Positions 1 through 63,508 are shown, counted from the first letter of the stretch. The stretch is 63,508 nucleotides of DNA from Bacilli bacterium (GCA_045598145.1 JAZLLM010000001.1:1-63508), one strand, 5' to 3'. Numbers and translations are program-made. Notes: generated by a model from the letters alone, not told the origin.

Positions 1-76
1 ACTCATCTACTGTAAACATTTCATAATCAATAAAGAATTCTTTTTCTACTACTAAATCTTTTTCTTTTTTACTCAT
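1..76 (-). CDS. Unidentified CDS, 5' end only (continues beyond left edge)
   Basis: ATG at 76-74 (minus) lies a few nt after an AAAGGTGAT Shine-Dalgarno. Reads MSKKEKDLVVEKEFFIDYEMFTVDE... to the window edge. Too short to name. Confidence 0.35.
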   Translation of the reverse strand, partial: MSKKEKDLVVEKEFFIDYEMFTVDE

Positions 77-206
77 AATAATCACCTTTTTATGTAATTA
101 ATTATACAATAATTTTCTAATATTCTCAATCATTTTAATATTTGTTTATTATTATTTGTATTTTTTAGATTTTAATGTTATTATATTATAAGAAAAGGTG
201 AATAAA

Positions 207-818
207 ATGATTATTGAAAATGGAAGAAAAATATTAACAAATGATGATATAATTAAAGATAAGAATCCTGACTTAAGAAAAAAATGTGAAAACGTTAAGT
301 TCCCACTATCTAAAGAAGATGAAGAAACTTTAGAGCTAATGAGTCGATATTTAGAAATGAGTTATGACCCCGAACTATGCAAAAAATATAATTTGCGCGC
401 TGGTGTTGGTATCGCAGCTCCTCAAATTGATATCTTAAAAAATATGTTTGTAATATTAGCGTACGATGAAAACGATGAATTATACCACTTAGGTGTCATC
501 AACCCTAAAATTGTTAGTTACTCTGAAGAATTAACATATCTACCTAGTGGTGAAGGTTGCTTATCAGTAAGTTATCCTGTAAGTGGCTTAATTCATAGAC
601 CTAAACGTATCAAAGTAAACTTTGATTATTACAACTTTGAAACTAAAGAAATTTCAAATATTACTATTAGACTTAAAAACTATATTGCAGTTGTATTCCA
701 ACATGAATATGACCATTTATTTGGTAAATTATTTGTTGATCATATCAATAAAGAAAACCCAATGTATGTACCTAACAACTCTAGTCCTATAGTCTTTCCA
801 GACGAAGAAGATGATTAA
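207..818 (+). CDS. def: Peptide deformylase
   Basis: Motifs GVGIAAPQI, EGCLS and QHEYDHL (HExxH). The track ORF starts at GTG 198, but ATG 207 sits 6 nt after AAAAGGTG. Confidence 0.95.
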   Translation: MIIENGRKILTNDDIIKDKNPDLRKKCENVKFPLSKEDEETLELMSRYLEMSYDPELCKKYNLRAGVGIAAPQIDILKNMFVILAYDENDELYHLGVINPKIVSYSEELTYLPSGEGCLSVSYPVSGLIHRPKRIKVNFDYYNFETKEISNITIRLKNYIAVVFQHEYDHLFGKLFVDHINKENPMYVPNNSSPIVFPDEEDD

Positions 819-827
819 TATAATAAA

Positions 828-860
828 GGGATAAATCGAACGATTTATCCCTATTTTTTT
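828..860. terminator. Bidirectional intrinsic terminator between convergent def and the surface-protein gene
   Basis: Hairpin GGGATAAATCG-aa-CGATTTATCCC followed by TATTTTTTT, with A/T-rich sequence on the other side. Confidence 0.8.
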
Positions 861-3800
861 ATTTAAAAAATTCATCAATCATATTTAATATTTCATCTAA
901 TACATCTAATGGATATACTAAATTATCAACACAAGTTTTAATAAATGGATTAAAACTGATATTAATTGATGTATCGTAATTAGCCGTTTTAAACACAACA
1001 TCACTAAATGATATATTTACATCTCCTGCGCCAATAGCTACTAAATTGATATCAATTAAGTCACCAGCAGCCGCATCAAAATTGTTATTAGATATAGTTA
1101 TTTTGACTTTACCCTCTGTTTCTGTTTTTTCAAATGTAATATTATCAGATTTAGCGCTTATGCTTTCTATATTAATTTTATCCTTATCATAATTCATTAC
1201 GAATTCTAAAGTTTCAAAATTCATATTAGTAGCATTAATTGTAATTTTATCTTTTCCTTTTAGTTCTAATTCATCATTTGTAAACATAGTACTAAATGAT
1301 GGTAAAGAATTATCAACTGTGAAAGTAATATCTTTATACACAAAGTTACCAAAATTATCTTCAATACGAATACTAACTTTATTTTCACCTTTATTATATG
1401 CGATTAATGCACTTGGTGTCCAAGCATAATTATATCCACCTTGTATATCTTTAACGTTCAAGTTAGTTATCTCTTCGCCATTCAAATAAAATTTAGTAGC
1501 TTGTTTATTAATTCCAGTTCCTTCGTCAATTGCATCAAAACTAATGGTGTGAGTTGTATCGTTAATTACTCCTCCGTCCAAAGTATTTAGATTTGTTAAT
1601 TCTGGATATTTTAAATCATCATTAGTAAATCCATATACTGCACGAAGTCCATCAACGTAGAATGTTCCTTCAACTCTCTCATTATCTTTTACAGCCATTA
1701 TTCTTAGCAAATATTGAATTGATACTGGATACTTAACAGTAGTATCAAGTTTAGCTTCCAAATACTTCCAGCCAATCCAATTAACGCCTTCACCTTCTGG
1801 TGTAAGGTCAGAATATTTAGCTCCACTAGATCCTGACTCATAATATTGAATTCTTAACCATGCACCTTGAACTTCTTTAGTTGCATAAACCCACATACCA
1901 ATAGCTGTAGGTGTTCCCTTAACTGTTAATGAAGTACCTGTATTAATTTGTGCACCTACCGTACCAGTCGTATTCTTTAAATTAACATTTAATTGTAATG
2001 ATTTATTTCCAAATCTTACAAAGTCTAAATCTTCATTAATAGCTAAAGTTGCAGATCCACCACTACCAGCTTGATTATTACGCCATTGTCCACTCTTGTT
2101 ACCACATTGATCAGTTTCAAAACCTGTAATTTCATATGGAAGTTGACCTATAGTAACTACAACTTTTGCTTGAATATTTCCATAATTTATATAAATATAA
2201 CCATTTTTACCTGCTTCGTCACTTGCTTTAAAATGACCAGTATTATCGATTGTGCCAAGACCAGCATCACATTTCCATGTAAATGCTTCATTAGAACACT
2301 CTAGTAAATCATTTTGATAATATGCATTAACACCCAAAGATACTTCTTCAGATGGTGATAAAGCTAGATTATTAACACTTGCATATAATTCATCTACCTT
2401 ATTAGTTACATTAACATTAACTGTAGTTATAGCACTACCTGAAGTTATTGTAATATTGCCAGTACCTGATCCTTCTTTAGCTTTAAATTTACCATCTACT
2501 ATAGAACCTATTTCAGTAGCAGCTATTAAATTATATTCTGGAGTTTCTTTTGGATTATAATTATTATCTGTAGCTTTAACTTTTATATCTACTACTGTAC
2601 CTTGTAATACCTTTAAATCATTTGGATATGCATGTAGCATTAAAGTATCGTCAGGTGTAGTTACATAATCTTCTTTTAAAACAAATAAGAAACAATCAGC
2701 ATCATTTCTTTCTTGACCATCAGATGGTACATTGACTGTAGTTAAACCTGTATCTCCTGGTAAACGAAGACTCAAGTTACTTGATCCTCCACCATCCATT
2801 CTTACTGCATTAATACAACCTAATTCGGCCATATATTGAGCACATGCAAAATCAGTCATACCAACAGCAACACTAGGTTGACGTCCATCAGCAACATATA
2901 CAACTACTGTACCATCAGCTCTATAACCAATTGTTGTACGAGGATGAACTGTATTTTCGCATCTAGGTGTTGATTTACCATCTTTTAAAATTTGATAAAA
3001 TCCAGATATTGTTTGTTCTACTTTTGACCAATCAAAATTAGGATCATTATCTTTTATAGAAATTGTAACTGTTTCCCCAACTTTCAAGTTACCTAAAGCA
3101 CTTAAACTTGGTCCGACTAAAACATATTTACCTTCTTCAATAGCAGTCTTAGTTGCATTTTCATTTACTTTTTCTACTGTACATTTTATTTCTGTCCCAA
3201 CAATTAAATCACCAGAATCAATCTTTAACACAACTTCACATGAAGCGTTTGTGTTTCTAGTATCACTATATAAATCTCTAGAGAATAAGTAAACATTGTT
3301 ATTTGCTTCTTTTTTTGGCCTATTTAAATAATTAATTTTTACATTAGCACCTGAACTACTAGTATATGAAAATTCAAAATTAGGATGGCCAATGTAAGGA
3401 CTACCATCTTTACAAAAAGCTACATTATCATATTCTGTACTTAGTTCACCACTTTTTGATACAACTATTCTACCATTTTGAATTGTAGTACCTACAGTAA
3501 CGCCATTTGATGTATCAAAAGGGCTAGCATTTACACCAGCTATAACTGTGTATCCTCTTCTTTTAGCTAAAGCAATATTAGTAGAAATGGTATCACCGCC
3601 ATATAAATATTCACCAAACATCGCTAATGCTTCTACACCACTAGTTTTAGGATTATATTCCATAACATATGCCCTTTGAGGACTTCCGTTATTACTTTCA
3701 GTATAAGTATATTTCATATCCTTCAAGATATTACGAGAATATGTATACTTAACAGATCCTAAGGCAGACGTTGTTAAAGCATTAATCTTTTGACTACCAA

Positions 3801-3882
3801 CACTAACAAACAAACTCAATAACAAAAATGTTAACATCAATAAAAATACTTTGTTCTTTTTCATAGTTTTCCTCTCAAACAA
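859..3882 (-). CDS. Large secreted surface protein with a phosphodiester-glycosidase-like domain, Ig-like repeats, a beta-sandwich (sugar-binding-like) module and a C-terminal cohesin-like module
   Basis: N-terminal signal peptide (KKNKVFLLMLTFLLLSLFVSVGS). The segment RTTIGYRADGTVVVYVADGRQ...AVRMDGGGSS resembles the phosphodiester glycosidase (DUF2233-type) family. The other domain calls are by eye only. Confidence 0.6.
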   Translation of the reverse strand: MFERKTMKKNKVFLLMLTFLLLSLFVSVGSQKINALTTSALGSVKYTYSRNILKDMKYTYTESNNGSPQRAYVMEYNPKTSGVEALAMFGEYLYGGDTISTNIALAKRRGYTVIAGVNASPFDTSNGVTVGTTIQNGRIVVSKSGELSTEYDNVAFCKDGSPYIGHPNFEFSYTSSSGANVKINYLNRPKKEANNNVYLFSRDLYSDTRNTNASCEVVLKIDSGDLIVGTEIKCTVEKVNENATKTAIEEGKYVLVGPSLSALGNLKVGETVTISIKDNDPNFDWSKVEQTISGFYQILKDGKSTPRCENTVHPRTTIGYRADGTVVVYVADGRQPSVAVGMTDFACAQYMAELGCINAVRMDGGGSSNLSLRLPGDTGLTTVNVPSDGQERNDADCFLFVLKEDYVTTPDDTLMLHAYPNDLKVLQGTVVDIKVKATDNNYNPKETPEYNLIAATEIGSIVDGKFKAKEGSGTGNITITSGSAITTVNVNVTNKVDELYASVNNLALSPSEEVSLGVNAYYQNDLLECSNEAFTWKCDAGLGTIDNTGHFKASDEAGKNGYIYINYGNIQAKVVVTIGQLPYEITGFETDQCGNKSGQWRNNQAGSGGSATLAINEDLDFVRFGNKSLQLNVNLKNTTGTVGAQINTGTSLTVKGTPTAIGMWVYATKEVQGAWLRIQYYESGSSGAKYSDLTPEGEGVNWIGWKYLEAKLDTTVKYPVSIQYLLRIMAVKDNERVEGTFYVDGLRAVYGFTNDDLKYPELTNLNTLDGGVINDTTHTISFDAIDEGTGINKQATKFYLNGEEITNLNVKDIQGGYNYAWTPSALIAYNKGENKVSIRIEDNFGNFVYKDITFTVDNSLPSFSTMFTNDELELKGKDKITINATNMNFETLEFVMNYDKDKINIESISAKSDNITFEKTETEGKVKITISNNNFDAAAGDLIDINLVAIGAGDVNISFSDVVFKTANYDTSINISFNPFIKTCVDNLVYPLDVLDEILNMIDEFFK

Positions 3883-3976
3883 TATTTGTTTACGACTATA
3901 TTATATCATTTATTAATAATCAAATAAATAGAATTTTTATAAGTCTATTTTTGTTCTTTTCTTTTTAATGATAAAA

Positions 3977-3985
3977 TGGTATAAT
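3977..3985 (+). promoter_or_regulatory. Extended -10 element (TGGTATAAT), likely rnj promoter
   Basis: TGnTATAAT lies 26 nt upstream of the rnj ATG. An AAAGGGG SD follows. Confidence 0.45.
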
Positions 3986-4010
3986 TTTATTATCTAGAAA
4001 GGGGCCCTCT

Positions 4011-5684
4011 ATGCCTACTATTAATAAAACAAATAACAATATTAAAATATTTGCTTTAGGTGGTCTAGGCGAAGTTGGAAAAAACATGTATATTATCGAA
4101 CGCAATGACGAAATCATTGTTATAGATAGTGGTATGATATTTCCAGACTTTGATTTAGGCATTGATTATATAATTCCTAACTTCGCATATCTAAAAGAAA
4201 ACGAAGATAGAATTATTGGATTATTTATAACTCATGCTCATGAAGACCACATCGGTGCTTTACCTTATTTATTAGCTAGCGTTAAAATACCTAATGTTTA
4301 TGCATCAGGTATCGCTATTAATATGATAAAAAGTAAAATTAATGAATTTAAAAATATTCCTATTAACTTAGTTGAATTTACAAATGACTCTGTATTTGCG
4401 TTTAAAAATTTCTCAATTGAATTCTTTAGAACTAATCATAGTATTCCTGATTCTTATGGTATAGCAGTCAAAACTGATCTTGGATATATATTACATACTG
4501 GAGATTTTAAATTTGACCTTACACCAATTGGAAACAAAACGGAATATAACAAGATTACAAACTATGGTGAAAAGGGAGTGTTAGCATTACTTTCTGATAG
4601 TACTAATGCTAATGTAAGTTCATCCTCTCCATCTGAAAAGAAAATTAGTGAGAGCTTGAAGTCATTATTTGAAGGTATCAAAGGTAGAATTATCATATCT
4701 ACATTTGCGTCAAATGTATATCGCCTTGAACAAATAATTAATGCAAGCGTTCAATGCGGAAGAAAAGTTATCGTTTTTGGTAGAAGTTTGGAAAAAGCAA
4801 TCAGCATAGGCCAACAAATGAAGTATATTAAACATCAAAAGGATTCATTCTTAACAGTTGATGAACTAATGACTTTACCACCAAATAAGATTACTATTAT
4901 TTCTACAGGTAGCCAAGGTGAACCATTAGCTGCTCTAACTAGAATCGCTGAAGGAACACACAAAACAATTAAACTTATTGAAGGAGATACAATAGTTTTC
5001 TCATCATCAGCTATACCTGGTAACAAAGAGCACATTAACAGAACTATTAATAAATTATATAAAGCTGGTGCTAGTGTTATTGTAAGTAATCCATTAGCTG
5101 ACACACATTCATCAGGTCATGCATCACAATACGAATTACAATTAATGCTAAACTTTACAAAGCCAAAATATTTCGTGCCTATACATGGTGAATATCCAAT
5201 GCAAAAAAAGCATTGTGATTTAGCTATTGAATGTGGAGTAAATAAAAATAATTGTTTCATTTTAAAGAATGGTGAAATCTTACAAATTAATGAAGGAAAA
5301 GCAGAGAAAAAAGGAAAAGTTAATTCCGGTATATTATCAATCGATAAATATAATTCCATTATCCCTGAAAATATCTTAAAAGAAAGAAAAGCCTTATCTG
5401 AAGATGGAATAGTAACACTTACCTTTATTATTCAAAAAAACAAATTAGTTCAAAAACCTTCTCTAAATTCTAGAGGTTTCATATATATGAAAAACTCAAA
5501 CGAACTAATCTCTAATATTGAGAATAAAGCATATAAAGCAGCTAATTCATATCTATTTAAAATTAAGAATGGGCATTTTTATGAATCTAAATTCAAAAAA
5601 GATATGGAATTAGAAATGTCAAACTACATTAATGAACTTACTTCATCTAAACCAGCAATTGTTATTATTGCTATTCAAATATAA
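4011..5684 (+). CDS. rnj: Ribonuclease J
   Basis: Metallo-beta-lactamase motif HAHEDHIG. Length (557 aa) and beta-CASP/C-terminal layout are typical of RNase J. Confidence 0.93.
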   Translation: MPTINKTNNNIKIFALGGLGEVGKNMYIIERNDEIIVIDSGMIFPDFDLGIDYIIPNFAYLKENEDRIIGLFITHAHEDHIGALPYLLASVKIPNVYASGIAINMIKSKINEFKNIPINLVEFTNDSVFAFKNFSIEFFRTNHSIPDSYGIAVKTDLGYILHTGDFKFDLTPIGNKTEYNKITNYGEKGVLALLSDSTNANVSSSSPSEKKISESLKSLFEGIKGRIIISTFASNVYRLEQIINASVQCGRKVIVFGRSLEKAISIGQQMKYIKHQKDSFLTVDELMTLPPNKITIISTGSQGEPLAALTRIAEGTHKTIKLIEGDTIVFSSSAIPGNKEHINRTINKLYKAGASVIVSNPLADTHSSGHASQYELQLMLNFTKPKYFVPIHGEYPMQKKHCDLAIECGVNKNNCFILKNGEILQINEGKAEKKGKVNSGILSIDKYNSIIPENILKERKALSEDGIVTLTFIIQKNKLVQKPSLNSRGFIYMKNSNELISNIENKAYKAANSYLFKIKNGHFYESKFKKDMELEMSNYINELTSSKPAIVIIAIQI

Positions 5685-5685
5685 A

Positions 5686-5718
5686 AAGAACATTACTTTC
5701 ACGTAATGTTCTTTTTTT
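5686..5718. terminator. Bidirectional terminator between rnj and the exonuclease gene
   Basis: AGAACATTAC-tttcac-GTAATGTTCT flanked by an A-run and a T-run. Confidence 0.8.
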
Positions 5719-5719
5719 C

Positions 5720-6565
5720 TTATATATTATTTATTTCATTTTTAAATAAATGGAATATCTCTCTTTCAACCATTGCATCTTCTAAAGCGTCATGAATTTG
5801 TTCCTGCATATCGATTTTAGCCATTTCTTTATATGTATTGAAAAGACCCATTTCTTGTTTGTAATTATAATAATTTTTAATTACTTGCATCAAGTTCATA
5901 TATCTATTTCTAACATCTAAAGGATGCAAATGATTTAATTTAAAACTTCTTTCAATTGAAAGCCAATCATTTCTACCCCAAGCTATAATTTTAGGATTAT
6001 AATCTTCAATTAACCTTTCAAGTAATTGGTAAAATTCAATATATGGACAAGCATTATCAAAATCTGAGATATCTCTTGATAAGAATTGTAATGTTAAACG
6101 ATTTAAAGAATTAGCTCTCATAGGTTTAACTAATGATGCATCTTCAAATACTATATTACCATCTTTATCTTCCAAAACGATACCATATTGCACAATTTCT
6201 GAAACAGCATATCTATTCATTCCAACTAGAGAAAACTCTAAATCAATAAATAAACGGTTATGTTCTTGATTTACTACATCCCTTACACCATTTTGAATTA
6301 CTTGCAAATCATAATACACTTCCATTTCATTATTTGTTGGATTTACAATCTTAATAAAATGATCAACATCTTGACACTTTATATTACTATAATTTTCAAA
6401 TTCTTCAACTGCCTCAAAATAAACATAAGGTTTTTTAGCTAGATAAGCTTTAAAATCCTTTATGTTTTTATTTGTTAGGTGGAAATATTGAATACTTCCA
6501 TCAACAACAACTGACATCAGTCTTTCTTTTTTGTCTATATAATGCACTTTACCATATACTAACAT
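5720..6565 (-). CDS. DEDDh 3'-5' exonuclease (KapD/ERI-1-like) with an N-terminal extension of about 100 aa
   Basis: Exo motifs LFIDLEFS and HDALEDA. Starts 17 nt downstream of the uvrC stop. Confidence 0.7.
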   Translation of the reverse strand: MLVYGKVHYIDKKERLMSVVVDGSIQYFHLTNKNIKDFKAYLAKKPYVYFEAVEEFENYSNIKCQDVDHFIKIVNPTNNEMEVYYDLQVIQNGVRDVVNQEHNRLFIDLEFSLVGMNRYAVSEIVQYGIVLEDKDGNIVFEDASLVKPMRANSLNRLTLQFLSRDISDFDNACPYIEFYQLLERLIEDYNPKIIAWGRNDWLSIERSFKLNHLHPLDVRNRYMNLMQVIKNYYNYKQEMGLFNTYKEMAKIDMQEQIHDALEDAMVEREIFHLFKNEINNI

Positions 6566-6582
6566 ATTATCACCATTGTTTT

Positions 6583-8322
6583 CTATAAATGATTCATATC
6601 ATTAAATACTTTTATTACTTCATCCTTTTGTTCTTGGTTCAATTTTAATGTATCAATATTCTTTAAAAAATCATCAGAATAAAGTAATTTTAAAATTTGT
6701 GTTTTTTTAACCTTTCCAATTCCTTTTATATCATCTAATTTAGAAGAGAAGATATCTTTATTGTGTGTGCTTCTAAAGAAAGTAATAGCATATCTATGAA
6801 CTTCTTCTTGGATGTTTTCTAATAATCTAAACAAATAACCATTCTTTTCAATATTAATTTCTTTACCTTCATAATATAGACATCTAGTTTTATGGTTATC
6901 ATTTTTTACTAAACCTAATACAGGTATATCTCTTTCAAGAGTAGAAAGTGCGATTTTACAAGCATTCACTTGAATTTCTCCACCATCCATAACAATTAGG
7001 TCTGGATTGTTTTCTAAGTCTTTGTATCTTCTAGTAACAACTTCTTGCATTGTAAGATAGTCATTAGCCCCTACTACTGTTTTAATCTTATATTTACGAT
7101 ACATCTTTTTATTTGGAATACCATCTAAATAAGAAACCATAGCACTAACAGCAGATGCACCTTGTATATTAGAATTATCAAAAGCTTCGATAGTATGAAC
7201 ATCAAAACCTAAAAGTATAGATAATTCCTCCATTGCGCCTTTAGTCATTTTATATTCTAAATCTTTCTTTCTTATTAATGTATCTATTTTGTTTTTTGCA
7301 TTATCAATTACTAAATCAATTAGTTCTTTATTTTTACCTTTTTTAGGTATGTTTACGTGAGTATGCAAGAAATCAGATAACTCAATAACATCACCATCAT
7401 TTATAAATATTTGTTTTGGTATTGGATTGTTTTCTACTAAATAAAAATTATACACAAATTCTTGTAATTTTTCAATACAATTTTCAGGTTTTGCAAATAA
7501 ATAACCATTTCTTTCAAGCATTTTGCTATTTCTCAAATGAAAGACTTGTATACTCATCCATTCATCATTAACATAATAAGCAATTGCGTCAATATCATCA
7601 CTATATCCTTCCATTTTTTGTCTTTCAGATATTGCTAGTAATGAATCTCTTAAATTTCTGTACTCTATTGCTTTCTCAAAATTTAAGTTATTTGATTCTG
7701 TTTCCATCAATACATTTAATATTTTAATTTCATCTTTAACGTTTCCTTTTAATATACTATTAGCTTTTTGTTTTAAATCATCATATATTTTAGAATCGAT
7801 ATCATTTATACATGGTGCTAAACATTGATTAATATGATAATATAAACATTCTTTTTTTGGAATATTCTTGCATTTTCTAAAAGGATACATTCTATTTAGC
7901 ATTTCAACAACATCCTGTGCTGCTTTTGCATTAGGATATGGTCCATATACTTTCCCCTTACTTTTTTTAATATCTCTTGTATATAAGACTCTAGGACTCT
8001 TTTCATTAGTAATAGTGATATAAGGATATTGCTTATCATCCATTAACATGATATTATATTTTGGACGATATTTCTTAATCAAATTTATTTCTAATATAAA
8101 AGCTTCATTTTCATTAGAAGTTATTATATATTCCATATCATCAATTTGACTTACTAAACTTGTTGTTTTAGCGTCATGACTACCAACAAAATAACTGTGT
8201 ACTCTGTTAGACAAGTCTTTTGCTTTTCCAACATAAATAATTTGACCACTTTTATCCTTGTATTGATAACTTCCAGGTTTATGTGGCAATGTATCTAACT
8301 TCAACTTTAATCTTTCATTCAT
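6583..8322 (-). CDS. uvrC: Excinuclease ABC subunit C
   Basis: GIY-YIG N-terminus (GSYQYKDKSGQIIYVGKAKDLSNRV), a UvrBC-interaction region and a C-terminal HhH. 579 aa. Confidence 0.95.
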   Translation of the reverse strand: MNERLKLKLDTLPHKPGSYQYKDKSGQIIYVGKAKDLSNRVHSYFVGSHDAKTTSLVSQIDDMEYIITSNENEAFILEINLIKKYRPKYNIMLMDDKQYPYITITNEKSPRVLYTRDIKKSKGKVYGPYPNAKAAQDVVEMLNRMYPFRKCKNIPKKECLYYHINQCLAPCINDIDSKIYDDLKQKANSILKGNVKDEIKILNVLMETESNNLNFEKAIEYRNLRDSLLAISERQKMEGYSDDIDAIAYYVNDEWMSIQVFHLRNSKMLERNGYLFAKPENCIEKLQEFVYNFYLVENNPIPKQIFINDGDVIELSDFLHTHVNIPKKGKNKELIDLVIDNAKNKIDTLIRKKDLEYKMTKGAMEELSILLGFDVHTIEAFDNSNIQGASAVSAMVSYLDGIPNKKMYRKYKIKTVVGANDYLTMQEVVTRRYKDLENNPDLIVMDGGEIQVNACKIALSTLERDIPVLGLVKNDNHKTRCLYYEGKEINIEKNGYLFRLLENIQEEVHRYAITFFRSTHNKDIFSSKLDDIKGIGKVKKTQILKLLYSDDFLKNIDTLKLNQEQKDEVIKVFNDMNHL

Positions 8323-8380
8323 AATATTATACCTAGAAATTATTGTACCATATATTCCTTAAAATATCAAAATATAAATA

Positions 8381-8416
8381 AAACGGCCTAGTAAACACTT
8401 CGTTTCTAAGCCGTTT
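8381..8416 (-). terminator. Intrinsic terminator after rbfA
   Basis: Minus strand AAACGGCTTAG...CTAGGCCGTTT (one G-U pair) followed by a T-rich tract. Confidence 0.65.
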
Positions 8417-8421
8417 ATTTT

Positions 8422-8775
8422 TTATTTATTCTCTTCTTTCATTCTAATCTCTCTTAAAATGGCTTCAATTCTTTCACCTTGTTCATATGAATTATCATAT
8501 TTGAAGATTAAATCAGGAACTTTTTTAACTTGAATTCTTCTAGCAAGTAAAGTTCTTATAAATCCCTTTGCTTCCATAAAAACTTTAGATGTGTTTTCAA
8601 TTTGGTCTTTATTACCATAAACTGTATAATATACAGTAGCAATAGACAAATCATTAGTAAGATTTACATTTGTAATTGTAACAAATTTGATTCTTTCATC
8701 TTTGACATCACTAAAGATTATTGTGGAAAGTTCTTTTTCAATGATCTTTTCTAATCTTTCTTTTTTATAAGGCAT
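8422..8775 (-). CDS. rbfA: Ribosome-binding factor A
   Basis: Conserved RbfA sequence. Overlaps the infB stop, the canonical operon position. Confidence 0.9.
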
Positions 8776-11218
8776 TTTTAACCTCGTCCATCTTAAATAC
8801 TTCGATTACATCATCTTCTTTAATATCATTATAGTTTTCAATTGTAATACCGCATTCAAATCCTGTAGTAACTTCTTTAACATCATCTTTAAATCTCTTT
8901 AATGAAGAAAGCTTTCCAGTATATACAACAATACTATTTCTAATTAAACGTACATTAGATCCTCTTTCAATAACACCATTAGTTACATAGCAACCAGCAA
9001 TTGTACCAACTTTTGATACTTTATAAGTTTGTCTAACAATAGCTTCACCAATAACTTTTTCTTCATATACAGGGTCTAATAAACCTTTCATAGCAGCTTC
9101 AATATCTTCAAGTAATTTATAAATGATATCGTAATATCTTACTTCAATACCTTTTTCTTTAGCTAAATCTATAATCTTTGATGATGATCTAACATTAAAT
9201 GCAATAATAATTGCTTTAGAAACGATAGCTAAAGAGATATCAGTTTCAGTGATAGCACCAACAGCACTTCTTACTACATTTACCTTTACACCTTCAACAT
9301 CTAATTTAGATAATGAACCTTGTAATGCTTCTAGTGAACCTTGAACATCACCTTTAATTAATAAGTTAAGTTCTTTAGAGTCGTCATTATTGAATAATGA
9401 TGCAAGAGAAACAGTATTTTTAGCTAATTCTTCATTAGCTTTTCTGTTTATTCTTTCTTCACAAATTAATCTTGCAGTCTTTTCATCACTAAATACCATG
9501 AATCTATCACCAGCATTAGGTACATCAACTAAACCACTAACTTCAACAGCTTTAGATGGAGATGCAACTTTAACAATCGACTTAGTTTCATCAGTCATAG
9601 ATCTAATCTTACCCCATGTATTACCTACAACGATAGGATCTCCGACTTTTAATGAACCATTTTTAACAAGTAATGTAGCTACAACACCTTTACCTTTATC
9701 AAGTTTTGCTTCTAATACTGTACCAATAGCAAGTCTATTAGGGTTTGCTTTATATTCATTCATTTCAGCAACTAATGTAACCATTTCAAGTAATTCATCA
9801 ACACCATCGCCTTTTAAAGCTGAAATAGGTACGAAAATTGTCTTTCCACCCCAATCTTCAGCTAATAAATCGTATTGAGCAAGCTCTTGTTTAACTCTAT
9901 CTGGATTAGCAGTAGGCTTATCCATCTTATTTACAGCTACAATAATAGGAACTCCAGCAGCTTTTGAGTGTTCAATAGCTTCTTTTGTTTGTGGCATAAC
10001 ACCATCATCTGCAGCTACTACTAAAATTACAATATCAGTGATGTTAGCACCACGAGCTCTCATTTCTGTGAATGCTGCATGTCCTGGTGTATCAATAAAT
10101 GTAATTAATTTACCATTTTTCTTTACTTGGTAGGCACCAATGTGTTGAGTAATACCTCCAGCTTCGCCTGCAGTTACTCTAGAATGTCTAATTGTATCAA
10201 GTAAAGTAGTTTTTCCGTGGTCAACATGACCCATTATAGTAACAATAGCAGGTCTTTCTACTAAATCTTTAGGATCATCTTCAATATCCATCTCTTCAAA
10301 CTTAGTAATATCGCTATTAATTTCGTTTTTAAGTTCATATCCACAGTCTTCAACTATTAATTCTACTACATCACGCTCTAAAACATCGCTTGCATTAGCG
10401 AAATATCCTAACATAACAAGCTTTTTAACGATCTCACCAATGCCTCTACCTAGTGCATCAGCTACTTTTGCTACTGTCATACCCTCTGTATAATAGATAA
10501 TTTTCTCATCTTGTTTCTTCTCAATAGGTACGTTAGCAGTTCTATCCTTAGTTTGTTTGTTATTTTGCTTCTTTTTAACGTTCTTAATACGGCTATATTG
10601 CTTATTATCTTGGCTAAAATCAGAGTATTTATCCTCATATTGACCTAGTTTTTCTAACTCTTTATTAGTTTCATCTTCTTCATTATAAACATCAGTATGT
10701 TTTTTAGAGTTAAATGATTGATTATTGCTATTTTTAGGGTTAGAATTTTGAGCTTTTTGGTCTTGATTTTGGCTTTGTGGTTTTGAAGCACTTTTTTGCT
10801 CATTTTCTTTAACTTTTTTAGTATCTAAATTGTTATTATTTTTAACTTCTTGTTTTTGATTATTTTTAGTATTATTTTCGTTATATTGCTTTTCTGAGTC
10901 TTTTGGAGCTATTTTTTGCTCTTTAGTTTTCGGAGTACTATTTTTTTCGTCCAAATTGGCCTTAAATTTGCCCTCAGATTGATTTTCGCCCTCAGAACGT
11001 TTATTTATTTCATTGTCTTGTTTCGTCGATTTCTTCGCCTTTATTGGTTTTATGTCTACTTTGAACAATTTTCCGAATTTTTTGACTATAGCGTCCTCTA
11101 CATCAGTTTCTGCATCAGCATTTTCAGTACCAATATTGTCTAACATTTGAACTATACGTTCAGTGGTAACATTTTGACCTTTTTCATTAAGAATTTCGAC
11201 TATTTCTTTTACTTTCAT
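8765..11218 (-). CDS. infB: Translation initiation factor IF-2
   Basis: G-domain motifs [17 protein letters not shown] and NKMD. Long K/N/Q-rich N-terminal region. Confidence 0.97.
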
Positions 11219-11529
11219 TTATCTACCTCAATATATTTCACAATTCCACTATAAAAATTAGCATCATTTAGGGCTATTATCTTATTAAATCTACCTAATG
11301 CCATACTAATTTCATCACTAGTTAACATACTAGTGCATGGAACCTTGTAGAAATAACACTTTCTCTTAAAATTTTCGATAGTTTTTTCGCTACTATCGCT
11401 AGCTACAAAGACAATTTTTGCACTCCCTTTACGCATAAGTGCTATTACACTGTCTTCTCCTCTAACAATCTTGCCACCTTTATTAGCTAATCCTAATAGA
11501 TTTAATAATTTAATCTTGTTATCATCCAT
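11215..11529 (-). CDS. ylxQ: L7Ae-family RNA-binding protein YlxQ
   Basis: L7Ae-like sequence between ylxR and infB. Start moved to ATG 11529 (MDDNKIK), which follows an AAAGGTGA SD. Confidence 0.8.
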
Positions 11530-11551
11530 TATTTTCACCTTTAATAAAGAT

Positions 11552-11809
11552 TTATTTGTCAAGTAAATTAATTAATTCTTCAAAAATAGTGTCTGGAACT
11601 TCAATTTCTAGCTTTTTATCTATAACTTTCTTCTTTTTTGCTATTGTAATAGCTTCTAAAGATTTAGAAATGTATGCTCCTCTACCATTTAATTTACCGC
11701 TTAGGTCTACTTTAACTTCTCCTTCTGGAGTTTTTACAATTCTAAACATTTCCTTCTTTTGAAATGGTTGGTTTGTAGCTAAGCATAGTCTTACTGGTAT
11801 TTTTTTCAC
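11552..11809 (-). CDS. ylxR: YlxR/RnpM (DUF448) RNA-binding protein
   Basis: R.C...... motif plus GRGAY. Canonical position after nusA. Confidence 0.85.
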   Translation of the reverse strand: MKKIPVRLCLATNQPFQKKEMFRIVKTPEGEVKVDLSGKLNGRGAYISKSLEAITIAKKKKVIDKKLEIEVPDTIFEELINLLDK

Positions 11810-12900
11810 TATTTTACTCCATATTTCTCTAATTCAGATTGAATTTGTTCTAAGAAACCTTCATCTTGTTTATGAACATCAATCTTCCATCCAATTGCCA
11901 TAGCTGCAAGTTTAGTATTTTGTCCACCTTTACCTATAGCAAGTGAGAATTGGTCATTAGGTACTGTAACTGTTGCTTTCTTTTCTTTTTCGTCAATTTC
12001 AACAGAATTTACTCTTGCTGGAGTTAAAGCTTCAGCAATTAACTTCTTTGGATCGCTATTCCATACGAAGATATCAATCTTTTCGCCTTCTAATGCATTG
12101 TTAATGCTCTTAATTCTAAGTCCACCATTACCAACGCATGCACCTTTTGCATCAATATCACCATTTACACTCATTACACCAACTTTACTTCTTGAACCAG
12201 GGTCTCTTGCTATACCCATAATTTCAACTGTTCCGTCAGCAACTTCTGGAATATTCATTTCAAATAATTTCTTAACGATTTCACGATTATTTCTGCAAAG
12301 CATAATTTTTGGACCTTTAGTTGTTCTATCGCATCCTACAACATATACTTTCTTTTCGCTACCAATTTCAAATTTTTCGCCTGGAATACAATCTCTAATT
12401 GAAATTGTTGCATCTACACCACTCTTTAATTGTAATGTTACAAATTTATCATTAACAGCAATAATTCTTCCTGTAACTATTTCTCCAACTTTTTCAGAGA
12501 AATAATCATAAGCTTCTTCTCTTTCTAGGCTCTTAAGTTCATTTAATAAGTTTTGTTTAAACATAGAAGCAGCTTTACGTTTGAAAGTTGCAAGGTTAAC
12601 TTCTTCTTTGAATTCTTGTCCTACTTTTGCTTTAGGATGTAATAATTTTGCATCTTCTAATAAAATTTGTCCTCTAGGTCCTTCTGGATCAACTTCTTCA
12701 ACTACATATGTAAAATTAAAGAAACGAATCTTTTTCTTTTCATAATCACTTTCAATTTTAATTGTTCCTTTATAAGGACAGTCACTATTCTTACAAGCAA
12801 TTTGCATTGCGATTTCAACTTTTCCTAAAATCTTGTCGATGTCTAAACCTCTTTCATAAGCAATTGCTTCTAAAGACTCATAAAAATTTTTGCTAATCAT
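11809..12900 (-). CDS. nusA: Transcription termination/antitermination factor NusA
   Basis: N-terminal domain, S1 and two KH domains recognisable (…GPKIMLCR…, …AIGKGGQN…). Confidence 0.96.
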   Translation of the reverse strand: MISKNFYESLEAIAYERGLDIDKILGKVEIAMQIACKNSDCPYKGTIKIESDYEKKKIRFFNFTYVVEEVDPEGPRGQILLEDAKLLHPKAKVGQEFKEEVNLATFKRKAASMFKQNLLNELKSLEREEAYDYFSEKVGEIVTGRIIAVNDKFVTLQLKSGVDATISIRDCIPGEKFEIGSEKKVYVVGCDRTTKGPKIMLCRNNREIVKKLFEMNIPEVADGTVEIMGIARDPGSRSKVGVMSVNGDIDAKGACVGNGGLRIKSINNALEGEKIDIFVWNSDPKKLIAEALTPARVNSVEIDEKEKKATVTVPNDQFSLAIGKGGQNTKLAAMAIGWKIDVHKQDEGFLEQIQSELEKYGVK

Positions 12901-12921
12901 AACCTTTTTCTTTCTTACCTC

Positions 12922-13428
12922 CTAAAACTTAATAGCCTTTCTAATCAATTTAATTTTATTTTTTTCAATTTTTAAAGTTTTAATTCTACCTTTAATGTTA
13001 ATTTCTACATCAAAGCATTCATCAGCGTATGCTTTTAATGTCCCTTCAACCTCTTTTACTAAATTAGTTTTACTAATTTCAAAATCATTTAAAAAATCTA
13101 TATGAATATACTCATTTATATTATTTAAATAATCTTCTTCATTTTTTAATTTTCTTTCTATTCCTGGAGAAGATACCTCTAGCATGTATTCTTCTTCAAT
13201 AAAATCATGTTTATCAAGTTCATCTGATATCAAAGTATTAAGATCAGTAGCTTGATCAATGTCTAATCCTTCCTTACTATCTGCGATAATTCTCATAATG
13301 TAAGTATTAGATTCGTTTACCCACTCTACTTCTTCAATACTTAGATTTAATAACTTAGCTTTTTCATTTGCAATCTTAGTTACTTTAGTAACATAATTGG
13401 CAAATTTTTCTTTTTCTTTTTCAGTCAT
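12922..13428 (-). CDS. rimP: Ribosome maturation factor RimP
   Basis: EVSSPGIERKL motif. First gene of the nusA operon. Confidence 0.9.
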   Translation of the reverse strand: MTEKEKEKFANYVTKVTKIANEKAKLLNLSIEEVEWVNESNTYIMRIIADSKEGLDIDQATDLNTLISDELDKHDFIEEEYMLEVSSPGIERKLKNEEDYLNNINEYIHIDFLNDFEISKTNLVKEVEGTLKAYADECFDVEINIKGRIKTLKIEKNKIKLIRKAIKF

Positions 13429-13453
13429 TAATTATCTCCCTTAAACGTTTTTA

Positions 13454-13478
13454 AAGGAGTGAGACGAACTCACTCCTT
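13454..13478 (-). promoter_or_regulatory. Leader hairpin between the rimP-nusA promoter and the rimP start (candidate attenuator)
   Basis: 10-bp stem AAGGAGTGAG/CTCACTCCTT. On the minus strand it is followed by an interrupted U-tract, UUUAAAAACGUUU. Confidence 0.5.
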
Positions 13479-13492
13479 TTTTCATTAACTAA

Positions 13493-13521
13493 ATTATAAC
13501 ACAAGTAACTATAATTGTAAA
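13493..13521 (-). promoter_or_regulatory. Sigma-A-type promoter of the rimP-nusA-infB operon
   Basis: Minus strand TTTACA, 17 nt, TATAAT, with a TGT extended -10. Confidence 0.6.
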
Positions 13522-13547
13522 GTTATAATTAATTTCTTAAGTTATAA

Positions 13548-14303
13548 TTATCTTTTGCTAAACTCATACATAGCTATTGCACCAGCAATACTAACATTTA
13601 GACTTTCTAATTTTGGATTAATATCTATAAATAAGTTTTTATCACATAGTGATTTTACTTCTTCGCTCATCCCATTAGCTTCATTTCCCAAAACAATAGC
13701 ATATCTATTAGGTTTTTCTTCTTTAGATAAAGAAACAGCAGAATCTAAGCTAGTACCAAAAACTTTAATATTAGCTTTCTTGATTTTTAAAATTTCTTCC
13801 TTTAAATCTCCATAGCAAATGTTAATATTAAACAATGCCCCTTGCGTTGCTCTTATTACTTTGCTATTGTATATATCTACACTATTATTACTTAGAAGTA
13901 CTAAATCAATATTAAAGCCTAAAGAAGTTCTTATTAATGTTCCTACATTACCAGGATCTCTTACATCATCTAAAATTAAAATACAATTTGTTTTATTGTA
14001 ATCACATTCATATCTTTTAATCTTGCAAATAGCAATTATGCTTTGAGGATTTTCAGTATCTGATAATTTTTTAATTACTTCAGCACCAGTTAAAACAAGT
14101 TTGCAATTATCATATTGTAATAATTCATCTTTTTTTAATGACAATACTTCAACTACCAACCTTTTTTTATATGCTTCATTAACAAGATGATATCCTTCCA
14201 CAATAAATTCATTATATAAAGTACGATACTTTTTTTCTTTTAATTTAGCTAAGTCTTTAATGTGCTGATTTGAAGTAGATGTAATTTCTAAAATGTTATT
14301 CAT
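13548..14303 (-). CDS. TrmH/SpoU-family RNA 2'-O-methyltransferase
   Basis: SpoU methylase motifs (DPGNVGT..R, LGNEANG, LNVSIAGAI). Confidence 0.85.
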   Translation of the reverse strand: MNNILEITSTSNQHIKDLAKLKEKKYRTLYNEFIVEGYHLVNEAYKKRLVVEVLSLKKDELLQYDNCKLVLTGAEVIKKLSDTENPQSIIAICKIKRYECDYNKTNCILILDDVRDPGNVGTLIRTSLGFNIDLVLLSNNSVDIYNSKVIRATQGALFNINICYGDLKEEILKIKKANIKVFGTSLDSAVSLSKEEKPNRYAIVLGNEANGMSEEVKSLCDKNLFIDINPKLESLNVSIAGAIAMYEFSKR

Positions 14304-14306
14304 ATG

Positions 14307-15011
14307 TTATGCACCAAATATTACTGTTCCAACATAAATCATCATTGCTAGAGTTAAAATTGCTTGTATAATCCAAATTACTAAAAATAATATTTTATTT
14401 ACTTTTTTCTTTACAAAGTTAATATATAATTCCCATGATAATAACATTAATAATAAAGGAGCAGAATATACTAACAATCCAACTATTGGATAATATAACC
14501 AAGTATTTGCATTAAACTTATCAAAGAAATTAGAAAATACATCAAGTAACCAATTTGCGAAAGAAAGCCATAGTGAATAACTGACTCCAGGAAGACATAA
14601 TATTATCATTACTACACCATAAAATATAATCCATGGTTGTATTTGATCTATTGCAGATTTAGGCTCTGCTTCCTTTTTTTCTTTTAATAAAGCTTTTTTC
14701 TTTTTGTTTAATTCTTTAATTTGTTTTTTTACACTTTCGTATTCATCATAGTATTTATCTACCATTTCTTCGCTAGTTAAGTGTATTTCTATTTCATCTT
14801 GCTTTATTTCAAGTTTTTGAAGCTCAAATTCAATCTGTGCTAGTTCGTTTTTATCTTCTTGTTTATTTATATCAATTTCAGCTTCCTCTTGTTCTAGGCC
14901 AAATTTCTCGCTTGCTAAATCATTAGTATTTTCAATTTCCTCTAGATGTGAGTCTTTATTGATATCTTCTTTTTTATTTTGCTCGTTTTCATTTAAATCT
15001 TTTTCGTTCAT
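14307..15011 (-). CDS. Membrane protein of unknown function (acidic coiled-coil N-terminus plus about 4 TM helices)
   Basis: E/K-rich heptad-like N-terminal half and a hydrophobic C-terminal half. No recognisable family. Confidence 0.6.
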   Translation of the reverse strand: MNEKDLNENEQNKKEDINKDSHLEEIENTNDLASEKFGLEQEEAEIDINKQEDKNELAQIEFELQKLEIKQDEIEIHLTSEEMVDKYYDEYESVKKQIKELNKKKKALLKEKKEAEPKSAIDQIQPWIIFYGVVMIILCLPGVSYSLWLSFANWLLDVFSNFFDKFNANTWLYYPIVGLLVYSAPLLLMLLSWELYINFVKKKVNKILFLVIWIIQAILTLAMMIYVGTVIFGA

Positions 15012-15042
15012 AATAACCTCAATAATATTTTAGAAAACTTTA

Positions 15043-16287
15043 TTATATTTCAAATTTGCTATTATCATTCGAATCTATATCAAATGCACTTATATTAGAA
15101 TCTTTTGTAATAGTAATTTTTTTAATATTCTCTATTGCTTCTTTAATAGCATCATCTAAATTTGCTTTTGCTTCCTCAGCTTTAACTTCGTCTAAATTAG
15201 GTTTAATTGCAGGATGTTTTGGAACAAATACTGTACAGCAATCTTCATATGGTCTAATTGATACTTCATAAGTTCCAATCTTATTTGCAATTTTAATAAT
15301 ATCATCTTTATCATACGCTGCAAGAGGTCTAATAATAGGTATATTAGTTACATCATTAACAACTCTAATGCTTTCCAATGTTTGGCTAGCAACTTGTCCA
15401 ATGCTTTCACCATTTATAATAGCATGCATATGATATTTATTTACAACTTCACTAGCAATTTTATACATTGCTCTTCGCATTAATGTTACCATAAATGTGT
15501 TATCAGCGTTCTCATGTATTAAATCTTGAACTTTTGTAAATGGAACTACATATAAATCGATTGATTCATTAAATGTATATTTACTAACAATACTTAATAA
15601 ATCATATACCTTTTGAAGTGCAGAATATGAAGTATAAGGTGGTGAAAAGAAATGAATAGCTGAAAGAGTTACACCTTTTTTAATCATCATATATGATGCA
15701 ACAGGAGAATCTAATCCACCACTCATCATTACTAAACCTTTTCCTTGGATACCAGATGGATAACCACCAACGCCTTTTATTTCGTTAGTATATAAATATG
15801 CAGCTTCAAATCTAAAATCTATATTTAAAGTAATATCAGGATTGTGTACATCAACATGCACTCCTTTTAAATTTGGAAGTAATAAACTTGATACTTCTTT
15901 ACTTATTTCTAATGATGTCATTGGAAAGTTTTTATCACTTCTTTTAGTGCTTACTTTAAATTTATATTCAGAGATATTATTTTCATTTACATACTCATTT
16001 ATTATTTGTGCTCCATTAATCGCAATATCTTCAATATTCTTATTAACTTTTTTACACAAACTATAACTATAAAGTCCACATACTTCATTCAATTTTTCAA
16101 TTACCTTAGTTTGATCTTCCCCATTTAGATATATATAATATCTATATGGTTGAACTTCGCATTTAATATTCTTAAAACAAGCTAATTTGTGTTTTAAATT
16201 ATCAACGATCTTTTTTAAAAAATATTTATAATTGTCTTTTTTTAGCGTCATTTCGCCATAACGCACAAGTATCATATCATATTTCAT
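15043..16287 (-). CDS. thiI: tRNA uracil 4-sulfurtransferase
   Basis: THUMP-type N-terminus and PP-loop SGGLDSPVA. No rhodanese domain, as is typical of Firmicutes. Confidence 0.93.
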   Translation of the reverse strand: MKYDMILVRYGEMTLKKDNYKYFLKKIVDNLKHKLACFKNIKCEVQPYRYYIYLNGEDQTKVIEKLNEVCGLYSYSLCKKVNKNIEDIAINGAQIINEYVNENNISEYKFKVSTKRSDKNFPMTSLEISKEVSSLLLPNLKGVHVDVHNPDITLNIDFRFEAAYLYTNEIKGVGGYPSGIQGKGLVMMSGGLDSPVASYMMIKKGVTLSAIHFFSPPYTSYSALQKVYDLLSIVSKYTFNESIDLYVVPFTKVQDLIHENADNTFMVTLMRRAMYKIASEVVNKYHMHAIINGESIGQVASQTLESIRVVNDVTNIPIIRPLAAYDKDDIIKIANKIGTYEVSIRPYEDCCTVFVPKHPAIKPNLDEVKAEEAKANLDDAIKEAIENIKKITITKDSNISAFDIDSNDNSKFEI

Positions 16288-16289
16288 AA

Positions 16290-17417
16290 TTATTTACCTA
16301 ACTTACATAAGTTGTTTAATGCATTTATTAATTCATCAATTTCTTCATATTTAACTAATGGTGATAAACTAATACGAATAGTATTTATAGCTCTTTCATC
16401 ATCATTGCTTAAAGCTAAAATTGTTTTTTCTGGTTTTACTAATTTGGAAGAGCAAGACGAACCAGTTGATACATATATTTCTTTATTTTCTAAATAATGT
16501 ACACTTGTCTCTCCCTTAATACCTTTAATTGCTATACTCATAATGTAATATGAAATATTATTTAAAGGTGTATTTATAATTATATTTTCATTATCTTTTA
16601 TTCTATCATATAAATATAAGTATTTTGCTTTTACATCGTTTAAATTTTCTAAAGTTTTAGGGTAAAATTTTTTTATAGCTTTATATGTACAAGCAATTAA
16701 ACTCACATCTAAAGTTCCAGGTTTAATTGAATATTGTGCACTTGAACCAAAAATACGTTTTTTGATATCAATATTATCTTTAATAAATAAAGCACCAATA
16801 CCTTTTGGACCATATATTTTATGAGTAGACATTGTAAACATATCGATATCATTAAAATCAAAATTAGGAATTACTTTACACATTCCTTGTACCATATCTA
16901 TATGAAGTCTAGCTTTAGGATATGCTTTCACAATTTCAATAATTGATTTAATATCTTGAACAGTACCTATAATATTATTTACCCACATTATTGATACTAA
17001 GATAACATCATCGTTCATTTCTTCTTTTAATTGATTAATATCAATTAAACCATTATTTGAGATATTTAAGTATACTACTTCATAATTTTCATCATTTTCT
17101 AATTCTTTACATGTATTAAATACAGATGGATGTTCAATTTGAGTAGTTATAATTTTACCTTTTTTATTTTTGCATGCTACACCGAATATAGCTAAGTTAT
17201 TAGCTTCAGTTGCGTTAGATGTAAATATTACATTATGATGTTTTAAATTTAATATATCACAAATTCCTTTTTTACATACTTCAAGCATATGGTTACTTTC
17301 TTCACCTAATTTGTGTAATGATGTGGTATTCGCAAAAAAGTTTTTAGTTGTGTTTACATAAGTTTGCAAAACTTCATCATCAACTGGAGTTGTTGCTGTG
17401 TAATCAAAATATTTCAT
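16290..17417 (-). CDS. Cysteine desulfurase (NifS/IscS class V aminotransferase)
   Basis: PLP lysine motif STHKIYGPKG and active-site SSCSS. Paired with thiI. Confidence 0.9.
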   Translation of the reverse strand: MKYFDYTATTPVDDEVLQTYVNTTKNFFANTTSLHKLGEESNHMLEVCKKGICDILNLKHHNVIFTSNATEANNLAIFGVACKNKKGKIITTQIEHPSVFNTCKELENDENYEVVYLNISNNGLIDINQLKEEMNDDVILVSIMWVNNIIGTVQDIKSIIEIVKAYPKARLHIDMVQGMCKVIPNFDFNDIDMFTMSTHKIYGPKGIGALFIKDNIDIKKRIFGSSAQYSIKPGTLDVSLIACTYKAIKKFYPKTLENLNDVKAKYLYLYDRIKDNENIIINTPLNNISYYIMSIAIKGIKGETSVHYLENKEIYVSTGSSCSSKLVKPEKTILALSNDDERAINTIRISLSPLVKYEEIDELINALNNLCKLGK

Positions 17418-17516
17418 ATTTTTATCCTATAATTATAATATTATTTTATTGTCTTATACATTATACTACATTTTTCATTTTTTTAAAACATATTACTTTA
17501 AAAATATTTTTTTATA

Positions 17517-17525
17517 TGTTATAAT
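17517..17525 (+). promoter_or_regulatory. Extended -10 (TGTTATAAT) for the TSCPD/GAF gene pair
   Basis: TGnTATAAT lies 25 nt upstream of ATG 17550. Confidence 0.45.
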
Positions 17526-17549
17526 CATTAAAAATGAAAGGAAAATATT

Positions 17550-17801
17550 ATGAAGCATATAACATATAAAACAAAAGGAACATGTTCACAATTAATTAAT
17601 TTTGATATTGACGAAAATAATACATTACATAATGTTGTTTTTATTAATGGATGTAATGGAAATTTAAAAGCAATTGGAAAATTAGTAGAAGGAAAAGATG
17701 CTAAAGAAATAGCTAAAATATTAGAAGGAAACACTTGTGGCTATAAAAATACAAGCTGTGCTGATCAATTATCAAAAGCTATATTAGAGAATTTAAATTA
17801 A
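17550..17801 (+). CDS. TSCPD-domain small protein (TIGR03905-like, four conserved Cys)
   Basis: GTCSQ...GCNGN...CG...SCADQL pattern. 83 aa. Confidence 0.75.
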   Translation: MKHITYKTKGTCSQLINFDIDENNTLHNVVFINGCNGNLKAIGKLVEGKDAKEIAKILEGNTCGYKNTSCADQLSKAILENLN

Positions 17802-17802
17802 T

Positions 17803-18261
17803 ATGAACGAAAAAATATTTTTAAATCAAGCAATAGAATTGTGCGAACAAAATATCGATTCTACTTTTCACAATATTACTATGTTATCTAATATTTCATC
17901 TTTAATCTATAACTCATTTTCTAACCTTAACTGGGCCGGATTCTATTTAGTAGAAAATAATAACTTAGTGCTAGGTCCTTTTCAAGGTAAGGTGGCATGC
18001 AGTTTTATACTTTATGGTAAAGGTGTATGCGGAACATGTTTAGAGAAGAAAGAAAGTATATATGTAGAAAACGTGCATGAATTTCCTGGTCATATCGCAT
18101 GTGATAGTGCATCTAATAGTGAATTAGTTATTCCTATTATTGTAAATGAGATGGTTATTGGTGTGTTAGATATCGATAGTTTTTTATTTAATCGTTTTAA
18201 TAAAGAAGAAATTCAATTATTAAAAGAATTAGTCAATATTTTATCTAAATATTATAAATAA
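17803..18261 (+). CDS. GAF-domain protein, free methionine-(R)-sulfoxide reductase-like
   Basis: NWAGFY...GPFQGKVAC...GKGVCG pattern of the fRMsr/YebR family. Confidence 0.75.
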   Translation: MNEKIFLNQAIELCEQNIDSTFHNITMLSNISSLIYNSFSNLNWAGFYLVENNNLVLGPFQGKVACSFILYGKGVCGTCLEKKESIYVENVHEFPGHIACDSASNSELVIPIIVNEMVIGVLDIDSFLFNRFNKEEIQLLKELVNILSKYYK

Positions 18262-18263
18262 AA

Positions 18264-18287
18264 AAGAACAACCAAAAGGTTGTTCTT
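18264..18287. terminator. Bidirectional terminator (GAF gene / rplQ)
   Basis: AAGAACAACC-aaaa-GGTTGTTCTT flanked by A and T runs. Confidence 0.85.
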
Positions 18288-18299
18288 TTATTATATAAA

Positions 18300-18686
18300 C
18301 TATTCTACGAAAGCAATAATTGCCATAGGTGCAGAATCTCCTCTACGAGGTCCTGTCTTTAATACTCTAGTGTAACCACCATTTCTTGAAGCATACTTAG
18401 GAGCAATTTCTGAAAATAGCTTTTGAATTGCATATTGTTCTTTTACTACTTCGCCTTCTTCGTTAACTTCAGTTGCCATTTCGAATCTAATCATTTCTGC
18501 AGCTTGTCTACGAGCAGCTAATGTACCTTTTTTACCTAAAGTAACCATTCTATCAGCTAACTTTTGTAATGTTTTTGCCTTTGGTAGAGTAGTCTCAATA
18601 CTGCCATTGATAATTAAGTCAGTAACTAAGTCTCTCATAAGAGCTTTTCTACGAGCGCTGTCACGACCAAATTTACTTTGTGCCAT
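18300..18686 (-). CDS. rplQ: 50S ribosomal protein L17
   Basis: Conserved L17 sequence. Last gene of the alpha operon. Confidence 0.97.
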
Positions 18687-18703
18687 TGTTGATTTCCTCC
18701 TTA

Positions 18704-19843
18704 TTATTTTTCTTCTTCTTCATCGTCCATTTCTAAAATTACTGGACCATCAGAATATTCGCTATCTTCATATCCTTCATCAGAATCGATTATAGCATCA
18801 TTATGTTCGATTTCTTCATCATCTAAATCAATAATATCATTATCACCATCAAATGAATGTTTGAATTCTAAGCCAATTTCATGAAGTTTTTGTGATACTT
18901 CTTTTAATGACTTGCGGCCTAAATTTCTAACTCTCATCATTTCTTCAGTAGTCTTTTGTGCAAGTTCTCCAACTGTATTGATACCAGCTCTCTTTAAGCA
19001 GTTATAAGAACGAACTGATAAATCAAGTTCTTCAATCTTCTTTTCTAACTTCTTATTAGCGATCTTTTCTTCTGGTTCATACAAATAATTTTGATTAGCG
19101 ATAACTTCATTTAAAGTAGAAACTACATTAAAATGATCAATTAAGAACTTAGAAGCTAAGCTTACTGCATTAATTGGTTTAATGCTATCATTACTCCAAA
19201 CTTCTAATGTTACTTTATCATAATCAAAGTTATCTTCAACTCTTGTCTTTTCAACTTGATAAATACACTTAGTAATAGGTGTATAAATTGAGTCAATTGC
19301 TATTCTTTCAATAATTGTATTACCTTGTTTGTCTTTACAGAAAATCTTGTTTTCATCTGCGCCAACATAACCGATACCACGACGAGCAAAGAAACGTGCT
19401 TTGAATTTTCCACCTTCTTCTAAAGTAGCAATAACTTGGTCTTTATTGACGATTGTAAGTTCACTACTACAATTTAAATCTCCGGCTGTAATTACTCCTG
19501 GACCTTCAGCAACAATTTCAAGTTCATATAAGTCTTGTGCAGTATGAGGCATAGGCTTAAATAATTCTTCTTCATCAATCTTGAAAATTATGTTCTTTAA
19601 GTTAAGGATAATTTCTGTAACATCTTCAACTACTCCTGGCATACCCATAAATTCATGTTGTACGCCTTCAATCTCCATAGCAACAATTGCAACTCCCGGC
19701 ATAGAAGATAATAATACTCTTCTTAAAGCATTACCAATAGTAATACCATAGCCACGGTCTAATGGAGTGATTGTGAATTTACCATAGTTTTCTTCATCTA
19801 CTTCAACTACAGTTTGAGGTTTAATAAATTCAAATTTACGCAT
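18704..19843 (-). CDS. rpoA: DNA-directed RNA polymerase subunit alpha, with a 50-aa acidic C-terminal tail
   Basis: Conserved NTD and CTD (…[16 protein letters not shown]…). 379 aa, against about 315-330 usually. Confidence 0.96.
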
Positions 19844-19908
19844 TTAGCCCTCCTTAATAAGCTTTTGCTTTTATAAGTTGTTTTTAATAATTTTAAAAAC
19901 TTAAATAA

Positions 19909-20292
19909 TTATCCACGAGGTTTCTTTGGTGGACGGCATCCATTGTGTGGAATAGGTGTAACATCTTTAATAGAGATGATTTCTAATCCAGCAACAGCTA
20001 ATGATCTAATAGCAGATTCACGGCCTGGACCAGGACCTGTTACTTCAACATCAACCTTTTGAACACCAATGTCTAAAGCAGCTTTACCTGCAGCTTCGCT
20101 TGCCATACCAGCAGCAAATGGTGTAGATTTTTTACTACCTTTAAATCCTAAAGCACCAGCACTTGACCAAGAAATAGCATTTCCTTGAGGGTCAGTAATT
20201 GTAACGATTGTATTATTGAAAGTTGAATGAATATGAGCTACACCAACAGGGACTTGCTTTTTAACTTTACGCTTTTTAGCTACGTTTGCCAT
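19909..20292 (-). CDS. rpsK: 30S ribosomal protein S11
   Basis: Conserved sequence and canonical position. Confidence 0.97.
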
Positions 20293-20304
20293 TGTTCACT
20301 CCTC

Positions 20305-20670
20305 CTACTTCTTCTTGTTTGCTACAGTTCTAGCTGGACCTTTACAAGTACGTGCATTACATCTTGTATTTTGTCCTCTACATGGTAATCCTTTTCTATG
20401 ACGGATTCCTCTATAGCAACCTACTTCCATTAATCTTTTAATATTTAATGCAACTTCACGACGTAAGTCACCTTCTACAGTGTATTTAGCAACTTCACGA
20501 CGGATATTAGATAATTCTTCTTCTGTTAAGTCTTTTACACGCTTGCTTTCATCTATGCCAGCGTCTTTTAAAATTTGTGATGCGGTTGTTCTTCCAATGC
20601 CATAAATGTAAGTTAGTGAAATAACTACACGTTTGTCACGTGGAATATCAACACCAGATATACGTGCCAT
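20305..20670 (-). CDS. rpsM: 30S ribosomal protein S13
   Basis: [10 protein letters not shown]... Canonical position. Confidence 0.97.
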
Positions 20671-20684
20671 TTATTTCCTCCTTA

Positions 20685-20798
20685 TTATCCTTGTCTTTGC
20701 TTATGTTTTGGATTTTTACAAATTACCATAACTCTGCCCTTACGTTTAATAACTTTACATTGATCGCAAATTGGTTTTACCGATGGTCTAACCTTCAT
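20685..20798 (-). CDS. rpmJ: 50S ribosomal protein L36 (not in the ORF track)
   Basis: My own translation gives [45 protein letters not shown] lies upstream. It sits between infA and rpsM. Confidence 0.95.
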
Positions 20799-20840
20799 TT
20801 TTTATTTCCTCCACGATTATTTGTATTTGTTTTAATTTAA

Positions 20841-21059
20841 TTACTTATGTCTATAAGTAATACGGCCACGTGTTAAATCATATGGTGATAATTCAACAGT
20901 TACTTTATCACCTGGTAAAATAGTAATGAAATTCATTCGGATTTTACCAGAAACGTGTGCCATAATTTGGTGTCCATTCTCTAATTCAACTTTAAATTGT
21001 GCATTAGGTAATGACTCCTTAACTGTTCCTCTTAATTCAATAACATCACTCTTTGACAT
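20841..21059 (-). CDS. infA: Translation initiation factor IF-1
   Basis: Conserved 72-aa S1-like protein. Its start overlaps the map 3' end by 14 nt. Confidence 0.97.
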
Positions 21060-21825
21060 TTGCTTCTCCTTTCGTGTGATCTATCGTTAATATTTCATAT
21101 CCATTTTCAGTAATTGCAATTGTGTGTTCATAATGAGCACTATCGCTTCCATCTTTAGTTACAGTAGTCCAATCATCTTTAAGAATTTTAACTCTAGCAC
21201 TATGGCTAGCAACCATTGGCTCAATAGCTAAAACCATACCAGGTTTTAATATAGGGCCACATCCTTCTTTTCCATAATTTGGAATTGGTGGATCTTCATG
21301 TAAATCTCTACCAACACCATGACCAGTAAACTCTTTTACTATGTCAAAGCCTGCCTTTCTAACATGTTCTTCAATTGCATGTGAAATATCAGATAGATGA
21401 TTATGAGGCGATGCAAATTTTAAGCCTTCATAAAAAGATTCTTCAGTTACTCTGATTAATCTCATCTTTTCTTCACTAACTTCTCCAACAGGGTGAGTCA
21501 TTGCACTATCGGCATGGTATCCTTTATAATATGATCCCAAATCGATAGATATTATATCACCATTCTTCAAAATGATGTTTTTATTAGGGATTCCGTGAAT
21601 TACACAATCGTTCACGGATGCGCATATAGTTCCTGGGTAACCTTCGTAACCTTTAAAACTTGGTGTAGCGCCATGATCCCTAATTACTTTCTCCGCAATC
21701 TTATCTAACTCAAGAGTTGAAATACCTGGGCGAATCGCTGCCTTAACCGCTTCATGAGCTAAGGCATTAATTGTTCCAGCTTCCTTCATAATCTCGATTT
21801 CACGATTACTTTTTATTATAATCAT
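21046..21825 (-). CDS. map: Methionine aminopeptidase type I
   Basis: Metal-ligand pattern (D..D..H..E..E) within a conserved MAP sequence. Confidence 0.95.
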
Positions 21826-22472
21826 TAAAATCCTCCAAGTAGATTTTTGATATTTGAGAAAATTGCATCAATATCACCTTCACCAACTACATTAACTACT
21901 AAATTTTGTTTATTATAGTAATCAAGTAATGGTTGAGTTTGTGTAGTATAAACTTCTAAACGAGTTACTACTGTTTCTTTCGTATCATCTTTTCTTTGAA
22001 TAAGTTCTGAACCACATTTATCGCAAATACCATCTTTTAATGGTTTTAAATTTGTGATATGATATCCAGCACCGCATTTAGGGCATACTCTACGTCCAAC
22101 AATACGATCTACTAAACAATCAAAGTCTACAGAAATATTAATAACTGCGTCTAATTTTATATTTAAATCTTTTAAGATTTCATCTAAAGCTATAGCTTGT
22201 GGAATAGTTCTTGGGAATCCGTCTAGTAAGAATCCTTTTTCACAATCTTTTTGTGATAACCTTTCTCTTACTAAACCGATTGTAACACTATCAGGAACAA
22301 GCATACCTTTATCAATATAGCCTTTAGCTTCAACACCAAGACTAGTTTGATTTTTAATAGCTTCTCTAAACATATCTCCTGTAGAAATATGAGGAATTGC
22401 ATATTCAGTTTTTATTAAAGCAGCCTGTGTACCTTTACCAGCTCCAGGAGGGCCCATAATAATTAATTTCAT
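21825..22472 (-). CDS. adk: Adenylate kinase (zinc-lid type)
   Basis: P-loop GPPGAGKGT. Lid CPKCG...CDKCG. Confidence 0.96.
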
Positions 22473-22479
22473 ATATCAA

Positions 22480-23808
22480 TTACTCCATAAATCCACGATA
22501 TTGTCTTTCTTGTTGTTGTTGTTTTAATTGTTGAGCTGTTTCAACAGCAACACCAACAACGATGATAAGACTTGTACCACCGATTGAAACTGATCCAGGT
22601 AATTGGAATATTACTGTAAAGATTATTGGAAGGATAGCAACAAGAGTTAAATATGTTGCACCAATCATAGTAATCTTGAATAATACTCTTGAAATATATG
22701 ATGCAGTTTCATCACCAGGTCTAACGCCAGGAATATATGCATTTTGCTTTTGTAAATTTTCTGCCATCTTTTCTGGATTCATTTGTAAGAATGAATAGAA
22801 GAATGAGAATAAGAAAATTAAAATAATATATAAGCAGAATCCACCAACATTGATTACAGTTAATCCTTCTGCGTTTGTATATGTAGTAGCGAAGATTTTA
22901 TATAATACTAGTGATGCACCAGTTAATCCACTACTACTATTACCATTGATTAATTGAATAATAGTTGTTGGTAAACTCATTAAAGTTGAAGCAAAAATTA
23001 CAGGGATAACAGATGCTGAATTTAGTTTAATTGGAATGTTACTATCATTCTTTCCTCTAAATGCAGCAGCTGCAGGTCTATTAGCATATTGAATAGGAAT
23101 TTTTCTTTGAGCAGCTTCCATAAATATAATGAAGACAATAATTAATAATAACATAATGATTACAAAGATGAAGATAAAGATATTTCTTGTATCAGCATTT
23201 GTAATATAAGTTGTTACTAAGTCTTTAATCATACCAGGGAATGAAGCTAAGATACCAGCACAAATCAACATTGATGTACCGTTTCCAATTCCCCATTTAG
23301 TAATTAATTCTGCTAACCATAAACAGAATGCAGTACCACCAGTAGCAACAATTGCTAAGTAGATATATAATACTGCTTTATTTAAATCTAAACCTCTAGT
23401 TGCGAAATAAATTCCATTATAACTTTGATCAACACCAATTACTAATGTTAATGCTTGTACAAAAGCTAAACCTAATGCTATATATCTAGTTACTTGGTTT
23501 AATTTTTGTTTTCCAGTTTCTCCTTCTTCGCTCCATTCTTTGAATGCTGGAACAATGTCCATTTCTAATAATTGAACAACGATAGAAGAAGTAATATATG
23601 GGCTAATACCCAAGCAAATAATAGAAAAATGTTGTAATGCTCCACCACTTAATGCATTTAAGAATCCAAAATCAATTGATGTTTGGAATTGTACATCGAT
23701 CATAGGAAGAGTTACATAATAACCCATCTTATAGATGAACAAGAATAATGCAGTAAATAATAGCATTTTAATTATTTTCTTTGCATTTGCTGATAAACTT
23801 GAAGCCAT
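22480..23808 (-). CDS. secY: Preprotein translocase subunit SecY
   Basis: 10-TM conserved SecY sequence in the canonical position. Confidence 0.96.
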   Translation of the reverse strand: MASSLSANAKKIIKMLLFTALFLFIYKMGYYVTLPMIDVQFQTSIDFGFLNALSGGALQHFSIICLGISPYITSSIVVQLLEMDIVPAFKEWSEEGETGKQKLNQVTRYIALGLAFVQALTLVIGVDQSYNGIYFATRGLDLNKAVLYIYLAIVATGGTAFCLWLAELITKWGIGNGTSMLICAGILASFPGMIKDLVTTYITNADTRNIFIFIFVIIMLLLIIVFIIFMEAAQRKIPIQYANRPAAAAFRGKNDSNIPIKLNSASVIPVIFASTLMSLPTTIIQLINGNSSSGLTGASLVLYKIFATTYTNAEGLTVINVGGFCLYIILIFLFSFFYSFLQMNPEKMAENLQKQNAYIPGVRPGDETASYISRVLFKITMIGATYLTLVAILPIIFTVIFQLPGSVSIGGTSLIIVVGVAVETAQQLKQQQQERQYRGFME

Positions 23809-23809
23809 A

Positions 23810-24250
23810 TTAAATTACCTCGGCTTTTCCACCAGCATCGCTGATAACTTGTAAAGCTTGATTAGAAAACTTATTTGCTTTAACAGTTAATGCAACTGTT
23901 AATTTACCATTTCCTAAGATCTTTAAGCCATCATATGTCTTCTTTACTAATCCCTTTTCTTGTAATTTTTCAATTGTAACTTCTGTATTTGCTTCGAAGC
24001 AATTTAAATCTTCAACATTTACAATTGCGTAATCTTTACGATTTACATTAGTAAATCCTCTTTTTGGTACACGTTTGAATAATGGTGTTTGACCACCTTC
24101 GAATGCAGGACGAACTCCTCCGCCACTACGAGCATTTTGACCCTTGTGACCTTTTCCAGCTGTCTTACCAGTTCCAGAACTTGTTCCACGACCTAATCTT
24201 TTCTTGTAATGTTTAGCACCTTCATTTGGTTTTAATTCACTTAAATTCAT
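23810..24250 (-). CDS. rplO: 50S ribosomal protein L15
   Basis: Conserved sequence and position. Confidence 0.97.
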
Positions 24251-24262
24251 TAGGGTACCTCC

Positions 24263-24445
24263 TTATTCAATAACTTCAACCAAGTGTTTAACAGTTTCAA
24301 CCATTCCACGAACTTGTTCGTTATCAGGTTTAACTACAGTTTGGTTAATTTTGCTTAAACCTAAAGCTTTTAAAGTTTTAGATTGGTTAGGTTTACGACC
24401 ATAAGCACTTTTAACTAATTTAATTGTAATAGTTTTTTCTGCCAT
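24263..24445 (-). CDS. rpmD: 50S ribosomal protein L30
   Basis: Conserved sequence and position. Confidence 0.95.
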
Positions 24446-24455
24446 AATTGTTTAC

Positions 24456-24974
24456 CTACATAATTTCTTCAGGCTTTTTGCCACGAATAGCACTAACATC
24501 TTCAACAGTTCTTAATGAACCTAAACCTTTTACAGTTGCACGAACGATGTTAATAGGTGTACTTGAGCCTAATGATTTTGATAAGATATTATTAATACCA
24601 GCCATTTCAACAACGGCACGTACTGGACCACCAGCGATAACTCCAGTTCCATCAGGAGCAGGTTTTAAGAATACTCTACCAGCACCATAAACACCTGTTA
24701 CAGCATGTGGAATTGTGTTATTTACGATTGGAACATTAATAATATTCTTCTTTGCATCTTCAGAAGCTTTTTTAATAGCATCTGGAACTTCTAGAGCCTT
24801 TCCAGTACCTAAGCCAACTTGACCGTTCTTGTTACCTACAACAACAACAGCACTGAAACGATATCTTCTACCACCTTTAACTACTTTAGTTACATGGTTG
24901 ATGCTTACAACACGTTCTTCGAATTGTTTTTCTTCAACAACTACGTTTTCTTGTTTTTTCTTATCTTGACGCAT
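24456..24974 (-). CDS. rpsE: 30S ribosomal protein S5
   Basis: Conserved sequence and position. Confidence 0.97.
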
Positions 24975-24986
24975 TATTGAACCTCC

Positions 24987-25349
24987 CTAGAACTTTAAGC
25001 CAGCTTCTCTAGCTGCTTCTGCTAATGCTTGTACTCTACCATGATATAAATATCCACCACGGTCGAATACTACATTTTCAATATTAGCTGCAATAGCTCT
25101 CTTACCAATTAAAGCACCAACTTGTTTAGCTGCTTCGATATTAGAACCATTAGCTAATTTTAATTCTTTATCAATACTTGAAGCACTAACTAATGTAGTT
25201 CCTTTAGAGTCATCAACGATTTGTGCAAAAATGTTTGCATTTGATCTGAAAACAACTAAACGTGGAGTTGTAGCTGTGCCAATAATGTTTTTACGAATAC
25301 GTAAATGACGTTTTTGTCTTGTTTCGTTTTTTGATACTTTATTAACCAT
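24987..25349 (-). CDS. rplR: 50S ribosomal protein L18
   Basis: Conserved sequence and position. Confidence 0.97.
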
Positions 25350-25363
25350 TTTACTTCTCCTTC

Positions 25364-25903
25364 CTACTTAGCTTTCTTTCCTTCTTTACGACGGATAACT
25401 TCGTCTTTATATCTAATACCTTTTCCTTTATATGGTTCAGGTTTACGTACTTCTCTTACTTCAGCAGCAAATTCACCAACAACTTGTTTGTTAGCACCTT
25501 TGATATGAATTTCAGTTTGAGATGGACATTCAACTTTAACTCCAGCAGGAATTGGCATTTCAACTAAATGAGAGTATCCAGCAGCAACTACTAATGTGTT
25601 GCCCTTTAATGATGCACGGTAACCAACACCTTCGATTAAAAGAATTTTTTCAAATTCTTCATTAACACCCTTAACCATGTTTTGAATGCATGCTCTTGTA
25701 GTGCCATGTAATTGTTTTACATGTTTTTCTTCGTTAGGTCTTGATACTTTAACTTCAGCGCCTTCTACTTCAATTTTAATTTCTTTACTAAATGTGAATG
25801 AAAGTTCACCTTTAGGACCTTTAACATTAACTAAATTGTTTTCATCTACAGTAACTGTAACGCCTGCAGGAATTGCGATTGGTTTATTTCCTATACGTGA
25901 CAT
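25364..25903 (-). CDS. rplF: 50S ribosomal protein L6
   Basis: Conserved sequence and position. Confidence 0.97.
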
Positions 25904-25912
25904 AATTACCTC

Positions 25913-26311
25913 CTACCAAACATATGCAATGACTTCACCGCCTAAATGTTGTAAGCGTGCTTCTCTGTCAGTCATAACTCCGTTTGATGTTGAAACAATA
26001 GCGATTCCTAAACCATTTAATACTTTAGGCATTTCATTAACTTTTGCATAAACTCTTAAACCAGGTTTTGAAATACGTTGGATTCCTGTGATAACTCTTT
26101 CTTTCTTATCTGTATACTTCAAAGTTACTTTGATAGATCCTTGAGGACCTTCTTCAACGAATTCTACATCATTGATATAACCTTCGTTTTTAATAACATT
26201 TAAAATTTCAATTTTAACTTTTGATGCTGGTATCATTACTGTAGCGCTCTTGTTTTGATTTGCGTTACGAATTCTTGTAAGCATATCAGCAATTGGATCA
26301 GTCATTCCCAT
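25913..26311 (-). CDS. rpsH: 30S ribosomal protein S8
   Basis: [17 protein letters not shown]... Start moved to ATG 26311, which follows an AGGGAGG SD. The track start (TTG 26335) overlaps rpsN. Confidence 0.96.
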
Positions 26312-26328
26312 TGTATAGACCTCCCTTT

Positions 26329-26514
26329 CTACCAACTAGCCTTACGTACGCCAGGAATCTTGCCTTCATTAGCTAATTCTCTGAAGCACACACGACATAG
26401 TTTAAACTTACGATATACTGCATGAGGTCTACCACAACGCTCACAACGTGTATATTCTCTAACTTCAAATTTTTGTTTACGATGATTTCTTACTTTTAAA
26501 GATGTTTTTGCCAT
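26329..26514 (-). CDS. rpsN: 30S ribosomal protein S14, zinc-binding type Z
   Basis: 61 aa with CERCG...CRVC. Confidence 0.96.
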
Positions 26515-26525
26515 AATCTATCTCC

Positions 26526-27065
26526 TTACTTCTTGAAAGGCATACCCATAAGTGTTAATAACTCACGGCCTTCCTCGTCAGTTTTAGCAGTAGTAACAAC
26601 AACAATATCCATACCACGTACTTTGAATACTTTGTCATAATTAATTTCTGGGAAAATTAATTGTTCTTTGATACCGATTGTATAGTTTCCTCTACCATCG
26701 AATGAATTCTTAGATAAGCCTCTGAAGTCACGTACACGTGGTAATGAAATAGAAACTAATTTATCAAAGAATTGGTACATTCTTTCTCCACGAAGAGTTA
26801 CTTTACAACCAATTGAAGCACCTTCACGTAATTTGAAGTTTGCGATTGATTTTCTTGCTTTTGTAATAATTGGTTTTTGACCAACGATTTGTGATAGTTC
26901 TTCTACAGCTGCATCTAAAGCTTTAGAGTTTGCCATAGCATCACCAACACCCATATTGATTACGATCTTGTCAAGTTTTGGAGCTTGCATAACAGATTTG
27001 TAATTAAACTTTTCCATTAAAGCTGGTTTAACACTATTTAAATACTTTTCTTGTAAACGATTCAT
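26526..27065 (-). CDS. rplE: 50S ribosomal protein L5
   Basis: Conserved sequence and position. Confidence 0.97.
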
Positions 27066-27079
27066 AGCTTAGCTTCCTC

Positions 27080-27388
27080 CTACTTGATGATAGCACCAGA
27101 TGCTTTAGCATAACGTACTTTTTTGCCATCTTCTACTTTATAACCAATTCTTGTTGGTTTATTAGTAGATGGATCAATTAACATAACGTTAGATGCATCG
27201 ATTGGAGCTTCCATTTTAATAATTCCACCGTCTGGATTTGCTTGAGAAGGTCTAGTATGACGACTTACAACGTTTACGCCTTCAACAATAACACGGTTTT
27301 CTTTAACTAATACTTTTTTAATAGTACCTTTTTTACCTTTAAAGTTACCTGCAATAACGATAACTTGATCACCTTTTTTAACAACCAT
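27080..27388 (-). CDS. rplX: 50S ribosomal protein L24
   Basis: Conserved sequence and position. Confidence 0.96.
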
Positions 27389-27404
27389 TATTCAGTCCTC
27401 CTAA

Positions 27405-27773
27405 TTAAAGAACTTCTGGTGCTAAAGAGATGATCTTCATGAAATCTTTATCACGAAGTTCACGAGCAACAGGACCAAAAATACGAGTGCCCTTAGGTGT
27501 CTTATCTTCTTTAACGATAACTACTGCATTATCATCAAATTTGATATAACTACCATCATTTCTTCTTAAGCCAGTTTTAGTTCTTACTATAACACATTTA
27601 ACTACTTCGCCTTTTTTAACTTGGCCACCAGGAGTTGCATCTTTAACAGTAGCAACAATGATATCACCAATGTTAGCAAATCTTCTTCTTGTTCCGCCTA
27701 AAACTTTAATGCATAATACTTCTTTTGCACCAGAGTTATCAGCAACTTTAAGTCTTGATTCTTGTTGGATCAT
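27405..27773 (-). CDS. rplN: 50S ribosomal protein L14
   Basis: [17 protein letters not shown]... Confidence 0.98.
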
Positions 27774-27782
27774 AATTGCCTC

Positions 27783-28043
27783 CTATAAGATGACTGCCTT
27801 TTCAACGATTTCAATCAAACGATATCTCTTCATTTTTGATAGAGGTCTAGTAGCCATAATTTTTACAGTATCGCCTACTTTTGCTTCGTTGTTTTCATCG
27901 TGAGCAGTAAATTTCTTTGTATATTCAACACGTTTGCCATATAAAGGATGTTTACGATATGTAGTAATAGAAACTTTAATTGTCTTATCTTCTTTGTCAG
28001 AAACAACTTTACCAATTAAAACTTTACGAGTATTTCTTTCCAT
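27783..28043 (-). CDS. rpsQ: 30S ribosomal protein S17
   Basis: Conserved sequence and position. Confidence 0.96.
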
Positions 28044-28054
28044 TGTTCATCCTC

Positions 28055-28291
28055 CTACTTATTAGCATTTGCACGTTCTGTAAGAATAGTCTTCATACGA
28101 GCAATTTGCTTTCTATTTTTCTTGATTTGTGCTGTATTTTCTAATTTTCCAACAGCAGCTTGGAAACGTAAATTGAATAATTCTTGTTTTAATTCTTCAA
28201 TATTCTTTTCAATAGCAGCAACATCCATTTGTCTAATCTTATCAGTCTTTGATTGTCTTACAACAACTTTTTCTTTCTTAGTTCTAGCCAT
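28055..28291 (-). CDS. rpmC: 50S ribosomal protein L29 (short basic N-terminal extension)
   Basis: ELFNLRFQ core motif. 78 aa. An internal start at MDVAAIEK cannot be excluded. Confidence 0.9.
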
Positions 28292-28293
28292 TT

Positions 28294-28713
28294 TTATTCA
28301 CCACTATTTTCCTTTGTTACAAATTTTGTTGTGATAGGTAATTTGTTAGCAGCTAGTCTAAATGCTTCTCTTGCTACAGCAGCACTTACACCACCGATTT
28401 CGAACATTACTGTTCCCTTCTTAACTACTGCTACGTAACCTTCAACGTTACCTTTACCACCACCCATACGTACAGCTAATGGTTTCTTAGTTTGTGGATT
28501 ATGAGGGAAAATTCTAATCCAAACTTTACCTTCACGGTTCATATAACGAGTCATAGCAATACGAGCAGCTTCAATTTGTTGTTGAGTTAGCCATGTTCCT
28601 TGCATAGCCATCATACCAAATTCACCAAAATCTACTTTCTTAGCACCTTTTGCTTTGCCATCATAACGAACTCTATGAGGTCTACGGAATTTTGTTCTCT
28701 TAGGCATTAACAT
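28294..28713 (-). CDS. rplP: 50S ribosomal protein L16
   Basis: [11 protein letters not shown]... Confidence 0.97.
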
Positions 28714-28715
28714 AA

Positions 28716-29363
28716 TTATTTAGCCTCCTTTTTTGCAGGTAAAACTTCACCTTTGCAAATCCAAACTTTAATTCCTAATTTACCATAAGTAGTATTAGCT
28801 TCAGCTAAAGCATAATCGATGTCAGCTCTTAATGTATGTAGTGGTACTGTACCTTCTGAGTAACCTTCACCACGTGCCATTTCAGCTCCACCTAATCTAC
28901 CAGAGATATGAGTCTTAATACCTTTAGCTCCAGCCTTCATAGTTTGTTGGATTGCTTTCTTTTGTACTCTTCTGAATGAAGCTCTGTTTTCTAGATCTTC
29001 AGCCATTTTTCTTGCAACTAATGTTGCGTCTAAATCTGGGTTCTTAATTTCTACAACGTTCATGAATACTTTCTTTCCAGTCATAGCTTCTAGTTTTTCA
29101 ACTAATTGAGCTTTGATTGTACCTTCACGACCGATAACAACACCAGGTTTTGCAGTATAAAGAACGATCATAATCTTGTTCTTTACTCTCTCGATAACGA
29201 TTCTTGAAACTTGAGCTTTCTTATAATATTCTTCAATTTCCTTACGAATCTTTAAATCCTCATGTAATAATGCAGGAACTTCTAATTTACCAGCATACCA
29301 TTTTGAATCCCAATCACGGATAATACCTAAACGCATTCCGATTGGGCTAACTTTTTGTCCCAT
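28716..29363 (-). CDS. rpsC: 30S ribosomal protein S3
   Basis: [13 protein letters not shown]... Confidence 0.97.
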
Positions 29364-29374
29364 TGAGATCCTCC

Positions 29375-29722
29375 TTAATTTCTTTCTGCAACAACTACGA
29401 TAATGTTGCTTGTTCTTTTTAATAAATGACTAGCGCTACCTTTAGCACGAGGTAAGAATCTCTTCATTGTCATGCCTTCATTAGCGTAGATTTCTTTAAT
29501 AAATAATTTGTCTTGAGACATTTCATAATTATTTGTTGCATTAGCAACAGCACTCTTTAATACTTTTTCAATAGCTGTAGCAGCTCCGTTTGGAGTTACA
29601 TGTAAAATATTAAATGCATCTTTAATATCTTTGCCTCTAACCAAATCCATAACTAATCTTACCTTAGTAGCAGAGATACGTACAGTCTTAGCTTCTGCTC
29701 TAGCAGTTTTTACTTCTTCCAT
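29375..29722 (-). CDS. rplV: 50S ribosomal protein L22
   Basis: Start moved to ATG 29722 ([12 protein letters not shown]...), which follows a GGAAGGAG SD. The track N-terminus overlaps rpsS. Confidence 0.95.
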
Positions 29723-29735
29723 AATTATCTCCTTC

Positions 29736-30005
29736 CTAAGCTTCCTTATCTTTTCCATGTCCGTGGTATGTTCTAGTTGGTGCAAATTCGCCTAATTTAT
29801 GTCCAACCATATCTTCAGTTACATATACAGGAACATGTGTTTTTCCATTATATACACCAATTGTGTGTCCAATAAATGCTGGGAAAATTGTTGATCTTCT
29901 TGACCAAGTTTGAATAACTTTTTTACTGTTTGATTCATTTAATTCAACTACTTTTTTCATTAAATGTTCATCACAGAAAGGTCCTTTTTTCAATGAACGA
30001 GCCAT
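29736..30005 (-). CDS. rpsS: 30S ribosomal protein S19
   Basis: [10 protein letters not shown]... Confidence 0.97.
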
Positions 30006-30019
30006 TTTGTACCTCCTAA

Positions 30020-30853
30020 TTAACCGTTACGACGACGAACGATTAGTTCGTTTGATTTTTTCTTTGAATTACGAGTCTTCTTACCTAAAGCAGGTTTACC
30101 CCAAGGAGTTAAAGGTGCTTTACGTCCAATTGGAGCTCTACCTTCACCACCACCATGAGGATGGTCATTAGGGTTCATAACAGATCCACGTACAGTTGGG
30201 TTGATTCCCATATGACGAGTTCTACCAGCTTTACCAATTGTTACATTCATATAATCAGCGTTGCCAACTTCACCAACTGTAGCACGGCAAACACTTAAAA
30301 TTTTTCTAACTTCACCGCTTGTTAAACGTACTAAAACGTATCTTTCTTCACGGCCTAAGATTTGAGCACTTGTACCAGCACTTCTAACTAATTGAGCACC
30401 TTTTCCAGGATGCATTTCAATGTTATGAATAATAGTACCAATTGGCATATTACCTAAAGGCATTGTGTTACCAATTTTGATATCTACTTTTTCGCCAGAT
30501 ACAATTGTATCTCCAACTTTGATATCTTTTGGAGCAATGATATATCTCTTTTCACCATCAGCATAGCAAACTAAAGCAATATTAGCACTTCTGTTTGGAT
30601 CATATTCGATAGTCTTAATAGTTCCAACGATATTGTCTTTATTACGTTTAAAATCAATGATACGATATTTTCTCTTTTCACCGCCACCTTGATGACGAAC
30701 TGTAATATGACCAGTATTGTTTCTACCACCATTCTTACTTAAAGGAGCTAATAAACTCTTTTCAGGAGTATCTGTAGTGATTTCATTCTTATATACTAAT
30801 ACAGTCATATCACGACGACCATTAGTCGTAGGTTTATAACTTTTAATAGCCAT
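30020..30853 (-). CDS. rplB: 50S ribosomal protein L2
   Basis: ...HPHGGGEGR... conserved. Confidence 0.98.
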
Positions 30854-30865
30854 TGATTATTCCTC

Positions 30866-31150
30866 CTATAATTCGAATACGTCTAACTTATCGCCTTCAG
30901 CTAAAGTTACTACAGCTTTTTGAACAGCTGGACGTAATCCTTCATATTTTCCAACACGACGTGTCTTTCTTGGAGTGTTAAGCATGTTTACAGAAACAAC
31001 TTTAACTTTCCAAAGATTTTCTACTGCTTTTGCAACTTCTACTTTATTGCTACCTTGTTTAACTTCAAATGTATATTTGTTAGCTTCAACTAATTTAGTA
31101 GCTTTTTCTGTAATTAAAGGACGTACAATAATGTCATAATCTTTTCTCAT
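30866..31150 (-). CDS. rplW: 50S ribosomal protein L23
   Basis: Conserved sequence and position. Confidence 0.96.
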   Translation of the reverse strand: MRKDYDIIVRPLITEKATKLVEANKYTFEVKQGSNKVEVAKAVENLWKVKVVSVNMLNTPRKTRRVGKYEGLRPAVQKAVVTLAEGDKLDVFEL

Positions 31151-31779
31151 TATTTAAGTTCCTCCTCATATTTCTTAATTGCTTCTTCAGTTAAAACTAA
31201 CATATCAGCATTTAATAAATCATAAACGCTTAAATGACCTTTTGTTTGAACGTATACGTTTGGAATATTTCTTCCAGCTAAATATAATTCATCATTATAT
31301 TCTAATACGTCAACGATGATCTTCTTATCAACATTAGCATTAACATTCTTTAATACTTCAACTAAACTCTTAGTTTTACTATCAGCTAATTCAATCTTAT
31401 CGATAACGATAATGTTATTGTTAGCTAGCTTATCACTTAATATAGATTTTGTTGCTAATTGAACAACTTTCTTATTAACCTTTAAATTGTACTTTCTTGG
31501 AGTAGGGCCGAATACAACTCCACCACCAACCCATTGAGGTGCTCTAGTTGAGCCTTGTCTTGCTCTACCAGTTCCTTTTTGTCTGTAAGGTTTCTTTCCT
31601 CCACCACTAACTTCTGTACGAGTCTTAGTGTCAGCTGTTCCTTGACGTAAGCCGGCACGTTGAGAATTAATGACGTCACATACTACTTGCATATTTGGTT
31701 CAATAGCAAATACTTCATTAGCTAATTCTAAAGTTCTAACTTCAGTTCCAGCTTGATTTAATACTTTAATACTTGGCAT
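31150..31779 (-). CDS. rplD: 50S ribosomal protein L4
   Basis: ...GGGKKPYRQKGTGRARQGS... Confidence 0.97.
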   Translation of the reverse strand: MPSIKVLNQAGTEVRTLELANEVFAIEPNMQVVCDVINSQRAGLRQGTADTKTRTEVSGGGKKPYRQKGTGRARQGSTRAPQWVGGGVVFGPTPRKYNLKVNKKVVQLATKSILSDKLANNNIIVIDKIELADSKTKSLVEVLKNVNANVDKKIIVDVLEYNDELYLAGRNIPNVYVQTKGHLSVYDLLNADMLVLTEEAIKKYEEELK

Positions 31780-31795
31780 CGTTATTTCTCCTTTC

Positions 31796-32452
31796 TTACT
31801 TAGCTAGTGCTTCAGGGTTAACAGCAGGTTTGTGAGCTTTAACACCATTTGAAATAATAACAAATGATTGATTAGCTCCAGGTACGTTACCTCTAACTAG
31901 CACAACGTTTCTTTCTAAATCGATTTTTGCGATACTTAAGTTTTGAATTGTTGTAACTTCTCCACCTAATCTACCAGGCATCTTCTTACCTTTTTTAACT
32001 CTAGCAGCATCGATAGATCCCATAGAACCTACACCTCTATGATAACCTGATCCATGTCCTTTTGGTCCAATGTGGAAGTTGTGACGTTTAACACCACCAG
32101 CATATCCCTTACCTTTAGAGATACCAGTTACGTCAACGATTTCACCTTCTACAAATATATTTGCTTTAACTTCTTGACCTACTTCGAACGCTAACATTTC
32201 CTCTCCAGCGATCTCTTTTACGAAGCGCTTAGGGTTTGTGTTTGCTTTCTTAGCATGTCCATCTTCAGCTTTGTTGATGCTCTTAACATCACCATAGCCT
32301 AATTGTACTGCTTGATAACCATCAGTTTCAGCAGTTTTCTTTTGTAATACAACATTTGGTGTTACATCAATAACTGTTACAGGAATTAATGTGCCATCTG
32401 CTGCAAAAATTTGAGTCATTCCGACTTTTTTACCTAAGATTCCTTTGGCCAT
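31796..32452 (-). CDS. rplC: 50S ribosomal protein L3
   Basis: [16 protein letters not shown]... Confidence 0.97.
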
Positions 32453-32478
32453 GAGTTCTTCCTCCTTCTTTGCTCATT

Positions 32479-32781
32479 TTATTTTAGAATGATATCTACA
32501 CCTGCAGGTATTTCAAGATGTACTAATGCATCAAGAGTTTTTGGTGTAGCTTGAATGTCGATTAATCTCTTGTGAGTTCTTCTTTCAAATTGTTCACGGC
32601 TATCTTTATGTTTATGAGGTGAACGAATAATTGTGAAAACTTCTCTTTCTGTTGGAAGTGGAATTGGTCCAGAAACAACAGCTCCTGTCTTCTTCGCAGC
32701 TTCAACGATTCTTTTTGCAGATTCATCTAATAATCTGTGATCATAAGAAATTAATTTAATTCTTAATGTCTTTTGTGCCAT
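32479..32781 (-). CDS. rpsJ: 30S ribosomal protein S10
   Basis: Start moved to ATG 32781 ([15 protein letters not shown]...), which follows an AAGGAGGAA SD. The track's 36-aa N-terminal extension is leader sequence. Confidence 0.96.
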
Positions 32782-32910
32782 TTTTGCTTCCTCCTTATAG
32801 TATTCTTGTACTTTAAGACTTAGCTCATTGTGAATTACCTGATGCACTCGTATAATTGGCAACTCAACCGTGTGTATCAGCAACCTCACAAATCCCCGCC
32901 TTCTTAAGCC
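32782..32910 (-). promoter_or_regulatory. Structured 5' leader of the S10 operon
   Basis: About 130 nt, locally GC-richer than its surroundings. 9-bp stem CUGAUACAC/GUGCAUCAG (one mismatch) spanning 32840-32880. Confidence 0.45.
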
Positions 32911-32916
32911 TCATAT

Positions 32917-32945
32917 ATTGTACTCTTTTCAAGTATAAAAGTCAA
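32917..32945 (-). promoter_or_regulatory. Sigma-A promoter of the S10-spc-alpha super-operon
   Basis: Minus strand TTGACT (32945-32940), 17 nt, TACAAT (32922-32917). Confidence 0.7.
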
Positions 32946-33024
32946 GGAAAAAAATATTTTTGTTTGAGAACCTATTCTTATCTTAAAAATACAGACTTTA
33001 TTTTAAGGTTCGTTTAAAACAAAA

Positions 33025-33053
33025 AATAGGAAATTTAACGAAAATTTCCTATT
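33025..33053 (-). terminator. Intrinsic terminator after the aldo/keto reductase gene
   Basis: AATAGGAAATTT loop AAATTTCCTATT, followed by TTTTGTTTT on the minus strand. Confidence 0.8.
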
Positions 33054-33080
33054 AGTATTTTTTGCCTATTTTTTGGCGTT

Positions 33081-34088
33081 TCATTCACCAAATGTTTCTA
33101 CAACGCTTTTTAACTTTTTAGTGATGTTTAATCCATAAGGGCATCGAGATTCACACATATGGCATTCAATGCATTCACTAGCTTTTACCTTTAATCCATT
33201 ATATCTATCAAACGCCCAATCTTTTAAATTATATTTCTTAACATAGTTCTCAAATAAGAAACAATTTGCGATATCGATTCCTTTAGTACATGGTTGGCAA
33301 TATCCGCACCTCCTACAAAAATCATTACCTAATTTATTTTTAGTTCCTCCAATGTACTTAGTTTCTTCATCATTTAATTTGATATCAGATTGGCTCACAG
33401 AAGCATTTTCTTTTACTTGGTCTATTGAATCCATACCAGGTATAGCTACACTTACGCTTTCATTATTCAATATATATTTTAAAGCAATATTAGCATTATC
33501 AATATTTCCACCAGCTAATGGTTTCATAACTATTACGCCAATTCCTTTTTTATTAGCTTTTAAAAATAAATCATTAGCTTTATCTTCAATAAAATTGTAA
33601 GGGAATTGAATTGTTTCAAAGATATCATAATATGGTACTTCTTCGTTTAAAACTTTTTCGATAAATTCATAACTATGTGATGTTAGACCTATGTGTTTAA
33701 TTTGTCCTTTTTCTTTGGCTTCAAGCAAAGCTTTGATAGCACCAGAATAATCACATTCTCCTCTTAAATTATGCATTTGATATAAATCAATATAATTTGT
33801 TTTAAAGTTTGATAAACTCGTTTTGATATCATTTAGCATTGCATCATAAGTTCTTGCCATAGATTTTGTAGCTAAAACAAATCTTTCTCTTCTTCCTTCA
33901 ATTGCACAACCAAACAAAGATTCTGATACAGTATATCCTCTAGCGCTATCTATAAAGTTAATTCCTTGATTGATTAATTCACTCACAATATCATAAGCAG
34001 TATCTTTGCTAACTCTTTGTAAAGGTATACCACCACAACCTATTTCACTAACTTTTAAATTAGTATTACCTAAAGTACGATAATTCAT
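33081..34088 (-). CDS. Aldo/keto reductase with C-terminal Fe-S (ferredoxin-type) cysteine motifs
   Basis: AKR N-terminal fold sequence. C-terminal CRRCGYCQPC and CIECHMCESRCP. Confidence 0.85.
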   Translation of the reverse strand: MNYRTLGNTNLKVSEIGCGGIPLQRVSKDTAYDIVSELINQGINFIDSARGYTVSESLFGCAIEGRRERFVLATKSMARTYDAMLNDIKTSLSNFKTNYIDLYQMHNLRGECDYSGAIKALLEAKEKGQIKHIGLTSHSYEFIEKVLNEEVPYYDIFETIQFPYNFIEDKANDLFLKANKKGIGVIVMKPLAGGNIDNANIALKYILNNESVSVAIPGMDSIDQVKENASVSQSDIKLNDEETKYIGGTKNKLGNDFCRRCGYCQPCTKGIDIANCFLFENYVKKYNLKDWAFDRYNGLKVKASECIECHMCESRCPYGLNITKKLKSVVETFGE

Positions 34089-34928
34089 TTAAAACTCCTT
34101 GTCTATTTCAAAAACAAATTTTTCTTGATTTCTTGGATGATTAAATTCAATATGATAAAACTCAAGCATCATTCTATCCTGATTATCTACACCATAAATT
34201 TTATCACCTATAATTGGATGCATTATGCTTGATAAATGTGCTCTGATTTGGTGCTTTTTACCACCATCGATCCTTACAATTAATTTTGAAATATTGTTCT
34301 TTGTTTCTATTACTTTATAATGTGTTTTTATATTATCATTAATTTTACTCTTAATTACTACTTGTTTATTGTTTACATGTCTATCAGATTTGATATCATA
34401 ACTTATTGTATCTTCCTTTTTACCGAATACACCTTTACATAAACAAACATATTCTTTAGTTACATTCTTGTTTTCCCATTCGTTTGATATATAACTTGCG
34501 CTAAAGATGTTTTTAGCTATTACTATCATTCCACTAGTTTCATAATCTAATCGATGCAAATGCGTAAAATAAATATTGCAATTTTTATAATAATTAGCAA
34601 CCGCATTTATTAAAGTATCGCATCTCTCACCATCTGGATGAACCAACATCGATATCGGTTTATATACAATTAATATGTCATCATCTTCGTATAGCACACT
34701 AATTTTATAGTTGAATGGTATATATTTATCCTTCATCAGTATTGAGTCATCGATATCTATATAGTCAGTTTTTTCTAAAGGAATATTTGAATTCTTTATA
34801 GCTACATCATTTACTCTTACTTTTCTATTTTGAACTAAAATGTATTTATTTTTACTAGATACTTTAAAATAAGAAAATAACTCATCTATGCTTTCAAATT
34901 CAAATTTAGAATTAGAAATATTAAACAT
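34089..34928 (-). CDS. RluA-family pseudouridine synthase
   Basis: Catalytic motif HRLDYETSGMIV and KKHQIRAHL. Confidence 0.88.
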   Translation of the reverse strand: MFNISNSKFEFESIDELFSYFKVSSKNKYILVQNRKVRVNDVAIKNSNIPLEKTDYIDIDDSILMKDKYIPFNYKISVLYEDDDILIVYKPISMLVHPDGERCDTLINAVANYYKNCNIYFTHLHRLDYETSGMIVIAKNIFSASYISNEWENKNVTKEYVCLCKGVFGKKEDTISYDIKSDRHVNNKQVVIKSKINDNIKTHYKVIETKNNISKLIVRIDGGKKHQIRAHLSSIMHPIIGDKIYGVDNQDRMMLEFYHIEFNHPRNQEKFVFEIDKEF

Positions 34929-35962
34929 TATTTGTCTTTCCTAATAATCTTTGCAAATCCTTTTGCAACGAAATAAAAACCAAGATCTGATAAATGTGCA
35001 CCATCTACGCTTCCGTCTTTATTAATTTCTTTTATTAGTTCGGTTCCGTCGACGAATGTGATGTTGTATTTTTCACACATTGCTTTTTGTGCATCATAAA
35101 ATTCTTTTCTATAATTAGCATATCCTGTTTTAACTAAGCCCATAGCTTCATCAAAGTGAGATACTAAGTATATTTTGATATCATCTTTGTTTTTTAAATT
35201 TTCCATAAAGTATGGAAACTTTTCGTTAAATAGTGCAGCACCGGCTGTATTACATTCGACTTCAAAAATTAAATATTTCTTATCTTCAATCATATTTAAT
35301 ATCTCAAGCATTCTATGCTCCATTTTACATGAGCCACTAAATCCTAAATTAATTACATTTAGATTTAGCATTCTTCCTAATATTGCGCCATAATCCATAC
35401 CCGGTCTTGTTGCACAACCACCTTGAGAGATGCTAGTTCCATAAATTACTAGTGTTTCTTGATTTAATTTATAGAATTTAAATTTAGCGTCTTCATTTAC
35501 CCCAACAAATGCACTTTCTAATATTTGATATAGTGGGAAATATAATCTATATTCAAATTCTTTGTCAAAACAGTCATTTAGTAAATCAACTGTGTATTCA
35601 GCTTTATTGATCTTTGTACAATTTAAAAATACCCATTTACCTTTTTCTTTTACATACAAACTAAAACCTATTGTGCCAACTGCTGTCATATGAGACATAT
35701 ATGCAGCACCAGCTAATTTTGCTTTTAATTTAATTGTTTTAGCGTTAGTTTTAAAACAGATATTAAAACCTGCTGGGTTTAATTTTAATGTTTCGACGTT
35801 TTCTGATACAAAGCTGTCATCTAATCTATTATATATTTTAGATTCAAAGGCTCTTCCCATAATACATGAATTATTTAAATCATACCATTTAATGCCATCT
35901 TCCACAGTACTGATGTTTTCTAACATGTTTTTATCAATTTCAAAAATACTTTTTCTTGCCAT
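34928..35962 (-). CDS. SGNH/GDSL hydrolase with an N-terminal beta-sandwich domain
   Basis: Block I GTSISQGG. C-terminal DGAHLSD (DxxH). Confidence 0.8.
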   Translation of the reverse strand: MARKSIFEIDKNMLENISTVEDGIKWYDLNNSCIMGRAFESKIYNRLDDSFVSENVETLKLNPAGFNICFKTNAKTIKLKAKLAGAAYMSHMTAVGTIGFSLYVKEKGKWVFLNCTKINKAEYTVDLLNDCFDKEFEYRLYFPLYQILESAFVGVNEDAKFKFYKLNQETLVIYGTSISQGGCATRPGMDYGAILGRMLNLNVINLGFSGSCKMEHRMLEILNMIEDKKYLIFEVECNTAGAALFNEKFPYFMENLKNKDDIKIYLVSHFDEAMGLVKTGYANYRKEFYDAQKAMCEKYNITFVDGTELIKEINKDGSVDGAHLSDLGFYFVAKGFAKIIRKDK

Positions 35963-36075
35963 AAATATTACCTCTCATAAATATAGTATACTACTTTTTT
36001 ATTATCTTTAATATAAATTATTTTATTTATTTAATTTTTATGATAAAATAAATGCATAAAAGAAAAGGAAAAATT

Positions 36076-38199
36076 ATGAAAAGAAAAATTTTATATCTAT
36101 TATTAATTGTATTCGCGCTTTTCTTTATAGCTTGTAAAGAAAAGATAGAGACAAAAACAGACCAAGAAATTGTAGATGAATTTATTAATACCATCACATT
36201 ACCTGAAACATTAACTGAATCTCTAAATTTACAAAATGTATATTCAAATGAAGGAAATGAATTCTATGCAACTTGGGAATCTAGCAATAAGAGAATATTA
36301 ACTAATGATGGTAAATATTACCTTAGCAAAAATTCTGATATCATTACATTAACTTTAACACTTAAATACAAAGATGTTAGTAGTGAAAAAACATTTGAAC
36401 TATACGTAAGCGAAAGTCCAATTAATTCTATTTTGATGGCTGCTTATAATGAATTAGATATCAAAAAAGAATTATCAAGTGATCTTGTAATTCCATCTAC
36501 ATTCAAATATTCCACATACACTATTGAAGCAAGCATTGTATCAAGTGATGAAGACATCATCAATAATAATGGTGAAATTGCACTACTAAAAGAAGATAAA
36601 GAAGTGAGTCTTGATATCATTTTAAAAATGGGTGATACTGCATCTACAATAACAGAAAAGTTCACAGTACTTAAAGTTGATGAAAGTAAAGTAAGCAATA
36701 TTTTAAAAGACTTAGGTTATGATAATTCATACGAAGAAAATCTAAACTTACCTAACAAGATATATTATAATAATAAAGAAATATTTGTAACATGGAGTAG
36801 CAATAATCCTAATGTATTAAGTAACGCTGGTATAATAAACCCGCAAAGTAACGATACCAATGTTAGTTTAACAGCTAGTACTGAATATGGATCATATACA
36901 TATAATGTAATAGTTAAACCATTATCTGATGCAACTTGTATTCAAAATGCATTAAGTTATATAAATATTCCTAATTTAATTACAAGTGATATCTTATTAG
37001 ACACCGAATTAAATTATGGTGTAAAAGCTGAATGGGTATCATCTGATGAATCTATTTTATCAAATGATGGAAAATTAACTAGTAATCAAGCATATAAAAA
37101 TATTACTTTAACACTTAAACTTAGCAAAGGAGACGAAACATATATGAAAGAATATAATGTATCAGCAGGAAAACAAGACCATCTATTCTTAGATAGAACT
37201 TTTGAAGGTGAAAAAGAGAATGTATGTATTCAAAATGGTAAATTAGTATTAGAAAGTGGAGCTACTTTAGGTTCTTATACAACTAAAGAAATCTCTACTT
37301 TAGATTACGATGAATGCGTTGGTTCATTCGCTGCTATCACATCAAAGAATGCAACATGTGAATTAATGGTTAGATTGTATTCAAATGGTAAATGGAGTAA
37401 GTATTTCACATATGGTACATGGGGAAGAGCACTTCAAAATGTATGTCCAACTGGCCAATCAGATACATACGTTAAAATGGTTGAAGACGAAATCTTACTA
37501 AAAGATAATAACGTTGCAAATAAGTTCCAATTAAAAATCACTTTAAGAAGAGATAATGCAAGTTATTCTAGTCCAATTGTTTCTTTAATCGCTTTATCAC
37601 TTAGATTTAAATCATATACTTATAATGTTGATATAAAAGATTTAGCTAAAGATGTACATCCAGATGTACCAAAACTAAATCAAGGTGTTGTACCAGAAAT
37701 TGGTGGATCAATTTGTAGTGCTACTACATCTACTATGCTTCTTAAAAATAAAGGTCATAGTTTCGCAAACCTTAGTGAAGAAGATTATGAATTAGATCCA
37801 AAATTCTCTAAAAGTCAAACTTCATATGAACATGGATATATTGCATATATCGTAAGAGATTATGGTAACAATATCTTCGGTAACTGGGTATATAATTGTA
37901 TTGGTATATCTTCTTATGGAGAAATATCATATGTTAAAAGAATGTATTCTAATGAAGAATTAATGTATCATTTAGCTACAGTAGGACCTGTTGGATGCTC
38001 AATCAAAGGTAGTGTTGTAAATGGTGTTAAAAACTACACTACAGGCGGACATTTAATCGTAGTAACTGGATATAGAATTAATGATGATGGCTCTAGAATT
38101 TTCTATATCAACGACCCTAATGTACCAAGCGTTAGTGTTGAAATGACTGAAGATGCCCTAAATAATGTTAATAGAGGCGTTTATTATATCGTTGAATAA
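36076..38199 (+). CDS. Lipoprotein with three atrophied-Ig-like repeats, a central beta-rich domain and a C-terminal C39-like (papain-fold) cysteine peptidase domain
   Basis: Lipobox LFFIAC. Threefold repeat (ATWESSNKRILTNDG / VTWSSNNPNVLSNAG / AEWVSSDESILSNDG). C-terminus has GGSICSATTSTM ... GGHLIVVTGY ... NDP (Cys/His/Asn-Asp). Start set at ATG 36076. Confidence 0.65.
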   Translation: MKRKILYLLLIVFALFFIACKEKIETKTDQEIVDEFINTITLPETLTESLNLQNVYSNEGNEFYATWESSNKRILTNDGKYYLSKNSDIITLTLTLKYKDVSSEKTFELYVSESPINSILMAAYNELDIKKELSSDLVIPSTFKYSTYTIEASIVSSDEDIINNNGEIALLKEDKEVSLDIILKMGDTASTITEKFTVLKVDESKVSNILKDLGYDNSYEENLNLPNKIYYNNKEIFVTWSSNNPNVLSNAGIINPQSNDTNVSLTASTEYGSYTYNVIVKPLSDATCIQNALSYINIPNLITSDILLDTELNYGVKAEWVSSDESILSNDGKLTSNQAYKNITLTLKLSKGDETYMKEYNVSAGKQDHLFLDRTFEGEKENVCIQNGKLVLESGATLGSYTTKEISTLDYDECVGSFAAITSKNATCELMVRLYSNGKWSKYFTYGTWGRALQNVCPTGQSDTYVKMVEDEILLKDNNVANKFQLKITLRRDNASYSSPIVSLIALSLRFKSYTYNVDIKDLAKDVHPDVPKLNQGVVPEIGGSICSATTSTMLLKNKGHSFANLSEEDYELDPKFSKSQTSYEHGYIAYIVRDYGNNIFGNWVYNCIGISSYGEISYVKRMYSNEELMYHLATVGPVGCSIKGSVVNGVKNYTTGGHLIVVTGYRINDDGSRIFYINDPNVPSVSVEMTEDALNNVNRGVYYIVE

Positions 38200-38204
38200 A
38201 AAAT

Positions 38205-38228
38205 AGTCTGTTGTTTACGCAACAGACT
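38205..38228. terminator. Bidirectional terminator (C39 lipoprotein / ABC permease)
   Basis: AGTCTGTTG-tttacg-CAACAGACT plus T-run. Overlaps the permease stop codon. Confidence 0.75.
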
Positions 38229-38964
38229 TTTTATTTTTATTTATTAAGAACTCAAAAAGAATAACAATTAATATTAAGATTATACTCCATGCAAATACAA
38301 AAGCATATTCTAAATTATTTTTCATATCGATTAATTCTCTTCCAATTGAATTAAAAGGTTGAGTAATAAATTCGGCCATAACCATAACCTTTAAGCCTAA
38401 GCCAAAAGATTGAAGTAATGATGTATTTATATCTTTTCTAATAATAGGTATATATACTTCTTTAATAACTAATGAGTTAGTGTTTGTTTGTGTTTTTAAT
38501 TCATCAATTATTCCTTTATCTATACCTGTAAGACCATTCAAAATACCTTCAAACATTATAGGTATAGTTACAAATGATGTAATATAATAAGGGCTCATAT
38601 TATGACCCACAAATATTATCATTATAACTATGATAGAAGCTACTGGTAGAGTTTTTAAAATTAATATAAACGGTCTAATAAATTGCTTAAGTTCTTCTTT
38701 CCAAAAAGATAATAATGCAAGAATAAAAGACAATATAAAAGATATAATTAATGATATAAATAAACGTAATAATGTGGAAAATAAAACCTTATAAGTATTT
38801 AATGTAATCACTAATTTAAACAATGCTTTTAATGTGTCAACAGGACCAGGTAAAATAACATTATTATTATAAGTTATTGATAATATAATCCAAATCAAAA
38901 GCAAGAACACAAAACCCAATGTGTAAAACAATTTATTAGTGTTTTTAGTAATAAAAGTTTTCAT
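38215..38964 (-). CDS. ABC transporter permease (NitT/TauT-like)
   Basis: 6-TM BPD-type permease with an EAA-like loop region. Overlaps the substrate-binding protein gene by 20 nt. Confidence 0.8.
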   Translation of the reverse strand: MKTFITKNTNKLFYTLGFVFLLLIWIILSITYNNNVILPGPVDTLKALFKLVITLNTYKVLFSTLLRLFISLIISFILSFILALLSFWKEELKQFIRPFILILKTLPVASIIVIMIIFVGHNMSPYYITSFVTIPIMFEGILNGLTGIDKGIIDELKTQTNTNSLVIKEVYIPIIRKDINTSLLQSFGLGLKVMVMAEFITQPFNSIGRELIDMKNNLEYAFVFAWSIILILIVILFEFLINKNKKSVA

Positions 38965-39892
38965 CTATTTCCTTACCTTGTAATATTTTATTATTGTATT
39001 TGTTTACCATATTAAAATATTTATCCATGATTTGTTTATTTTCTTTAGCTTGCATATACACAATATTGCTTGTTGGGATACTTTTTGATATCACTTTTTC
39101 AGTTAAATTAACAAAAATTGTCTTATTATCAGATGTAATATTAATTAACTTATTAGCGTATTCTTCTGGGTTTTCATTTAAATATTTTACATTATTATTT
39201 ACTTTATTTAGAAATGAACTGTAATCTATAGAAGAGTTTAAAACGAATATTCCTGCTTGTGGGATAACATCTATAATTTCTTTTAATGAATCTTGCAAAT
39301 CTACTTTGCTAAGTGGATCATCTTTAAAAGCTTTATCTTCCATTTTTGATATTATAGGTTCGGCGCTCAAAATGTATTTAACACGATTGTTACTCATAAA
39401 TCGATTACTAAAAACATCCGCAACGCTATTTTCATATACAAAATCTACTTTAGATAAATCCACACCATTAGCTTCTAAAGCCGCCTTTAATACGATATCA
39501 GGAGCTGTATTTTCTCCATAACTAGCAATAGTTTCTCCTTCTAAATCTTTTAATGATACCAAAACATCAGCTGATCTAGAAACTAGATATGAATTACCTG
39601 TAGTTATAACGGATGCTAGTTTATAATTATTAGAATTCTTAGTATAAAGTTGTGCTCCTAAAATTATTGGTGCAATAATGATATCATAATCTTCTTTTAC
39701 TAATTCAGATGACAGCATACTCGCACCATCAACCACAGTAAAATCATAATTATTATCATCAAACATCAATCCTAGTGCTACTGATGGAATTCCTGATGGT
39801 AAAAGAACTTTTATGTGTTCTTCATTCTTTTTGCAAGATAATAATGTAAAACTACTTAATAAAATTATAATTACACAAATTATTTTTTTCAT
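38945..39892 (-). CDS. ABC transporter substrate-binding lipoprotein (NMT1/THI5-like)
   Basis: Lipobox TLLSC. Periplasmic-binding-protein-like sequence. Confidence 0.7.
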   Translation of the reverse strand: MKKIICVIIILLSSFTLLSCKKNEEHIKVLLPSGIPSVALGLMFDDNNYDFTVVDGASMLSSELVKEDYDIIIAPIILGAQLYTKNSNNYKLASVITTGNSYLVSRSADVLVSLKDLEGETIASYGENTAPDIVLKAALEANGVDLSKVDFVYENSVADVFSNRFMSNNRVKYILSAEPIISKMEDKAFKDDPLSKVDLQDSLKEIIDVIPQAGIFVLNSSIDYSSFLNKVNNNVKYLNENPEEYANKLINITSDNKTIFVNLTEKVISKSIPTSNIVYMQAKENKQIMDKYFNMVNKYNNKILQGKEIDENFYY

Positions 39893-39972
39893 ACATTTTG
39901 CCTCTTTTTATTGTAATTATATTTTATCAGTATTATAATATAAATATCGTAACATATGTTACAGAGGTGATT

Positions 39973-40545
39973 ATGATTAATTATTTTGAAAAAGCTAAAG
40001 GAACAATTAAGAATTACAACAAAGGTGAAATAATTAAAAATGAAGGTGATACATGTGAAAATATCTTCTATATTATTTCTGGAGAAATTAAAGCATATAC
40101 ATATTCATATTTAGAAAACCAGTTTTTAATAAACACAATATATGAAAAAAACATATTCGGTGATATTCCTTTGTTTTCTACTAATAATAAATATTTAGGA
40201 AATATCATTGCATCTAAAAAAAGTACAATTAAGATTATAAGTAAAAATGAATTTTTAAATATGTGTGAAGATAAAAGCTTTTTAAGTTTATACTTAAGAT
40301 ATATAGATGATAAATTTTTATTACTTCAAAATAGATTAAAGGTATTATCTCAAAAGAGCATAAGAGAAAAAATCCTCTTTATGATATCAAAAAAGCAAAA
40401 CAAAATATTAAATTTTGATACCAAAGAAAAACTGGCTGAATATTTAAATATACCAAGGCCATCACTTTCTAGAGAATTAATCTTACTAAAAGATGAAGGT
40501 ATAATTGATTATAATAGACATAGTATTATATTAAAAAAGTATTAG
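39973..40545 (+). CDS. Crp/Fnr-family transcriptional regulator
   Basis: cNMP-binding-like N-terminus and a C-terminal HTH (EKLAEYLNIPRPSLSRELILLKDEGII). Start moved to ATG 39973, which follows an AGAGGTGA SD. Confidence 0.85.
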   Translation: MINYFEKAKGTIKNYNKGEIIKNEGDTCENIFYIISGEIKAYTYSYLENQFLINTIYEKNIFGDIPLFSTNNKYLGNIIASKKSTIKIISKNEFLNMCEDKSFLSLYLRYIDDKFLLLQNRLKVLSQKSIREKILFMISKKQNKILNFDTKEKLAEYLNIPRPSLSRELILLKDEGIIDYNRHSIILKKY

Positions 40546-40564
40546 AAGTCAAATTCTAATACTT
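40537..40564. terminator. Bidirectional AT-rich terminator (crp-like / ttuC-like)
   Basis: AAGTATTAGAA-gtcaaa-TTCTAATACTT overlapping both stop codons. T-runs on both sides. Confidence 0.6.
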
Positions 40565-41629
40565 TTCTTTTAATATTCTTACAATTTCGTCACCAACATC
40601 GCTTGTGCTTGCCTTACCGCCTAAATCTGGTGTTAAAACATTTCCGTCACTTAATAATTCTTCAAATGATAATATCAATCTATCATACCATTTTTGATAA
40701 CCTAAGTGTTTTAGCATTCCTCCAGCAGCCCATATTTGTGCAATAGGATTCGCAATGTTAAGACCTGCAATATCTGGTGCAGAGCCGTGAATTGATTCAA
40801 ACATTGAAGGATATTTTTTCTCAGGATTAATATTATCACCAGCAGCAAGTCCCATTCCACCAGCAATAGCGGCACCCAAATCCGTTAATATATCACCAAA
40901 TAAATTACTTGTAACAACCACATCAAATCTTTCTGGATGTAATACAAACATCATACTGGCTGCATCAACCATCAATTGATTATGAATAATATCTGGATAT
41001 TCTTTACTAACTTCATCAAATATTTGATTCCAAAAAACCATTGAATAATTTAAAGCATTACCTTTAGTTACTGATGTAACGGTTTTTCTTCCTTCTTTTC
41101 TAGCAAGTTCAAAAGCATAGCGAATTACTCTTTCGCAACCTTTTCTTGTAAACTTACCAGTTTGGTATACAAACTCATCTTTAGTTCCTTTATTATGCCA
41201 TTCGCCTAGGCCTGCATATTCACCTTCACTGTTTTCTCTAATAACAACGAAATCGATATCTTTTGTGGTCTTATTTTTTAAAGGGCCATCAACGCCTTTT
41301 AATAATTTTACAGGTCTCAAGTTTATATATTGATCAAAACCAGTTCTTATTTTTAATAATAATTCTCTTAAAGAGATATGGTCAGGTACATTAGGATATC
41401 CAACTGCTCCTAAATAAATAGCATCATAATTCTTTAAAGTTCCTAAGCCATCATCATCCATCATTTTACCATGTGTTAAATAATATTCACATCCCCAATC
41501 AAAATAATCGAAATCAAATTCGAAGCTTTTATCGATATCAGAAATGGCTTTTAATACTTTAACTCCTTCATTAACGACTTCTTTTCCTATACCATCTCCT
41601 GGTATAACAGCTATTCTAAATTTTTCCAT
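40556..41629 (-). CDS. Tartrate/D-malate dehydrogenase-type enzyme (isopropylmalate/isocitrate dehydrogenase superfamily)
   Basis: IPGDGIGKEV and NLFGDILTDLGAAIAGGMGLA motifs. About 357 aa. Start at ATG 41629, which follows an AGGTG SD. Confidence 0.8.
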   Translation of the reverse strand: MEKFRIAVIPGDGIGKEVVNEGVKVLKAISDIDKSFEFDFDYFDWGCEYYLTHGKMMDDDGLGTLKNYDAIYLGAVGYPNVPDHISLRELLLKIRTGFDQYINLRPVKLLKGVDGPLKNKTTKDIDFVVIRENSEGEYAGLGEWHNKGTKDEFVYQTGKFTRKGCERVIRYAFELARKEGRKTVTSVTKGNALNYSMVFWNQIFDEVSKEYPDIIHNQLMVDAASMMFVLHPERFDVVVTSNLFGDILTDLGAAIAGGMGLAAGDNINPEKKYPSMFESIHGSAPDIAGLNIANPIAQIWAAGGMLKHLGYQKWYDRLILSFEELLSDGNVLTPDLGGKASTSDVGDEIVRILKEKY

Positions 41630-41638
41630 ACTTAACAC

Positions 41639-42802
41639 CTATTTTCTTATTACATTTGTTTTAATAGCTGCATCATATACATATTTTGCAACTCTATTAT
41701 GTGCTTCCTTATTCCAAGCATAAGGTAATATATAATCTACACTTAATTCTTCATCACTAACAGAATCCATTATTGCTTTTGTGGCTGCTATCATCATTTC
41801 CTTATTAATAACTTTAGCTTTTGCATCCAATGCTCCTCTAAAAATACCAGGGAATACCAATACATTATTAATTTGGTTAGGGTTTTTACTGCTACCACTA
41901 CCTACAATATATCCTACTTCTTTGGCATCTTCATAACTAATTTCAGGGTTTGGATTAGCACAAGGGAATAATATAGGTTTTGCATTCATTGTTTTTACCA
42001 TATCTTTAGTTAGTACATTAGCACATGATACACCAATAAATACATCACTATTTATAATAGCATCTTTTAAAAGGCCTTTGATTCCTTCTTTGTTTATAAG
42101 TTTAGCTAATTCTCTTTGGGCATTATTAAAATCATCATTATCATTAATGATGCCATTTTTATCAACAACCTTTATATGCTTTGCTCCTAAATCTAATAAA
42201 TATTTACAAATAGAAATGCCTGCAGCTCCAGCTCCATTTATTACTATTTTAATTTCTTCTATTTTTTTATTAGCAAGTTTTAAAGCATTTAGTAAAGCAG
42301 CTGCCATTACAATAGCTGTACCATGCTGATCATCATGAAATACTGGAATTGATAATTCATTAATTAATCTTTTTTCGATATCAAAACATCTAGGTGCACT
42401 AATATCTTCTAGGTTTATTCCGCCAAAGCTACCTTCTAAATATTTAATGGTTTTAATAATTTCTTCACTGTCATTAGTATTAATTGATAAAGGAAAAGCA
42501 TTAACATTGCCATATTCTTTAAATAATGCACATTTACCTTCCATAACTGGCATTCCTGCAATAGGTCCAATATTACCTAAACCTAATATAGCTGATCCGT
42601 CAGTAATAACAGCTACATAATTATTTCTACCTGTAAGGTTAAATGATTCTTTTTCGTCATCCTTTATAGCTAAACATGCATCAGCTACACCAGGAGTGTA
42701 AGCTAAAGATAGTTCATCTCTATTAGATACACTAACCTTAGATGTAATCTCTATTTTACCATTCCATTCTCTATGTTTTTTAATAGCTTCTGTTTCTTTC
42801 AT
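41639..42802 (-). CDS. NAD(P)-dependent malic enzyme (short form)
   Basis: FHDDQHGTAIV and GAGAAG motifs. 387 aa. Confidence 0.9.
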   Translation of the reverse strand: MKETEAIKKHREWNGKIEITSKVSVSNRDELSLAYTPGVADACLAIKDDEKESFNLTGRNNYVAVITDGSAILGLGNIGPIAGMPVMEGKCALFKEYGNVNAFPLSINTNDSEEIIKTIKYLEGSFGGINLEDISAPRCFDIEKRLINELSIPVFHDDQHGTAIVMAAALLNALKLANKKIEEIKIVINGAGAAGISICKYLLDLGAKHIKVVDKNGIINDNDDFNNAQRELAKLINKEGIKGLLKDAIINSDVFIGVSCANVLTKDMVKTMNAKPILFPCANPNPEISYEDAKEVGYIVGSGSSKNPNQINNVLVFPGIFRGALDAKAKVINKEMMIAATKAIMDSVSDEELSVDYILPYAWNKEAHNRVAKYVYDAAIKTNVIRK

Positions 42803-42836
42803 TTTTATTCCTTCTTTTTAAAAAAGACCTTTCAAA

Positions 42837-43376
42837 TTAGAAAGGCATTTTAAGTAAATATTTAATTAAAAATCTAAATCCGTATTCTCCATTTAAAGCA
42901 TCTTCATATGCTTGTCTAATTTGTTCCATTAATTCTGGATCTGAGAAAATTATAATTAATTCAATAAAGAAAATAATATTAATAAAAATTGCTATTGCGC
43001 TTAATACAATACCTACTATAGCTTTTCCCATATTTTCTTTATCTTTTTTACAAGCAAGAGCACCAAATACAATTGACACAATACCAAATGGTAATCCAGC
43101 AATAAATAAACAGCAAACAATTGTTGTTGCTATTGCAATAATTCCAGTAATTAAAGAAATCTTTGCATAATTATTTTTAGGTCCATTATTAGCATAAATA
43201 TTATTATTTTGATAATTATATTGAGGTTGTCCATATTGAGCATTATATTGGTTGTTATATTGATTGTTATATTCTTGAGTTTGCTCAGGTTTTTTCTCTT
43301 CTTCTAATTGTGAACCACATACTGCGCAATACTTAGCTTGAGGTGGGTTTTCTGTTCCACATATTCTACACTTCAT
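42837..43376 (-). CDS. Zinc-ribbon / Q-N-Y-rich / DUF4190-like membrane protein
   Basis: N-terminal CRICG...CAVCG, then a QYNNQYN low-complexity linker, then two or three TM helices. Confidence 0.7.
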   Translation of the reverse strand: MKCRICGTENPPQAKYCAVCGSQLEEEKKPEQTQEYNNQYNNQYNAQYGQPQYNYQNNNIYANNGPKNNYAKISLITGIIAIATTIVCCLFIAGLPFGIVSIVFGALACKKDKENMGKAIVGIVLSAIAIFINIIFFIELIIIFSDPELMEQIRQAYEDALNGEYGFRFLIKYLLKMPF

Positions 43377-43400
43377 AAATATCCTCCTATATCATCTTAC

Positions 43401-43409
43401 ATTATATCA
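43401..43409 (-). promoter_or_regulatory. Extended -10 (TGATATAAT) for the zinc-ribbon gene
   Basis: Minus strand TGATATAAT lies about 25 nt upstream of ATG 43376. A GGAGGA SD follows. Confidence 0.45.
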
Positions 43410-43472
43410 TAGCCATTTTAAAAAATAAATAAAAATGTTTTATAAAAAATATTTGAATACTTTTTTATAAAA

Positions 43473-44657
43473 TTACTTATAATCATTAATTAGGTCTTCA
43501 AATGCTTTTAAGCTTCTTAAAATCATATCAGTATCAACACAATAAGAGATTCTTATATAGCCAGTAACACCAAATGAATCACTTGGAACTAATAATAATT
43601 CGTGTTTTTTTGCCCTCTCAGAAAACTCATTTGCATCTTCACCTAGTGCTTTTATAAATAAATAAAATGCGCCATTTGGATATGTTACTTGATATCCCAT
43701 TCTAGTAAGTTCTTTATATAGAATATCACGATTCTTTTCATATATAGTAATATCTGAAGTTTTACCTAAACAATAAGGTATCATATATTGGAATAGAGCT
43801 GGAGCACATACATAACCCAAACTTCTTCCAGCACCGCATATTGATTTAAATATTTTTACTTTTTCTATACACTTGTTTGATACCAAAATATAGCCAATTC
43901 TTTCTCCAGGAAGTGATAATGATTTACTAAATGAATAACATACTATAGTATTATCATAGAATTTAGTAACAAAAGGTGTTTGTACTCCATCATAAACTAG
44001 TTCTCTATATGGTTCATCAGCAATTATAAAAATGTTTGAATTAAATTCCTTTTGCTTTTTATATAATAAATTAGCTAATTCTTTTAATTCATCTTCACTA
44101 ATTAATACGCCAGTTGGATTATTTGGTGAATTAATTATAATTGCTTTGGTTTTAGAACTTATTGCTTTTTCTAAAGATTCAAAATCAATTTTAAAGGTTT
44201 TATCTTTACATTTAACTACTACTAATTTACCATTAGCTTTTTCAGTGAAAACCCTGTATTCAGGAAAAAAAGGAGCAAGAGCAATTACTTCATCACCCTC
44301 ATTTATTAATGCGTTTAAAGAAATAGTTAAAGAAGCTGCAGCACCACATGTTAAATATATTAAGCTGGCGCTTTCGTTTACACCATATGTAGAATTAACA
44401 TAATTAGCTATACTTTCTCTAACATCTTTATCTCCTATAGCTGTAGTATATGCATGTAATTTTGTTGGTTCTGTTTTTGTTATGATATCAATTAATGCCT
44501 CATTTACTACGCTAGGACTAGGCACACTTGGATTACCTAAACTGAAATCAAAAACTTTGTCTTCCCCAATTTGTTCTTTTCTTTTTCTTCCGTATTCAAA
44601 TAATTCTCTTATAGCTGAACCTTTATTTCCAAGGCCAAACATTTTTTCATTATACAT
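43473..44657 (-). CDS. PLP-dependent class I aminotransferase (aspartate/aromatic type)
   Basis: PLP lysine motif YSFSKSLSLPGERIGY. 394 aa. Confidence 0.88.
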   Translation of the reverse strand: MYNEKMFGLGNKGSAIRELFEYGRKRKEQIGEDKVFDFSLGNPSVPSPSVVNEALIDIITKTEPTKLHAYTTAIGDKDVRESIANYVNSTYGVNESASLIYLTCGAAASLTISLNALINEGDEVIALAPFFPEYRVFTEKANGKLVVVKCKDKTFKIDFESLEKAISSKTKAIIINSPNNPTGVLISEDELKELANLLYKKQKEFNSNIFIIADEPYRELVYDGVQTPFVTKFYDNTIVCYSFSKSLSLPGERIGYILVSNKCIEKVKIFKSICGAGRSLGYVCAPALFQYMIPYCLGKTSDITIYEKNRDILYKELTRMGYQVTYPNGAFYLFIKALGEDANEFSERAKKHELLLVPSDSFGVTGYIRISYCVDTDMILRSLKAFEDLINDYK

Positions 44658-44671
44658 ACTATTTCTCCGTT

Positions 44672-45508
44672 TTATAAATTCAATATTCTATATGCATTTT
44701 TATATAATATTTTATCTTTATCGTCATTTGATAAATTTAATTTATCAAATTCATATTTCATATCTTTAGTATTCATCCAAGGATTGTCACTAGCAAATAA
44801 TATTTTGTCACTACCATGTTTATTTATTATATCTATTAATAAATTATCTTTTATTAAATCGCTATATGTACCATCAAGATTAGAAACTTGACCTATAGTC
44901 ATAGCTAAATCAAGATAACAATCGAACTTGCCAGCAAGCAATTCGTTTACCTTGTCCCATTCATATAAAGCTCCTAAATGAGCAAGAACAATTTTACCTT
45001 TATTTATCTTTTTAAGTAAACTAATAACATTGTTTATACTTGAGTGCATATCATTAGGGAATCCTGGATCTAAACCTGCATGAACTACAACAATCATATC
45101 ATATTTAAAAGCCTCATTAATAATATTAATATATCTGATATCATCAATATTACAATTTTGATATACTGGATGCAATTTAATTCCTTTAATATTAGCTTCA
45201 CTTAGTCTTTTTATTTCTTCTTTATAATTATCGTAATCTGGATGCATTCCGCCAAAAGCAATAATATTATTTTCTTTCGTTAAAGTATTAATCCTAATAC
45301 TTTCATTGTTAATTGATATAGTATTTTTAGGATTAGTAATTACAGGTAATGTAATTGAATAATCGATTCCATTTCTTTGCATATCTTTTAATAAACCTAA
45401 ATAAGTGCCATCAAAAGATGCCTTCATAGATCCTTTAATCTCTAATTCAGATATGGCTTTATTTGCTATACGTTCAGGAAATATATGTGTGTGAAAATCG
45501 ATTACCAT
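44672..45508 (-). CDS. Amidohydro_2-type TIM-barrel metal-dependent hydrolase/decarboxylase
   Basis: N-terminal IDFHTHIFP (HxH), then HAG..., AHLG and SDNPW. Start at ATG 45508, which follows an AAGGTGG SD. Confidence 0.75.
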   Translation of the reverse strand: MVIDFHTHIFPERIANKAISELEIKGSMKASFDGTYLGLLKDMQRNGIDYSITLPVITNPKNTISINNESIRINTLTKENNIIAFGGMHPDYDNYKEEIKRLSEANIKGIKLHPVYQNCNIDDIRYINIINEAFKYDMIVVVHAGLDPGFPNDMHSSINNVISLLKKINKGKIVLAHLGALYEWDKVNELLAGKFDCYLDLAMTIGQVSNLDGTYSDLIKDNLLIDIINKHGSDKILFASDNPWMNTKDMKYEFDKLNLSNDDKDKILYKNAYRILNL

Positions 45509-45520
45509 ATTAACCACCTT

Positions 45521-47158
45521 CTATTTAGTTGTTTGTGCTTCTACTAAATTATTAACGCAATATTTTTCTCTAAGTTTAGGTTTTTCAATTTTTCCAGTAG
45601 GATTTCTTGGAACTTTATCAAAGATAATCTTACGTGGTCTTTTATATCTTGGTATTTTTAAACAAAATTCATTAACTTCATCTTCAGTTAAAGTCATGTC
45701 TTCTTTAACCTCAATAATTGCAGCGGCTATTTCACCTAATCTATTATCAGGTAAACCAATAACAGCTACGTCTTTAATCTTATCATTACTCCTTAAGAAA
45801 TCTTCAATTTGAACTGGATATAAGTTTTCTCCTCCCGTGATAATAACATCTTTCTTTCTATCTACTAAATAAATGAAGCCATCGATATCGTATTTTGCCA
45901 TATCACCAGTATATAACCATTCCCCATCTAAAATTTCTTTTGTAGCTTTTTCGTTATTATAATAACACTTCATAACGCCAGGTCCACTTACCGCTAATTC
46001 ACCAACTTTTTCTGGTTCCTTAATTTCATTATGTTTTTCATCCACAATTTTTGTTTTCCATAAATAGCCGGCTTTACCAATTGAACCTACTTTATTAATG
46101 TTTTCGATACCTAAATGCACACATCCTGGACCAATTGATTCACTTAGCCCATAATTTGTATCATATTTATGATGAGGGAATATTGATAACCATCTCTTAA
46201 TTAAACTAGGTGGTACTGGTTGAGCGCCAACATGCATTAATCTCCATTGGTCTAATTCAAAATCATTAAGCTCTAATTCACCTCTATCAATACAGTCTAA
46301 TATATCTTGTGCCCATGGTACTAGCAACCAAACAATGGTGCACTTTTCAGCTGATATAGTTTCAAAAATCCATTGAGGCTTAATACCACGTAATAATACA
46401 GCTTTAGAACCAGACGCTAAAGAACCAAACCAATGCATTTTAGCTCCTGTATGATATAGTGGAGGCATACATAAAAATACATCATCATGATTTTGTTTAT
46501 GATGGTTTTGTTCAGTTAAGCAAGAATTATATAGTGCTTTGTGCGCATGTAATATAGCTTTAGGAAAGCCTGTTGTACCACTAGAGAAATAAATAGCCGC
46601 ATTATCTTCTTGTGTTAAAACAATATTTGGTTTCACATTAGAAAAGAAATCTAGTTGTTTATCATAACTATCTGAAAATGAAGGTTCATCATCTCCAACA
46701 TAAAACATATTTTTGATATCTTTTAATGTGTCAAATATAGATTCTATTCTGCCAATAAATTCATTACCAAAGATTAATGTGTTACATTCTGCTAATTCTA
46801 AACAATATTTAATTTCATCAGCTGTATAACGATAATTTAGCGGTACAGCTAAAGCACCTGTTTTTAAAACACCAAAATATATAGGAAGCCATTCTATACA
46901 ATTCATTAATAAAATAGCAACTTTGTCATTTTTCTTAATGCCTTTGCTTAATAGCATATTTGCGAAACGATTAGCTTTATCATCAAATTCATTCCATGTC
47001 ATTTGGCGTCTATATCCACTACCTACTGCTGGTTCAATTAAATTAAATTCGCGCCATGTCTTAAATCTTTCTGGTTTGCTAGTTGGATTGATTTCAACTA
47101 AACATACTTCATCTCCAAATTCTCTTGCATTTCTTTCTAAAAAATCAGTAATAATCAT
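45521..47158 (-). CDS. Class I adenylate-forming acyl/aryl-CoA ligase (AMP-binding)
   Basis: YFSSGTTGFPKA (A3), YGLSE, TGD and the C-terminal PRNPTGKI lysine motif. Confidence 0.88.
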   Translation of the reverse strand: MIITDFLERNAREFGDEVCLVEINPTSKPERFKTWREFNLIEPAVGSGYRRQMTWNEFDDKANRFANMLLSKGIKKNDKVAILLMNCIEWLPIYFGVLKTGALAVPLNYRYTADEIKYCLELAECNTLIFGNEFIGRIESIFDTLKDIKNMFYVGDDEPSFSDSYDKQLDFFSNVKPNIVLTQEDNAAIYFSSGTTGFPKAILHAHKALYNSCLTEQNHHKQNHDDVFLCMPPLYHTGAKMHWFGSLASGSKAVLLRGIKPQWIFETISAEKCTIVWLLVPWAQDILDCIDRGELELNDFELDQWRLMHVGAQPVPPSLIKRWLSIFPHHKYDTNYGLSESIGPGCVHLGIENINKVGSIGKAGYLWKTKIVDEKHNEIKEPEKVGELAVSGPGVMKCYYNNEKATKEILDGEWLYTGDMAKYDIDGFIYLVDRKKDVIITGGENLYPVQIEDFLRSNDKIKDVAVIGLPDNRLGEIAAAIIEVKEDMTLTEDEVNEFCLKIPRYKRPRKIIFDKVPRNPTGKIEKPKLREKYCVNNLVEAQTTK

Positions 47159-47171
47159 AATTCTCTCCTAT

Positions 47172-47440
47172 AAAAAACGTCCTTATAAACAATGTATGTT
47201 TATATAAGGACGAATAATAATCGTGGTACCACCTTACTTCGTTAGTACTTTACAATACTAACCTCATCAAGCACAATCATGCTTTATCGCTTTAACGGGC
47301 GAACACGTCACAGCCTACTAAATTCCTTGTTTGGTGTGCAGCATAAGAAATGTATTCAAATAAATATTGTATTATCTTGCACCGAACGATAACTCTCTAT
47401 AAATCAATAATTTATTTTACTCTTTTTCTATCATAGCTTT
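47172..47440 (-). promoter_or_regulatory. T-box riboswitch leader with Tyr (UAC) specifier, including terminator/antiterminator
   Basis: Stem I has AAGAGUA opposite GAA-UAC-A (47357-47351), an AGAGAG bulge and a GGUGCAA distal loop. Also present: a CCGUUA F-box, AAGGUGGUACCACGA (47235-47221), and the terminator CGUCCUUAUA(U)AAAC/GUUUAUAAGGACG plus U6. Confidence 0.88.
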
Positions 47441-47454
47441 TATGATATACATAA

Positions 47455-47483
47455 ATATTATCAAAAAGAAAAAATAATGTCAA
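47455..47483 (-). promoter_or_regulatory. Sigma-A promoter driving the T-box leader
   Basis: Minus strand TTGACA (47483-47478), 17 nt, TAATAT (47460-47455), with TGA extended -10. Confidence 0.7.
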
Positions 47484-47484
47484 G

Positions 47485-47514
47485 AAAAAACTGCTTTCAA
47501 ATTTTTGAAAACAG
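47485..47514 (-). terminator. Intrinsic terminator after the ACT-domain gene
   Basis: CTGTTTTCAA-aaat-TTGAAAGCAG (one G-U pair) plus TTTTTT. Confidence 0.8.
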
Positions 47515-47528
47515 TTTTGCATTAATCA

Positions 47529-47960
47529 TTATTCAATTTGAATATCTTTCGCATTTAATAATTCGATATCATTTTTAGTAAATATATCTAGTGCTTCATC
47601 TAAATTTTCTACTTTTAGCATTACACTTGCGCTATTTTTATTTCCTCCTAAAAATGCATATAAATATTGTATATCAACGTTCTTTTCTTTTAATAAATTT
47701 AATGCTTTAGATAATCCACCAGGTTTATTATCAATACTGATGCCAATTACATCATTAACTTTTACCACATAATTATTTTCTTTTAATATTTTGCATGCTG
47801 TATTTGGTTTATTAACTACTAAACGTAAAACGCCATAATCAATTGTATCAGCGATTGATAAAGCATTGATATCGATATCATTCTTGCCCAGCAAATCGAT
47901 AATTTCACTTACTTTACCATGTTTATTTTCAACGAATATTGAAACTTGTTTTATAAACAT
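47529..47960 (-). CDS. Tandem ACT-domain protein
   Basis: Two ACT-like beta-alpha-beta-beta-alpha-beta repeats. This is its usual position after a phenylacetate-CoA ligase gene. Confidence 0.8.
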   Translation of the reverse strand: MFIKQVSIFVENKHGKVSEIIDLLGKNDIDINALSIADTIDYGVLRLVVNKPNTACKILKENNYVVKVNDVIGISIDNKPGGLSKALNLLKEKNVDIQYLYAFLGGNKNSASVMLKVENLDEALDIFTKNDIELLNAKDIQIE

Positions 47961-47968
47961 ATATTCAC

Positions 47969-49273
47969 CTAAATTAACTTTCTATTATCAATTACTCGCT
48001 TAGATTTACCTTCACTTCTTTCGATAGATTTAGGTCCAACTAAATTTACTGTAGCACCAATACCTAATGTATCTCTAAGTTTGCTTTCGATATCTTTTGT
48101 TATTGTTTGAATTGATTTGATATCATCAAAGAAGAAAGAATCACTCATTTCTACTTTTATTTCTAATGTATCATTATTATTTACTCTATCAACGATAATT
48201 AAATAATTAGGTGTAATTCCTCCACCAACCTTAAGTAATACTTCCTCAATTTGTGATGGGAATACATTAACTCCTCTTATAATTAACATGTCATCGCTTC
48301 TACCTTGTGGTTTACACATTCTGACAGTTGTTCTTCCACATGGACATTCATCATATATTAATCTACCCAAGTCATGAGTTCTATATCTAATAACTGGAAA
48401 AGCTTCTTTTGTAATAGTAGTAAATACTAACTCTCCTAATTCACCTGGTTTAACAGGAATTCCAGTGTTAGGGTCAACCACTTCCACAATAAACATATCT
48501 TCATTAATATGCATTCCGTTTTGATATTCACATTCATATGCGACACCAGGTCCCATAACTTCAGATAATCCATAAATATCATATGCTTTAATATTTAAAC
48601 TTTTTTCGATATATTTGCGCATTTCTTCAGTCCAAGGTTCAGCACCTAATACTGCCACCTTTAATTTGGAGTCGTTTATTAATCCTCTTGAATTAATTTC
48701 TTCAGATAAATGCATTGCATATGATGGAGTTGCACATAATGCGGTAGAACCAAAATCGATCATTGTCTGTATTTGTCTATTAGTATTACCTGTAGATGAA
48801 GGTATAGTTGTAGCACCTAGCTTCATTGCACCGTCATTAGCTCCTAAACCGCCAGTAAATAATCCATACCCAAAACAAATTTGGATAAAATCATCTTTGC
48901 TAATACCAGCTGCGCTATACGCTCTTGCTACACAATCACTCCACATATCGATATCGTTTTTTGAATATCCTACTACTATTTGCTTTCCTGTTGTACCACT
49001 AGATGCGTGCAACCTTACAACATCAGTCATTGGTATAGCAAATAAACCATAAGGATAATTATCTCTTAAATCAGATTTATAAGAAAATGGAAGTTTAGTT
49101 ATATCTTCTATTCCTTTAATGTCTTCTGGTTTTAGGTTTAATTCATCCATTCTTTGCTTAAATAGTTTAACATTATTATACATCCTTTTGACTTGCCAAA
49201 TTAATCTTTCACTTTGAAGTTTCTTAAGCTCATCTTTAGGCATGCATTCATATTCTTTTTGATATATAGCCAT
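47969..49273 (-). CDS. paaK: Phenylacetate-CoA ligase family protein (PaaK / F390-synthetase-like)
   Basis: SSGTTGKQ motif. 434 aa. Substrate unverified. Confidence 0.85.
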   Translation of the reverse strand: MAIYQKEYECMPKDELKKLQSERLIWQVKRMYNNVKLFKQRMDELNLKPEDIKGIEDITKLPFSYKSDLRDNYPYGLFAIPMTDVVRLHASSGTTGKQIVVGYSKNDIDMWSDCVARAYSAAGISKDDFIQICFGYGLFTGGLGANDGAMKLGATTIPSSTGNTNRQIQTMIDFGSTALCATPSYAMHLSEEINSRGLINDSKLKVAVLGAEPWTEEMRKYIEKSLNIKAYDIYGLSEVMGPGVAYECEYQNGMHINEDMFIVEVVDPNTGIPVKPGELGELVFTTITKEAFPVIRYRTHDLGRLIYDECPCGRTTVRMCKPQGRSDDMLIIRGVNVFPSQIEEVLLKVGGGITPNYLIIVDRVNNNDTLEIKVEMSDSFFFDDIKSIQTITKDIESKLRDTLGIGATVNLVGPKSIERSEGKSKRVIDNRKLI

Positions 49274-49284
49274 ATAAAACCTAT

Positions 49285-49854
49285 TTATTTTAAATTATAT
49301 CCTAAATCAAATGCTTTTAGATTGATATCTAATAATTTAGCAGGAACAATATTTTTAATTACATCAATCCAAACATCGTATTTGATACCACTTTGTTTTG
49401 CATATACACCAATCAAACTAACATTTACAGCTTTAGCGTTACCTGCTTCTTTTGCAAGGCTTAATGCGTCAACATCAATTACATTTACCATTTCTTTTAA
49501 TTTAGAAATGATATCTGTTGGATAAGTTGTTTGTCCTGTAATAACAGGCATTGGGTCAATTTTTTGTGTATTAACAATTATTGTACCATTTTTCTTTAAA
49601 TATGGAAGTGCACGATATGCTTCTAATTCTTCAAAAGCGAAAATTATATCTGCTTCACCTTTATCCATTATTGGTGAAAATACCTTATCTCCAAATTTAA
49701 CATATGTGATTACAGAACCACCTCTTTGGCTCATACCATGAACTTCTGATACTTTTACATCATAACCTAAACTAATAGCAGTATTACCTAAAATACGACT
49801 TGCAAGTAATGTACCTTGGCCACCAACGCCAACTATCATAATATTAGTGTTCAT
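49285..49854 (-). CDS. iorB: Indolepyruvate:ferredoxin oxidoreductase subunit beta
   Basis: GVGGQGTLLAS motif. 189 aa. Follows iorA. Confidence 0.9.
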   Translation of the reverse strand: MNTNIMIVGVGGQGTLLASRILGNTAISLGYDVKVSEVHGMSQRGGSVITYVKFGDKVFSPIMDKGEADIIFAFEELEAYRALPYLKKNGTIIVNTQKIDPMPVITGQTTYPTDIISKLKEMVNVIDVDALSLAKEAGNAKAVNVSLIGVYAKQSGIKYDVWIDVIKNIVPAKLLDINLKAFDLGYNLK

Positions 49855-49864
49855 AGTATACCTC

Positions 49865-51598
49865 CTATTCTACCTTTGTAATAGCTTCAAATGGACATAC
49901 GTTAACACATAATCCACATCCATTACATTGATTAATGTCAATCTTAATAGATCCTTCTTTTAAAGAAATTGCAGGGCAACCCAATTTCATACATTGTTTA
50001 CATTTCTTACATTTATCTGTAACTAATGCTTTACCAACATATTTTACTGTTTTTAATAATGCGCAAGGTCTTTGTGCAATAATTAAAGATGGTTCATCTT
50101 TTTCTGTTTCTTCTTTAACAACACGCTCAAATTCTTTTGTATCAAATGGATCACATACTCTAATACTTTCGATGCCAATTGATTTAGCTAAGCCAATTAA
50201 ATTTAATTGCTTTGTTTCTTCTTTTCTTATAGTATAACCAGTAGTTGGATTATCTTGATGACCTGTCATACCAGTAATAGAATTATCTAAAATAATTACA
50301 GTATTGCAACCCTTATTATAAACGATATCAATTAATCCAGTAATTCCTGAATGTACGAATGTTGAATCACCAATTACTGATACTAATTTCTTATTAAACT
50401 CTTTTCCTCTTGCTTTAGCCATTCCAAATGCAGCTGATACTGATGCACCCATACAAATTGTTGTATCAACAGATGAAAGTGGAGCAGCAGAACCTAATGC
50501 ATAGCAACCGATATCTCCTGAAACAACTAAACCCAATTTTTTAAGTACATAGAATGTTCCTCTATGAGGACATCCAGGACATAATACAGGAGGACGATTT
50601 GGAATTACTTCATCTAATTCAAAATAATTATCTTCACTTATACCTAAAATGACTTTTTTAATCATCTTAGGTGTGTATTCACCTAACATTGTGAATGCTT
50701 CTTTTCCAATTACGTTGATTCCATTAACTTTTAAATGTTCTTCAATGAATGGATCTAGTTCTTCTAATACATAAAGTTTTTCACATTTATTAGCGAACTC
50801 TTTTAATGAATTAACTGGTAATGGATATACCATACCTAATTTAAAGTAATTAACTTTATCTCCTAATGCTTCATGAGCATACATATATGTAATACCATTA
50901 GTGATAACACCAATTTTGCTATTGTTATATTCAACTTTATTTAGCTCTGTTGTTTCAGCATATTCTGTTTCAGCTTTAAATCTATCTTCTACCATAACAT
51001 GCTTTTTAATTGCAAAAGCAGGTACCATTACATTTTTAACTACGTCTTTATTATAATCTTTTAATATATAATTTTCTTTTTCCTCTTCGCTAACTAAACT
51101 TTGTGAATGAGAGACTCTTGTAGATAAACGTACAAATACAGGTGTGTCAAATTTTTCACTCAATTCAAAAGCTTTTTTAACAAATTCTTTACATTCTTTG
51201 CTATCGCTTGGTTCTATCATAAGTGTTTTAGATGCTTTAGCATAATGACGTGAATCTTGCTCATTTTGACTTGAATGCATTCCAGGGTCATCAGCAACGC
51301 AAAATACTAAACCGCCATTTACACCTATATAACTAACTGTAAATAATGGGTCTGCCATTACATTCAATCCAACATGTTTCATACAAGCCATACTTCTTGC
51401 ACCAGCAATACTAGCACCAATTGCAACTTCTGCTGCTACCTTTTCGTTTGGAGCCCATTCAACATTTATATTTTCATATTTTACGATGTTTTCAGTTATT
51501 TCAGTACTTGGAGTACCTGGGTAACTTGATACAACCGTAACTCCGGCTTCGTATGCTCCTCTTGCAACAGCTTCATTTCCTAACATTAATTTTTTCAT
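49865..51598 (-). CDS. iorA: Indolepyruvate:ferredoxin oxidoreductase subunit alpha
   Basis: TPP motif GDSTFVHSG and C-terminal 2x[4Fe-4S] (CKKCKQC...CP, CNGCGLCVNVCP). ATG 51598 follows an AGGTGG SD; the track start is GTG 51610. Confidence 0.9.
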   Translation of the reverse strand: MKKLMLGNEAVARGAYEAGVTVVSSYPGTPSTEITENIVKYENINVEWAPNEKVAAEVAIGASIAGARSMACMKHVGLNVMADPLFTVSYIGVNGGLVFCVADDPGMHSSQNEQDSRHYAKASKTLMIEPSDSKECKEFVKKAFELSEKFDTPVFVRLSTRVSHSQSLVSEEEKENYILKDYNKDVVKNVMVPAFAIKKHVMVEDRFKAETEYAETTELNKVEYNNSKIGVITNGITYMYAHEALGDKVNYFKLGMVYPLPVNSLKEFANKCEKLYVLEELDPFIEEHLKVNGINVIGKEAFTMLGEYTPKMIKKVILGISEDNYFELDEVIPNRPPVLCPGCPHRGTFYVLKKLGLVVSGDIGCYALGSAAPLSSVDTTICMGASVSAAFGMAKARGKEFNKKLVSVIGDSTFVHSGITGLIDIVYNKGCNTVIILDNSITGMTGHQDNPTTGYTIRKEETKQLNLIGLAKSIGIESIRVCDPFDTKEFERVVKEETEKDEPSLIIAQRPCALLKTVKYVGKALVTDKCKKCKQCMKLGCPAISLKEGSIKIDINQCNGCGLCVNVCPFEAITKVE

Positions 51599-51634
51599 AT
51601 TATTTACCACCTATAAAACATTTAGTTTTTTACT

Positions 51635-51643
51635 ATTATATCA
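51635..51643 (-). promoter_or_regulatory. Extended -10 (TGATATAAT) for the iorAB-paaK-ACT operon
   Basis: Minus strand GTGATATAAT lies about 37 nt upstream of the iorA ATG. Confidence 0.45.
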
Positions 51644-51722
51644 CAACAAATAAGAAAATAAACAAAAAATATAAATATTTATCGTTTTCATAATATATTA
51701 AAAAAGATAAAGTCTTTAAACT

Positions 51723-52610
51723 TTACCCTTTTATAGAAAATGTATATGATACATAATTACCATTCTTATATTCTAATGTGTAAACATAAATTTTATTAAC
51801 TTCTATATCAACACTTAGTCTTTTAAACCATTTCTTTTCATATAACACTTCTTCATTGCTTAGTTCACTATTAAAATCATATGACTTTAAAGTGAATTTT
51901 TTAAATCTATGACTTAGTTTAATATTTTCAGTATCAAAGTTTATTTTAAAACTTGAATTTAAATCATAAGTGGAAGTAGAATTTTCATTTAATTCATATA
52001 TATCAGCATCCTCAAATGATTTATTATTCCATTTATAATTAGCTCTCATTAGTCCTTGCATTCCAAAATATTCTTTATAAGAATTACTTGATTTCTTTTC
52101 AATTAAAGAAATACTTAAATTATCGGGATTAATAAGAAACTTATCAATATTTCCCATTACTTCAATACCGCACAAATCATAGAAATAGATAGCGCATTTA
52201 TTAAAAATTCTTCCCGGTGATGCATTTTTACCTATTGAAGTTATAGTTTTTCCGCTATCAAAACTAATCTCTAAATTCCAACCGCCACCATCAATTATTT
52301 TCATTAAAGTATTATATTCATCCTTTATTCTAAGCAATCCACATTTATTAATTCCATTAATAAAAGTGGTTTCAGCATCCTCTTCAAACATTCCTTCACT
52401 AATTATCCTATTACTTTCTTCATGCCCTGGTAAATAACCTTCAATTTTGTATTTATTATCAATAAAATTGAATATATAACTTGTAGTATAACCTCCATTA
52501 TAATCAATTTCTTTGTATACTAGCTTTTCAATTTTATCTCCTTTATAGGTTGCACAAGAACATAATAAAATTATAAATGTTAAACATAATAATAGATGTA
52601 TTTTTTTCAT
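51723..52610 (-). CDS. Lipoprotein of unknown function (last gene of the ECF-serpin operon)
   Basis: Lipobox ILLCSC. No recognisable family. Lies 12 nt after the serpin stop. Confidence 0.65.
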   Translation of the reverse strand: MKKIHLLLCLTFIILLCSCATYKGDKIEKLVYKEIDYNGGYTTSYIFNFIDNKYKIEGYLPGHEESNRIISEGMFEEDAETTFINGINKCGLLRIKDEYNTLMKIIDGGGWNLEISFDSGKTITSIGKNASPGRIFNKCAIYFYDLCGIEVMGNIDKFLINPDNLSISLIEKKSSNSYKEYFGMQGLMRANYKWNNKSFEDADIYELNENSTSTYDLNSSFKINFDTENIKLSHRFKKFTLKSYDFNSELSNEEVLYEKKWFKRLSVDIEVNKIYVYTLEYKNGNYVSYTFSIKG

Positions 52611-52622
52611 TTGTTATATCCT

Positions 52623-53870
52623 TTAATTTATAGGATTATAAATTATACCCATAAATAATATAACATCATTTGAATCAGTAATATAATAAATAAAAGGTTT
52701 ATTTAAATTCATATATAAACATGGACTAGCTTCTTCTGCTTTGGCTCCACCAAATGTTATAGCTGCTGCTTTGGCTCCTTCTTCATCTAATTCGATACCG
52801 CAAATTTGATCAATATATTCAAAATATAATCTTTCATCGCTAATTTTGCTTAAATTACATTCATTTGCATCAAATAATGATTCCAATCCTAAATCAATTA
52901 AATTATCTCTTAATGTATATTTTAATTGATATTTAAATTTAGGCAGTGAATAATTAATTGATGTTTTTTCAAAATTAGTTTTACCAGCTAATAATAAATA
53001 AAATTGATCTTCTTTAAATATATCTTCTACTGTGTATCCTTCGTTTGGTAAAACATAGGTAATTTTATTGTTATTATTAAAATAATCGCAAGCTAAAGTA
53101 AAATGTTCTCCTAAAAAATATTCACCATAAATTTCATGATGCATGAAATCTGCGCTTACATCTCCATTATAACTATAGAAAGTAGAAGCATATGTATTAT
53201 TTTTTAAATACTTGCTTTGCCATTTGTTATTAAAATATATACTATTTACTAAAAATAAAACAACATCGGTTAAATCAAAATCGTCTTCTTTTACATTTAG
53301 AAAATCGAATGTATTATTATTCATCCATTTAAGAATATTTTTCTTTGTTTCAGAATCAAATGCTGCACGGAATATATCAGCTTTATAATCATTACATAAA
53401 GTATTTACATATTCATCTTTAAATGACATATTTTTATGTAGCCATATAGAATTAGCAATTCTAAGTTTTCCTCCATCATTATCATATTCATTATTCAAAA
53501 TGGTGTTTTTGATACCATTTCGCAAAGTATTTACATCACAATATAAAACATTGTTTAGCTCTGATAGAGTTACTCCATCTGCACCTTCAGCAATCATTGA
53601 AAGAGCAATAAGTAAACTAATTGGTGAGTATATTTGATTATTTTTCTTGTTGTTAAATATATTTAAAGATGTCTTATATGCAAAAGTATTAAATAGATTT
53701 ACATAATTTGCTTCAACATTATATTCTTCTTTTGCGCTTGCCTTATGCTCTACCTTATTTACTATTTCAAAATTCTTAGTTTCTTTAATTTTGTTGCTTG
53801 AACAAGAACATAAAGAAAAACTAAAAAATATGGTAAGTATAATTATTAAAAGTATTCTATTTATTTTCAT
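52623..53870 (-). CDS. Serpin-family protease inhibitor, lipoprotein-anchored
   Basis: Lipobox SFSLCSC. Hinge/RCL DEEGAKAAAITFGG..., then NKPFIYYI and the C-terminal LFMGIIYNP serpin signature. Confidence 0.88.
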   Translation of the reverse strand: MKINRILLIIILTIFFSFSLCSCSSNKIKETKNFEIVNKVEHKASAKEEYNVEANYVNLFNTFAYKTSLNIFNNKKNNQIYSPISLLIALSMIAEGADGVTLSELNNVLYCDVNTLRNGIKNTILNNEYDNDGGKLRIANSIWLHKNMSFKDEYVNTLCNDYKADIFRAAFDSETKKNILKWMNNNTFDFLNVKEDDFDLTDVVLFLVNSIYFNNKWQSKYLKNNTYASTFYSYNGDVSADFMHHEIYGEYFLGEHFTLACDYFNNNNKITYVLPNEGYTVEDIFKEDQFYLLLAGKTNFEKTSINYSLPKFKYQLKYTLRDNLIDLGLESLFDANECNLSKISDERLYFEYIDQICGIELDEEGAKAAAITFGGAKAEEASPCLYMNLNKPFIYYITDSNDVILFMGIIYNPIN

Positions 53871-54387
53871 TTGCTTCTATAACCTCCTCTTCGCTTAATA
53901 TTAACTCTCGTTCATTAACATTAGCTACAAAATAATTTCCTTTCTCTAAATATACTATATCAAATTCTTCAATATTTATTTGATAAACATTAGTAAAAGC
54001 AGAAGCGATTTGAGCAGTATATAATGGTGAATATGGTTCTAAACTACCATCATGTTGAAATTCTTCATCGTTATAAACTTTAATTCCTTTGATTACATTA
54101 GTACTTCCATCTATTTCAACTTTTTTTTCTAGTGAAGATGGCTCAGGTTCTTCTGCTTTTGGATTATTAGCTTTATTAATATTTGGTAATAAAATCATAG
54201 CAAATCCGAAAGCGATAATTAATATACAAGCAAAAGATAAACCTATTCTCTTAAAAGCTAAAGTAAAGCTTTTCTTATGAACAGTTTTATATACAATTTT
54301 ATTTTTAATCAAATCAAAATTTGGCTCATATTCACAATTTTCATTGATTTTTTGAATTAGTTTCTCTTCTTTTTCCATATTCTTCAC
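53857..54387 (-). CDS. Putative anti-sigma factor (single-pass membrane protein)
   Basis: Starts immediately after the sigma-factor stop. Short cytoplasmic N-terminus, one TM helix (LSFACILIIAFGFAMILL) and an extracellular domain of about 100 aa. No ZAS motif. Confidence 0.6.
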   Translation of the reverse strand: MKNMEKEEKLIQKINENCEYEPNFDLIKNKIVYKTVHKKSFTLAFKRIGLSFACILIIAFGFAMILLPNINKANNPKAEEPEPSSLEKKVEIDGSTNVIKGIKVYNDEEFQHDGSLEPYSPLYTAQIASAFTNVYQINIEEFDIVYLEKGNYFVANVNERELILSEEEVIEANENK

Positions 54388-54909
54388 CTATTGCTTTACT
54401 TTTTCAAGTGCACGATAATATTTAGTTTTAATAGTATTAGCACTTTTATTATTTCTTTTACCTATTTCTTCAAACGTATCACCAAATATTATATGGCATA
54501 TAACAATATTAACTTCTTCGTCATCAAGTACTTTTTTTAATAATTCAATCATTTGATGTAAGTTACTTGTGTGGTCACTTAAATCTTCATAAATATAATT
54601 ATCATCGCTTACGATATCTAATCTCTTTTTATTAATAAAATTCAATGCCATATTTTTAGCACTTACTACTATATAGTATTTAATATTTTTCTCTTCAACC
54701 AATGTTTCTCTCTTATTAAATATAGAAAGAAAAGTCTCACTAACTAAGTCCTCAGTATCATTATAATTTTTAACTATTTCATTAATGCACGTAAAAGCTA
54801 ATTTAGCATATTTATAATAAATACCTTCGAAGCCCTCTTCTTGAATTTCTCGGTTTTTAGATTTTAATTTTTTAATTAATATATTGTCAGGTAAAAATAC
54901 ATTATTCAT
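54388..54909 (-). CDS. ECF-type sigma-70 family RNA polymerase sigma factor
   Basis: Regions 2 and 4 are recognisable (…DLVSETFLSIF…, …FEEIGKRNNKSANTIKTKYYRALEKV). 173 aa. Confidence 0.85.
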   Translation of the reverse strand: MNNVFLPDNILIKKLKSKNREIQEEGFEGIYYKYAKLAFTCINEIVKNYNDTEDLVSETFLSIFNKRETLVEEKNIKYYIVVSAKNMALNFINKKRLDIVSDDNYIYEDLSDHTSNLHQMIELLKKVLDDEEVNIVICHIIFGDTFEEIGKRNNKSANTIKTKYYRALEKVKQ

Positions 54910-54935
54910 AGCTCACCAACATCTTTAACGTATTT

Positions 54936-54964
54936 ATTATAACAAATAATTATGAAAAATCCAA
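54936..54964 (-). promoter_or_regulatory. Sigma-A-type promoter of the ECF operon
   Basis: Minus strand TTGGAT (54964-54959), 17 nt, TATAAT (54941-54936), with TGT extended -10. Confidence 0.55.
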
Positions 54965-55011
54965 CTATATTCATATAATAATACAACTATATAGTCAATA
55001 TAGTTTCAAAA

Positions 55012-55034
55012 AAGAGTGCAAAAAATGCACTCTT
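55012..55034 (-). terminator. Intrinsic terminator after the 381-aa lipoprotein gene
   Basis: AAGAGTGCA-ttttt-TGCACTCTT plus TTTT on the minus strand. Confidence 0.8.
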
Positions 55035-55038
55035 TTAT

Positions 55039-56184
55039 TTATTCAGGTATTTCTACATCAAATGATGAGATATTGCTTGTAAATTCAGAAACTTGTTCAG
55101 AAATGCTCTCACCATTACCTGTTGCGAAAACTAATTTAGTTACTGGATCTTGATAGAATACCATTTTGTATTCGTAATCTGTTCCTTCTTCAAATGTAAT
55201 AACTAACTTATCACATGTTACACCAGCTATAACTTCTGTTCCTTCTTTAATACCTTTTAAAGCTTCTTTTGCTCTATTGAAAACAAATCCTAAATATTCA
55301 TTATATACTGAATCAGGTGTGAAATATTCAGATTCAAATGCTAATTCCCAATCTTGAGATTCATATTTTGTATATACTTTAGTTGAAGCGCTTGAGAAAT
55401 CAAAGAACAATTCAGTTCCGTTATTATAATATAATTTTGAACCAATCTTAATTGCAGTTACATCATCAAATACAATTTTAAAGTTTTCAGGAATATAATC
55501 AACTAAATCCATAGCTTCTGGTAATTTAATTGGTTCGATACCAACTTTTAATTCTTTTACTTCAAATCCTACACTAGCACTCTCTGTACCAACTTGGCTA
55601 CTTGCTTCCCACTTCATACAGATACCTGTTTCTTGATCTAAATAGTAAATATAGCCAAATGAATACATACCTAAATTGCTATATCCATATTGGTATTTGT
55701 CACAAGTTCTACCAGCAATTTTAGCAGTTCCGTCTTTTTTCATATTAGAACCATAACTGTAACCTAATAATAAATAAGTATTATAAATTGTTGTAAGTGA
55801 AGATAAAGAACCATCTGTATCAGTCATACGTCTTTCATAAGTCCATTCTCCATCAGAATAGTTCCAAATATAAATTAAATCATCTGAAACTCTAAAAGCA
55901 GCTCCGCTATCTCCAGAAATATACCATGAATATTCACCGCTAGCACCAATTGTCATTTCATCATCTTCACCAGAACCTTCAGAATCATAAACTACATAAA
56001 TAGCTTGATATCCTTTTTCAATTGCTAATTTTTTTAATTTTTCGTTTTCTTCATCATATGTAGTTTCTAGACTTTCTCCCTCTTCATCATCATTACCACC
56101 ATCGTCAATGATTCCGCTTAAATCACAAGCACACAATGAAAAAATCATTACTACACTCAAAAATAAATAAAATATTTTTTTCAT
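55039..56184 (-). CDS. Lipoprotein of unknown function with an acidic linker and two internally similar halves
   Basis: Lipobox IFSLCAC followed by a D/E-rich linker. Repeated motif IAGRTCDKYQY / IAGVTCDKLVI. A LolA/DUF4367-like fold is only a guess. Confidence 0.6.
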   Translation of the reverse strand: MKKIFYLFLSVVMIFSLCACDLSGIIDDGGNDDEEGESLETTYDEENEKLKKLAIEKGYQAIYVVYDSEGSGEDDEMTIGASGEYSWYISGDSGAAFRVSDDLIYIWNYSDGEWTYERRMTDTDGSLSSLTTIYNTYLLLGYSYGSNMKKDGTAKIAGRTCDKYQYGYSNLGMYSFGYIYYLDQETGICMKWEASSQVGTESASVGFEVKELKVGIEPIKLPEAMDLVDYIPENFKIVFDDVTAIKIGSKLYYNNGTELFFDFSSASTKVYTKYESQDWELAFESEYFTPDSVYNEYLGFVFNRAKEALKGIKEGTEVIAGVTCDKLVITFEEGTDYEYKMVFYQDPVTKLVFATGNGESISEQVSEFTSNISSFDVEIPE

Positions 56185-56270
56185 TTTTCTCCTCCCTTGA
56201 AATTTTATGGCAATTTCAAATACTGCTACATTTTAACATAATGCTATTATTATTTAAACAATAAATGTAC

Positions 56271-56298
56271 AAAAAAATAAAAAATGGCCATACGGCCA
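56271..56298 (-). terminator. Second (backup) terminator downstream of hydA
   Basis: Minus strand TGGCC-gtat-GGCCA followed by TTTTTTATTTTTTT. Confidence 0.5.
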
Positions 56299-56330
56299 CC
56301 ATAAATAATACATTATATTATTTGATATAA

Positions 56331-56358
56331 AAACAAAAAACTGAGGTTTCCCTCAGTT
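56331..56358 (-). terminator. Intrinsic terminator of the hydrogenase operon
   Basis: Minus strand AACTGAGG-gaaa-CCTCAGTT plus TTTTTGTTTTT, 12 nt after the hydA stop. Confidence 0.85.
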
Positions 56359-56369
56359 TATTGTTTATA

Positions 56370-58145
56370 TTATTTATTATACATTGTTCTCTTATGATAA
56401 TGAGTATGTAATAAATGATGTGCAAGTTCACTATTAGGTTCGCCTAAGAATTCCTTATATAAATCTAAAACGAATTGGTTTTCATGACTCTTTCTTAATT
56501 CATTACCTTTATCCATATCATATAAAACTTGTCCACGAATAGCTCTAATATCAATTGTTTCTGCTTCATATGAAGGGACGATTGGTTGACCACCGCCATT
56601 TACACATCCACCTGTACAACCCATAAATTCTACAAATGCATATTTACCTGGATTAGCTTCAATACGTTTCATCATTTCAGGAACGTTTACAGCACCATGA
56701 ACAACAGCAACTGTTAATTCATGACCAGCAATTGTCATAGTAGCTTCCTTAATGTCTTCAGTTACACCACGTAATGGAGTAATATCAACTTCTTTACTAT
56801 CAGTTTTTTCTAATACGTCTTTAACTGTTCTTAATGCAGCTTCCATAACACCACCTGTTGCACCGAAAATAACAGCAGCGCCAGTGTATTTAGCCATTGG
56901 AGAAGTTGGAGTATAATCTTCTAAAGCATTGAAATTAATATCTTCTTTCTTAATCCAACGAGCAAGTTCACGTGTAGTTAATACTACATCGATATCTCTT
57001 AATCCATCAGATTCCATTTCTTCTCTCTTAGCTTCTGATTTCTTACAAGAACATGGCATAATAGAAATAACTTTTACTTTATTAGGATCTAATCCTTGTT
57101 TCTTTGCATAATAATGTTTGATTAAAGCACCTTGAATTTGTTGAGGTGATTTAGTAGTTGATAGATGATCTAACATATTAGGATAATATGTTTCAATATA
57201 TCTAATCCAACCAGGTGAGCATGATGTAAACATTGGAAGAACAGCTTCTTCACCAGCTAAATATTTATTTAATCTACCAATAAATTCTGTGCCTTCTTCC
57301 ATGATAGTAACGTCAGCAGCAAAGTTAACGTCTGTAATATCATCAATACCTAATTTATTTAATGCAGCATAAATCTTGCCTTCGACATTTTCTCCACGTT
57401 TGTTACCAAATTCTTCGCCTAATGCAGCTCTAACAGCTGGAGCAATACATGCAACTGTATAGATATCTGGATTTTCAACATATGCTTGAGCTTCTTCAAT
57501 ACCATCTTTTTCTTTTAATGCGCCTGTAGGACAAGCTTGAATACATTTACCACAATAAATACATCCTGCATCTTCAATTGGATGGTTTAAAGCAGGTCCA
57601 ACAAAAGTTGATGAACCACGGAAGTTATAATTTAAAACTCCAGTTCCTGCTTGTTTTTGACAAGCACTAATACATCTTCCGCATAATACACACTTAGAAG
57701 AATCGATAACTAATGCATCGCCAATATTTGTAACTTGTTCTTTCTTAGAGAATACTGGGTCTTCGCCAATCTTATTATCAATATTAAATCTACGTAATAA
57801 TCTTAATAATTCACAATTATTTTCTCTAGGACATTTCCAACATTCAAATCTATGATTACCAGCAATTAATTGTAAGTTTTGTTTAACAGCACTTAATACT
57901 CTAGGAGTATTTGTTTTAACAACCATGCCATCATTAACTGTAACTGTACAAGAATTCTTTAATGTTCTAATTCCTTCAATTTCAACAACGCATAAACGAC
58001 ATGAAGAATTTTCATTTAAACCTTTTAAGAAGCAAAGACGTGGAATATCAACGCCTGCAGCACGTGCAGCTTCCATAACAGTATAATTACTAGGAACTTC
58101 TACTGTTTTACCATTAACAGTAACATTTACCATTTTCATTTCCAT
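56370..58145 (-). CDS. hydA: [FeFe] hydrogenase catalytic subunit (M3 architecture; HydA/HndD type) with variant H-cluster motifs
   Basis: N-terminal 2Fe-2S, His-ligated and 2x[4Fe-4S] domains. H-domain motifs are TSCSPGW (L1), MPCSCKKSE (L2) and EFMGCTGGCVNGGGQP (L3). Confidence 0.92.
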   Translation of the reverse strand: MEMKMVNVTVNGKTVEVPSNYTVMEAARAAGVDIPRLCFLKGLNENSSCRLCVVEIEGIRTLKNSCTVTVNDGMVVKTNTPRVLSAVKQNLQLIAGNHRFECWKCPRENNCELLRLLRRFNIDNKIGEDPVFSKKEQVTNIGDALVIDSSKCVLCGRCISACQKQAGTGVLNYNFRGSSTFVGPALNHPIEDAGCIYCGKCIQACPTGALKEKDGIEEAQAYVENPDIYTVACIAPAVRAALGEEFGNKRGENVEGKIYAALNKLGIDDITDVNFAADVTIMEEGTEFIGRLNKYLAGEEAVLPMFTSCSPGWIRYIETYYPNMLDHLSTTKSPQQIQGALIKHYYAKKQGLDPNKVKVISIMPCSCKKSEAKREEMESDGLRDIDVVLTTRELARWIKKEDINFNALEDYTPTSPMAKYTGAAVIFGATGGVMEAALRTVKDVLEKTDSKEVDITPLRGVTEDIKEATMTIAGHELTVAVVHGAVNVPEMMKRIEANPGKYAFVEFMGCTGGCVNGGGQPIVPSYEAETIDIRAIRGQVLYDMDKGNELRKSHENQFVLDLYKEFLGEPNSELAHHLLHTHYHKRTMYNK

Positions 58146-58156
58146 ATGTTTGCCTC

Positions 58157-59950
58157 CTATTTAGTAACAATTGCGCCCATCTTACAAGATGCTTTACATG
58201 CACCACATTTAATGCAGACAGAAGTATTGATTGAGTGTTTTTCTTTTAAGTTACCTGAAATAGCTCCAGCTGGACAATTACGTTTACATAATCCACAGCC
58301 TACACACTTATCAGTAATATAATATTTAATTAAAGCTTTACATGTACCAGCTGGGCAACGATGTTCAACAACATGAGCTACATATTCATCATAGAAGTTG
58401 TTTAAAGTTGATAATACTGGGTTTGGAGCAGTTTGACCTAATCCACATAATGCAGAGTCTTTAATAGTTTCAGCTAAATTCTTTAATTCATCTAAATCTT
58501 CCATTGTTCCTTTTCCGTCACAAATCTTATTTAGAATTTCAAGCATTCTCTTAGTTCCTTCACGGCATGGAGTACATTTACCACATGATTCATCAACTGT
58601 GAAATCTAAGAAGAATCTAGCGATGTCAACCATACAGTTGTCTTCATCCATTACAATCATACCACCTGAACCCATCATAGATCCAGCAGCTACTAAGTTA
58701 TCATAATCTATTGGAGTATCTAAGTGAGCTTCTGTTAAGCATCCTCCTGATGGTCCACCAGTTTGAACGGCTTTGAATTTCTTTCCTTTTGGAATGCCAC
58801 CACCGATATCAAAAATAATTTCTCTTAAAGTTGTTCCCATAGGAATTTCAACTAAACCAGTGTTATTAATTTTTCCACCTAATGCGAATACTTTAGTACC
58901 TTTAGATTTTTCAGTACCCATTGTTCTAAACCAATCAGCACCTTTATAAATAATTTGAGCAACGTTTGCTAATGTTTCAACGTTATTAATTACAGTAGGA
59001 CGACCCCATAAACCTTGATTTGCTGGGAAAGGAGGTTTATTTCTTGGCATACCTCTTTCACCTTCGATTGAAGCCATTAATGCTGTTTCTTCACCACAAA
59101 CGAATGCACCAGCACCTAATCTAACTTCTAGGTCGAATGAGAATTCAGTACCAAAAATATTCTTACCTAATAATCCATATTCATAAGCTTGTTTGATTGC
59201 ACCTTCTAATCTTTCAACAGCTAGAGGGTATTCAGCTCTAACATACACATAACCTTGGCTAGCACCAATTGCATAACCAGCAATAGCTAAACCTTCGATT
59301 ACAGCATGTGGGTCACCTTCTAATACAGCACGGTCCATGAATGCACCTGGGTCACCTTCGTCAGCGTTACATACTACGTATGATTGTCCGCCACGATTCT
59401 TAGCTGTTAATTCCCATTTCTTACCAGTAGGGAAGCCAGCTCCACCTCTACCACGTAATCCTGCTTTTAATACTTCAGCGATTACATCATCAGGTGTCAT
59501 TTCTGTTAAAGCTTTACCTAAAGCTTGGTATCCATCACGGCCAATATATTCTGTGATATCAGTAGGATTAATAATACCGCAGTTTCTTAATGCAACACGT
59601 TCTTGTTTTGCATAGAAATTCATTTCTCTAAATTGTTTAATTTTAGCTTTATCTTCAGCTGTTACTTCTTTGTATTCTTTTCTTGCAACAGGTCTACCTT
59701 TTAAAATGTGTTCCTTACAAATTTCTTCTACATCATTAACAGTCATTTTAGCATAGAAAGTTTCATCAGGATAAACAATTACAACTGGTCCCCTTTCACA
59801 TAATCCAAAACAACCACTTTGGAATACAGCTACTTCTTGAGATAAGCCTAATTCCTTAAGAACTTCATCAAATTTTTCTTTAATATCTTTTGAATGTGAT
59901 GACATACATCCTGTGCCACCGCAAACAACAATTTGGGTTCTAATTGACAT
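58157..59950 (-). CDS. hydB: NuoF-like flavoprotein subunit of the bifurcating hydrogenase (HydB/HndC)
   Basis: GRGGAGFPTGKKW (FMN/NADH site), an N-terminal thioredoxin-like 2Fe-2S domain and C-terminal 2x[4Fe-4S]. Confidence 0.93.
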   Translation of the reverse strand: MSIRTQIVVCGGTGCMSSHSKDIKEKFDEVLKELGLSQEVAVFQSGCFGLCERGPVVIVYPDETFYAKMTVNDVEEICKEHILKGRPVARKEYKEVTAEDKAKIKQFREMNFYAKQERVALRNCGIINPTDITEYIGRDGYQALGKALTEMTPDDVIAEVLKAGLRGRGGAGFPTGKKWELTAKNRGGQSYVVCNADEGDPGAFMDRAVLEGDPHAVIEGLAIAGYAIGASQGYVYVRAEYPLAVERLEGAIKQAYEYGLLGKNIFGTEFSFDLEVRLGAGAFVCGEETALMASIEGERGMPRNKPPFPANQGLWGRPTVINNVETLANVAQIIYKGADWFRTMGTEKSKGTKVFALGGKINNTGLVEIPMGTTLREIIFDIGGGIPKGKKFKAVQTGGPSGGCLTEAHLDTPIDYDNLVAAGSMMGSGGMIVMDEDNCMVDIARFFLDFTVDESCGKCTPCREGTKRMLEILNKICDGKGTMEDLDELKNLAETIKDSALCGLGQTAPNPVLSTLNNFYDEYVAHVVEHRCPAGTCKALIKYYITDKCVGCGLCKRNCPAGAISGNLKEKHSINTSVCIKCGACKASCKMGAIVTK

Positions 59951-59961
59951 TGTTTTCCTCC

Positions 59962-60330
59962 TTATTTCTTAAAGTTTTCTATTAACATTTCTTTAATTGG
60001 TTGTCCACCAATGATATGTTGTTCAATAATTTTTGAAACATGTTCTTCATGAACCTTACAATAAGTATATCTTGTTCCATCTGGATCATATACTTCTACA
60101 ATTGGTTCAAGAGCACATTCGCCCATACAACCAACTTGTGTAATTGTTACATTTGTTAAATCGCGTTTTTCAACTTCACTTACTAAACCATTTAATACAG
60201 GTCTTGCACCAGCAGTGATTCCACAAGTAGCCATACCAACAACGATTCTATAACCATTTTTTACATCACGTAGGCTCATCTTCTTTGCAGCAGCTTCTCT
60301 GATTTGCTTTAATTCTTCTAAAGATTTCAT
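59962..60330 (-). CDS. Thioredoxin-like [2Fe-2S] ferredoxin (HndB/HydD-like)
   Basis: 122 aa with the Cys pattern ATCGI...GCMGEC. Confidence 0.8.
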   Translation of the reverse strand: MKSLEELKQIREAAAKKMSLRDVKNGYRIVVGMATCGITAGARPVLNGLVSEVEKRDLTNVTITQVGCMGECALEPIVEVYDPDGTRYTYCKVHEEHVSKIIEQHIIGGQPIKEMLIENFKK

Positions 60331-60360
60331 ATTTCCTCCTAATATATTTTTTTCTATAAT

Positions 60361-60900
60361 TTAATCTAATTCATTTAAACCCTCTTGCACAAAGTCTTTA
60401 AACCAACTCATTAGCATCGGATCTTTTATAGATACTCCATCAAGTATCTCTTTAATTTCTTTGGTATCAAATTCAAATGTTTTATTATTTTTGATGTGTT
60501 TATATTTGATATCCGCATTCTCTTCATTAATTATTAACAAATATAAAGTATCAATTAAATTACCAAATGGTGGTAAATCAATACTACTAAGTTTAAAAGT
60601 AGCACATAAAGAAGTACCTTTGTCTACTTCTGACTCTATTTTTAAACCGCCTTCACATAGTTCACATAACTCTTTAAACAAAGGAAGACCTAGTCCAACA
60701 TGTCTTGTTGTTCTAGTTGTGAAAAAAGGACTAGTAACTTTTTCTAATACTTCTTTGCTCATACCTTTACCATCATCAATTAGGGTAATTGTAAGCAAAT
60801 CAGATACCTTATCTTCATTAATAATCAAATCGATATTCTTCGCATTTGCCTTTAGAGAATTTTGTGTGATATCTAATATGTATAACGATAATTCATTCAT
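60361..60900 (-). CDS. Stand-alone GHKL (histidine-kinase-like) ATPase domain protein
   Basis: N-box ITQNSLKANA, G1 DDGKGM and G2 GLGLPL. No DHp/His phosphoacceptor domain. Confidence 0.8.
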   Translation of the reverse strand: MNELSLYILDITQNSLKANAKNIDLIINEDKVSDLLTITLIDDGKGMSKEVLEKVTSPFFTTRTTRHVGLGLPLFKELCELCEGGLKIESEVDKGTSLCATFKLSSIDLPPFGNLIDTLYLLIINEENADIKYKHIKNNKTFEFDTKEIKEILDGVSIKDPMLMSWFKDFVQEGLNELD

Positions 60901-60914
60901 ATAAGAAACCTATT

Positions 60915-61613
60915 CTATTCATGTAACCACTTTTTAAATGAATTAAAAGATAAATCATCTAAATCCATGTACTGCTCTTTTTCATGAATTAATTCCATAC
61001 TATGAGCATCTGAATTATTTATTACCTTGTAATTTTTTAAATAAGGGTATTTATCATATAAATCATTTATGATACTTAAATCATAAACTTCAATTCCATC
61101 AACATCAAAAATACTAAAATCACTATAAAAATCTAATATACCACTATTTCTTCTATCAATATGAGCAGGAATAATAATGCCATTGTTTGCTTTAACTACA
61201 TCAATAACTTCCTTAAAACTATATTTAATTTTTTGATTAGTCCAATATGGAATTTCTTGTAAAGGCTCATCATACTCATCACAAATAATTTGTTTATCAG
61301 GCGGGATGATAGTTTTATCTAAACATTCATCTATTATTTCATCTAGTTTCATTAATTCATCATATTTTTCAAAATAAGCTAAAACGTGAAATCCTTCTTT
61401 TACGGTAATTTCCATACCATAAAGCATAAAGAAATCATAACTTTCTCTAAGCATATCTAAAGTTTTCCATTGTTTTGCACAATTATGATCACATATCGAT
61501 ATCATATTTAACTCTTTTAACATACACATGTTTAATATGTTGTTTGGAGTTTGAAGTTCATCTGCACAAGCAGACAATATCGAATGAATATGAATATCAT
61601 AATAAACTTTCAT
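60915..61613 (-). CDS. PHP-domain metal-dependent phosphoesterase
   Basis: N-terminal YDIHIHS...CADE, internal CDHN and C-terminal NSDAH, the typical PHP His/Asp set. Confidence 0.8.
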   Translation of the reverse strand: MKVYYDIHIHSILSACADELQTPNNILNMCMLKELNMISICDHNCAKQWKTLDMLRESYDFFMLYGMEITVKEGFHVLAYFEKYDELMKLDEIIDECLDKTIIPPDKQIICDEYDEPLQEIPYWTNQKIKYSFKEVIDVVKANNGIIIPAHIDRRNSGILDFYSDFSIFDVDGIEVYDLSIINDLYDKYPYLKNYKVINNSDAHSMELIHEKEQYMDLDDLSFNSFKKWLHE

Positions 61614-61618
61614 AAATA

Positions 61619-61960
61619 TTATCCTTGCATCTTTTTAATTAAATAAGCGGTATCAAATGTAGTGAATTTTGAAGTAAAAACTGGAACTCCTTCTTCATTA
61701 GCTTTCAATATAATATCTTCACTAGGTATTACATTTTCGCAAAATACTACAGCACTCATATCAAGTAGGCTAGCAACTGCTATTGCATTCATTGAATTCA
61801 ATACAGTAAGTAAGATTGTGTTAGGTTCATGAATATGCCCCATAACCCAACTTAATAAATCACAAGTATAAAAATTATCTATTTCTTTATCTAATGATTC
61901 ATTATTACTTAAAAGTTTAATGCCATCAATATTTTCTAAATCTTTAACATAAACTTTCAT
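61619..61960 (-). CDS. DRTGG-like domain protein
   Basis: 113 aa. Similar in layout to the 62387-62755 product (CDLLSWVMG...LLTV...EEGVPVF). Confidence 0.6.
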   Translation of the reverse strand: MKVYVKDLENIDGIKLLSNNESLDKEIDNFYTCDLLSWVMGHIHEPNTILLTVLNSMNAIAVASLLDMSAVVFCENVIPSEDIILKANEEGVPVFTSKFTTFDTAYLIKKMQG

Positions 61961-61963
61961 AAA

Positions 61964-62380
61964 TTACCTCAATTTAATAAATATTCTAACTGTAGTTCCG
62001 GCTGAACTAGTTTCAACTTCAAGTTTATCACTTGCTTTTTTTATATTTGGAAATCCCATTCCAGCTCCAAACCCATTTTCTCTATCCTGTTTAGATGCAG
62101 TTGACCAACCTTCTTTCATTGCATCATCAATTGATGCAATTCCAGGTCCACAGTCAATGAATTCAAGTATAAGGTTGTCATCATCAGTGAAGATTACATT
62201 ACAAAAACCACCATAAGAATGTATTACCACATTTATTTCAGCTTCATAACTTGCAATTGCAACTCTTCTGACAATTTGTCTATCAACACCCATTTGATTA
62301 AGTTTTTTCTTAATCTTACTTGATACATATCCTGCATTCTCTAAATCCATCGAGAATATTCTATATACTTCTTTTTCCAC
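61964..62380 (-). CDS. RsbW/SpoIIAB-like GHKL serine-kinase-type ATPase
   Basis: 138 aa. E..N..IHS N-box, DCGPGI and GFGAGMGFPN G-boxes. Confidence 0.75.
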   Translation of the reverse strand: MEKEVYRIFSMDLENAGYVSSKIKKKLNQMGVDRQIVRRVAIASYEAEINVVIHSYGGFCNVIFTDDDNLILEFIDCGPGIASIDDAMKEGWSTASKQDRENGFGAGMGFPNIKKASDKLEVETSSAGTTVRIFIKLR

Positions 62381-62386
62381 TATTTA

Positions 62387-62755
62387 TCAGTTTACTCCTC
62401 TAATACCAGCTTCATACAACTTTCCACAAGATGAAAACATTGAATTACTAGTAACTAATAAAGTTATACCTGCTTCTCTAGCAGCATCATATACATTATC
62501 ATTAGGCTTTTTGCCTCTTACGATAAGAACTGCACCAAAATCTAGCATTTCAGCAGTTCTGATGCTTTGACAAGTTACTAAACCTGTAAGAAGAATTCCT
62601 TTTTCAAAGAATTCATCTGGAGCAGTTCTAAGTAACATTAAAGCATCACTCATCATATCTGATCCAAACGCAAATTCTACGTCACGATTCTCATCATAAA
62701 GGTCTGGAGTTAAGATTTTAGCATCTAATAAACTTACTAAATCTTTTAATTTCAT
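62387..62755 (-). CDS. DRTGG-domain protein
   Basis: 122 aa. GSDMMSDALM...ILLTGL...AVLIVRG...AREAGITLLVT pattern. Confidence 0.7.
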   Translation of the reverse strand: MKLKDLVSLLDAKILTPDLYDENRDVEFAFGSDMMSDALMLLRTAPDEFFEKGILLTGLVTCQSIRTAEMLDFGAVLIVRGKKPNDNVYDAAREAGITLLVTSNSMFSSCGKLYEAGIRGVN

Positions 62756-62756
62756 A

Positions 62757-63239
62757 TTATTTTAATAATTCTTCTAATGCTTTCTTTGCCATTGTTGGTG
62801 TTGAAGAACCATAAACCTTACCGTCAACTGTAAATACTGGAGCTAAACCGCATGCACCGATGCATCTTGTAGCTTCAATTGTAAATTTACCATCCTCAGT
62901 AGTTTGTCCAGGTTGAATCTTTAAAGCTTTAGTGAATTCATCTAAAACTAATTGGCTACCTCTAACGAAACATGCAGTACCTAAACATACACCAATAATG
63001 TGTTCACCTTTAGGTTCAATTGAAAAACGTGAATAGAAAGTTACAACGCCGTTTACTTTAGATACACTTTCATCCAATTCTTTAGCGATAATTTTTTGAA
63101 CTTCGATTGGAACACAACCAAAAATTCTTTGAGCGTCATGTAATGTTGGCATTAAAGGACCAGGTTTTTGCTTATGTTCTTTAATACATTCCATTAATTC
63201 TGCTAGTTGTTCTTCTTTTAAAACAAATTTTGCACCCAT
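62757..63239 (-). CDS. hydC: NuoE-like [2Fe-2S] subunit of the bifurcating hydrogenase (HydC/HndA)
   Basis: CLGTAC...CIGACGLAP thioredoxin-like 2Fe-2S motif. First gene of the operon. Confidence 0.92.
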   Translation of the reverse strand: MGAKFVLKEEQLAELMECIKEHKQKPGPLMPTLHDAQRIFGCVPIEVQKIIAKELDESVSKVNGVVTFYSRFSIEPKGEHIIGVCLGTACFVRGSQLVLDEFTKALKIQPGQTTEDGKFTIEATRCIGACGLAPVFTVDGKVYGSSTPTMAKKALEELLK

Positions 63240-63271
63240 AATTTTTCTCCTTTTTTTAAAACGCTATTTTT

Positions 63272-63280
63272 ATTATAACA
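63272..63280 (-). promoter_or_regulatory. Extended -10 (TGTTATAAT) for the hydrogenase operon
   Basis: Minus strand TGTTATAAT lies about 33 nt upstream of the hydC ATG. An AAAGGAGAA SD follows. Confidence 0.5.
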
Positions 63281-63380
63281 TTATTTATTAATAAAATAAA
63301 TATCTTTATATAAAAATTTATAAGACATTTTTTATTGATTTTTAAGGCAAAATAAAAAATCCGAGAAAAACTGAAATGAT

Positions 63381-63430
63381 AAACTATTAGTAGACACTAA
63401 AAAAACATTAGTGTTTATTAATAGTTTTTT
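63381..63430 (+). repeat. 20-bp inverted repeat forming a plus-strand hairpin plus T-run (terminator/attenuator- or operator-like)
   Basis: AAACTATTAGTAGACACTAA-aaaaaca-TTAGTGTTTATTAATAGTTT then TTTTT. Both mismatches are G-U pairs only when read as plus-strand RNA. Confidence 0.5.
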
Positions 63431-63455
63431 ATTATGTTATACTATTAGAGTGGTA

Positions 63456-63471
63456 GAACCCCTAGGGGTTC
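63456..63471. repeat. Perfect 16-bp GC-rich palindrome just upstream of an SD
   Basis: GAACCCCTAGGGGTTC followed directly by GGGAAGGAG and ATG 63487. Confidence 0.6.
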
Positions 63472-63486
63472 GGGAAGGAGAAAATA

Positions 63487-63508
63487 ATGGGAAGACCAAA
63501 AGGTGGTA
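63487..63508 (+). CDS. Unidentified CDS, first 7 codons only (MGRPKGG...)
   Basis: ATG lies 7 nt after a GGAAGGAG SD. Runs off the right edge. Confidence 0.4.

Follow-up and report, generated by a model that had tools for sequence, protein, structure and literature searches.

A tyrosine-sensing T-box operon encoding a CoA ligase, an Amidohydro_2 enzyme and an aminotransferase: a candidate tyrosine arm of aryl-acid salvage

Introduction

The known regulon of tyrosine T-boxes includes tyrS, the Tyr biosynthesis operon of the B. cereus group together with phenylalanine hydroxylase, and an NhaC-family transporter, and wherever a controlled gene has a known function, the T-box specifier agrees with it (PMC2494555). 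A leader of the same RNA family, with the same UAC logic, is present in a 63,508-nt stretch of DNA (the window). Its cargo differs from that of the known regulon: a CoA ligase, to which a symporter, an amidohydrolase and an aminotransferase may be added. The question is how such genes might raise the supply of charged tRNA-Tyr, as the known cargo does. The original prediction proposed that they supply tyrosine, and the conserved Tyr T-boxes and the linkage to iorAB described below support this computationally. The host of the window is an uncultured low-GC gut-type bacterium.

Operon structure and the T-box leader

The features of the locus, in the direction of transcription, are as follows.

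49865..51610, minus strand: indolepyruvate:ferredoxin oxidoreductase (IOR) alpha subunit, iorA (TIGR03336)
49285..49854, minus strand: indolepyruvate:ferredoxin oxidoreductase beta subunit, iorB (NF005325)
47969..49273, minus strand: PaaK-family arylacetate-CoA ligase (AMP-binding_C_2)
47529..47960, minus strand: ACT-domain-pair protein (PF19571, 109 bits; conserved directly after paaK)
47485..47518, minus strand: terminator-like 14-bp hairpin with U-tract, end of the iorAB-paaK-ACT transcript (folding against shuffles)
47455..47483, minus strand: promoter-like site TTGACA-17 nt-TAATAT with TG (consensus match)
47203..47443, minus strand: T-box leader RNA, transcription-attenuating (RF00230)
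47352..47354, minus strand: specifier codon UAC (Tyr) (covariance-model alignment; shared, in register, by 10 further leaders of ligase genes)
47206..47235, minus strand: antiterminator AAGG-UGGUACC-ACGA...UCGU-CCUU with UGGU bulge (covariance-model alignment and sequence)
47172..47212, minus strand: intrinsic terminator hairpin with U6, competitor of the antiterminator (minimum-free-energy and centroid structures)
45521..47158, minus strand: AMP-binding CoA ligase, class I adenylate-forming, 545 aa (Pfam AMP-binding and AMP-binding_C)
44672..45508, minus strand: Amidohydro_2 TIM-barrel metalloenzyme, 278 aa from ATG (PF04909)
43473..44657, minus strand: class I PLP aminotransferase of the PRK06836 family, 394 aa (NF005305)

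The arrangement that had been predicted, a Tyr T-box followed by the ligase, amidohydrolase and aminotransferase genes with 12-14-nt gaps and their own Shine-Dalgarno sequences, was found in full. The ligase/amidohydrolase junction consists of TAG, 12 nt including AAGGTGG, and ATG, and the amidohydrolase/aminotransferase junction of TAA, 14 nt including GGAG, and ATG. For the amidohydrolase, an alternative GTG start at 45517 is also open. The T-box proper falls just beyond the interval 43473-47158 covered by the original prediction.

The minus-strand leader (47443-47203) matched Rfam RF00230 over the full length of the model (positions 1-219 of 219) at 121.4 bits (gathering score 93; E = 2.3e-26), and is the only T-box above threshold in the whole 63.5-kb window. 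It has the canonical, transcription-attenuating (terminating) form. Its specifier is read as Tyr because the covariance model places UAC (47354-47352) in the codon columns, within the specifier loop GAA-UAC-A; as is typical of T-boxes, the codon is followed by a purine and there is a UGGN-type bulge. This antiterminator bulge, UGGU, would pair with the A73-CCA acceptor end of the tRNA. The terminator hairpin CGUCCUUAUA...UAUAAGGACG, followed by U6, shares sequence with the antiterminator's 3' arm and appears in the minimum-free-energy and centroid structures alike. Since the two structures have UCGUCCUU in common, they are mutually exclusive, and both precede the start codon.

The genes immediately upstream, predicted as iorAB-paaK-ACT, are present in the order iorA-iorB-paaK-ACT and are closed by a terminator of their own. 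The hairpin after the ACT gene has a folding energy of -14.4 kcal/mol (z = -4.05), with one of 200 shuffles folding as well. Together with its U-tract, it makes the T-box operon its own transcription unit, and iorAB-paaK-ACT is thus a separate transcript outside T-box control. The promoter-like sequence TTGACA-17-TAATAT with an upstream TG (47483-47455), 12 nt ahead of the leader, is a consensus match only, rendered credible by its placement between the upstream terminator and the T-box leader.

Predicted functions of the encoded proteins

Both oxidoreductase subunits pass their equivalog models (IorA, 709.7 bits against the TIGR03336 cutoff of 650.9; IorB, 287.2 bits against the NF005325 cutoff of 230). 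The PaaK-family protein stays under the TIGR02155 equivalog cutoff (522.5 against 646.3 bits) and may be assigned to the family by its PaaK-like domains, its substrate being uncertain. The ACT-pair protein probably regulates the module by binding an amino acid, as such a protein suggests amino-acid feedback.

The T-box-controlled ligase belongs to class I of the ANL enzymes (AMP-binding, 248.6 bits; AMP-binding_C, 41.3 bits) and carries the motifs FSSGTTGFPKA (SSGTTGxPK type) and NPTGKIEKPK with the C-terminal catalytic Lys. It scored below every NCBIfam cutoff, the best model being PRK06187 (396 against 476 bits). The nearest solved structures are the fatty-acyl ligases FadD13 (E = 4e-70) and FadD5, and there is also a relatedness to 4-coumarate-CoA ligases (E = 6e-49). 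Its orthologues, ca. 70-80% identical, bear generic or 'long-chain' names in the databases. From regulatory and neighbourhood evidence it is predicted to be a 4-hydroxyphenylacetate-CoA ligase. The reaction would then be of the same type as that of PaaK phenylacetate-CoA ligase, on a closely related substrate, although the T-box ligase represents the FadD/4CL-like branch (AMP-binding plus AMP-binding_C) and PaaK the branch with AMP-binding_C_2. The PaaK enzymes that have been characterised have a narrow specificity for phenylacetate, and this would account for a second ligase.

The amidohydrolase is a member of PF04909 (69.5 bits, cutoff 26.4) with no match among the NCBIfam models. Its structure model (pLDDT 95) has ACMSD, gamma-resorcylate decarboxylase and LigW as nearest folds (TM 0.64-0.74, Foldseek probability 1.00), while identity to ACMSD-type decarboxylases is 13-18%, with sequence matches mostly covering the C-terminal third. 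The TIM barrel and the HxH...H...D metal-ligand pattern are shared with the ACMSD/gamma-resorcylate decarboxylase/LigW/IDCase branch. In contrast to the members of this branch, the protein is shorter (278 against ~330 aa) and has the additional invariant residues H92, K114, H116, D150 and D203 (the whole invariant set being D7, H9, H11, H92, K114, H116, H146, D150, H180, D203, D244 and W247), and the proposed pathway offers it no obvious ortho-hydroxy-carboxylate substrate.

The aminotransferase passes the PRK06836 equivalog (NF005305, 540.5 against 376 bits) and matches PDB 3ELE with E = 1e-146. The tyrosine aminotransferase models TIGR01264 (126 against 474 bits) and TIGR01265 (143 against 292 bits) were missed. 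The enzyme is predicted to turn 4-hydroxyphenylpyruvate into Tyr.

Tyr T-boxes upstream of the ligase and its orthologues

Had the operons of relatives been free of amino-acid-linked regulation, the original prediction would have been refuted; the opposite was found. Eleven distinct T-box leaders precede the ligase or its orthologues of 71-80% identity (those of the window, L084, L086, L088/L171, L092, L093, L094, L095, L096, L097 and L175), and all 11 have UAC as the specifier in the same register, GAA-(N)-UAC-purine, with no Phe or Trp codon. The loci span 28-57% GC, and the leaders are mostly 44-81% identical to each other, one pair reaching 92%.

Behind this conserved leader the cargo varies: the ligase alone (L097, and probably L096, where no downstream pathway gene was identified), the ligase with an SSF symporter (L094, L175), the ligase with symporter and amidohydrolase (L084, L093, L095), or the ligase with amidohydrolase and aminotransferase (the window, L086, L088). 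What the T-box loci have in common is not the predicted triad, present in these last three, but the ligase, in some of them joined by a transporter. Such variation around a constant ligase suggests that the committed steps specific to Tyr are uptake and activation. Moreover, the T-box lineages retain a separate PaaK-family ligase outside T-box control, which argues for a division of labour. A T-box is absent from most ligase orthologues, among them the 17 found in 80 amidohydrolase-anchored loci of Clostridia-type genomes, and this counts against the salvage reading developed below.

Linkage to iorAB

The connection of the ligase to IorAB, proposed from the window, has independent backing. Among the 64 ligase-anchored metagenome loci with enough downstream sequence to judge, 27 have iorA on the same strand no more than 800 nt downstream of the ligase, often with a gap of 9-60 nt; sediment metagenomes, with an IorA ~38% identical, are among them. 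Dozens of further genomes and metagenomes have this ligase directly upstream of iorAB. On the other hand, about half of the ligase orthologues have no iorAB within 7 kb, a further point against salvage. As expected for an IOR-dependent salvage, ligase, IOR and aminotransferase are encoded together in a conserved neighbourhood.

The amidohydrolase, aminotransferase and sodium:solute symporter recur around iorAB-paaK-ACT. In the 80 amidohydrolase-anchored genomes, iorA, iorB and paaK are nearby in 34-35 and the symporter in 35, the ligase in 17 and the aminotransferase in nine. The amidohydrolase proposed as a partner does therefore recur with the IOR/PaaK/transporter module, as a general partner of it, and is not specific to tyrosine.

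Proposed pathway and alternative explanations

Since relatives tie these genes to a ferredoxin-dependent oxidoreductase, the operon probably rebuilds tyrosine from a scavenged aromatic acid. Uncharged tRNA-Tyr would bind the leader at the UAC specifier and the UGGU bulge, stabilising the antiterminator and letting RNA polymerase enter the three genes. The ligase would then activate a scavenged tyrosine skeleton with ATP to its CoA thioester, the likeliest substrate being 4-hydroxyphenylacetate, an acid abundant in gut and rumen. IorAB, with reduced ferredoxin and CO2, would reductively carboxylate the thioester to 4-hydroxyphenylpyruvate, from which the PRK06836-type aminotransferase would form L-tyrosine. 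The upstream PaaK-family ligase and the ACT-pair protein would serve a branch for phenylacetate, and perhaps for indoleacetate, together with its feedback control. Other lineages have a sodium:solute symporter under the same T-box, which would bring in the acid, and the Amidohydro_2 enzyme would accompany the whole module as a conserved accessory. AMP-forming ligases favour the assimilatory direction. Against this scheme stand the fatty-acyl ligases as the nearest solved relatives of the ligase and its scores below all NCBIfam cutoffs, the separate iorAB-paaK-ACT transcript beyond the reach of the T-box in the window, the usual description of IOR as working in the oxidative, aryl-acid-producing direction, and the three steps themselves, which give the conserved amidohydrolase no job. 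We lean towards the operon being a tyrosine-specific, starvation-induced arm of IOR-dependent aryl-acid salvage, on computational support: the leader with its specifier, the operon structure, the Tyr T-boxes of the orthologues and the linkage of ligase, IorAB, amidohydrolase, symporter and aminotransferase are observed, and from these we infer what the ligase activates, that IOR runs in the biosynthetic direction and which substrate the aminotransferase takes.

The ligase might instead be a broad CoA ligase for arylacetates (or short/medium acyl substrates) feeding IOR-type oxidoreductases in general, with tyrosine a proxy for a shortage of aromatic amino acids. Many ligase-iorAB pairs lack any paaK (e.g., the sediment loci L144-L164), so that one ligase may handle every aryl acid there, and the enzyme is 59-80% identical across very different hosts. 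A general signal of aromatic amino-acid shortage agrees poorly with UAC in every one of the 11 leaders and with the separate PaaK-family ligase of the T-box lineages, and we consider this explanation unlikely.

The amidohydrolase is better accommodated if tyrosine is still the product and the ligase acts on 3-(4-hydroxyphenyl)propionate, 4-hydroxyphenyllactate or 4-coumarate, with the Amidohydro_2 enzyme serving as a hydratase or similar on the way to 4-hydroxyphenylpyruvate. Its family includes hydratases and lactonases, the ligase is related to 4-coumarate-CoA ligases, and the Tyr T-box evidence is compatible with any tyrosine precursor. However, the acyl-CoA dehydrogenase, dehydratase and dehydrogenase genes that such a route needs are not recurrent in the 176 loci, and IorAB, the sole redox partner to recur, takes arylacetyl-CoAs as its acyl-CoA substrates. 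This, too, is rather improbable.

A catabolic direction, with tyrosine transaminated, the product oxidatively decarboxylated by IOR, the ligase reversed to conserve ATP and the acid exported by the symporter, would follow the history of IOR, discovered as an enzyme of peptide fermentation (reference 49 as cited in PMC4641369), and the common practice of gut studies, such as PMC12629828, of taking iorAB as aryl-acid producing. It is very unlikely: a T-box opens on its uncharged cognate tRNA, so that tyrosine breakdown under tyrosine starvation would be self-defeating, such starvation-induced breakdown is without precedent in the T-box survey (PMC2494555), and AMP-forming ligases are normally irreversible in cells. 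An ordinary fatty-acid CoA ligase, its T-box having no metabolic tie to tyrosine, is hardly credible despite the 'long-chain' names and FadD-type nearest structures, given a Tyr T-box conserved on 11 divergent leaders, tight linkage to iorAB, aminotransferase and symporter, and scores under the cutoff of every fatty-acid ligase model.

Relation to known pathways

Going beyond the tyrosine arm, it is possible, although doubtful at present, that the widespread cluster of anaerobic Firmicutes is a dedicated assimilatory machine converting environmental aryl acids to Phe, Trp and Tyr and composed of iorAB, the PaaK paralogue(s), the FadD-like ligase, the ACT-pair protein, the Amidohydro_2 enzyme, the SSF symporter and the aminotransferase. 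If so, the Amidohydro_2 enzyme would perform a required, not yet described step on the imported acid or the arylpyruvate, and iorAB clusters read as indoleacetate or phenylacetate producers in microbiome studies would often be consumers.

The aryl-acid route itself has long been known from physiology, and the genes described here are probably newly proposed for it. The literature search found no assignment of these genes to such a route; the T-box survey (PMC2494555) nowhere mentions CoA, and the main text of PMC3766115 mentions neither a CoA ligase nor indolepyruvate. In Methanococcus maripaludis, the making of aromatic amino acids from aryl acids through IOR is an established route (Porat et al., 2004, as cited in PMC4162585), as is the formation of Phe from phenylacetate by reductive carboxylation in rumen organisms (PMC7356843). 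The proposed logic is the same, from aryl acid through aryl-acetyl-CoA and, via IOR, arylpyruvate to the amino acid by transamination. Unlike the methanogen, the hosts here are bacterial (uncultured Bacilli and Clostridia). Compared to both known pathways, a dedicated FadD-like rather than PaaK-type ligase is proposed for the tyrosine branch, this branch is under the control of a tRNA-Tyr-sensing RNA, and two conserved components are added, the Amidohydro_2 enzyme and the SSF symporter.

T-box leader and gene layout in the window

All pathway-relevant genes of the window lie on the minus strand, and their layout agrees with the original prediction of a tyrosine-specific T-box ahead of a three-gene operon, with iorAB-paaK-ACT directly upstream (four genes at 51610-47529, recognized by profile matches; IorA and IorB form the indolepyruvate:ferredoxin oxidoreductase, IOR).

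Features of the ior genes and the T-box operon in the window
51610-49865, minus: iorA (TIGR03336, 710 bits, cutoff 651)
49854-49285, minus: iorB (NF005325, 287 bits, cutoff 230)
49273-47969, minus: PaaK-family (arylacetate-CoA) ligase (TIGR02155, 522 bits, under the equivalog cutoff of 646)
47960-47529, minus: ACT-domain-pair protein
47483-47455, minus: promoter-like site TTGACA-17-TAATAT
47443-47203, minus: T-box leader (RF00230, full-length match with 121.4 bits, gathering score 93, E = 2e-26)
47158-45521, minus: class I adenylate-forming ligase, 545 aa
45508-44672, minus: Amidohydro_2 protein (amidohydrolase), 278 aa
44657-43473, minus: class I aminotransferase, PRK06836 family, 394 aa (NF005305, 540 bits against 376)

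The ACT gene is followed by a 14-bp hairpin with a U-tract (-14.4 kcal/mol, z = -4.05), the promoter-like site is located between this hairpin and the T-box, and iorAB-paaK-ACT is outside T-box control. According to the Rfam search, the leader, just beyond the interval for which the operon had been predicted, is the sole T-box of the 63.5-kb window (29.8% GC). Its specifier loop reads GAA-UAC-A, whereby UAC occupies the codon columns of the covariance model (47354-47352); the antiterminator bulge is UGGU, and the terminator hairpin with U6 (47212-47172) has its 5' arm in common with the antiterminator. As read from the sequence, the leader is a standard T-box of the transcription-attenuation type, specific for tRNA-Tyr. 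The spacers within the operon are 12 and 14 nt, each with a Shine-Dalgarno motif, as anticipated.

The tyrosine T-box is conserved on ligase orthologues

For close homologues of the amidohydrolase and of the ligase, the surrounding loci were fetched (176 in total, numbered with L), and T-boxes were sought by motif scan and Rfam. A T-box was present directly 5' of the ligase in L084/85, L086/87, L088-90/L171-172, L092, L093, L094, L095, L096, L097/98/99/169 and L175/176. Most of these leaders scored at or above the Rfam gathering score, while L096 was read by eye and L175 from the sequence, and L098 and L099 are cut by the contig end. Together with the window, they amount to 11 distinct ligase-linked leaders from loci with 28-57% GC, mostly 44-81% identical to each other (one pair 92%). 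In all 11, GAA-(N)-UAC-purine occupies the same position, 85-90 nt from the start of the leader, and none has a specifier codon other than UAC, so the amino-acid-linked regulation is kept in these relatives.

Cargo of the tyrosine T-box
Ligase-amidohydrolase-aminotransferase: window, L086, L088
Ligase-SSF symporter-amidohydrolase: L084, L093, L095
Ligase-SSF symporter: L094, L175
Ligase alone: L097; probably L096 (no pathway gene identified downstream)

Since the cargo varies around the ligase by lineage, the ligase is the constant, tyrosine-specific element. It is the ligase, and not the whole triad, that stays constant behind the tyrosine T-box; the triad was found there in the window, L086 and L088.

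In two close relatives, L081 (5910-8000) and L091 (6554-7001), iorA-iorB-paaK-ACT-ligase(-amidohydrolase-aminotransferase) forms one unbroken string with an ACT-ligase gap of 20-28 nt and no T-box in that gap, which indicates that the switch was gained by insertion or lost within the group. Ligase orthologues outside the Bacilli-like group mostly go without a T-box. No cluster-linked T-box was detected in the 80 Clostridia-type genome loci (motif scan, with Rfam on selected loci), where the one good match, in L051, controls tyrS, and no Phe- or Trp-specific T-box was present on iorA or paaK in the 176 loci. A cobalamin riboswitch (67.5 bits; L101, 14292-14492, minus) occurs in a locus with ligase and iorAB, to which it is probably unrelated.

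A conserved module centred on IorAB

The 80 ligase-anchored metagenome loci (58-77% identity of the ligase) have ior genes in 38 cases. Downstream sequence of 1.2 kb or more is available for 64 of the loci, and in 27 of these iorA follows the ligase in the same orientation at a distance of up to 800 nt, often with a gap of only 9-60 nt; the 27 include marine and sediment-type contigs with an IorA only ~38% identical to that of the window. The order ligase-iorA-iorB is also kept, without paaK, in the environmental, sediment-type metagenome loci L144-L164 (ligase ~59%, IorA ~38% identical), whose IOR-like oxidoreductase is far more divergent.

The 80 amidohydrolase-anchored genome loci (35-43% identical) came from Lachnospiraceae, Oscillospiraceae, Eubacterium, Synergistaceae and others. 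They contain iorA/iorB/paaK in 34-35 cases, the ACT protein in 24, the ligase (60-70% identical) in 17 and the aminotransferase in 9; clustering of the remaining neighbours added a sodium:solute (SSF) symporter (PF00474) in 35, and 25 loci have none of these partner genes. Typical full arrangements are ligase-iorA-iorB-paaK-ACT-amidohydrolase-SSF in L048 and SSF-paaK-iorA-iorB-paaK-ACT-amidohydrolase-aminotransferase in L066. Two PaaK paralogues, ~50% and ~56% identical to the window PaaK, flank iorAB in several clusters of Clostridia (L060, L066, L034 and L063), which agrees with separate ligases for different aryl acids. Because iorAB occurs about once per genome, its linkage to the ligase and the amidohydrolase is far beyond chance. 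These linkages delimit a conserved module to which as many as eight gene families belong, with IorAB as the fixed enzymatic partner of the ligase.

Proposed route to tyrosine

T-boxes respond to uncharged cognate tRNA by switching on the genes behind them. In a published survey, wherever the function of a T-box-controlled gene was known, the specifier agreed with it (PMC2494555). By this logic, the proteins behind the tyrosine T-box, the ligase with or without the symporter, should raise tyrosine supply, which argues that the IOR-linked genes build rather than degrade aromatic amino acids. IOR itself interconverts arylpyruvates and aryl-acetyl-CoAs. IOR-dependent conversion of aryl acids to aromatic amino acids is described for Methanococcus maripaludis (Porat et al., as cited in PMC4162585), and that of phenylacetate to phenylalanine for rumen organisms (PMC7356843).

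The simplest scheme using the T-box, the IorAB linkage and these precedents is the originally predicted one. 4-Hydroxyphenylacetate would be taken up, in other lineages by the T-box-controlled symporter, and converted to its CoA ester by the ligase; IorAB would reductively carboxylate the ester with reduced ferredoxin to 4-hydroxyphenylpyruvate, from which the aminotransferase would form tyrosine. Phenylacetate and, in the two-paaK clusters, perhaps indoleacetate would be the substrates of the PaaK-family ligase that is not under the T-box. The ACT-pair protein would provide amino-acid feedback. The RNA element, the structure of the operon and the gene linkages are direct observations; from them we infer the substrate of the ligase, the direction of the IOR reaction and the specificity of the aminotransferase. 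The conserved tyrosine T-box and the IorAB linkage are independent comparative evidence in support of this pathway. It is quite likely that the operon contributes to tyrosine supply by way of the IOR module, whatever the exact form; the mechanism with every step as described is somewhat better than an even bet.

The ligase family search gave at least 8000 scored candidates, with members 59-80% identical across Bacilli and Clostridia; the closest (80%) is from a Bacilli MAG and other close ones are from Acholeplasmatales MAGs. The SecY of the window shares no more than 81% identity with any entry of the protein collection, where relatives with a name ('MAG: Bacilli bacterium') are at 63-67%; the host belongs to the Bacilli, as an uncultured low-GC member. 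The ligase's nearest solved relatives are fatty-acyl ligases (FadD13, E = 4e-70, versus 4-coumarate ligase, E = 6e-49), and the ligase passed no curated NCBIfam model.

Amidohydrolase and symporter

The amidohydrolase is the most faithful companion of both iorAB-paaK-ACT and the symporter, albeit without a role in the proposed three-enzyme scheme. It had no NCBIfam match, and the PDB sequence search returned only weak matches, mostly to the C-terminal third. Foldseek with the AlphaFold2 model (pLDDT 95.4) placed it nearest to ACMSD, gamma-resorcylate decarboxylase, LigW and IDCase (TM 0.64-0.74, 13-18% identity). Since the invariant residues (D7, H9, H11, H92, K114, H116, H146, D150, H180, D203, D244 and W247) are located in the model at the ends of almost all barrel strands, the protein is very probably a metal-dependent catalyst. 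A thioesterase function is unlikely, as it would be futile with a ligase under the same promoter. Hydrolysis, (de)carboxylation and tautomerisation are candidate reactions, and we would tentatively, with low confidence, place its action on the imported acid or the arylpyruvate.

Clustering of the amidohydrolase neighbours revealed no further recurrent enzyme; only the SSF symporter emerged. Stand-alone symporter-amidohydrolase pairs with unrelated flanking genes occur in Synergistaceae and some Clostridia (L014, L017, L019, L031, L035 and L069, at ~6300-8900 in each), so the two genes together make up an independent functional unit. No symporter homologue was found in the 63.5-kb window. The closest relatives (ligase 80%) have a second, 369-aa Amidohydro_2-like gene (weak Pfam match) divergent from the T-box-ligase operon (L088, 4506-5615, minus; L171, 7387-8496, minus), which is absent from the window.

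Relation to known systems

Aryl-acid salvage has been known since rumen work of the 1960s, and the proposed pathway follows the logic of that route; the window RNA is an ordinary T-box and IorAB are ordinary IOR subunits. The tyrosine T-box genes named in the survey are tyrS, a tyrosine biosynthesis operon, phenylalanine hydroxylase and an NhaC-family transporter (PMC2494555). The literature searched held no description of a CoA ligase as T-box cargo (survey coverage is incomplete and an earlier mention is possible), of a FadD-like instead of a PaaK-like ligase for the tyrosine branch, or of conserved Amidohydro_2 and SSF partners of the pathway, and nothing relevant on T-boxes with CoA ligase or indolepyruvate, or on 4-hydroxyphenylacetyl-CoA.

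The tyrosine branch of aryl-acid salvage would thereby receive genes, and a very large, highly conserved family, now just 'acyl-CoA ligase', a specific testable function, with attention drawn to two conserved partners, the Amidohydro_2 enzyme and the SSF symporter. Here, a riboswitch-type regulator is used as a direction indicator for IOR-linked genes. Phenylacetate, 4-hydroxyphenylacetate and indoleacetate are host-active metabolites, and the reading of gut metagenomes for their production is affected, as is the interpretation of gut and rumen aryl-acid metabolism.

Other genes of the window

A NuoF-like flavoprotein subunit (58145-56370, minus) adjoins the large subunit of an [FeFe] hydrogenase, which carries Fe-S domains at its N-terminus (59950-58157, minus). 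They look like HydABC-type genes, possibly electron-bifurcating, with a potential H2/NADH/ferredoxin link; this is compatible with a ferredoxin-based anaerobic metabolism and is no proof for the aryl-acid pathway. The small protein encoded next 3' of the operon (42837-43376, minus) combines a zinc ribbon at its N-terminus with a low-complexity linker rich in Q, N and Y and a DUF4190-like membrane domain. Farther 3' on the operon's strand are genes for a malic enzyme and for a member of the isocitrate/isopropylmalate dehydrogenase family (40556-42802, minus). A serpin gene (PF00079, 205 bits; 52623-53870, minus) is located two genes upstream of iorA; L171, a locus of a related Bacilli MAG, likewise has a serpin (12838-14301, minus) directly behind its homologous T-box operon.

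Follow-up and report, generated by a model that had tools for sequence, protein, structure and literature searches.

The sigW-rsiW and sigV-rsiV operons of Bacillus subtilis are autoregulated extracytoplasmic-function (ECF) sigma/anti-sigma operons of Firmicutes, and ECF anti-sigma factors are classically inactivated through regulated proteolysis. Serpins are scattered among bacteria, and apart from Bifidobacterium there is, to our knowledge, hardly a case in which their regulation is known. In Bifidobacterium breve, a neighbouring two-component system that is protease-inducible controls the serpin locus (Alvarez-Martin et al. 2012, as relayed in PMC8012564). No report linking serpins to ECF sigma factors was found in the searchable literature, in agreement with the initial annotation, which did not recognise a serpin as the same-operon output of an ECF sigma factor as a described arrangement.

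In the window, which is the whole 63,508-nt stretch of DNA analysed here, the genes for a sigma factor, its membrane partner, a lipoprotein serpin and a 295-aa lipoprotein lie as four tightly packed ORFs on the minus strand, with a terminator on either side (Table 1). These genes probably form one transcription unit in which both lipoproteins are outputs of the sigma/partner module, and a probability of roughly 0.55 is given to this reading. The locus appears to be a real ECF-controlled serpin operon, and hence a new form of regulated bacterial serpin, and it may in addition sense proteases. SecY encoded in the window is most similar to those of uncultured Bacilli and Acholeplasmatales MAGs (61–65% identity), suggesting that the host is an uncultured, low-GC, Acholeplasmatales-like member of the Bacilli.

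Table 1 Features of the sigma–partner–serpin locus: feature, position in the window, strand, remarks
Upstream 381-aa lipoprotein gene	56184..55039	-	signal peptide ending ...FSLCAC, read from sequence
Intrinsic terminator of the upstream 381-aa lipoprotein gene	55010..55036	-	palindrome AAAAGAGTGCA-N5-TGCACTCTTTT, then T-run
Putative ECF-type autoregulatory promoter, TGAAACT-N17-GTATTATTA	54976..55008	-	conserved upstream of orthologous sigma genes
Sigma-A-like promoter, TTGGAT-N17-TATAAT with extended -10 TG	54936..54964	-	consensus match only; between the ECF promoter and the sigma start
ECF (group 4) sigma-70 family factor, 173 aa	54388..54909	-	Sigma70_r2, TIGR02937
Putative anti-sigma factor, single-pass membrane protein	53857..54387	-	176 aa from GTG, more probably 173 aa from ATG 54378
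Lipoprotein serpin, 415 aa, inhibitory type	52623..53870	-	PF00079, LCSC lipobox, hinge
295-aa lipoprotein, uncharacterised family	51723..52610	-	LCSC lipobox
Probable intrinsic terminator of the operon	51700..51728	-	12-bp AU-rich hairpin GGGUAAAGUUUAAAGACUUUAUC, then U6

ORF translation and reading of the junctions bear out the earlier description of four genes that are translationally coupled or nearly so, including the 14-nt overlap of the partner and serpin genes (53857, partner end; 53870, serpin start) and the 12-nt gap between the serpin and 295-aa lipoprotein genes. The partner gene does adjoin the sigma stop codon as described, but the codon that directly follows the sigma TAG is GTG and not ATG. 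The likelier partner start is an ATG 9 nt 3' of this GTG; its AGGTGA ribosome-binding site shares nucleotides with the sigma stop codon. A separate upstream lipoprotein gene with its own terminator is also present as annotated, and the strong palindromic terminator of this gene delimits the operon at the 5' end. At the 3' end, the terminator region folds at -15.3 kcal/mol over 91 nt (z=-2.3). Beside the operon lie iorA at one end and, at the other, the upstream lipoprotein gene together with hydrogenase genes. The 381-aa lipoprotein was rejected as a component of the system: its weak match to MucB_RseB (E=0.0034) is below the cut-off, its gene is separated from the operon by the terminator, and it is absent from other loci.

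The sigma factor scores above the cut-off with Sigma70_r2 in a Pfam profile search (28.3 bits; cut-off 24) and with the NCBIfam model TIGR02937 (sigma70-ECF; 53.9 bits; cut-off 42.9), and at 173 aa it was rated a small sigma factor composed of sigma-2 and sigma-4 domains only, with Sigma70_r4 at 19 bits, under the cut-off of 24.1. No named ECF group or equivalog was assigned: the best subfamily model, TIGR02985, reaches 63 of the 126 bits required, and the SigV, SigX, SigZ and SigW equivalog models give 25–34 bits against cut-offs of 169–260. About 30 metagenomic relatives share 40–61% identity with it. These relatives come from the Logan, ENA, JGI and NCBI assemblies only, and scans of GTDB species genomes and JGI metagenomes with the sigma alignment returned none. 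Of the domains expected by the initial annotation, Sigma70_r2 and the serpin domain were confirmed, whereas Sigma70_r4 stayed below its cut-off and an anti-sigma domain was not found.

The membrane partner is predicted to consist of about 45 cytoplasmic residues, a transmembrane helix at about residues 48–66 and a 110-aa ectodomain. A partner of the same design lies immediately 3' of the sigma gene in all nine loci compared, in the position of an anti-sigma factor and with a single-pass topology and an N-terminal cytoplasmic segment. The N-terminal ~35 aa are conserved among these nine proteins, each of which has one hydrophobic helix within about residues 45–79, preceded by Lys/Arg. Homology between partners was established by locus-based tblastn and alignment (E=1e-8 and 5e-7 for the window partner against those of L025 and L020), while a word-indexed homology search returned the query itself as the sole match. 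No known anti-sigma domain (zf-HC2/ZAS, RskA or RsgI_N; Pfam and NCBIfam) was found in the window partner or in seven orthologous partners, and the zinc-binding HxxxCxxC motif is absent from the window partner. Single-sequence structure prediction of the partner alone gives an uninformative model (pLDDT 48). The partner presumably binds the sigma factor.

A search for an ECF-type motif upstream of the operon, proposed in the initial annotation, identified TGAAACT-N17-GTATTATTA 5' of the sigma gene, and this motif is kept at that position in all eight distinct related loci examined. Both promoter blocks, with a spacing that varies by ±1 nt, precede the orthologous sigma gene in L018, L020, L022, L025, L026 and L028, and L005 carries the variant TTAAACT in place of TGAAACT. 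The remaining intergenic sequence around the promoter is unalignable between loci, and the flanking sequence and upstream genes differ. The motif is the single perfect match and the single intergenic copy within the window. Three near-matches in the window were rejected, since all are coding (one is a conserved secY stretch) and their number is at chance level (shuffle mean, 1.7). With AAC in the -35 block, a conserved -10 block and a position 5' of the sigma factor's own gene, the motif has the features of an ECF autoregulatory promoter, which supports sigma control of the operon through putative recognition by the window's own sigma factor. The -35 TGAAAC is identical to the sigma-W consensus, and the -10 block, GTATTATTA, differs from the CGTA/CGTC type.

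The ECF-type motif is not the only promoter element. TATAAT occurs at a position similar to that of the window's sigma-A-like promoter in seven of the eight distinct loci, six of which also have the extended TG (TGnTATAAT). The earlier statement that the four genes sit behind one promoter therefore holds for the shared upstream position but not for the number, as an ECF-type and a sigma-A-like element both precede the sigma gene. The conserved sigma-A-like promoter should add sigma-independent basal expression, and part of the serpin expression may escape sigma dependence. A promoter of the serpin's own, which the initial annotation had set against sigma control, was not recognisable by motif in the three loci in which a serpin follows the module (the window, L005 and L006): neither TATAAT nor TGAAAC...GTATTA is present within 200 nt upstream of the serpin gene, and strong ribosome-binding sites precede it in all three. 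Because no terminator was found between the ECF promoter and the serpin gene, a transcript from this promoter must continue into the serpin.

The serpin matches PF00079 over profile positions 4–370 of 370 (E=3.4e-60), consistent with a full-length serpin fold, and its closest solved structure is tengpin (2pee/2vh4; E=2e-37, residues 43–410). Its hinge, EEGAKAAAIT, has small uncharged residues at P15–P9, and the pattern E-E/Q-G-x-K-A-A-A-x-T is kept in eight of eight close relatives. The hinge fits inhibitory serpins, suggesting that the protein inhibits a target protease. The distal part of the reactive-centre loop is hypervariable in the relatives and wholly different between the three sigma-linked serpins, and counting positions gives Glu as the nominal P1 residue of the window serpin, an uncertain assignment. 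Lipoboxes were read directly from the sequence. The signal peptide of the serpin ends in ...FSLCSC and that of the 295-aa protein in ...ILLCSC; both thus end in a lipobox Cys as in bacterial lipoproteins, and this Cys is invariant among serpin relatives (C23) and within the 295-aa lipoprotein family (C19).

The 295-aa lipoprotein has no significant Pfam or NCBIfam match, although its family is widespread (157 representative clusters at E<=1e-3). Its AlphaFold2 model has a mean pLDDT of 93 and no PDB fold match at E<=1e-3; matches such as PCNA, with TM-scores of about 0.1–0.2, were rejected as noise. A homologue adjoins a serpin in L037, and members of the family occur together with serpins in 2 of about 9 contexts. 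In the syntenic locus L005 the 295-aa protein is absent and iorA directly follows the serpin. Because it is missing there, the 295-aa lipoprotein is no core part of the operon. It belongs to a separate family and is accessory cargo here, and the earlier suggestion that it acts in the loop as co-factor, decoy or sensor is weakened. In the window it would serve as an output.

The sigma–partner–serpin order was found in three divergent loci only, namely the window, L005 and L006, whose encoded proteins are 39–58% identical overall (sigma factors, 51–58%; serpins, 39–45%). The junctions measure -8 nt and +10 nt in L005 and L006. Because the order and the tight junctions recur in these two further divergent loci, the arrangement appears to be more than chance. 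The three linked loci may share one insertion event, in which case the linkage would reflect inheritance and not selection. A survey of serpin neighbourhoods for ECF sigma genes, as the initial annotation had suggested, gave a divided result: the sigma gene adjoins the serpin in these three loci but not in L001/2, L003/4 and L007, which carry close serpin relatives. A possible sigma region-4 remnant 5' of the unlinked serpin in L001/L002 was rejected as a peptide without Pfam support.

Orthologous sigma/partner pairs with the same promoter and no following serpin are present in L020, L022/24, L025, L026 and L028, and a serpin remnant adjoins the same module in L026/27. Because such pairs occur without a serpin behind them, the sensing module predates the serpin. 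Comparison of the loci indicates an older, syntenic, lineage-specific module that is not dedicated to the serpin, which weakens the initial model. The slots on both sides of the module vary between relatives: lipo381, a Flg_new protein or no gene at all are among the contents of the upstream slot, and the downstream one may be occupied by a serpin gene or by genes for an LRR_5 protein, an aminotransferase and an ABC transporter.

According to the favoured mechanism, the genome of the window and those of a few relatives would have gained a lipoprotein serpin gene by insertion right after the partner gene, and in the window a second lipoprotein gene follows it. Because neither has its own promoter, both would have become outputs of the module. 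Weaker, basal transcription from the housekeeping-type promoter would provide a sigma pool that the partner keeps at the membrane. An envelope signal would inactivate the partner, and the freed sigma factor would then activate the ECF promoter. The cell would thereby overproduce the sigma factor and the partner together with the 295-aa lipoprotein and the serpin, an inhibitor anchored in the membrane. The serpin may thereby protect surface proteins against extracellular serine proteases.

It is possible, though unlikely, that the signal is the protease itself, as proposed in the initial annotation. In such a closed loop, a foreign serine protease would clip the partner ectodomain, which would act as a sacrificial bait and sensor, intramembrane cleavage would free the sigma factor, and the lipid-anchored serpin would neutralise the protease and end the signal. 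Activation of this kind would follow the classical route of anti-sigma inactivation. It is also consistent with the serpin being an output of the module, as the ECF promoter and the lack of a serpin promoter suggest, and with the Pro/Glu/Ser-rich juxtamembrane linker NNPKAEEPEPSS at the start of the window ectodomain. The partner ectodomains are hypervariable in length (110–329 aa) and type, as expected if the ectodomain has to be accessible but need not keep a fixed fold, and the complete difference between the distal loops of the three linked serpins is what inhibitors that follow external proteases would show. The protease-inducible serpin of B. breve, with its adjacent two-component system, offers a precedent as far as it is described in PMC8012564. 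However, the same module and promoter occur without a following serpin in L020, L022, L025, L026 and L028, so that the module may originally have answered to a signal other than a protease, and the ectodomain of L025 is an LRR_5 ligand-binding domain. What survives of the proposed loop is the placement of the serpin in the same unit as the sigma/partner pair behind a conserved ECF promoter.

It is more doubtful that the adjacency has little regulatory meaning, with the serpin and the 295-aa lipoprotein as cargo in a variable slot that is expressed mainly from the housekeeping promoter or an unrecognised internal one, and with ECF control as incidental. The exchange of genes in the slots around the module would fit such a history, as would the conserved TGnTATAAT before the sigma gene, and the GC content of the operon genes (24–26% vs 30–33% in neighbouring genes) is consistent with an accessory origin. 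Promoter-like hexamers are, moreover, common in this AT-rich DNA (50 observed vs 41.5 expected). Nevertheless, the genes still overlap or almost abut in all three divergent loci, the sequence 5' of the serpin gene holds no conserved promoter element, and the ECF-promoter transcript must read into this gene. An internally damped, self-limiting pathway is improbable. In it, the serpin would inhibit the cell's own protease that cleaves the partner, either the site-1 protease or a different one at the cell surface. The 14-nt overlap couples the partner and serpin genes translationally, and both of their products sit in one leaflet of the membrane, but neither the operon nor the genes next to it in the window encode a protease, modules without a serpin presumably function undamped, and the hypervariability of the reactive-centre loop is easier to reconcile with shifting external targets than with a conserved endogenous target.

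ECF control of the serpin through one transcription unit remains the preferred reading, with protease sensing as a tentative extension of it. A proteolysis-activated ECF pathway with a protease inhibitor as its hard-wired output would, if true, be a neat and testable feedback design, and the operon would then form a self-contained sense-and-inhibit circuit built on that pathway. The host is kin to the wall-less Mollicutes, and its membrane proteins may be unusually exposed. Without protease sensing, the locus would still show how a lineage-specific sigma/partner module gains different surface-protein cargo among relatives. The conserved promoter motif offers a handle for reporters, for in-vitro transcription and for a regulon search in complete genomes of the lineage.

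Like tengpin of Thermoanaerobacter tengcongensis (2pee, 2vh4) and miropin (5nct), the window serpin has a full-length serpin fold and an inhibitory-type hinge. The match to tengpin is distant, however, and the window serpin differs from it in being lipid-anchored through its LCSC lipobox and in having an unrelated reactive-centre loop. The operon resembles sigW-rsiW and sigV-rsiV of B. subtilis in that a two-domain sigma factor would be co-transcribed with a single-pass membrane partner behind an autoregulatory and a housekeeping promoter, an arrangement common to both. In contrast to these operons, the sigma factor has no equivalog-level match, the partner has neither HxxxCxxC nor a known anti-sigma domain, and the cargo is a protease inhibitor. 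As in B. breve, at least in the account of PMC8012564, the serpin would be under neighbouring envelope signalling, with a proposed role in protection from environmental proteases. Protease induction is demonstrated in that actinobacterium, whereas it is a conjecture for the operon of the low-GC, Acholeplasmatales-like host. No histidine kinase/response regulator genes of the B. breve type flank the operon in the window; instead, the regulator would be an ECF sigma factor with a single-pass partner, and the serpin gene belongs to the putatively autoregulated operon of this sigma factor itself.

Four genes lie on the minus strand in the order proposed by the initial annotation, as the ORF listing and the sequence confirm (see table). 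They encode a sigma factor, a single-pass membrane protein of 176 residues (the partner, a putative anti-sigma factor), a serpin and a 295-aa lipoprotein. The 14-nt overlap of the partner and serpin genes and the 12-nt gap between the serpin and 295-aa genes also hold. The codon adjoining the sigma stop is GTG instead of the ATG described previously. The likelier partner start is an ATG at 54378, whose ribosome-binding site, AGGTGA, overlaps the stop codon of the sigma gene. An AU-rich hairpin followed by U6 closes the unit at its 3' end, and a simple terminator scan detects no terminator between the sigma gene and the last operon gene. A separate gene upstream, encoding a 381-aa lipoprotein, has its own strong terminator, in agreement with the annotation. 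The GC content of the operon genes is 24-26%, compared with 30-33% in the flanking hydA and iorA. The serpin and the 295-aa and 381-aa lipoproteins all have an LC[SA]C lipobox. The 381-aa lipoprotein matches the N-terminal domain of MucB/RseB below threshold (E = 0.0034), and its gene is missing at the equivalent position in related loci; RseB modulates the sigma-E anti-sigma factor in the periplasm.

Coordinates of the operon genes (from ORF listing and sequence) and of other features of the window
Feature	Coordinates	Strand	Length
ECF-type sigma factor	54909..54388	-	173 aa
Partner	54387..53857	-	176 aa
Serpin	53870..52623	-	415 aa
295-aa lipoprotein	52610..51723	-	295 aa
Putative ECF-type promoter	55008..54976		
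TGnTATAAT element	54964..54936		
Terminator of 381-aa lipoprotein gene	55036..55010		
Hairpin + U6 at operon 3' end	51728..51700		
381-aa lipoprotein	55039-56184	-	381 aa
T-box leader	47203-47443	-	
aBig_2 + Peptidase_C39_2 protein	36052-38199	+	

The ECF type of the sigma factor is supported by Sigma70_r2 (28.3 bits; cut-off 24) and TIGR02937 sigma70-ECF (53.9 bits; cut-off 42.9), and no named ECF equivalog fits in domain searches. For the partner, the HMM check for an anti-sigma domain returned no family match. With a profile built from three sigma sequences, about 30 metagenomic relatives of at least 40% identity were retrieved. Each readable locus has a gene for a single-pass membrane protein immediately after the sigma gene. 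About 35 N-terminal residues of this protein are conserved across loci in the form K.E.K.I..IN....Y..I+.KI and precede one transmembrane helix, and the ectodomain varies from 110 to 329 residues and is hardly alignable. In L025, one of the loci compared (each labelled L plus a number), the ectodomain is a BspA-type LRR_5 domain of 329 residues, and a second LRR_5 protein is encoded 2 nt downstream (L025:1823-4013).

When the 140 nt in front of the sigma genes are lined up, an invariant TGAAAC(T) block, a 17-nt spacer (16 nt in L018) and a GTATTATTA block are seen in the window, L018, L020, L022, L025, L026 and L028; L005 has TTAAACT. Outside these blocks the regions are unrelated. L025 carries the motif in two tandem copies (L025:1120-1230). 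An AAC-containing -35 and a conserved -10 element ahead of the sigma factor's own gene are a hallmark of ECF sigma factors. The TGAAAC(T)/GTATTATTA pair is therefore a putative ECF-type autoregulatory promoter. The predicted motif is thus present upstream of the operon, as the only perfect copy in the window. Three other matches within two mismatches are all coding and at chance level (shuffles average 1.7). A perfect GAAAC-N-GTATTA match in secY (22681-22710, minus strand) was rejected as a false positive, being a conserved coding stretch kept in L011 and L015. A TATAAT box separates the ECF promoter from the start codon in 7 of 8 distinct loci, in 6 of the 7 as the extended TGnTATAAT, and suggests basal transcription from a housekeeping promoter. 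Strong ribosome-binding sites, but no shared promoter element, occur in the 200 nt preceding the serpin start codon in the window, L005 and L006. Together with the conserved ECF-type motif and the lack of a detected internal terminator, this provides the chief new evidence for regarding the serpin as a same-operon output of the ECF sigma factor.

The serpin matches PF00079 end to end (E = 3.4e-60), which confirms its assignment. Only about 20 relatives are detectable in 5.8 billion proteins (best 43% identical), nearly all with lipoprotein signal peptides; among solved structures, tengpin comes closest (2pee/2vh4; E = 2e-37). All close relatives retain the hinge E-E/Q-G-x-K-A-A-A-x-T, a sequence compatible with loop insertion, and each has a wholly different distal reactive-centre loop. 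Counting 17 residues from the hinge Glu places a Glu at P1, which is uncertain because, by eye, the loop is two residues longer than that of alpha-1-antitrypsin.

The survey of serpin neighbourhoods proposed earlier finds the order sigma, membrane protein, serpin again in L005 (197-aa membrane protein; serpin 42% identical, with an 8-nt overlap) and L006 (211-aa; 43%). No sigma neighbour is found beside the serpins of L001/2 (42% identical), L003/4 (36%), L007 (31%) and L045 (27%). The sigma/partner pair itself has a fixed neighbourhood, after hydAB or after tldD/pmbA. No serpin follows it in five related loci: the next gene encodes an aminotransferase in L020, a double-zinc-ribbon protein in L026 and the second LRR_5 protein in L025, and in L022/24 and L028 an ABC transporter comes after a gap of 350 nt. 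Because the following gene differs between loci, the pair is ancestral, with the serpin as cargo in three divergent members (window, L005 and L006). In L026:911-1195 and L027:25-249, a remnant of the serpin C-terminus (equivalent to residues 330-413; 49-51% identity to the window serpin) sits immediately before the ECF promoter of the orthologous pair; an oppositely oriented Peripla_BP_3 gene has replaced its N-terminal part. This is a second, decayed form of the adjacency between serpin and module. Upstream of the serpins of L001 and L002, a short open frame (L001:560-700; L002:2150-2290) that contains LTFIVEKLYLPLATVKRRVFEVRNKLKKL looks like the last part of a sigma region 4 and could come from a decayed sigma gene; Pfam gives it no support as such.

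The 295-aa lipoprotein has no family match in domain searches. It belongs to a sizeable uncharacterised family with a conserved DGGGW...C...FYDLCG core that includes two conserved Cys residues; 157 representative clusters match at E<=1e-3, of which 33 reach E<=1e-30. Its AlphaFold2 model is confident (pLDDT 93) and has two domains, and no meaningful fold neighbour was found in the PDB. Across 15 metagenomic loci the contexts of family members vary, often amid other lipoproteins. Because it is absent from the L005 operon, which is syntenic with the window and has iorA directly after the serpin, it is treated as accessory. In L037:292-1736 a homologue (36% identical) precedes a lipoprotein serpin by about 25 nt, the reverse of the window order, which makes a second, independent co-occurrence of the two families.

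The window as a whole (GC about 30%) carries a ribosomal-protein/secY cluster, an electron-bifurcating-type [FeFe] hydrogenase operon and iorAB-paaK, and its SecY is 61-65% identical to those of uncultured Bacilli and Acholeplasmatales MAGs. The window also has a T-box leader (121 bits), ahead of an operon for an AMP-binding ligase, an Amidohydro_2 protein and a class I/II aminotransferase; aminoacyl-tRNA synthetase and amino-acid transporter genes are commoner T-box targets. The large aBig_2 + Peptidase_C39_2 protein, also found at L028:10010-10513, is a conserved cysteine-peptidase-like surface protein near the module.

The best-supported reading makes the locus an autoregulated ECF operon that carries, as cargo specific to this lineage, a predicted inducible, membrane-anchored protease inhibitor. 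The initial annotation went further and proposed a closed loop, in which a foreign protease cuts the partner ectodomain, the sigma factor is freed and the serpin then made neutralises the protease. A functional precedent exists in Bifidobacterium breve, whose serpin is under protease-inducible two-component control (PMC8012564). However, the module occurs without a serpin behind it in L020, L022, L025, L026 and L028, and the partner lacks a recognised anti-sigma domain, so that the loop is unlikely. A merely incidental adjacency of serpin and sigma module seems quite improbable. Internal damping, in which the serpin acts on the endogenous site-1 protease, is very doubtful.

Full-text literature searches gave no paper describing a link of a serpin to an ECF, anti-sigma or sigma factor, which agrees with the earlier view of the arrangement as undescribed. 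Bacterial serpins under regulation and ECF operons with autoregulation are both well known; the combination of the two appears to be new. The Bifidobacterium breve serpin is under a two-component system (PMC8012564), whereas the window serpin lies in an ECF sigma operon.

Follow-up and report, generated by a model that had tools for sequence, protein, structure and literature searches.

A conserved DRTGG, GHKL ATPase and PHP gene block in a bifurcating [FeFe] hydrogenase operon, a candidate partner set of the putative sensor HydS

Organization of the hydrogenase operon

The window analyzed here, a stretch of 63,508 nucleotides from a Bacilli bacterium (GCA_045598145.1, JAZLLM010000001.1:1-63508), contains nine co-directional minus-strand genes which, according to the ORF listing, form one operon from hydC to hydA. 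A promoter-like, AT-rich leader 5' of hydC (63240..63330, read from the sequence; minus strand, as are all features below) combines a TGnTATAAT-like -10 element with an AAAGGAG ribosome-binding site. The first gene, hydC (62757..63239), encodes a NuoE-like, thioredoxin-like 2Fe-2S subunit (PF01257, 158 bits), and its stop codon is separated by 1 nt from the start of DRTGG1 (62387..62755), which is followed by GHKL1 (61964..62380), DRTGG2 (61619..61960), PHP (60915..61613) and GHKL2 (60361..60900). Downstream of these lie a hydD-like gene for a thioredoxin-like 2Fe-2S ferredoxin (59962..60330; PF01257, 24.9 bits; NF041612, 3.7e-11), hydB for the NuoF-like FMN/NADH subunit (58157..59950; Complex1_51K, 167 bits; NADH_4Fe-4S, 122 bits) and hydA for the catalytic [FeFe] hydrogenase of the bifurcating type (56370..58145; Fe_hyd_lg_C, 302 bits). 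HydA scores 742 bits against the NCBIfam model of group A6 (NF040763), slightly under that model's cut-off. The intergenic gaps from hydC through the hydD-like gene measure 1, 6, 3, 5, 14 and 30 nt, and the listing confirms the first-pass annotation, which had placed a five-gene cassette with gaps of 1-30 nt between hydC and hydD-hydB-hydA. Embedded in this way, the cassette adjoins a NuoE/NuoF-type redox complex. Two terminator-like hairpins close the operon 3' of hydA (56283..56359; hairpins at 56359-56338 and 56300-56283), and a scan found none within it.

No Rex operator was found 5' of hydC, and no Rfam match or leader RNA between positions 55000 and 63508. A Pfam domain search agreed with the earlier statement that the operon lacks DNA-binding, receiver (Response_reg) and sigma-factor genes. 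The five domain calls also hold in profile searches, with DRTGG1 and PHP requiring support from their family or homologues.

The GHKL ATPases

GHKL1 is a SpoIIAB/RsbW-like GHKL ATPase of 138 amino acids, a putative Ser/Thr kinase or ATP switch. It matches HATPase_c_2 (Pfam, 35.8 bits), the SpoIIAB model TIGR01925 (NCBIfam, 2.9e-11) and, in the PDB, SpoIIAB (1TIL, 2e-10) and RsbW (5e-3), and the residues of its N, G1 and G2 boxes are invariant (E46, N50, D76xGxG80, G103xGxGxG109).

GHKL2, whose family numbers over 7000 clusters at 90% identity, comprises 179 amino acids, namely a stand-alone HK-type ATP-binding domain and a C-terminal alpha/beta subdomain of about 75 residues. HATPase_c is matched with 58 bits by the CA domain alone, and no HisKA/DHp domain was detected; N14, D42xGxG46, F59 and G69xG71 are invariant. 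Foldseek aligns its AF2 model (pLDDT 88) with histidine kinase CA domains over about 105 residues and with the N-domains of MutL, GyrB and TopoVI-B over about 175-185 residues (TMq 0.5-0.59), while profile and model match BCKDK and PDK weakly. In both ATPases the N/G1/(F)/G2 boxes are of the kinase type, and the closest relatives by sequence are protein kinases. Since full-length GHKL2 fits the dimerizing ATPases MutL and GyrB as well as it fits kinase CA domains, it may act as a clamp instead of a kinase. The histidine of its 'HIDR' motif was dropped as a candidate phospho-acceptor, since Ser replaces it in the window and it is not invariant.

The gene lies directly upstream of the hydD-like gene, in the position next to hydC/hydD which Tte0891 occupies in Caldanaerobacter. 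Because the proteins identified in purified, active HydABCD did not include Tte0891, which is described as a hypothetical protein (PMC4694547), GHKL2 is probably not a stable hydrogenase subunit.

The DRTGG and PHP proteins

Both small alpha/beta proteins of the cassette are DRTGG proteins, and neither matched a STAS domain. DRTGG2 (113 amino acids) exceeds the gathering score of PF07085 with 31.9 bits, and DRTGG1 (122 amino acids), in which the 'GDR' motif is replaced by 'TGL', stays below it (18.7 against 25.2 bits); the DRTGG1 family profile matches the DRTGG domains of 3L2B (1.4e-5) and 2IOJ (8.5e-3). Invariant residues are D33, S36, D37, G58, D72, R80 and K82 in DRTGG1, and D34, S37, T52, N58 and A87 in DRTGG2, in which position 50 is Trp in loci with HydS and Leu in loci lacking it. 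The invariant Ser lines up with 'AMS', a motif of AF_1212 common to the whole family, and was therefore dropped as a phosphosite candidate; the STAS-like substrate role which the first-pass annotation gave the DRTGG proteins is a hypothesis. The DRTGG families match the regulatory part of CBS-pyrophosphatase and the N-domain of HPr kinase, and similarity to PucR sensor domains is weak. In one DRTGG protein (P0447) a SPOR domain lies on the N-terminal side of DRTGG; this is uninformative on contacts within the cassette.

The PHP protein (232 amino acids) has no Pfam match at E<=0.01 in the window, and its homologues carry PF02811. The metal ligands H8, H10, D42, H43, E68, H151, D202 and H204 are conserved, as expected of a metal-dependent phosphoesterase of this family. 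Foldseek places its AF2 model (pLDDT 97.5) on the PHP domain of EndoQ (TM 0.75), followed by TrpH/RNase AM, TM0559 and the PHP domain of PolC; the protein-tyrosine phosphatase YwqE/CpsB (3QY6) ranks only 40th (E 8.5e-3, TM 0.40), and the sequence profile run against the PDB gave no CpsB/YwqE match. By sequence and predicted fold, the protein thus resembles nucleotide and nucleic-acid phosphoesterases rather than protein phosphatases, which weakens the role of protein phosphatase initially proposed for it. No PP2C phosphatase of the SpoIIE/RsbU kind is present in the cassette, whose hydrolase is PHP.

Conservation of the five-gene block

Comparable loci were gathered via the PHP protein, using the narrower PHP alignment A2 for the genome scan, as the diverse alignment A1 was too variable. 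Because sampling went through PHP and covered the best 80 of at least 558 loci, percentages derived from it are not genome-wide frequencies. The five families are one evolutionary block, occurring together in 77 of the 80 PHP-seeded genomes. These neighborhood counts bear out the earlier statement that the cassette recurs with hydABC in other genomes. The notion that it was inserted here is wrong: about 43 species have conserved this arrangement, which is ancient and not a local insertion.

The block is also composite. Coupled junctions link DRTGG1 to GHKL1, DRTGG2 to PHP, and hydC to GHKL2 to hydD, so that the cassette consists of the pairs DRTGG1-GHKL1 and DRTGG2-PHP and of a GHKL2 of the Tte0891 type which moves with hydC/hydD or rnfC. 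A DRTGG1 gene directly followed by the SpoIIAB-like HATPase_c_2 gene is found in the window and in 77/80 loci, and DRTGG2 is directly followed by PHP in the window; across 77 loci both junctions have a median of -4 nt, which, like the tight packing in the window, is compatible with the co-translation previously suggested. Beside the block lie NuoE/NuoF-like modules, which belong to HydABC, to Rnf (next to rnfCDGEAB in 10 loci) or to a NuoEF-type [NiFe] hydrogenase (L081); in other cases the block stands alone, far from any hydrogenase or rnf gene (L018, L082/L083). No conserved DNA-binding or sigma gene lies next to it in more than 80 loci. Gene fusions informative on contacts were found neither in the 80 loci nor among the top GHKL2 and HydS homologues and 150 DRTGG1 representatives.

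HydS is present elsewhere and absent from the window

The first-pass annotation had noted that such cassettes sometimes neighbor the sensor HydS. The link itself stands, and 'sometimes' does not: in 37 of the 80 loci a group D (M2e) HydS of about 415-470 amino acids lies exactly between GHKL1 and DRTGG2, and these are all of the loci outside the window's clade (37/37). A reverse search from HydS recovered the same flanks in 3/3 loci (L084, L085, L086), and a ten-gene version including HydS occurs in five (L062, L064, L068, L073, L077). In these loci HydS combines two Fer4 domains, Fe_hyd_lg_C and a C-terminal PF04060. Four H-cluster cysteines and four C-terminal cysteines are invariant; the proton-relay cysteine is not conserved, which matches the published description of M2e (PMC8163306).

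In the window, the corresponding slot is a 3-nt junction (61961..61963). A tblastn search with nine HydS proteins found no HydS-like gene in the 63.5-kb window, the matches being hydA only, in accordance with the reported absence of such a sensor. A HydS gene may nonetheless exist elsewhere in this organism's genome. The remaining 43/80 loci also lack HydS and are all of Bacilli, Izemoplasmatales or Acholeplasmatales types like the window. On the NJ tree of the cassette they form one clade, for which one change suffices; this clade is deep, spans about 43 species and includes the cultured strain zrk7 (CP076021.1) and Peloplasma aerotolerans M4Ah. Since HydS occupies this slot in 37/37 loci, with which the 3/3 HydS-seeded loci agree, the window cassette is the HydS module minus HydS.

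The catalytic motifs are intact both with and without HydS, and identities within the two groups are equal. Pairs from the HydS-less clade have dN/dS values of 0.03-0.20, like the hyd genes; the HydS-less cassette is under purifying selection.

A 2026 paper states that the interaction partners and the signaling route of HydS are unidentified. For the surroundings of M2e hydrogenases, openly available papers name no more than 'kinases' or a 'histidine kinase-like ATPase' (PMC8163306; PMC3561251), and the spacing of M2e and hydABC genes in six model organisms is compatible with the same gene order (PMC3561251). Literature searches by locus tag and domain name yielded no study on the function of either the DRTGG or the PHP genes, and a full-text search combining DRTGG with hydrogenase returned nothing relevant.

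A proposed ATP-driven switch and its alternatives

We propose, with a probability of roughly 0.45, that the five genes are the conserved signaling partner set of the putative H2-sensing HydS, kept here without HydS inside a HydABC(D) operon and acting as an ATP-driven switch. The block most likely controls NuoEF-type redox complexes as such a switch, and we infer that phosphorylation is involved. It would work at the protein level, with no DNA-binding output. The SpoIIAB-like GHKL1 would bind, and probably phosphorylate, a DRTGG protein, with DRTGG1 as its translationally coupled partner, and PHP with its coupled partner DRTGG2 would reverse the modification. GHKL2, traveling with hydC/hydD or rnfC, would be the output element which binds or modifies the NuoEF-type module and thereby tunes enzyme activity or assembly post-translationally. 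In loci with HydS, H2 would tip the balance of kinase against hydrolase. As HydS is missing in the window, the input would have to be something else in this organism; the simplest candidates are ATP/ADP and a nucleotide or redox ligand which the DRTGG domains might read.

A further-reaching version, which we regard as somewhat unlikely, describes a new and self-sufficient partner-switching system driven by ATP, in which DRTGG replaces STAS, PHP replaces PP2C, and an HK-fold output ATPase gates bifurcating hydrogenase, Rnf and related NuoEF-type complexes post-translationally, with HydS as an optional H2 input inserted between the pair with the kinase and the pair with the hydrolase.

The SpoIIAB-like character of GHKL1 also invites an explanation at the level of transcription. 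GHKL1, whose best named relatives are the anti-sigma factors SpoIIAB (anti-sigma F) and RsbW, could sequester an unlinked sigma or transcription factor until a DRTGG protein frees it, so that hyd and rnf transcription rather than enzyme activity is controlled. A regulator inside its own target operon would fit autoregulation, a transcription-factor gene lies nearby in T. mathranii according to the TamHydS paper (PMC8163306), and an AsnC-type regulator adjoins the block in L085. The adjoining regulators nevertheless vary among genomes, none being conserved at the block, and the tight coupling of GHKL2 to hydC/hydD or rnfC points to the enzyme itself. Control of transcription by anti-sigma partner switching is therefore unlikely.

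The relatives of the other proteins lead to a nucleotide-centered module which dispenses with protein phosphorylation. In CBS-pyrophosphatase and Pta, the regulatory part which contains DRTGG binds a nucleotide or dinucleotide. The DRTGG proteins could likewise have such a ligand, PHP could hydrolyze a nucleotide signal or process RNA, and the GHKL proteins could be ATP-dependent dimerizing switches. This agrees with the DRTGG matches given above, with the vicinity of PHP to EndoQ, RNase AM/TrpH, pAp-phosphatase types and the PolC exonuclease domain, and with the alignment of full-length GHKL2 to MutL, GyrB and TopoVI-B ATPase domains. Such a module is nonetheless improbable given the kinase-type boxes and protein kinase relatives of both GHKL proteins and the lack of a conserved nucleotide cyclase or synthetase in the block; moreover, the three-metal phosphomonoesterase site of PHP would equally suit a phosphoprotein substrate.

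Accessory, assembly or structural subunits of HydABC, for instance proteins which serve the NuoEF/FMN module as an ATP-dependent chaperone or handle its cofactors, would account for co-transcription and translational coupling with hydC/hydD, for enzyme associations confined to FMN/NuoF-type complexes (HydB, RnfC, NuoF of L081) and for the MutL/Hsp90-type fold similarity of GHKL2. This role is very improbable, as active HydABCD was purified with Tte0891 not identified in it (PMC4694547), HydABC of T. maritima, A. woodii and T. kivui is described as having 3-4 subunits (PMC6288185), the cassette also occurs far from hydrogenase and rnf genes, and its tight link with a sensor-type hydrogenase favors signaling. 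Finally, a decaying, non-functional remnant of HydS loss, or a foreign or defense island in the operon, for which the missing HydS and a cassette GC content slightly below that of hydA/hydB might speak, is close to refuted by the dN/dS values, the intact catalytic motifs, the conserved synteny and the depth of the clade, and a mobile or defense island is rejected because the PADLOC defense-system search gave zero matches.

Significance

With the five families, strongly co-conserved candidate partners can be named for group D HydS, a protein studied spectroscopically for years, and their pairing is resolved into DRTGG1 and the SpoIIAB-like ATPase, DRTGG2 and PHP, and GHKL2 and the NuoEF-type enzyme. 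The sensor-less version is under purifying selection in a large clade, which implies that the module functions in its own right, and this version offers a simpler system for biochemistry. If the partner-switching reading is true, no regulation of HydABC at the protein level would have been described before it, and it would answer how a HydS without PAS domain signals. Bifurcating hydrogenases and Rnf set the balance of H2, NADH and ferredoxin in gut, rumen and sediment fermenters and are engineering targets in biofuel strains, and a post-translational control layer would therefore be of practical interest.

Comparison with known systems

The closest known arrangements are the M2e clusters beside A1 TR(M3) HydABC, namely TTE0885-0894 of Caldanaerobacter subterraneus, Tmath_0862-0869 with TamHydS, Cthe_0335-0342 and Athe_1292-1299. 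Their accessory genes belong to these five families and follow one another in the identical order, next to hydC-(GHKL2)-hydD-hydB-hydA. They differ from the window in possessing HydS and in the position of the block, which lies inside the hyd operon in the window and upstream of it or divergent in these clusters.

With the modules SpoIIAB-SpoIIAA-SpoIIE and RsbW-RsbV-RsbU/P, the window shares a small GHKL protein resembling a Ser kinase with N, G1 and G2 boxes, small alpha/beta partners, an opposing metal-dependent hydrolase and the lack of a receiver or DHp domain. It has DRTGG in place of STAS, PHP in place of PP2C, no linked sigma factor and a second, HK-type ATPase, GHKL2; as STAS domain, PP2C phosphatase and sigma factor are all missing, the analogy to partner switching is functional only. 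From a two-component histidine kinase, GHKL2 differs in lacking DHp and an acceptor His, and no Response_reg is encoded in the operon.

In group C (M2f, PAS) HydS systems, represented by the R. albus hydS cluster with its Ser/Thr kinase and phosphatase and by hfsABCD of Thermoanaerobacterium, a sensor-type [FeFe] hydrogenase is likewise accompanied by proteins resembling kinases and phosphatases, in the neighborhood of redox genes of fermentation. The group C phosphatase is reportedly of the PP2C type. There the sensor carries a fused PAS domain, whereas the window block has no PAS and no hydrogenase-like sensor, and has DRTGG and PHP proteins instead. A regulatory role of hfsB is supported by genetic evidence (PMC5707799).

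The mitochondrial kinases PDK and BCKDK, with their PP2C phosphatases, are GHKL Ser kinases which switch large dehydrogenase complexes, and they share with GHKL2 an ATPase of the HK fold which has no acceptor His and is dedicated to a complex of redox enzymes. The similarity is weak, GHKL2 lacks the lipoyl-binding N-domain, and no report of phosphorylation is known for HydABC or Rnf.

Organization of the hyd operon

Judged by sequence comparison, the five small genes embedded in the hydCDBA operon are best described as the sensor-less variant of a conserved block that partners HydS, the putative H2-sensing group D (M2e) [FeFe] hydrogenase. The ORF listing shows a run of nine minus-strand genes (56370-63239), beginning with hydC (63239..62757) and continuing with the DRTGG-like protein DRTGG1 (122 aa, 62755..62387), the GHKL ATPase GHKL1 (138 aa, 62380..61964), the DRTGG protein DRTGG2 (113 aa, 61960..61619), the PHP protein (232 aa, 61613..60915), the HK-type ATPase GHKL2 (179 aa, 60900..60361), a hydD-like 2Fe-2S ferredoxin (60330..59962), hydB (59950..58157) and, as the last gene, hydA (58145..56370). 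The tight spacing of five genes between hydC and hydD-like-hydB-hydA, described in the first-pass annotation, is borne out, with internal and flanking gaps of 1, 6, 3, 5, 14 and 30 nt. Upstream of hydC is an AT-rich leader that resembles a promoter and carries a good RBS, and two terminator-like hairpins lie 3' of hydA; the hairpin scan found none within the operon, and the GC profile shows no break suggesting recent import of the cassette.

Several features lie around the operon. A long inverted repeat (63381-63427; 20-pair stem, 7-nt loop) is located roughly 140 nt ahead of the hydC start. The scan gives it a terminator-like score for the plus strand alone; it may act as a terminator in both directions, serving the neighboring gene, or as a regulatory hairpin. 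The gene immediately beyond the hyd terminators (55039-56184, minus strand) encodes a 381-aa protein with a lipoprotein-like N-terminus, an acidic, repeat-rich sequence and no Pfam match, and a few kb downstream of the operon lies a serpin (415 aa, 52623-53870, minus strand; PF00079, 3.4e-60), which seems surprising in a Bacilli lineage with a small genome. An indolepyruvate/2-oxoacid:ferredoxin oxidoreductase-like pair (47969-51610, minus strand; 581 aa with POR_N, TPP_enzyme_C and Fer4, and 189 aa with POR) adjoins an AMP-binding ligase and probably supplies the hydrogenase with reduced ferredoxin.

Domains and active sites of the block proteins

The domain assignments proposed from sequence alone were checked with profile HMMs and held directly for three proteins, namely DRTGG2 (Pfam DRTGG, 31.9 bits, exceeding the gathering score), GHKL1 (Pfam HATPase_c_2; NCBIfam SpoIIAB model, 2.9e-11) and GHKL2 (Pfam HATPase_c, 58 bits). 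The other two were recovered by indirect routes. DRTGG1 falls below the Pfam threshold (18.7 bits), but its family profile matches AF_1212 (2IOJ) and, at 1.4e-5, the DRTGG region of the CBS-pyrophosphatase from C. perfringens (3L2B); the PHP protein has no Pfam match of its own at E<=0.01, but PF02811 is present in its homologues, the metal ligands H8, H10, D42, H43, E68, H151, D202 and H204 are conserved, and its AF2 model (pLDDT 97.5) superposes on PHP domains.

GHKL1 retains E46, N50, D76xGxG80 and G103xGxGxG109, and its best relatives of solved structure are SpoIIAB (2e-10) and RsbW. GHKL2 retains N14, D42xGxG46, F59 and G69xG71, and neither a HisKA nor a receiver domain was found in it with Pfam or NCBIfam. 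Its model (pLDDT 88) comprises a Bergerat fold and an alpha/beta subdomain of roughly 75 residues, and matches kinase CA domains over ~105 residues and the ATPase domains of MutL, GyrB and TopoVI-B over ~175-185 residues (TMq 0.5-0.59); judged by this modeled fold, GHKL2 may work as an ATPase that dimerises and not as a kinase.

Recurrence of the block and its association with HydS

The cassette proves to be more general than the first-pass annotation supposed. Related loci were collected by a PHP alignment scan with one genome per species, and the proportions given here hold for the best 80 of at least 558 species with relatives. Within this sample, 77 of 80 loci carry all five families as a single block. 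No extra gene interrupts 43 of the loci, all labelled Bacilli, Izemoplasmatales, Acholeplasmatales or Mycoplasmatota, which have the arrangement seen here; 31 of them are complete nine-gene operons. In the other 37 loci, a gene of ~1.3 kb separates GHKL1 from DRTGG2.

By its sequence features, this extra gene is assigned to group D (M2e) HydS. Pfam finds two Fer4 domains, Fe_hyd_lg_C and a C-terminal PF04060 cluster but no PAS domain; four H-cluster Cys and four C-terminal Cys are invariant across 25 HydS sequences, which vary at the position preceding the L1 Cys, where group A enzymes have their proton-relay Cys. The published description of M2e and of TamHydS, the HydS of Thermoanaerobacter mathranii, agrees with these features (PMC8163306). 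In the reverse test, starting from HydS homologues, identical flanks were found in three of three loci (L084-L086). In one of these, L084, two small extra ORFs (8445-9266; 182 and 59 aa, no Pfam match) are called between HydS and DRTGG2, and a PAS-GGDEF gene lies directly upstream of DRTGG1. In six model organisms, going by published locus tags, the M2e gene stands five genes ahead of hydB (for instance TTE0887 versus TTE0892-0894 and Cthe_0335 versus 0340-0342), a spacing that fits the order HydS-DRTGG2-PHP-hydC-GHKL2-hydD-hydB-hydA (PMC3561251). Within the 63.5-kb window no HydS homologue was found, hydA being the only match.

The HydS loci differ in their surroundings. HydS lies within a ten-gene hydC...hydA operon in five (L062, L064, L068, L073, L077), divergent from hydC-GHKL2-hydD-hydB(-hydA) in ten, directly upstream of that operon in five and downstream of hydC-hydD-hydB-hydA in two; three have DRTGG1-GHKL1-HydS-DRTGG2-PHP alone within the covered sequence, and in two (L048, L049) the block and GHKL2 are present but neither a hyd nor an rnf operon was recognized alongside. 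In the remaining ten (L026, L039, L040, L043, L045, L046, L047, L061, L078, L080), rnfC and rnfD directly follow GHKL2, so the module is not confined to hydrogenase operons; Pfam showed the complete rnfCDGEAB set in L043 only (8751-14549). A distant version of the block (L081, 5540-16744) consists of DRTGG, HATPase_c_2, HydS, a 111-aa protein, PHP and GHKL2, followed by NuoE/NuoF-like genes and a [NiFe] hydrogenase (FlpD, Oxidored_q6, HoxH), with HdrA/CCG-type genes upstream. The usual neighbors of the block share a NuoE/NuoF-type module (HydC/HydB, RnfC).

Evolution of the HydS-less state

A neighbor-joining tree of concatenated DRTGG1, GHKL1, PHP and GHKL2 (75 taxa) separates HydS-containing and HydS-less loci into two clean groups with one state change. 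Genomes of the HydS-less clade include those of strain zrk7 (CP076021.1), Peloplasma aerotolerans M4Ah, Ca. Izimaplasma ZiA1/HR1 and Acholeplasma sp. A Thomasclavelia locus with a ten-gene operon (L062) stands at the base of the HydS-containing side, the distant locus L081 also has HydS at the same position, and we infer that HydS was lost rather than gained. The HydS of L062 (3793-4956) is short (387 aa) and ~25% identical to other HydS, keeps its cluster Cys, and could be an intermediate on the route to loss.

Within-group identities are equal in the two groups, all active-site residues are conserved in both, and close HydS-less pairs have dN/dS values of 0.03-0.20, similar to those of the hydrogenase genes and of HydS-containing pairs. 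Moreover, the five genes without HydS form free-standing operons among housekeeping genes (L018, 3143-5500; L082 and L083, 6781-9189), flanked on one side by IF-2/RbfA, with genes for ribosomal L31, fumarase and malic enzyme close by and no hydrogenase or rnf gene within the sequence covered. Taken together with the tree, these comparisons argue that the five proteins function as a unit that can do without HydS. Conservation at a few positions is limited to loci with HydS. One of these is residue 50 of DRTGG2 (61811-61813 in the window), where HydS-containing loci have a conserved Trp and the HydS-less clade has a conserved Leu; such positions are offered as a lead only, as candidate HydS contacts.

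A putative ATP-driven switch

Across the 77 loci, the median junction is -4 nt for both DRTGG1-GHKL1 and DRTGG2-PHP (lengths taken from longest-ORF starts, which somewhat overestimate overlap), and the GHKL2 junctions with hydC and hydD are similarly tight. We read the block as two putative coupled pairs, a DRTGG protein with a SpoIIAB-like ATPase and a DRTGG protein with a hydrolase, together with an ATPase that goes with the enzyme. The genes are conserved together, keep a set order and are coupled, and the ATP-binding and metal-binding sites are intact; our leading interpretation, to which we give a probability of about 0.45, is an ATP-driven switch. GHKL1 would act on a DRTGG protein, PHP would reverse the modification, and GHKL2 would relay the resulting state to the NuoEF-type enzyme; H2 would be an optional input via HydS, and in the present organism the input would be ATP/ADP or a DRTGG-bound ligand.

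The first-pass annotation had proposed partner switching or a phosphorylation cycle, with PHP as the opposing phosphatase. The SpoIIAB/RsbW-like GHKL1 speaks for partner switching, but no STAS or PP2C component occurs in the block. PHP has an intact metal-binding site, but its closest relatives are EndoQ, TrpH/RNase AM, TM0559 and PolC-PHP, with the YwqE/CpsB protein phosphatases far away; a simple phosphorylation reading is weakened because of this placement, because the invariant DRTGG Ser is a family-wide feature, and because GHKL2 may not be a kinase. A nucleotide-centred module without kinase activity would sit with these observations; we hold it to be unlikely. A transcriptional output of anti-sigma type, which would draw on the SpoIIAB-like character of GHKL1, is about equally doubtful and would have to act via an unlinked factor; domain searches uphold the earlier remark that the cassette has no DNA-binding or receiver component, and a DHp domain is likewise lacking. 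An assembly or subunit role is considerably less probable still; the tight junctions of GHKL2 with the enzyme genes would favor it, but Tte0891, the Caldanaerobacter protein at the operon position of GHKL2, was not among the proteins identified after purification of the complex (PMC4694547). That the block is a relic or foreign island is highly improbable, being contradicted by the dN/dS values and the absence of defence-system matches.

Relation to described systems

The published Caldanaerobacter hyd operon reads hydC-tte0891-hydD-hydB-hydA, with Tte0891 called hypothetical (PMC4694547), and the TamHydS papers report a histidine-kinase-like ATPase flanking the HydS gene. Open-access full text yielded nothing relevant that links DRTGG or PHP to hydrogenases, so clusters of this kind are known but undissected; that literature does not seem to describe the DRTGG and PHP members, their pairing, the sensor-less clade or the occurrence next to Rnf and [NiFe] hydrogenase genes. 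The 2026 TamHydS paper still states that identifying interaction partners is critical, and for the signaling of a PAS-less HydS the block offers a small set of protein pairs that can be tested.
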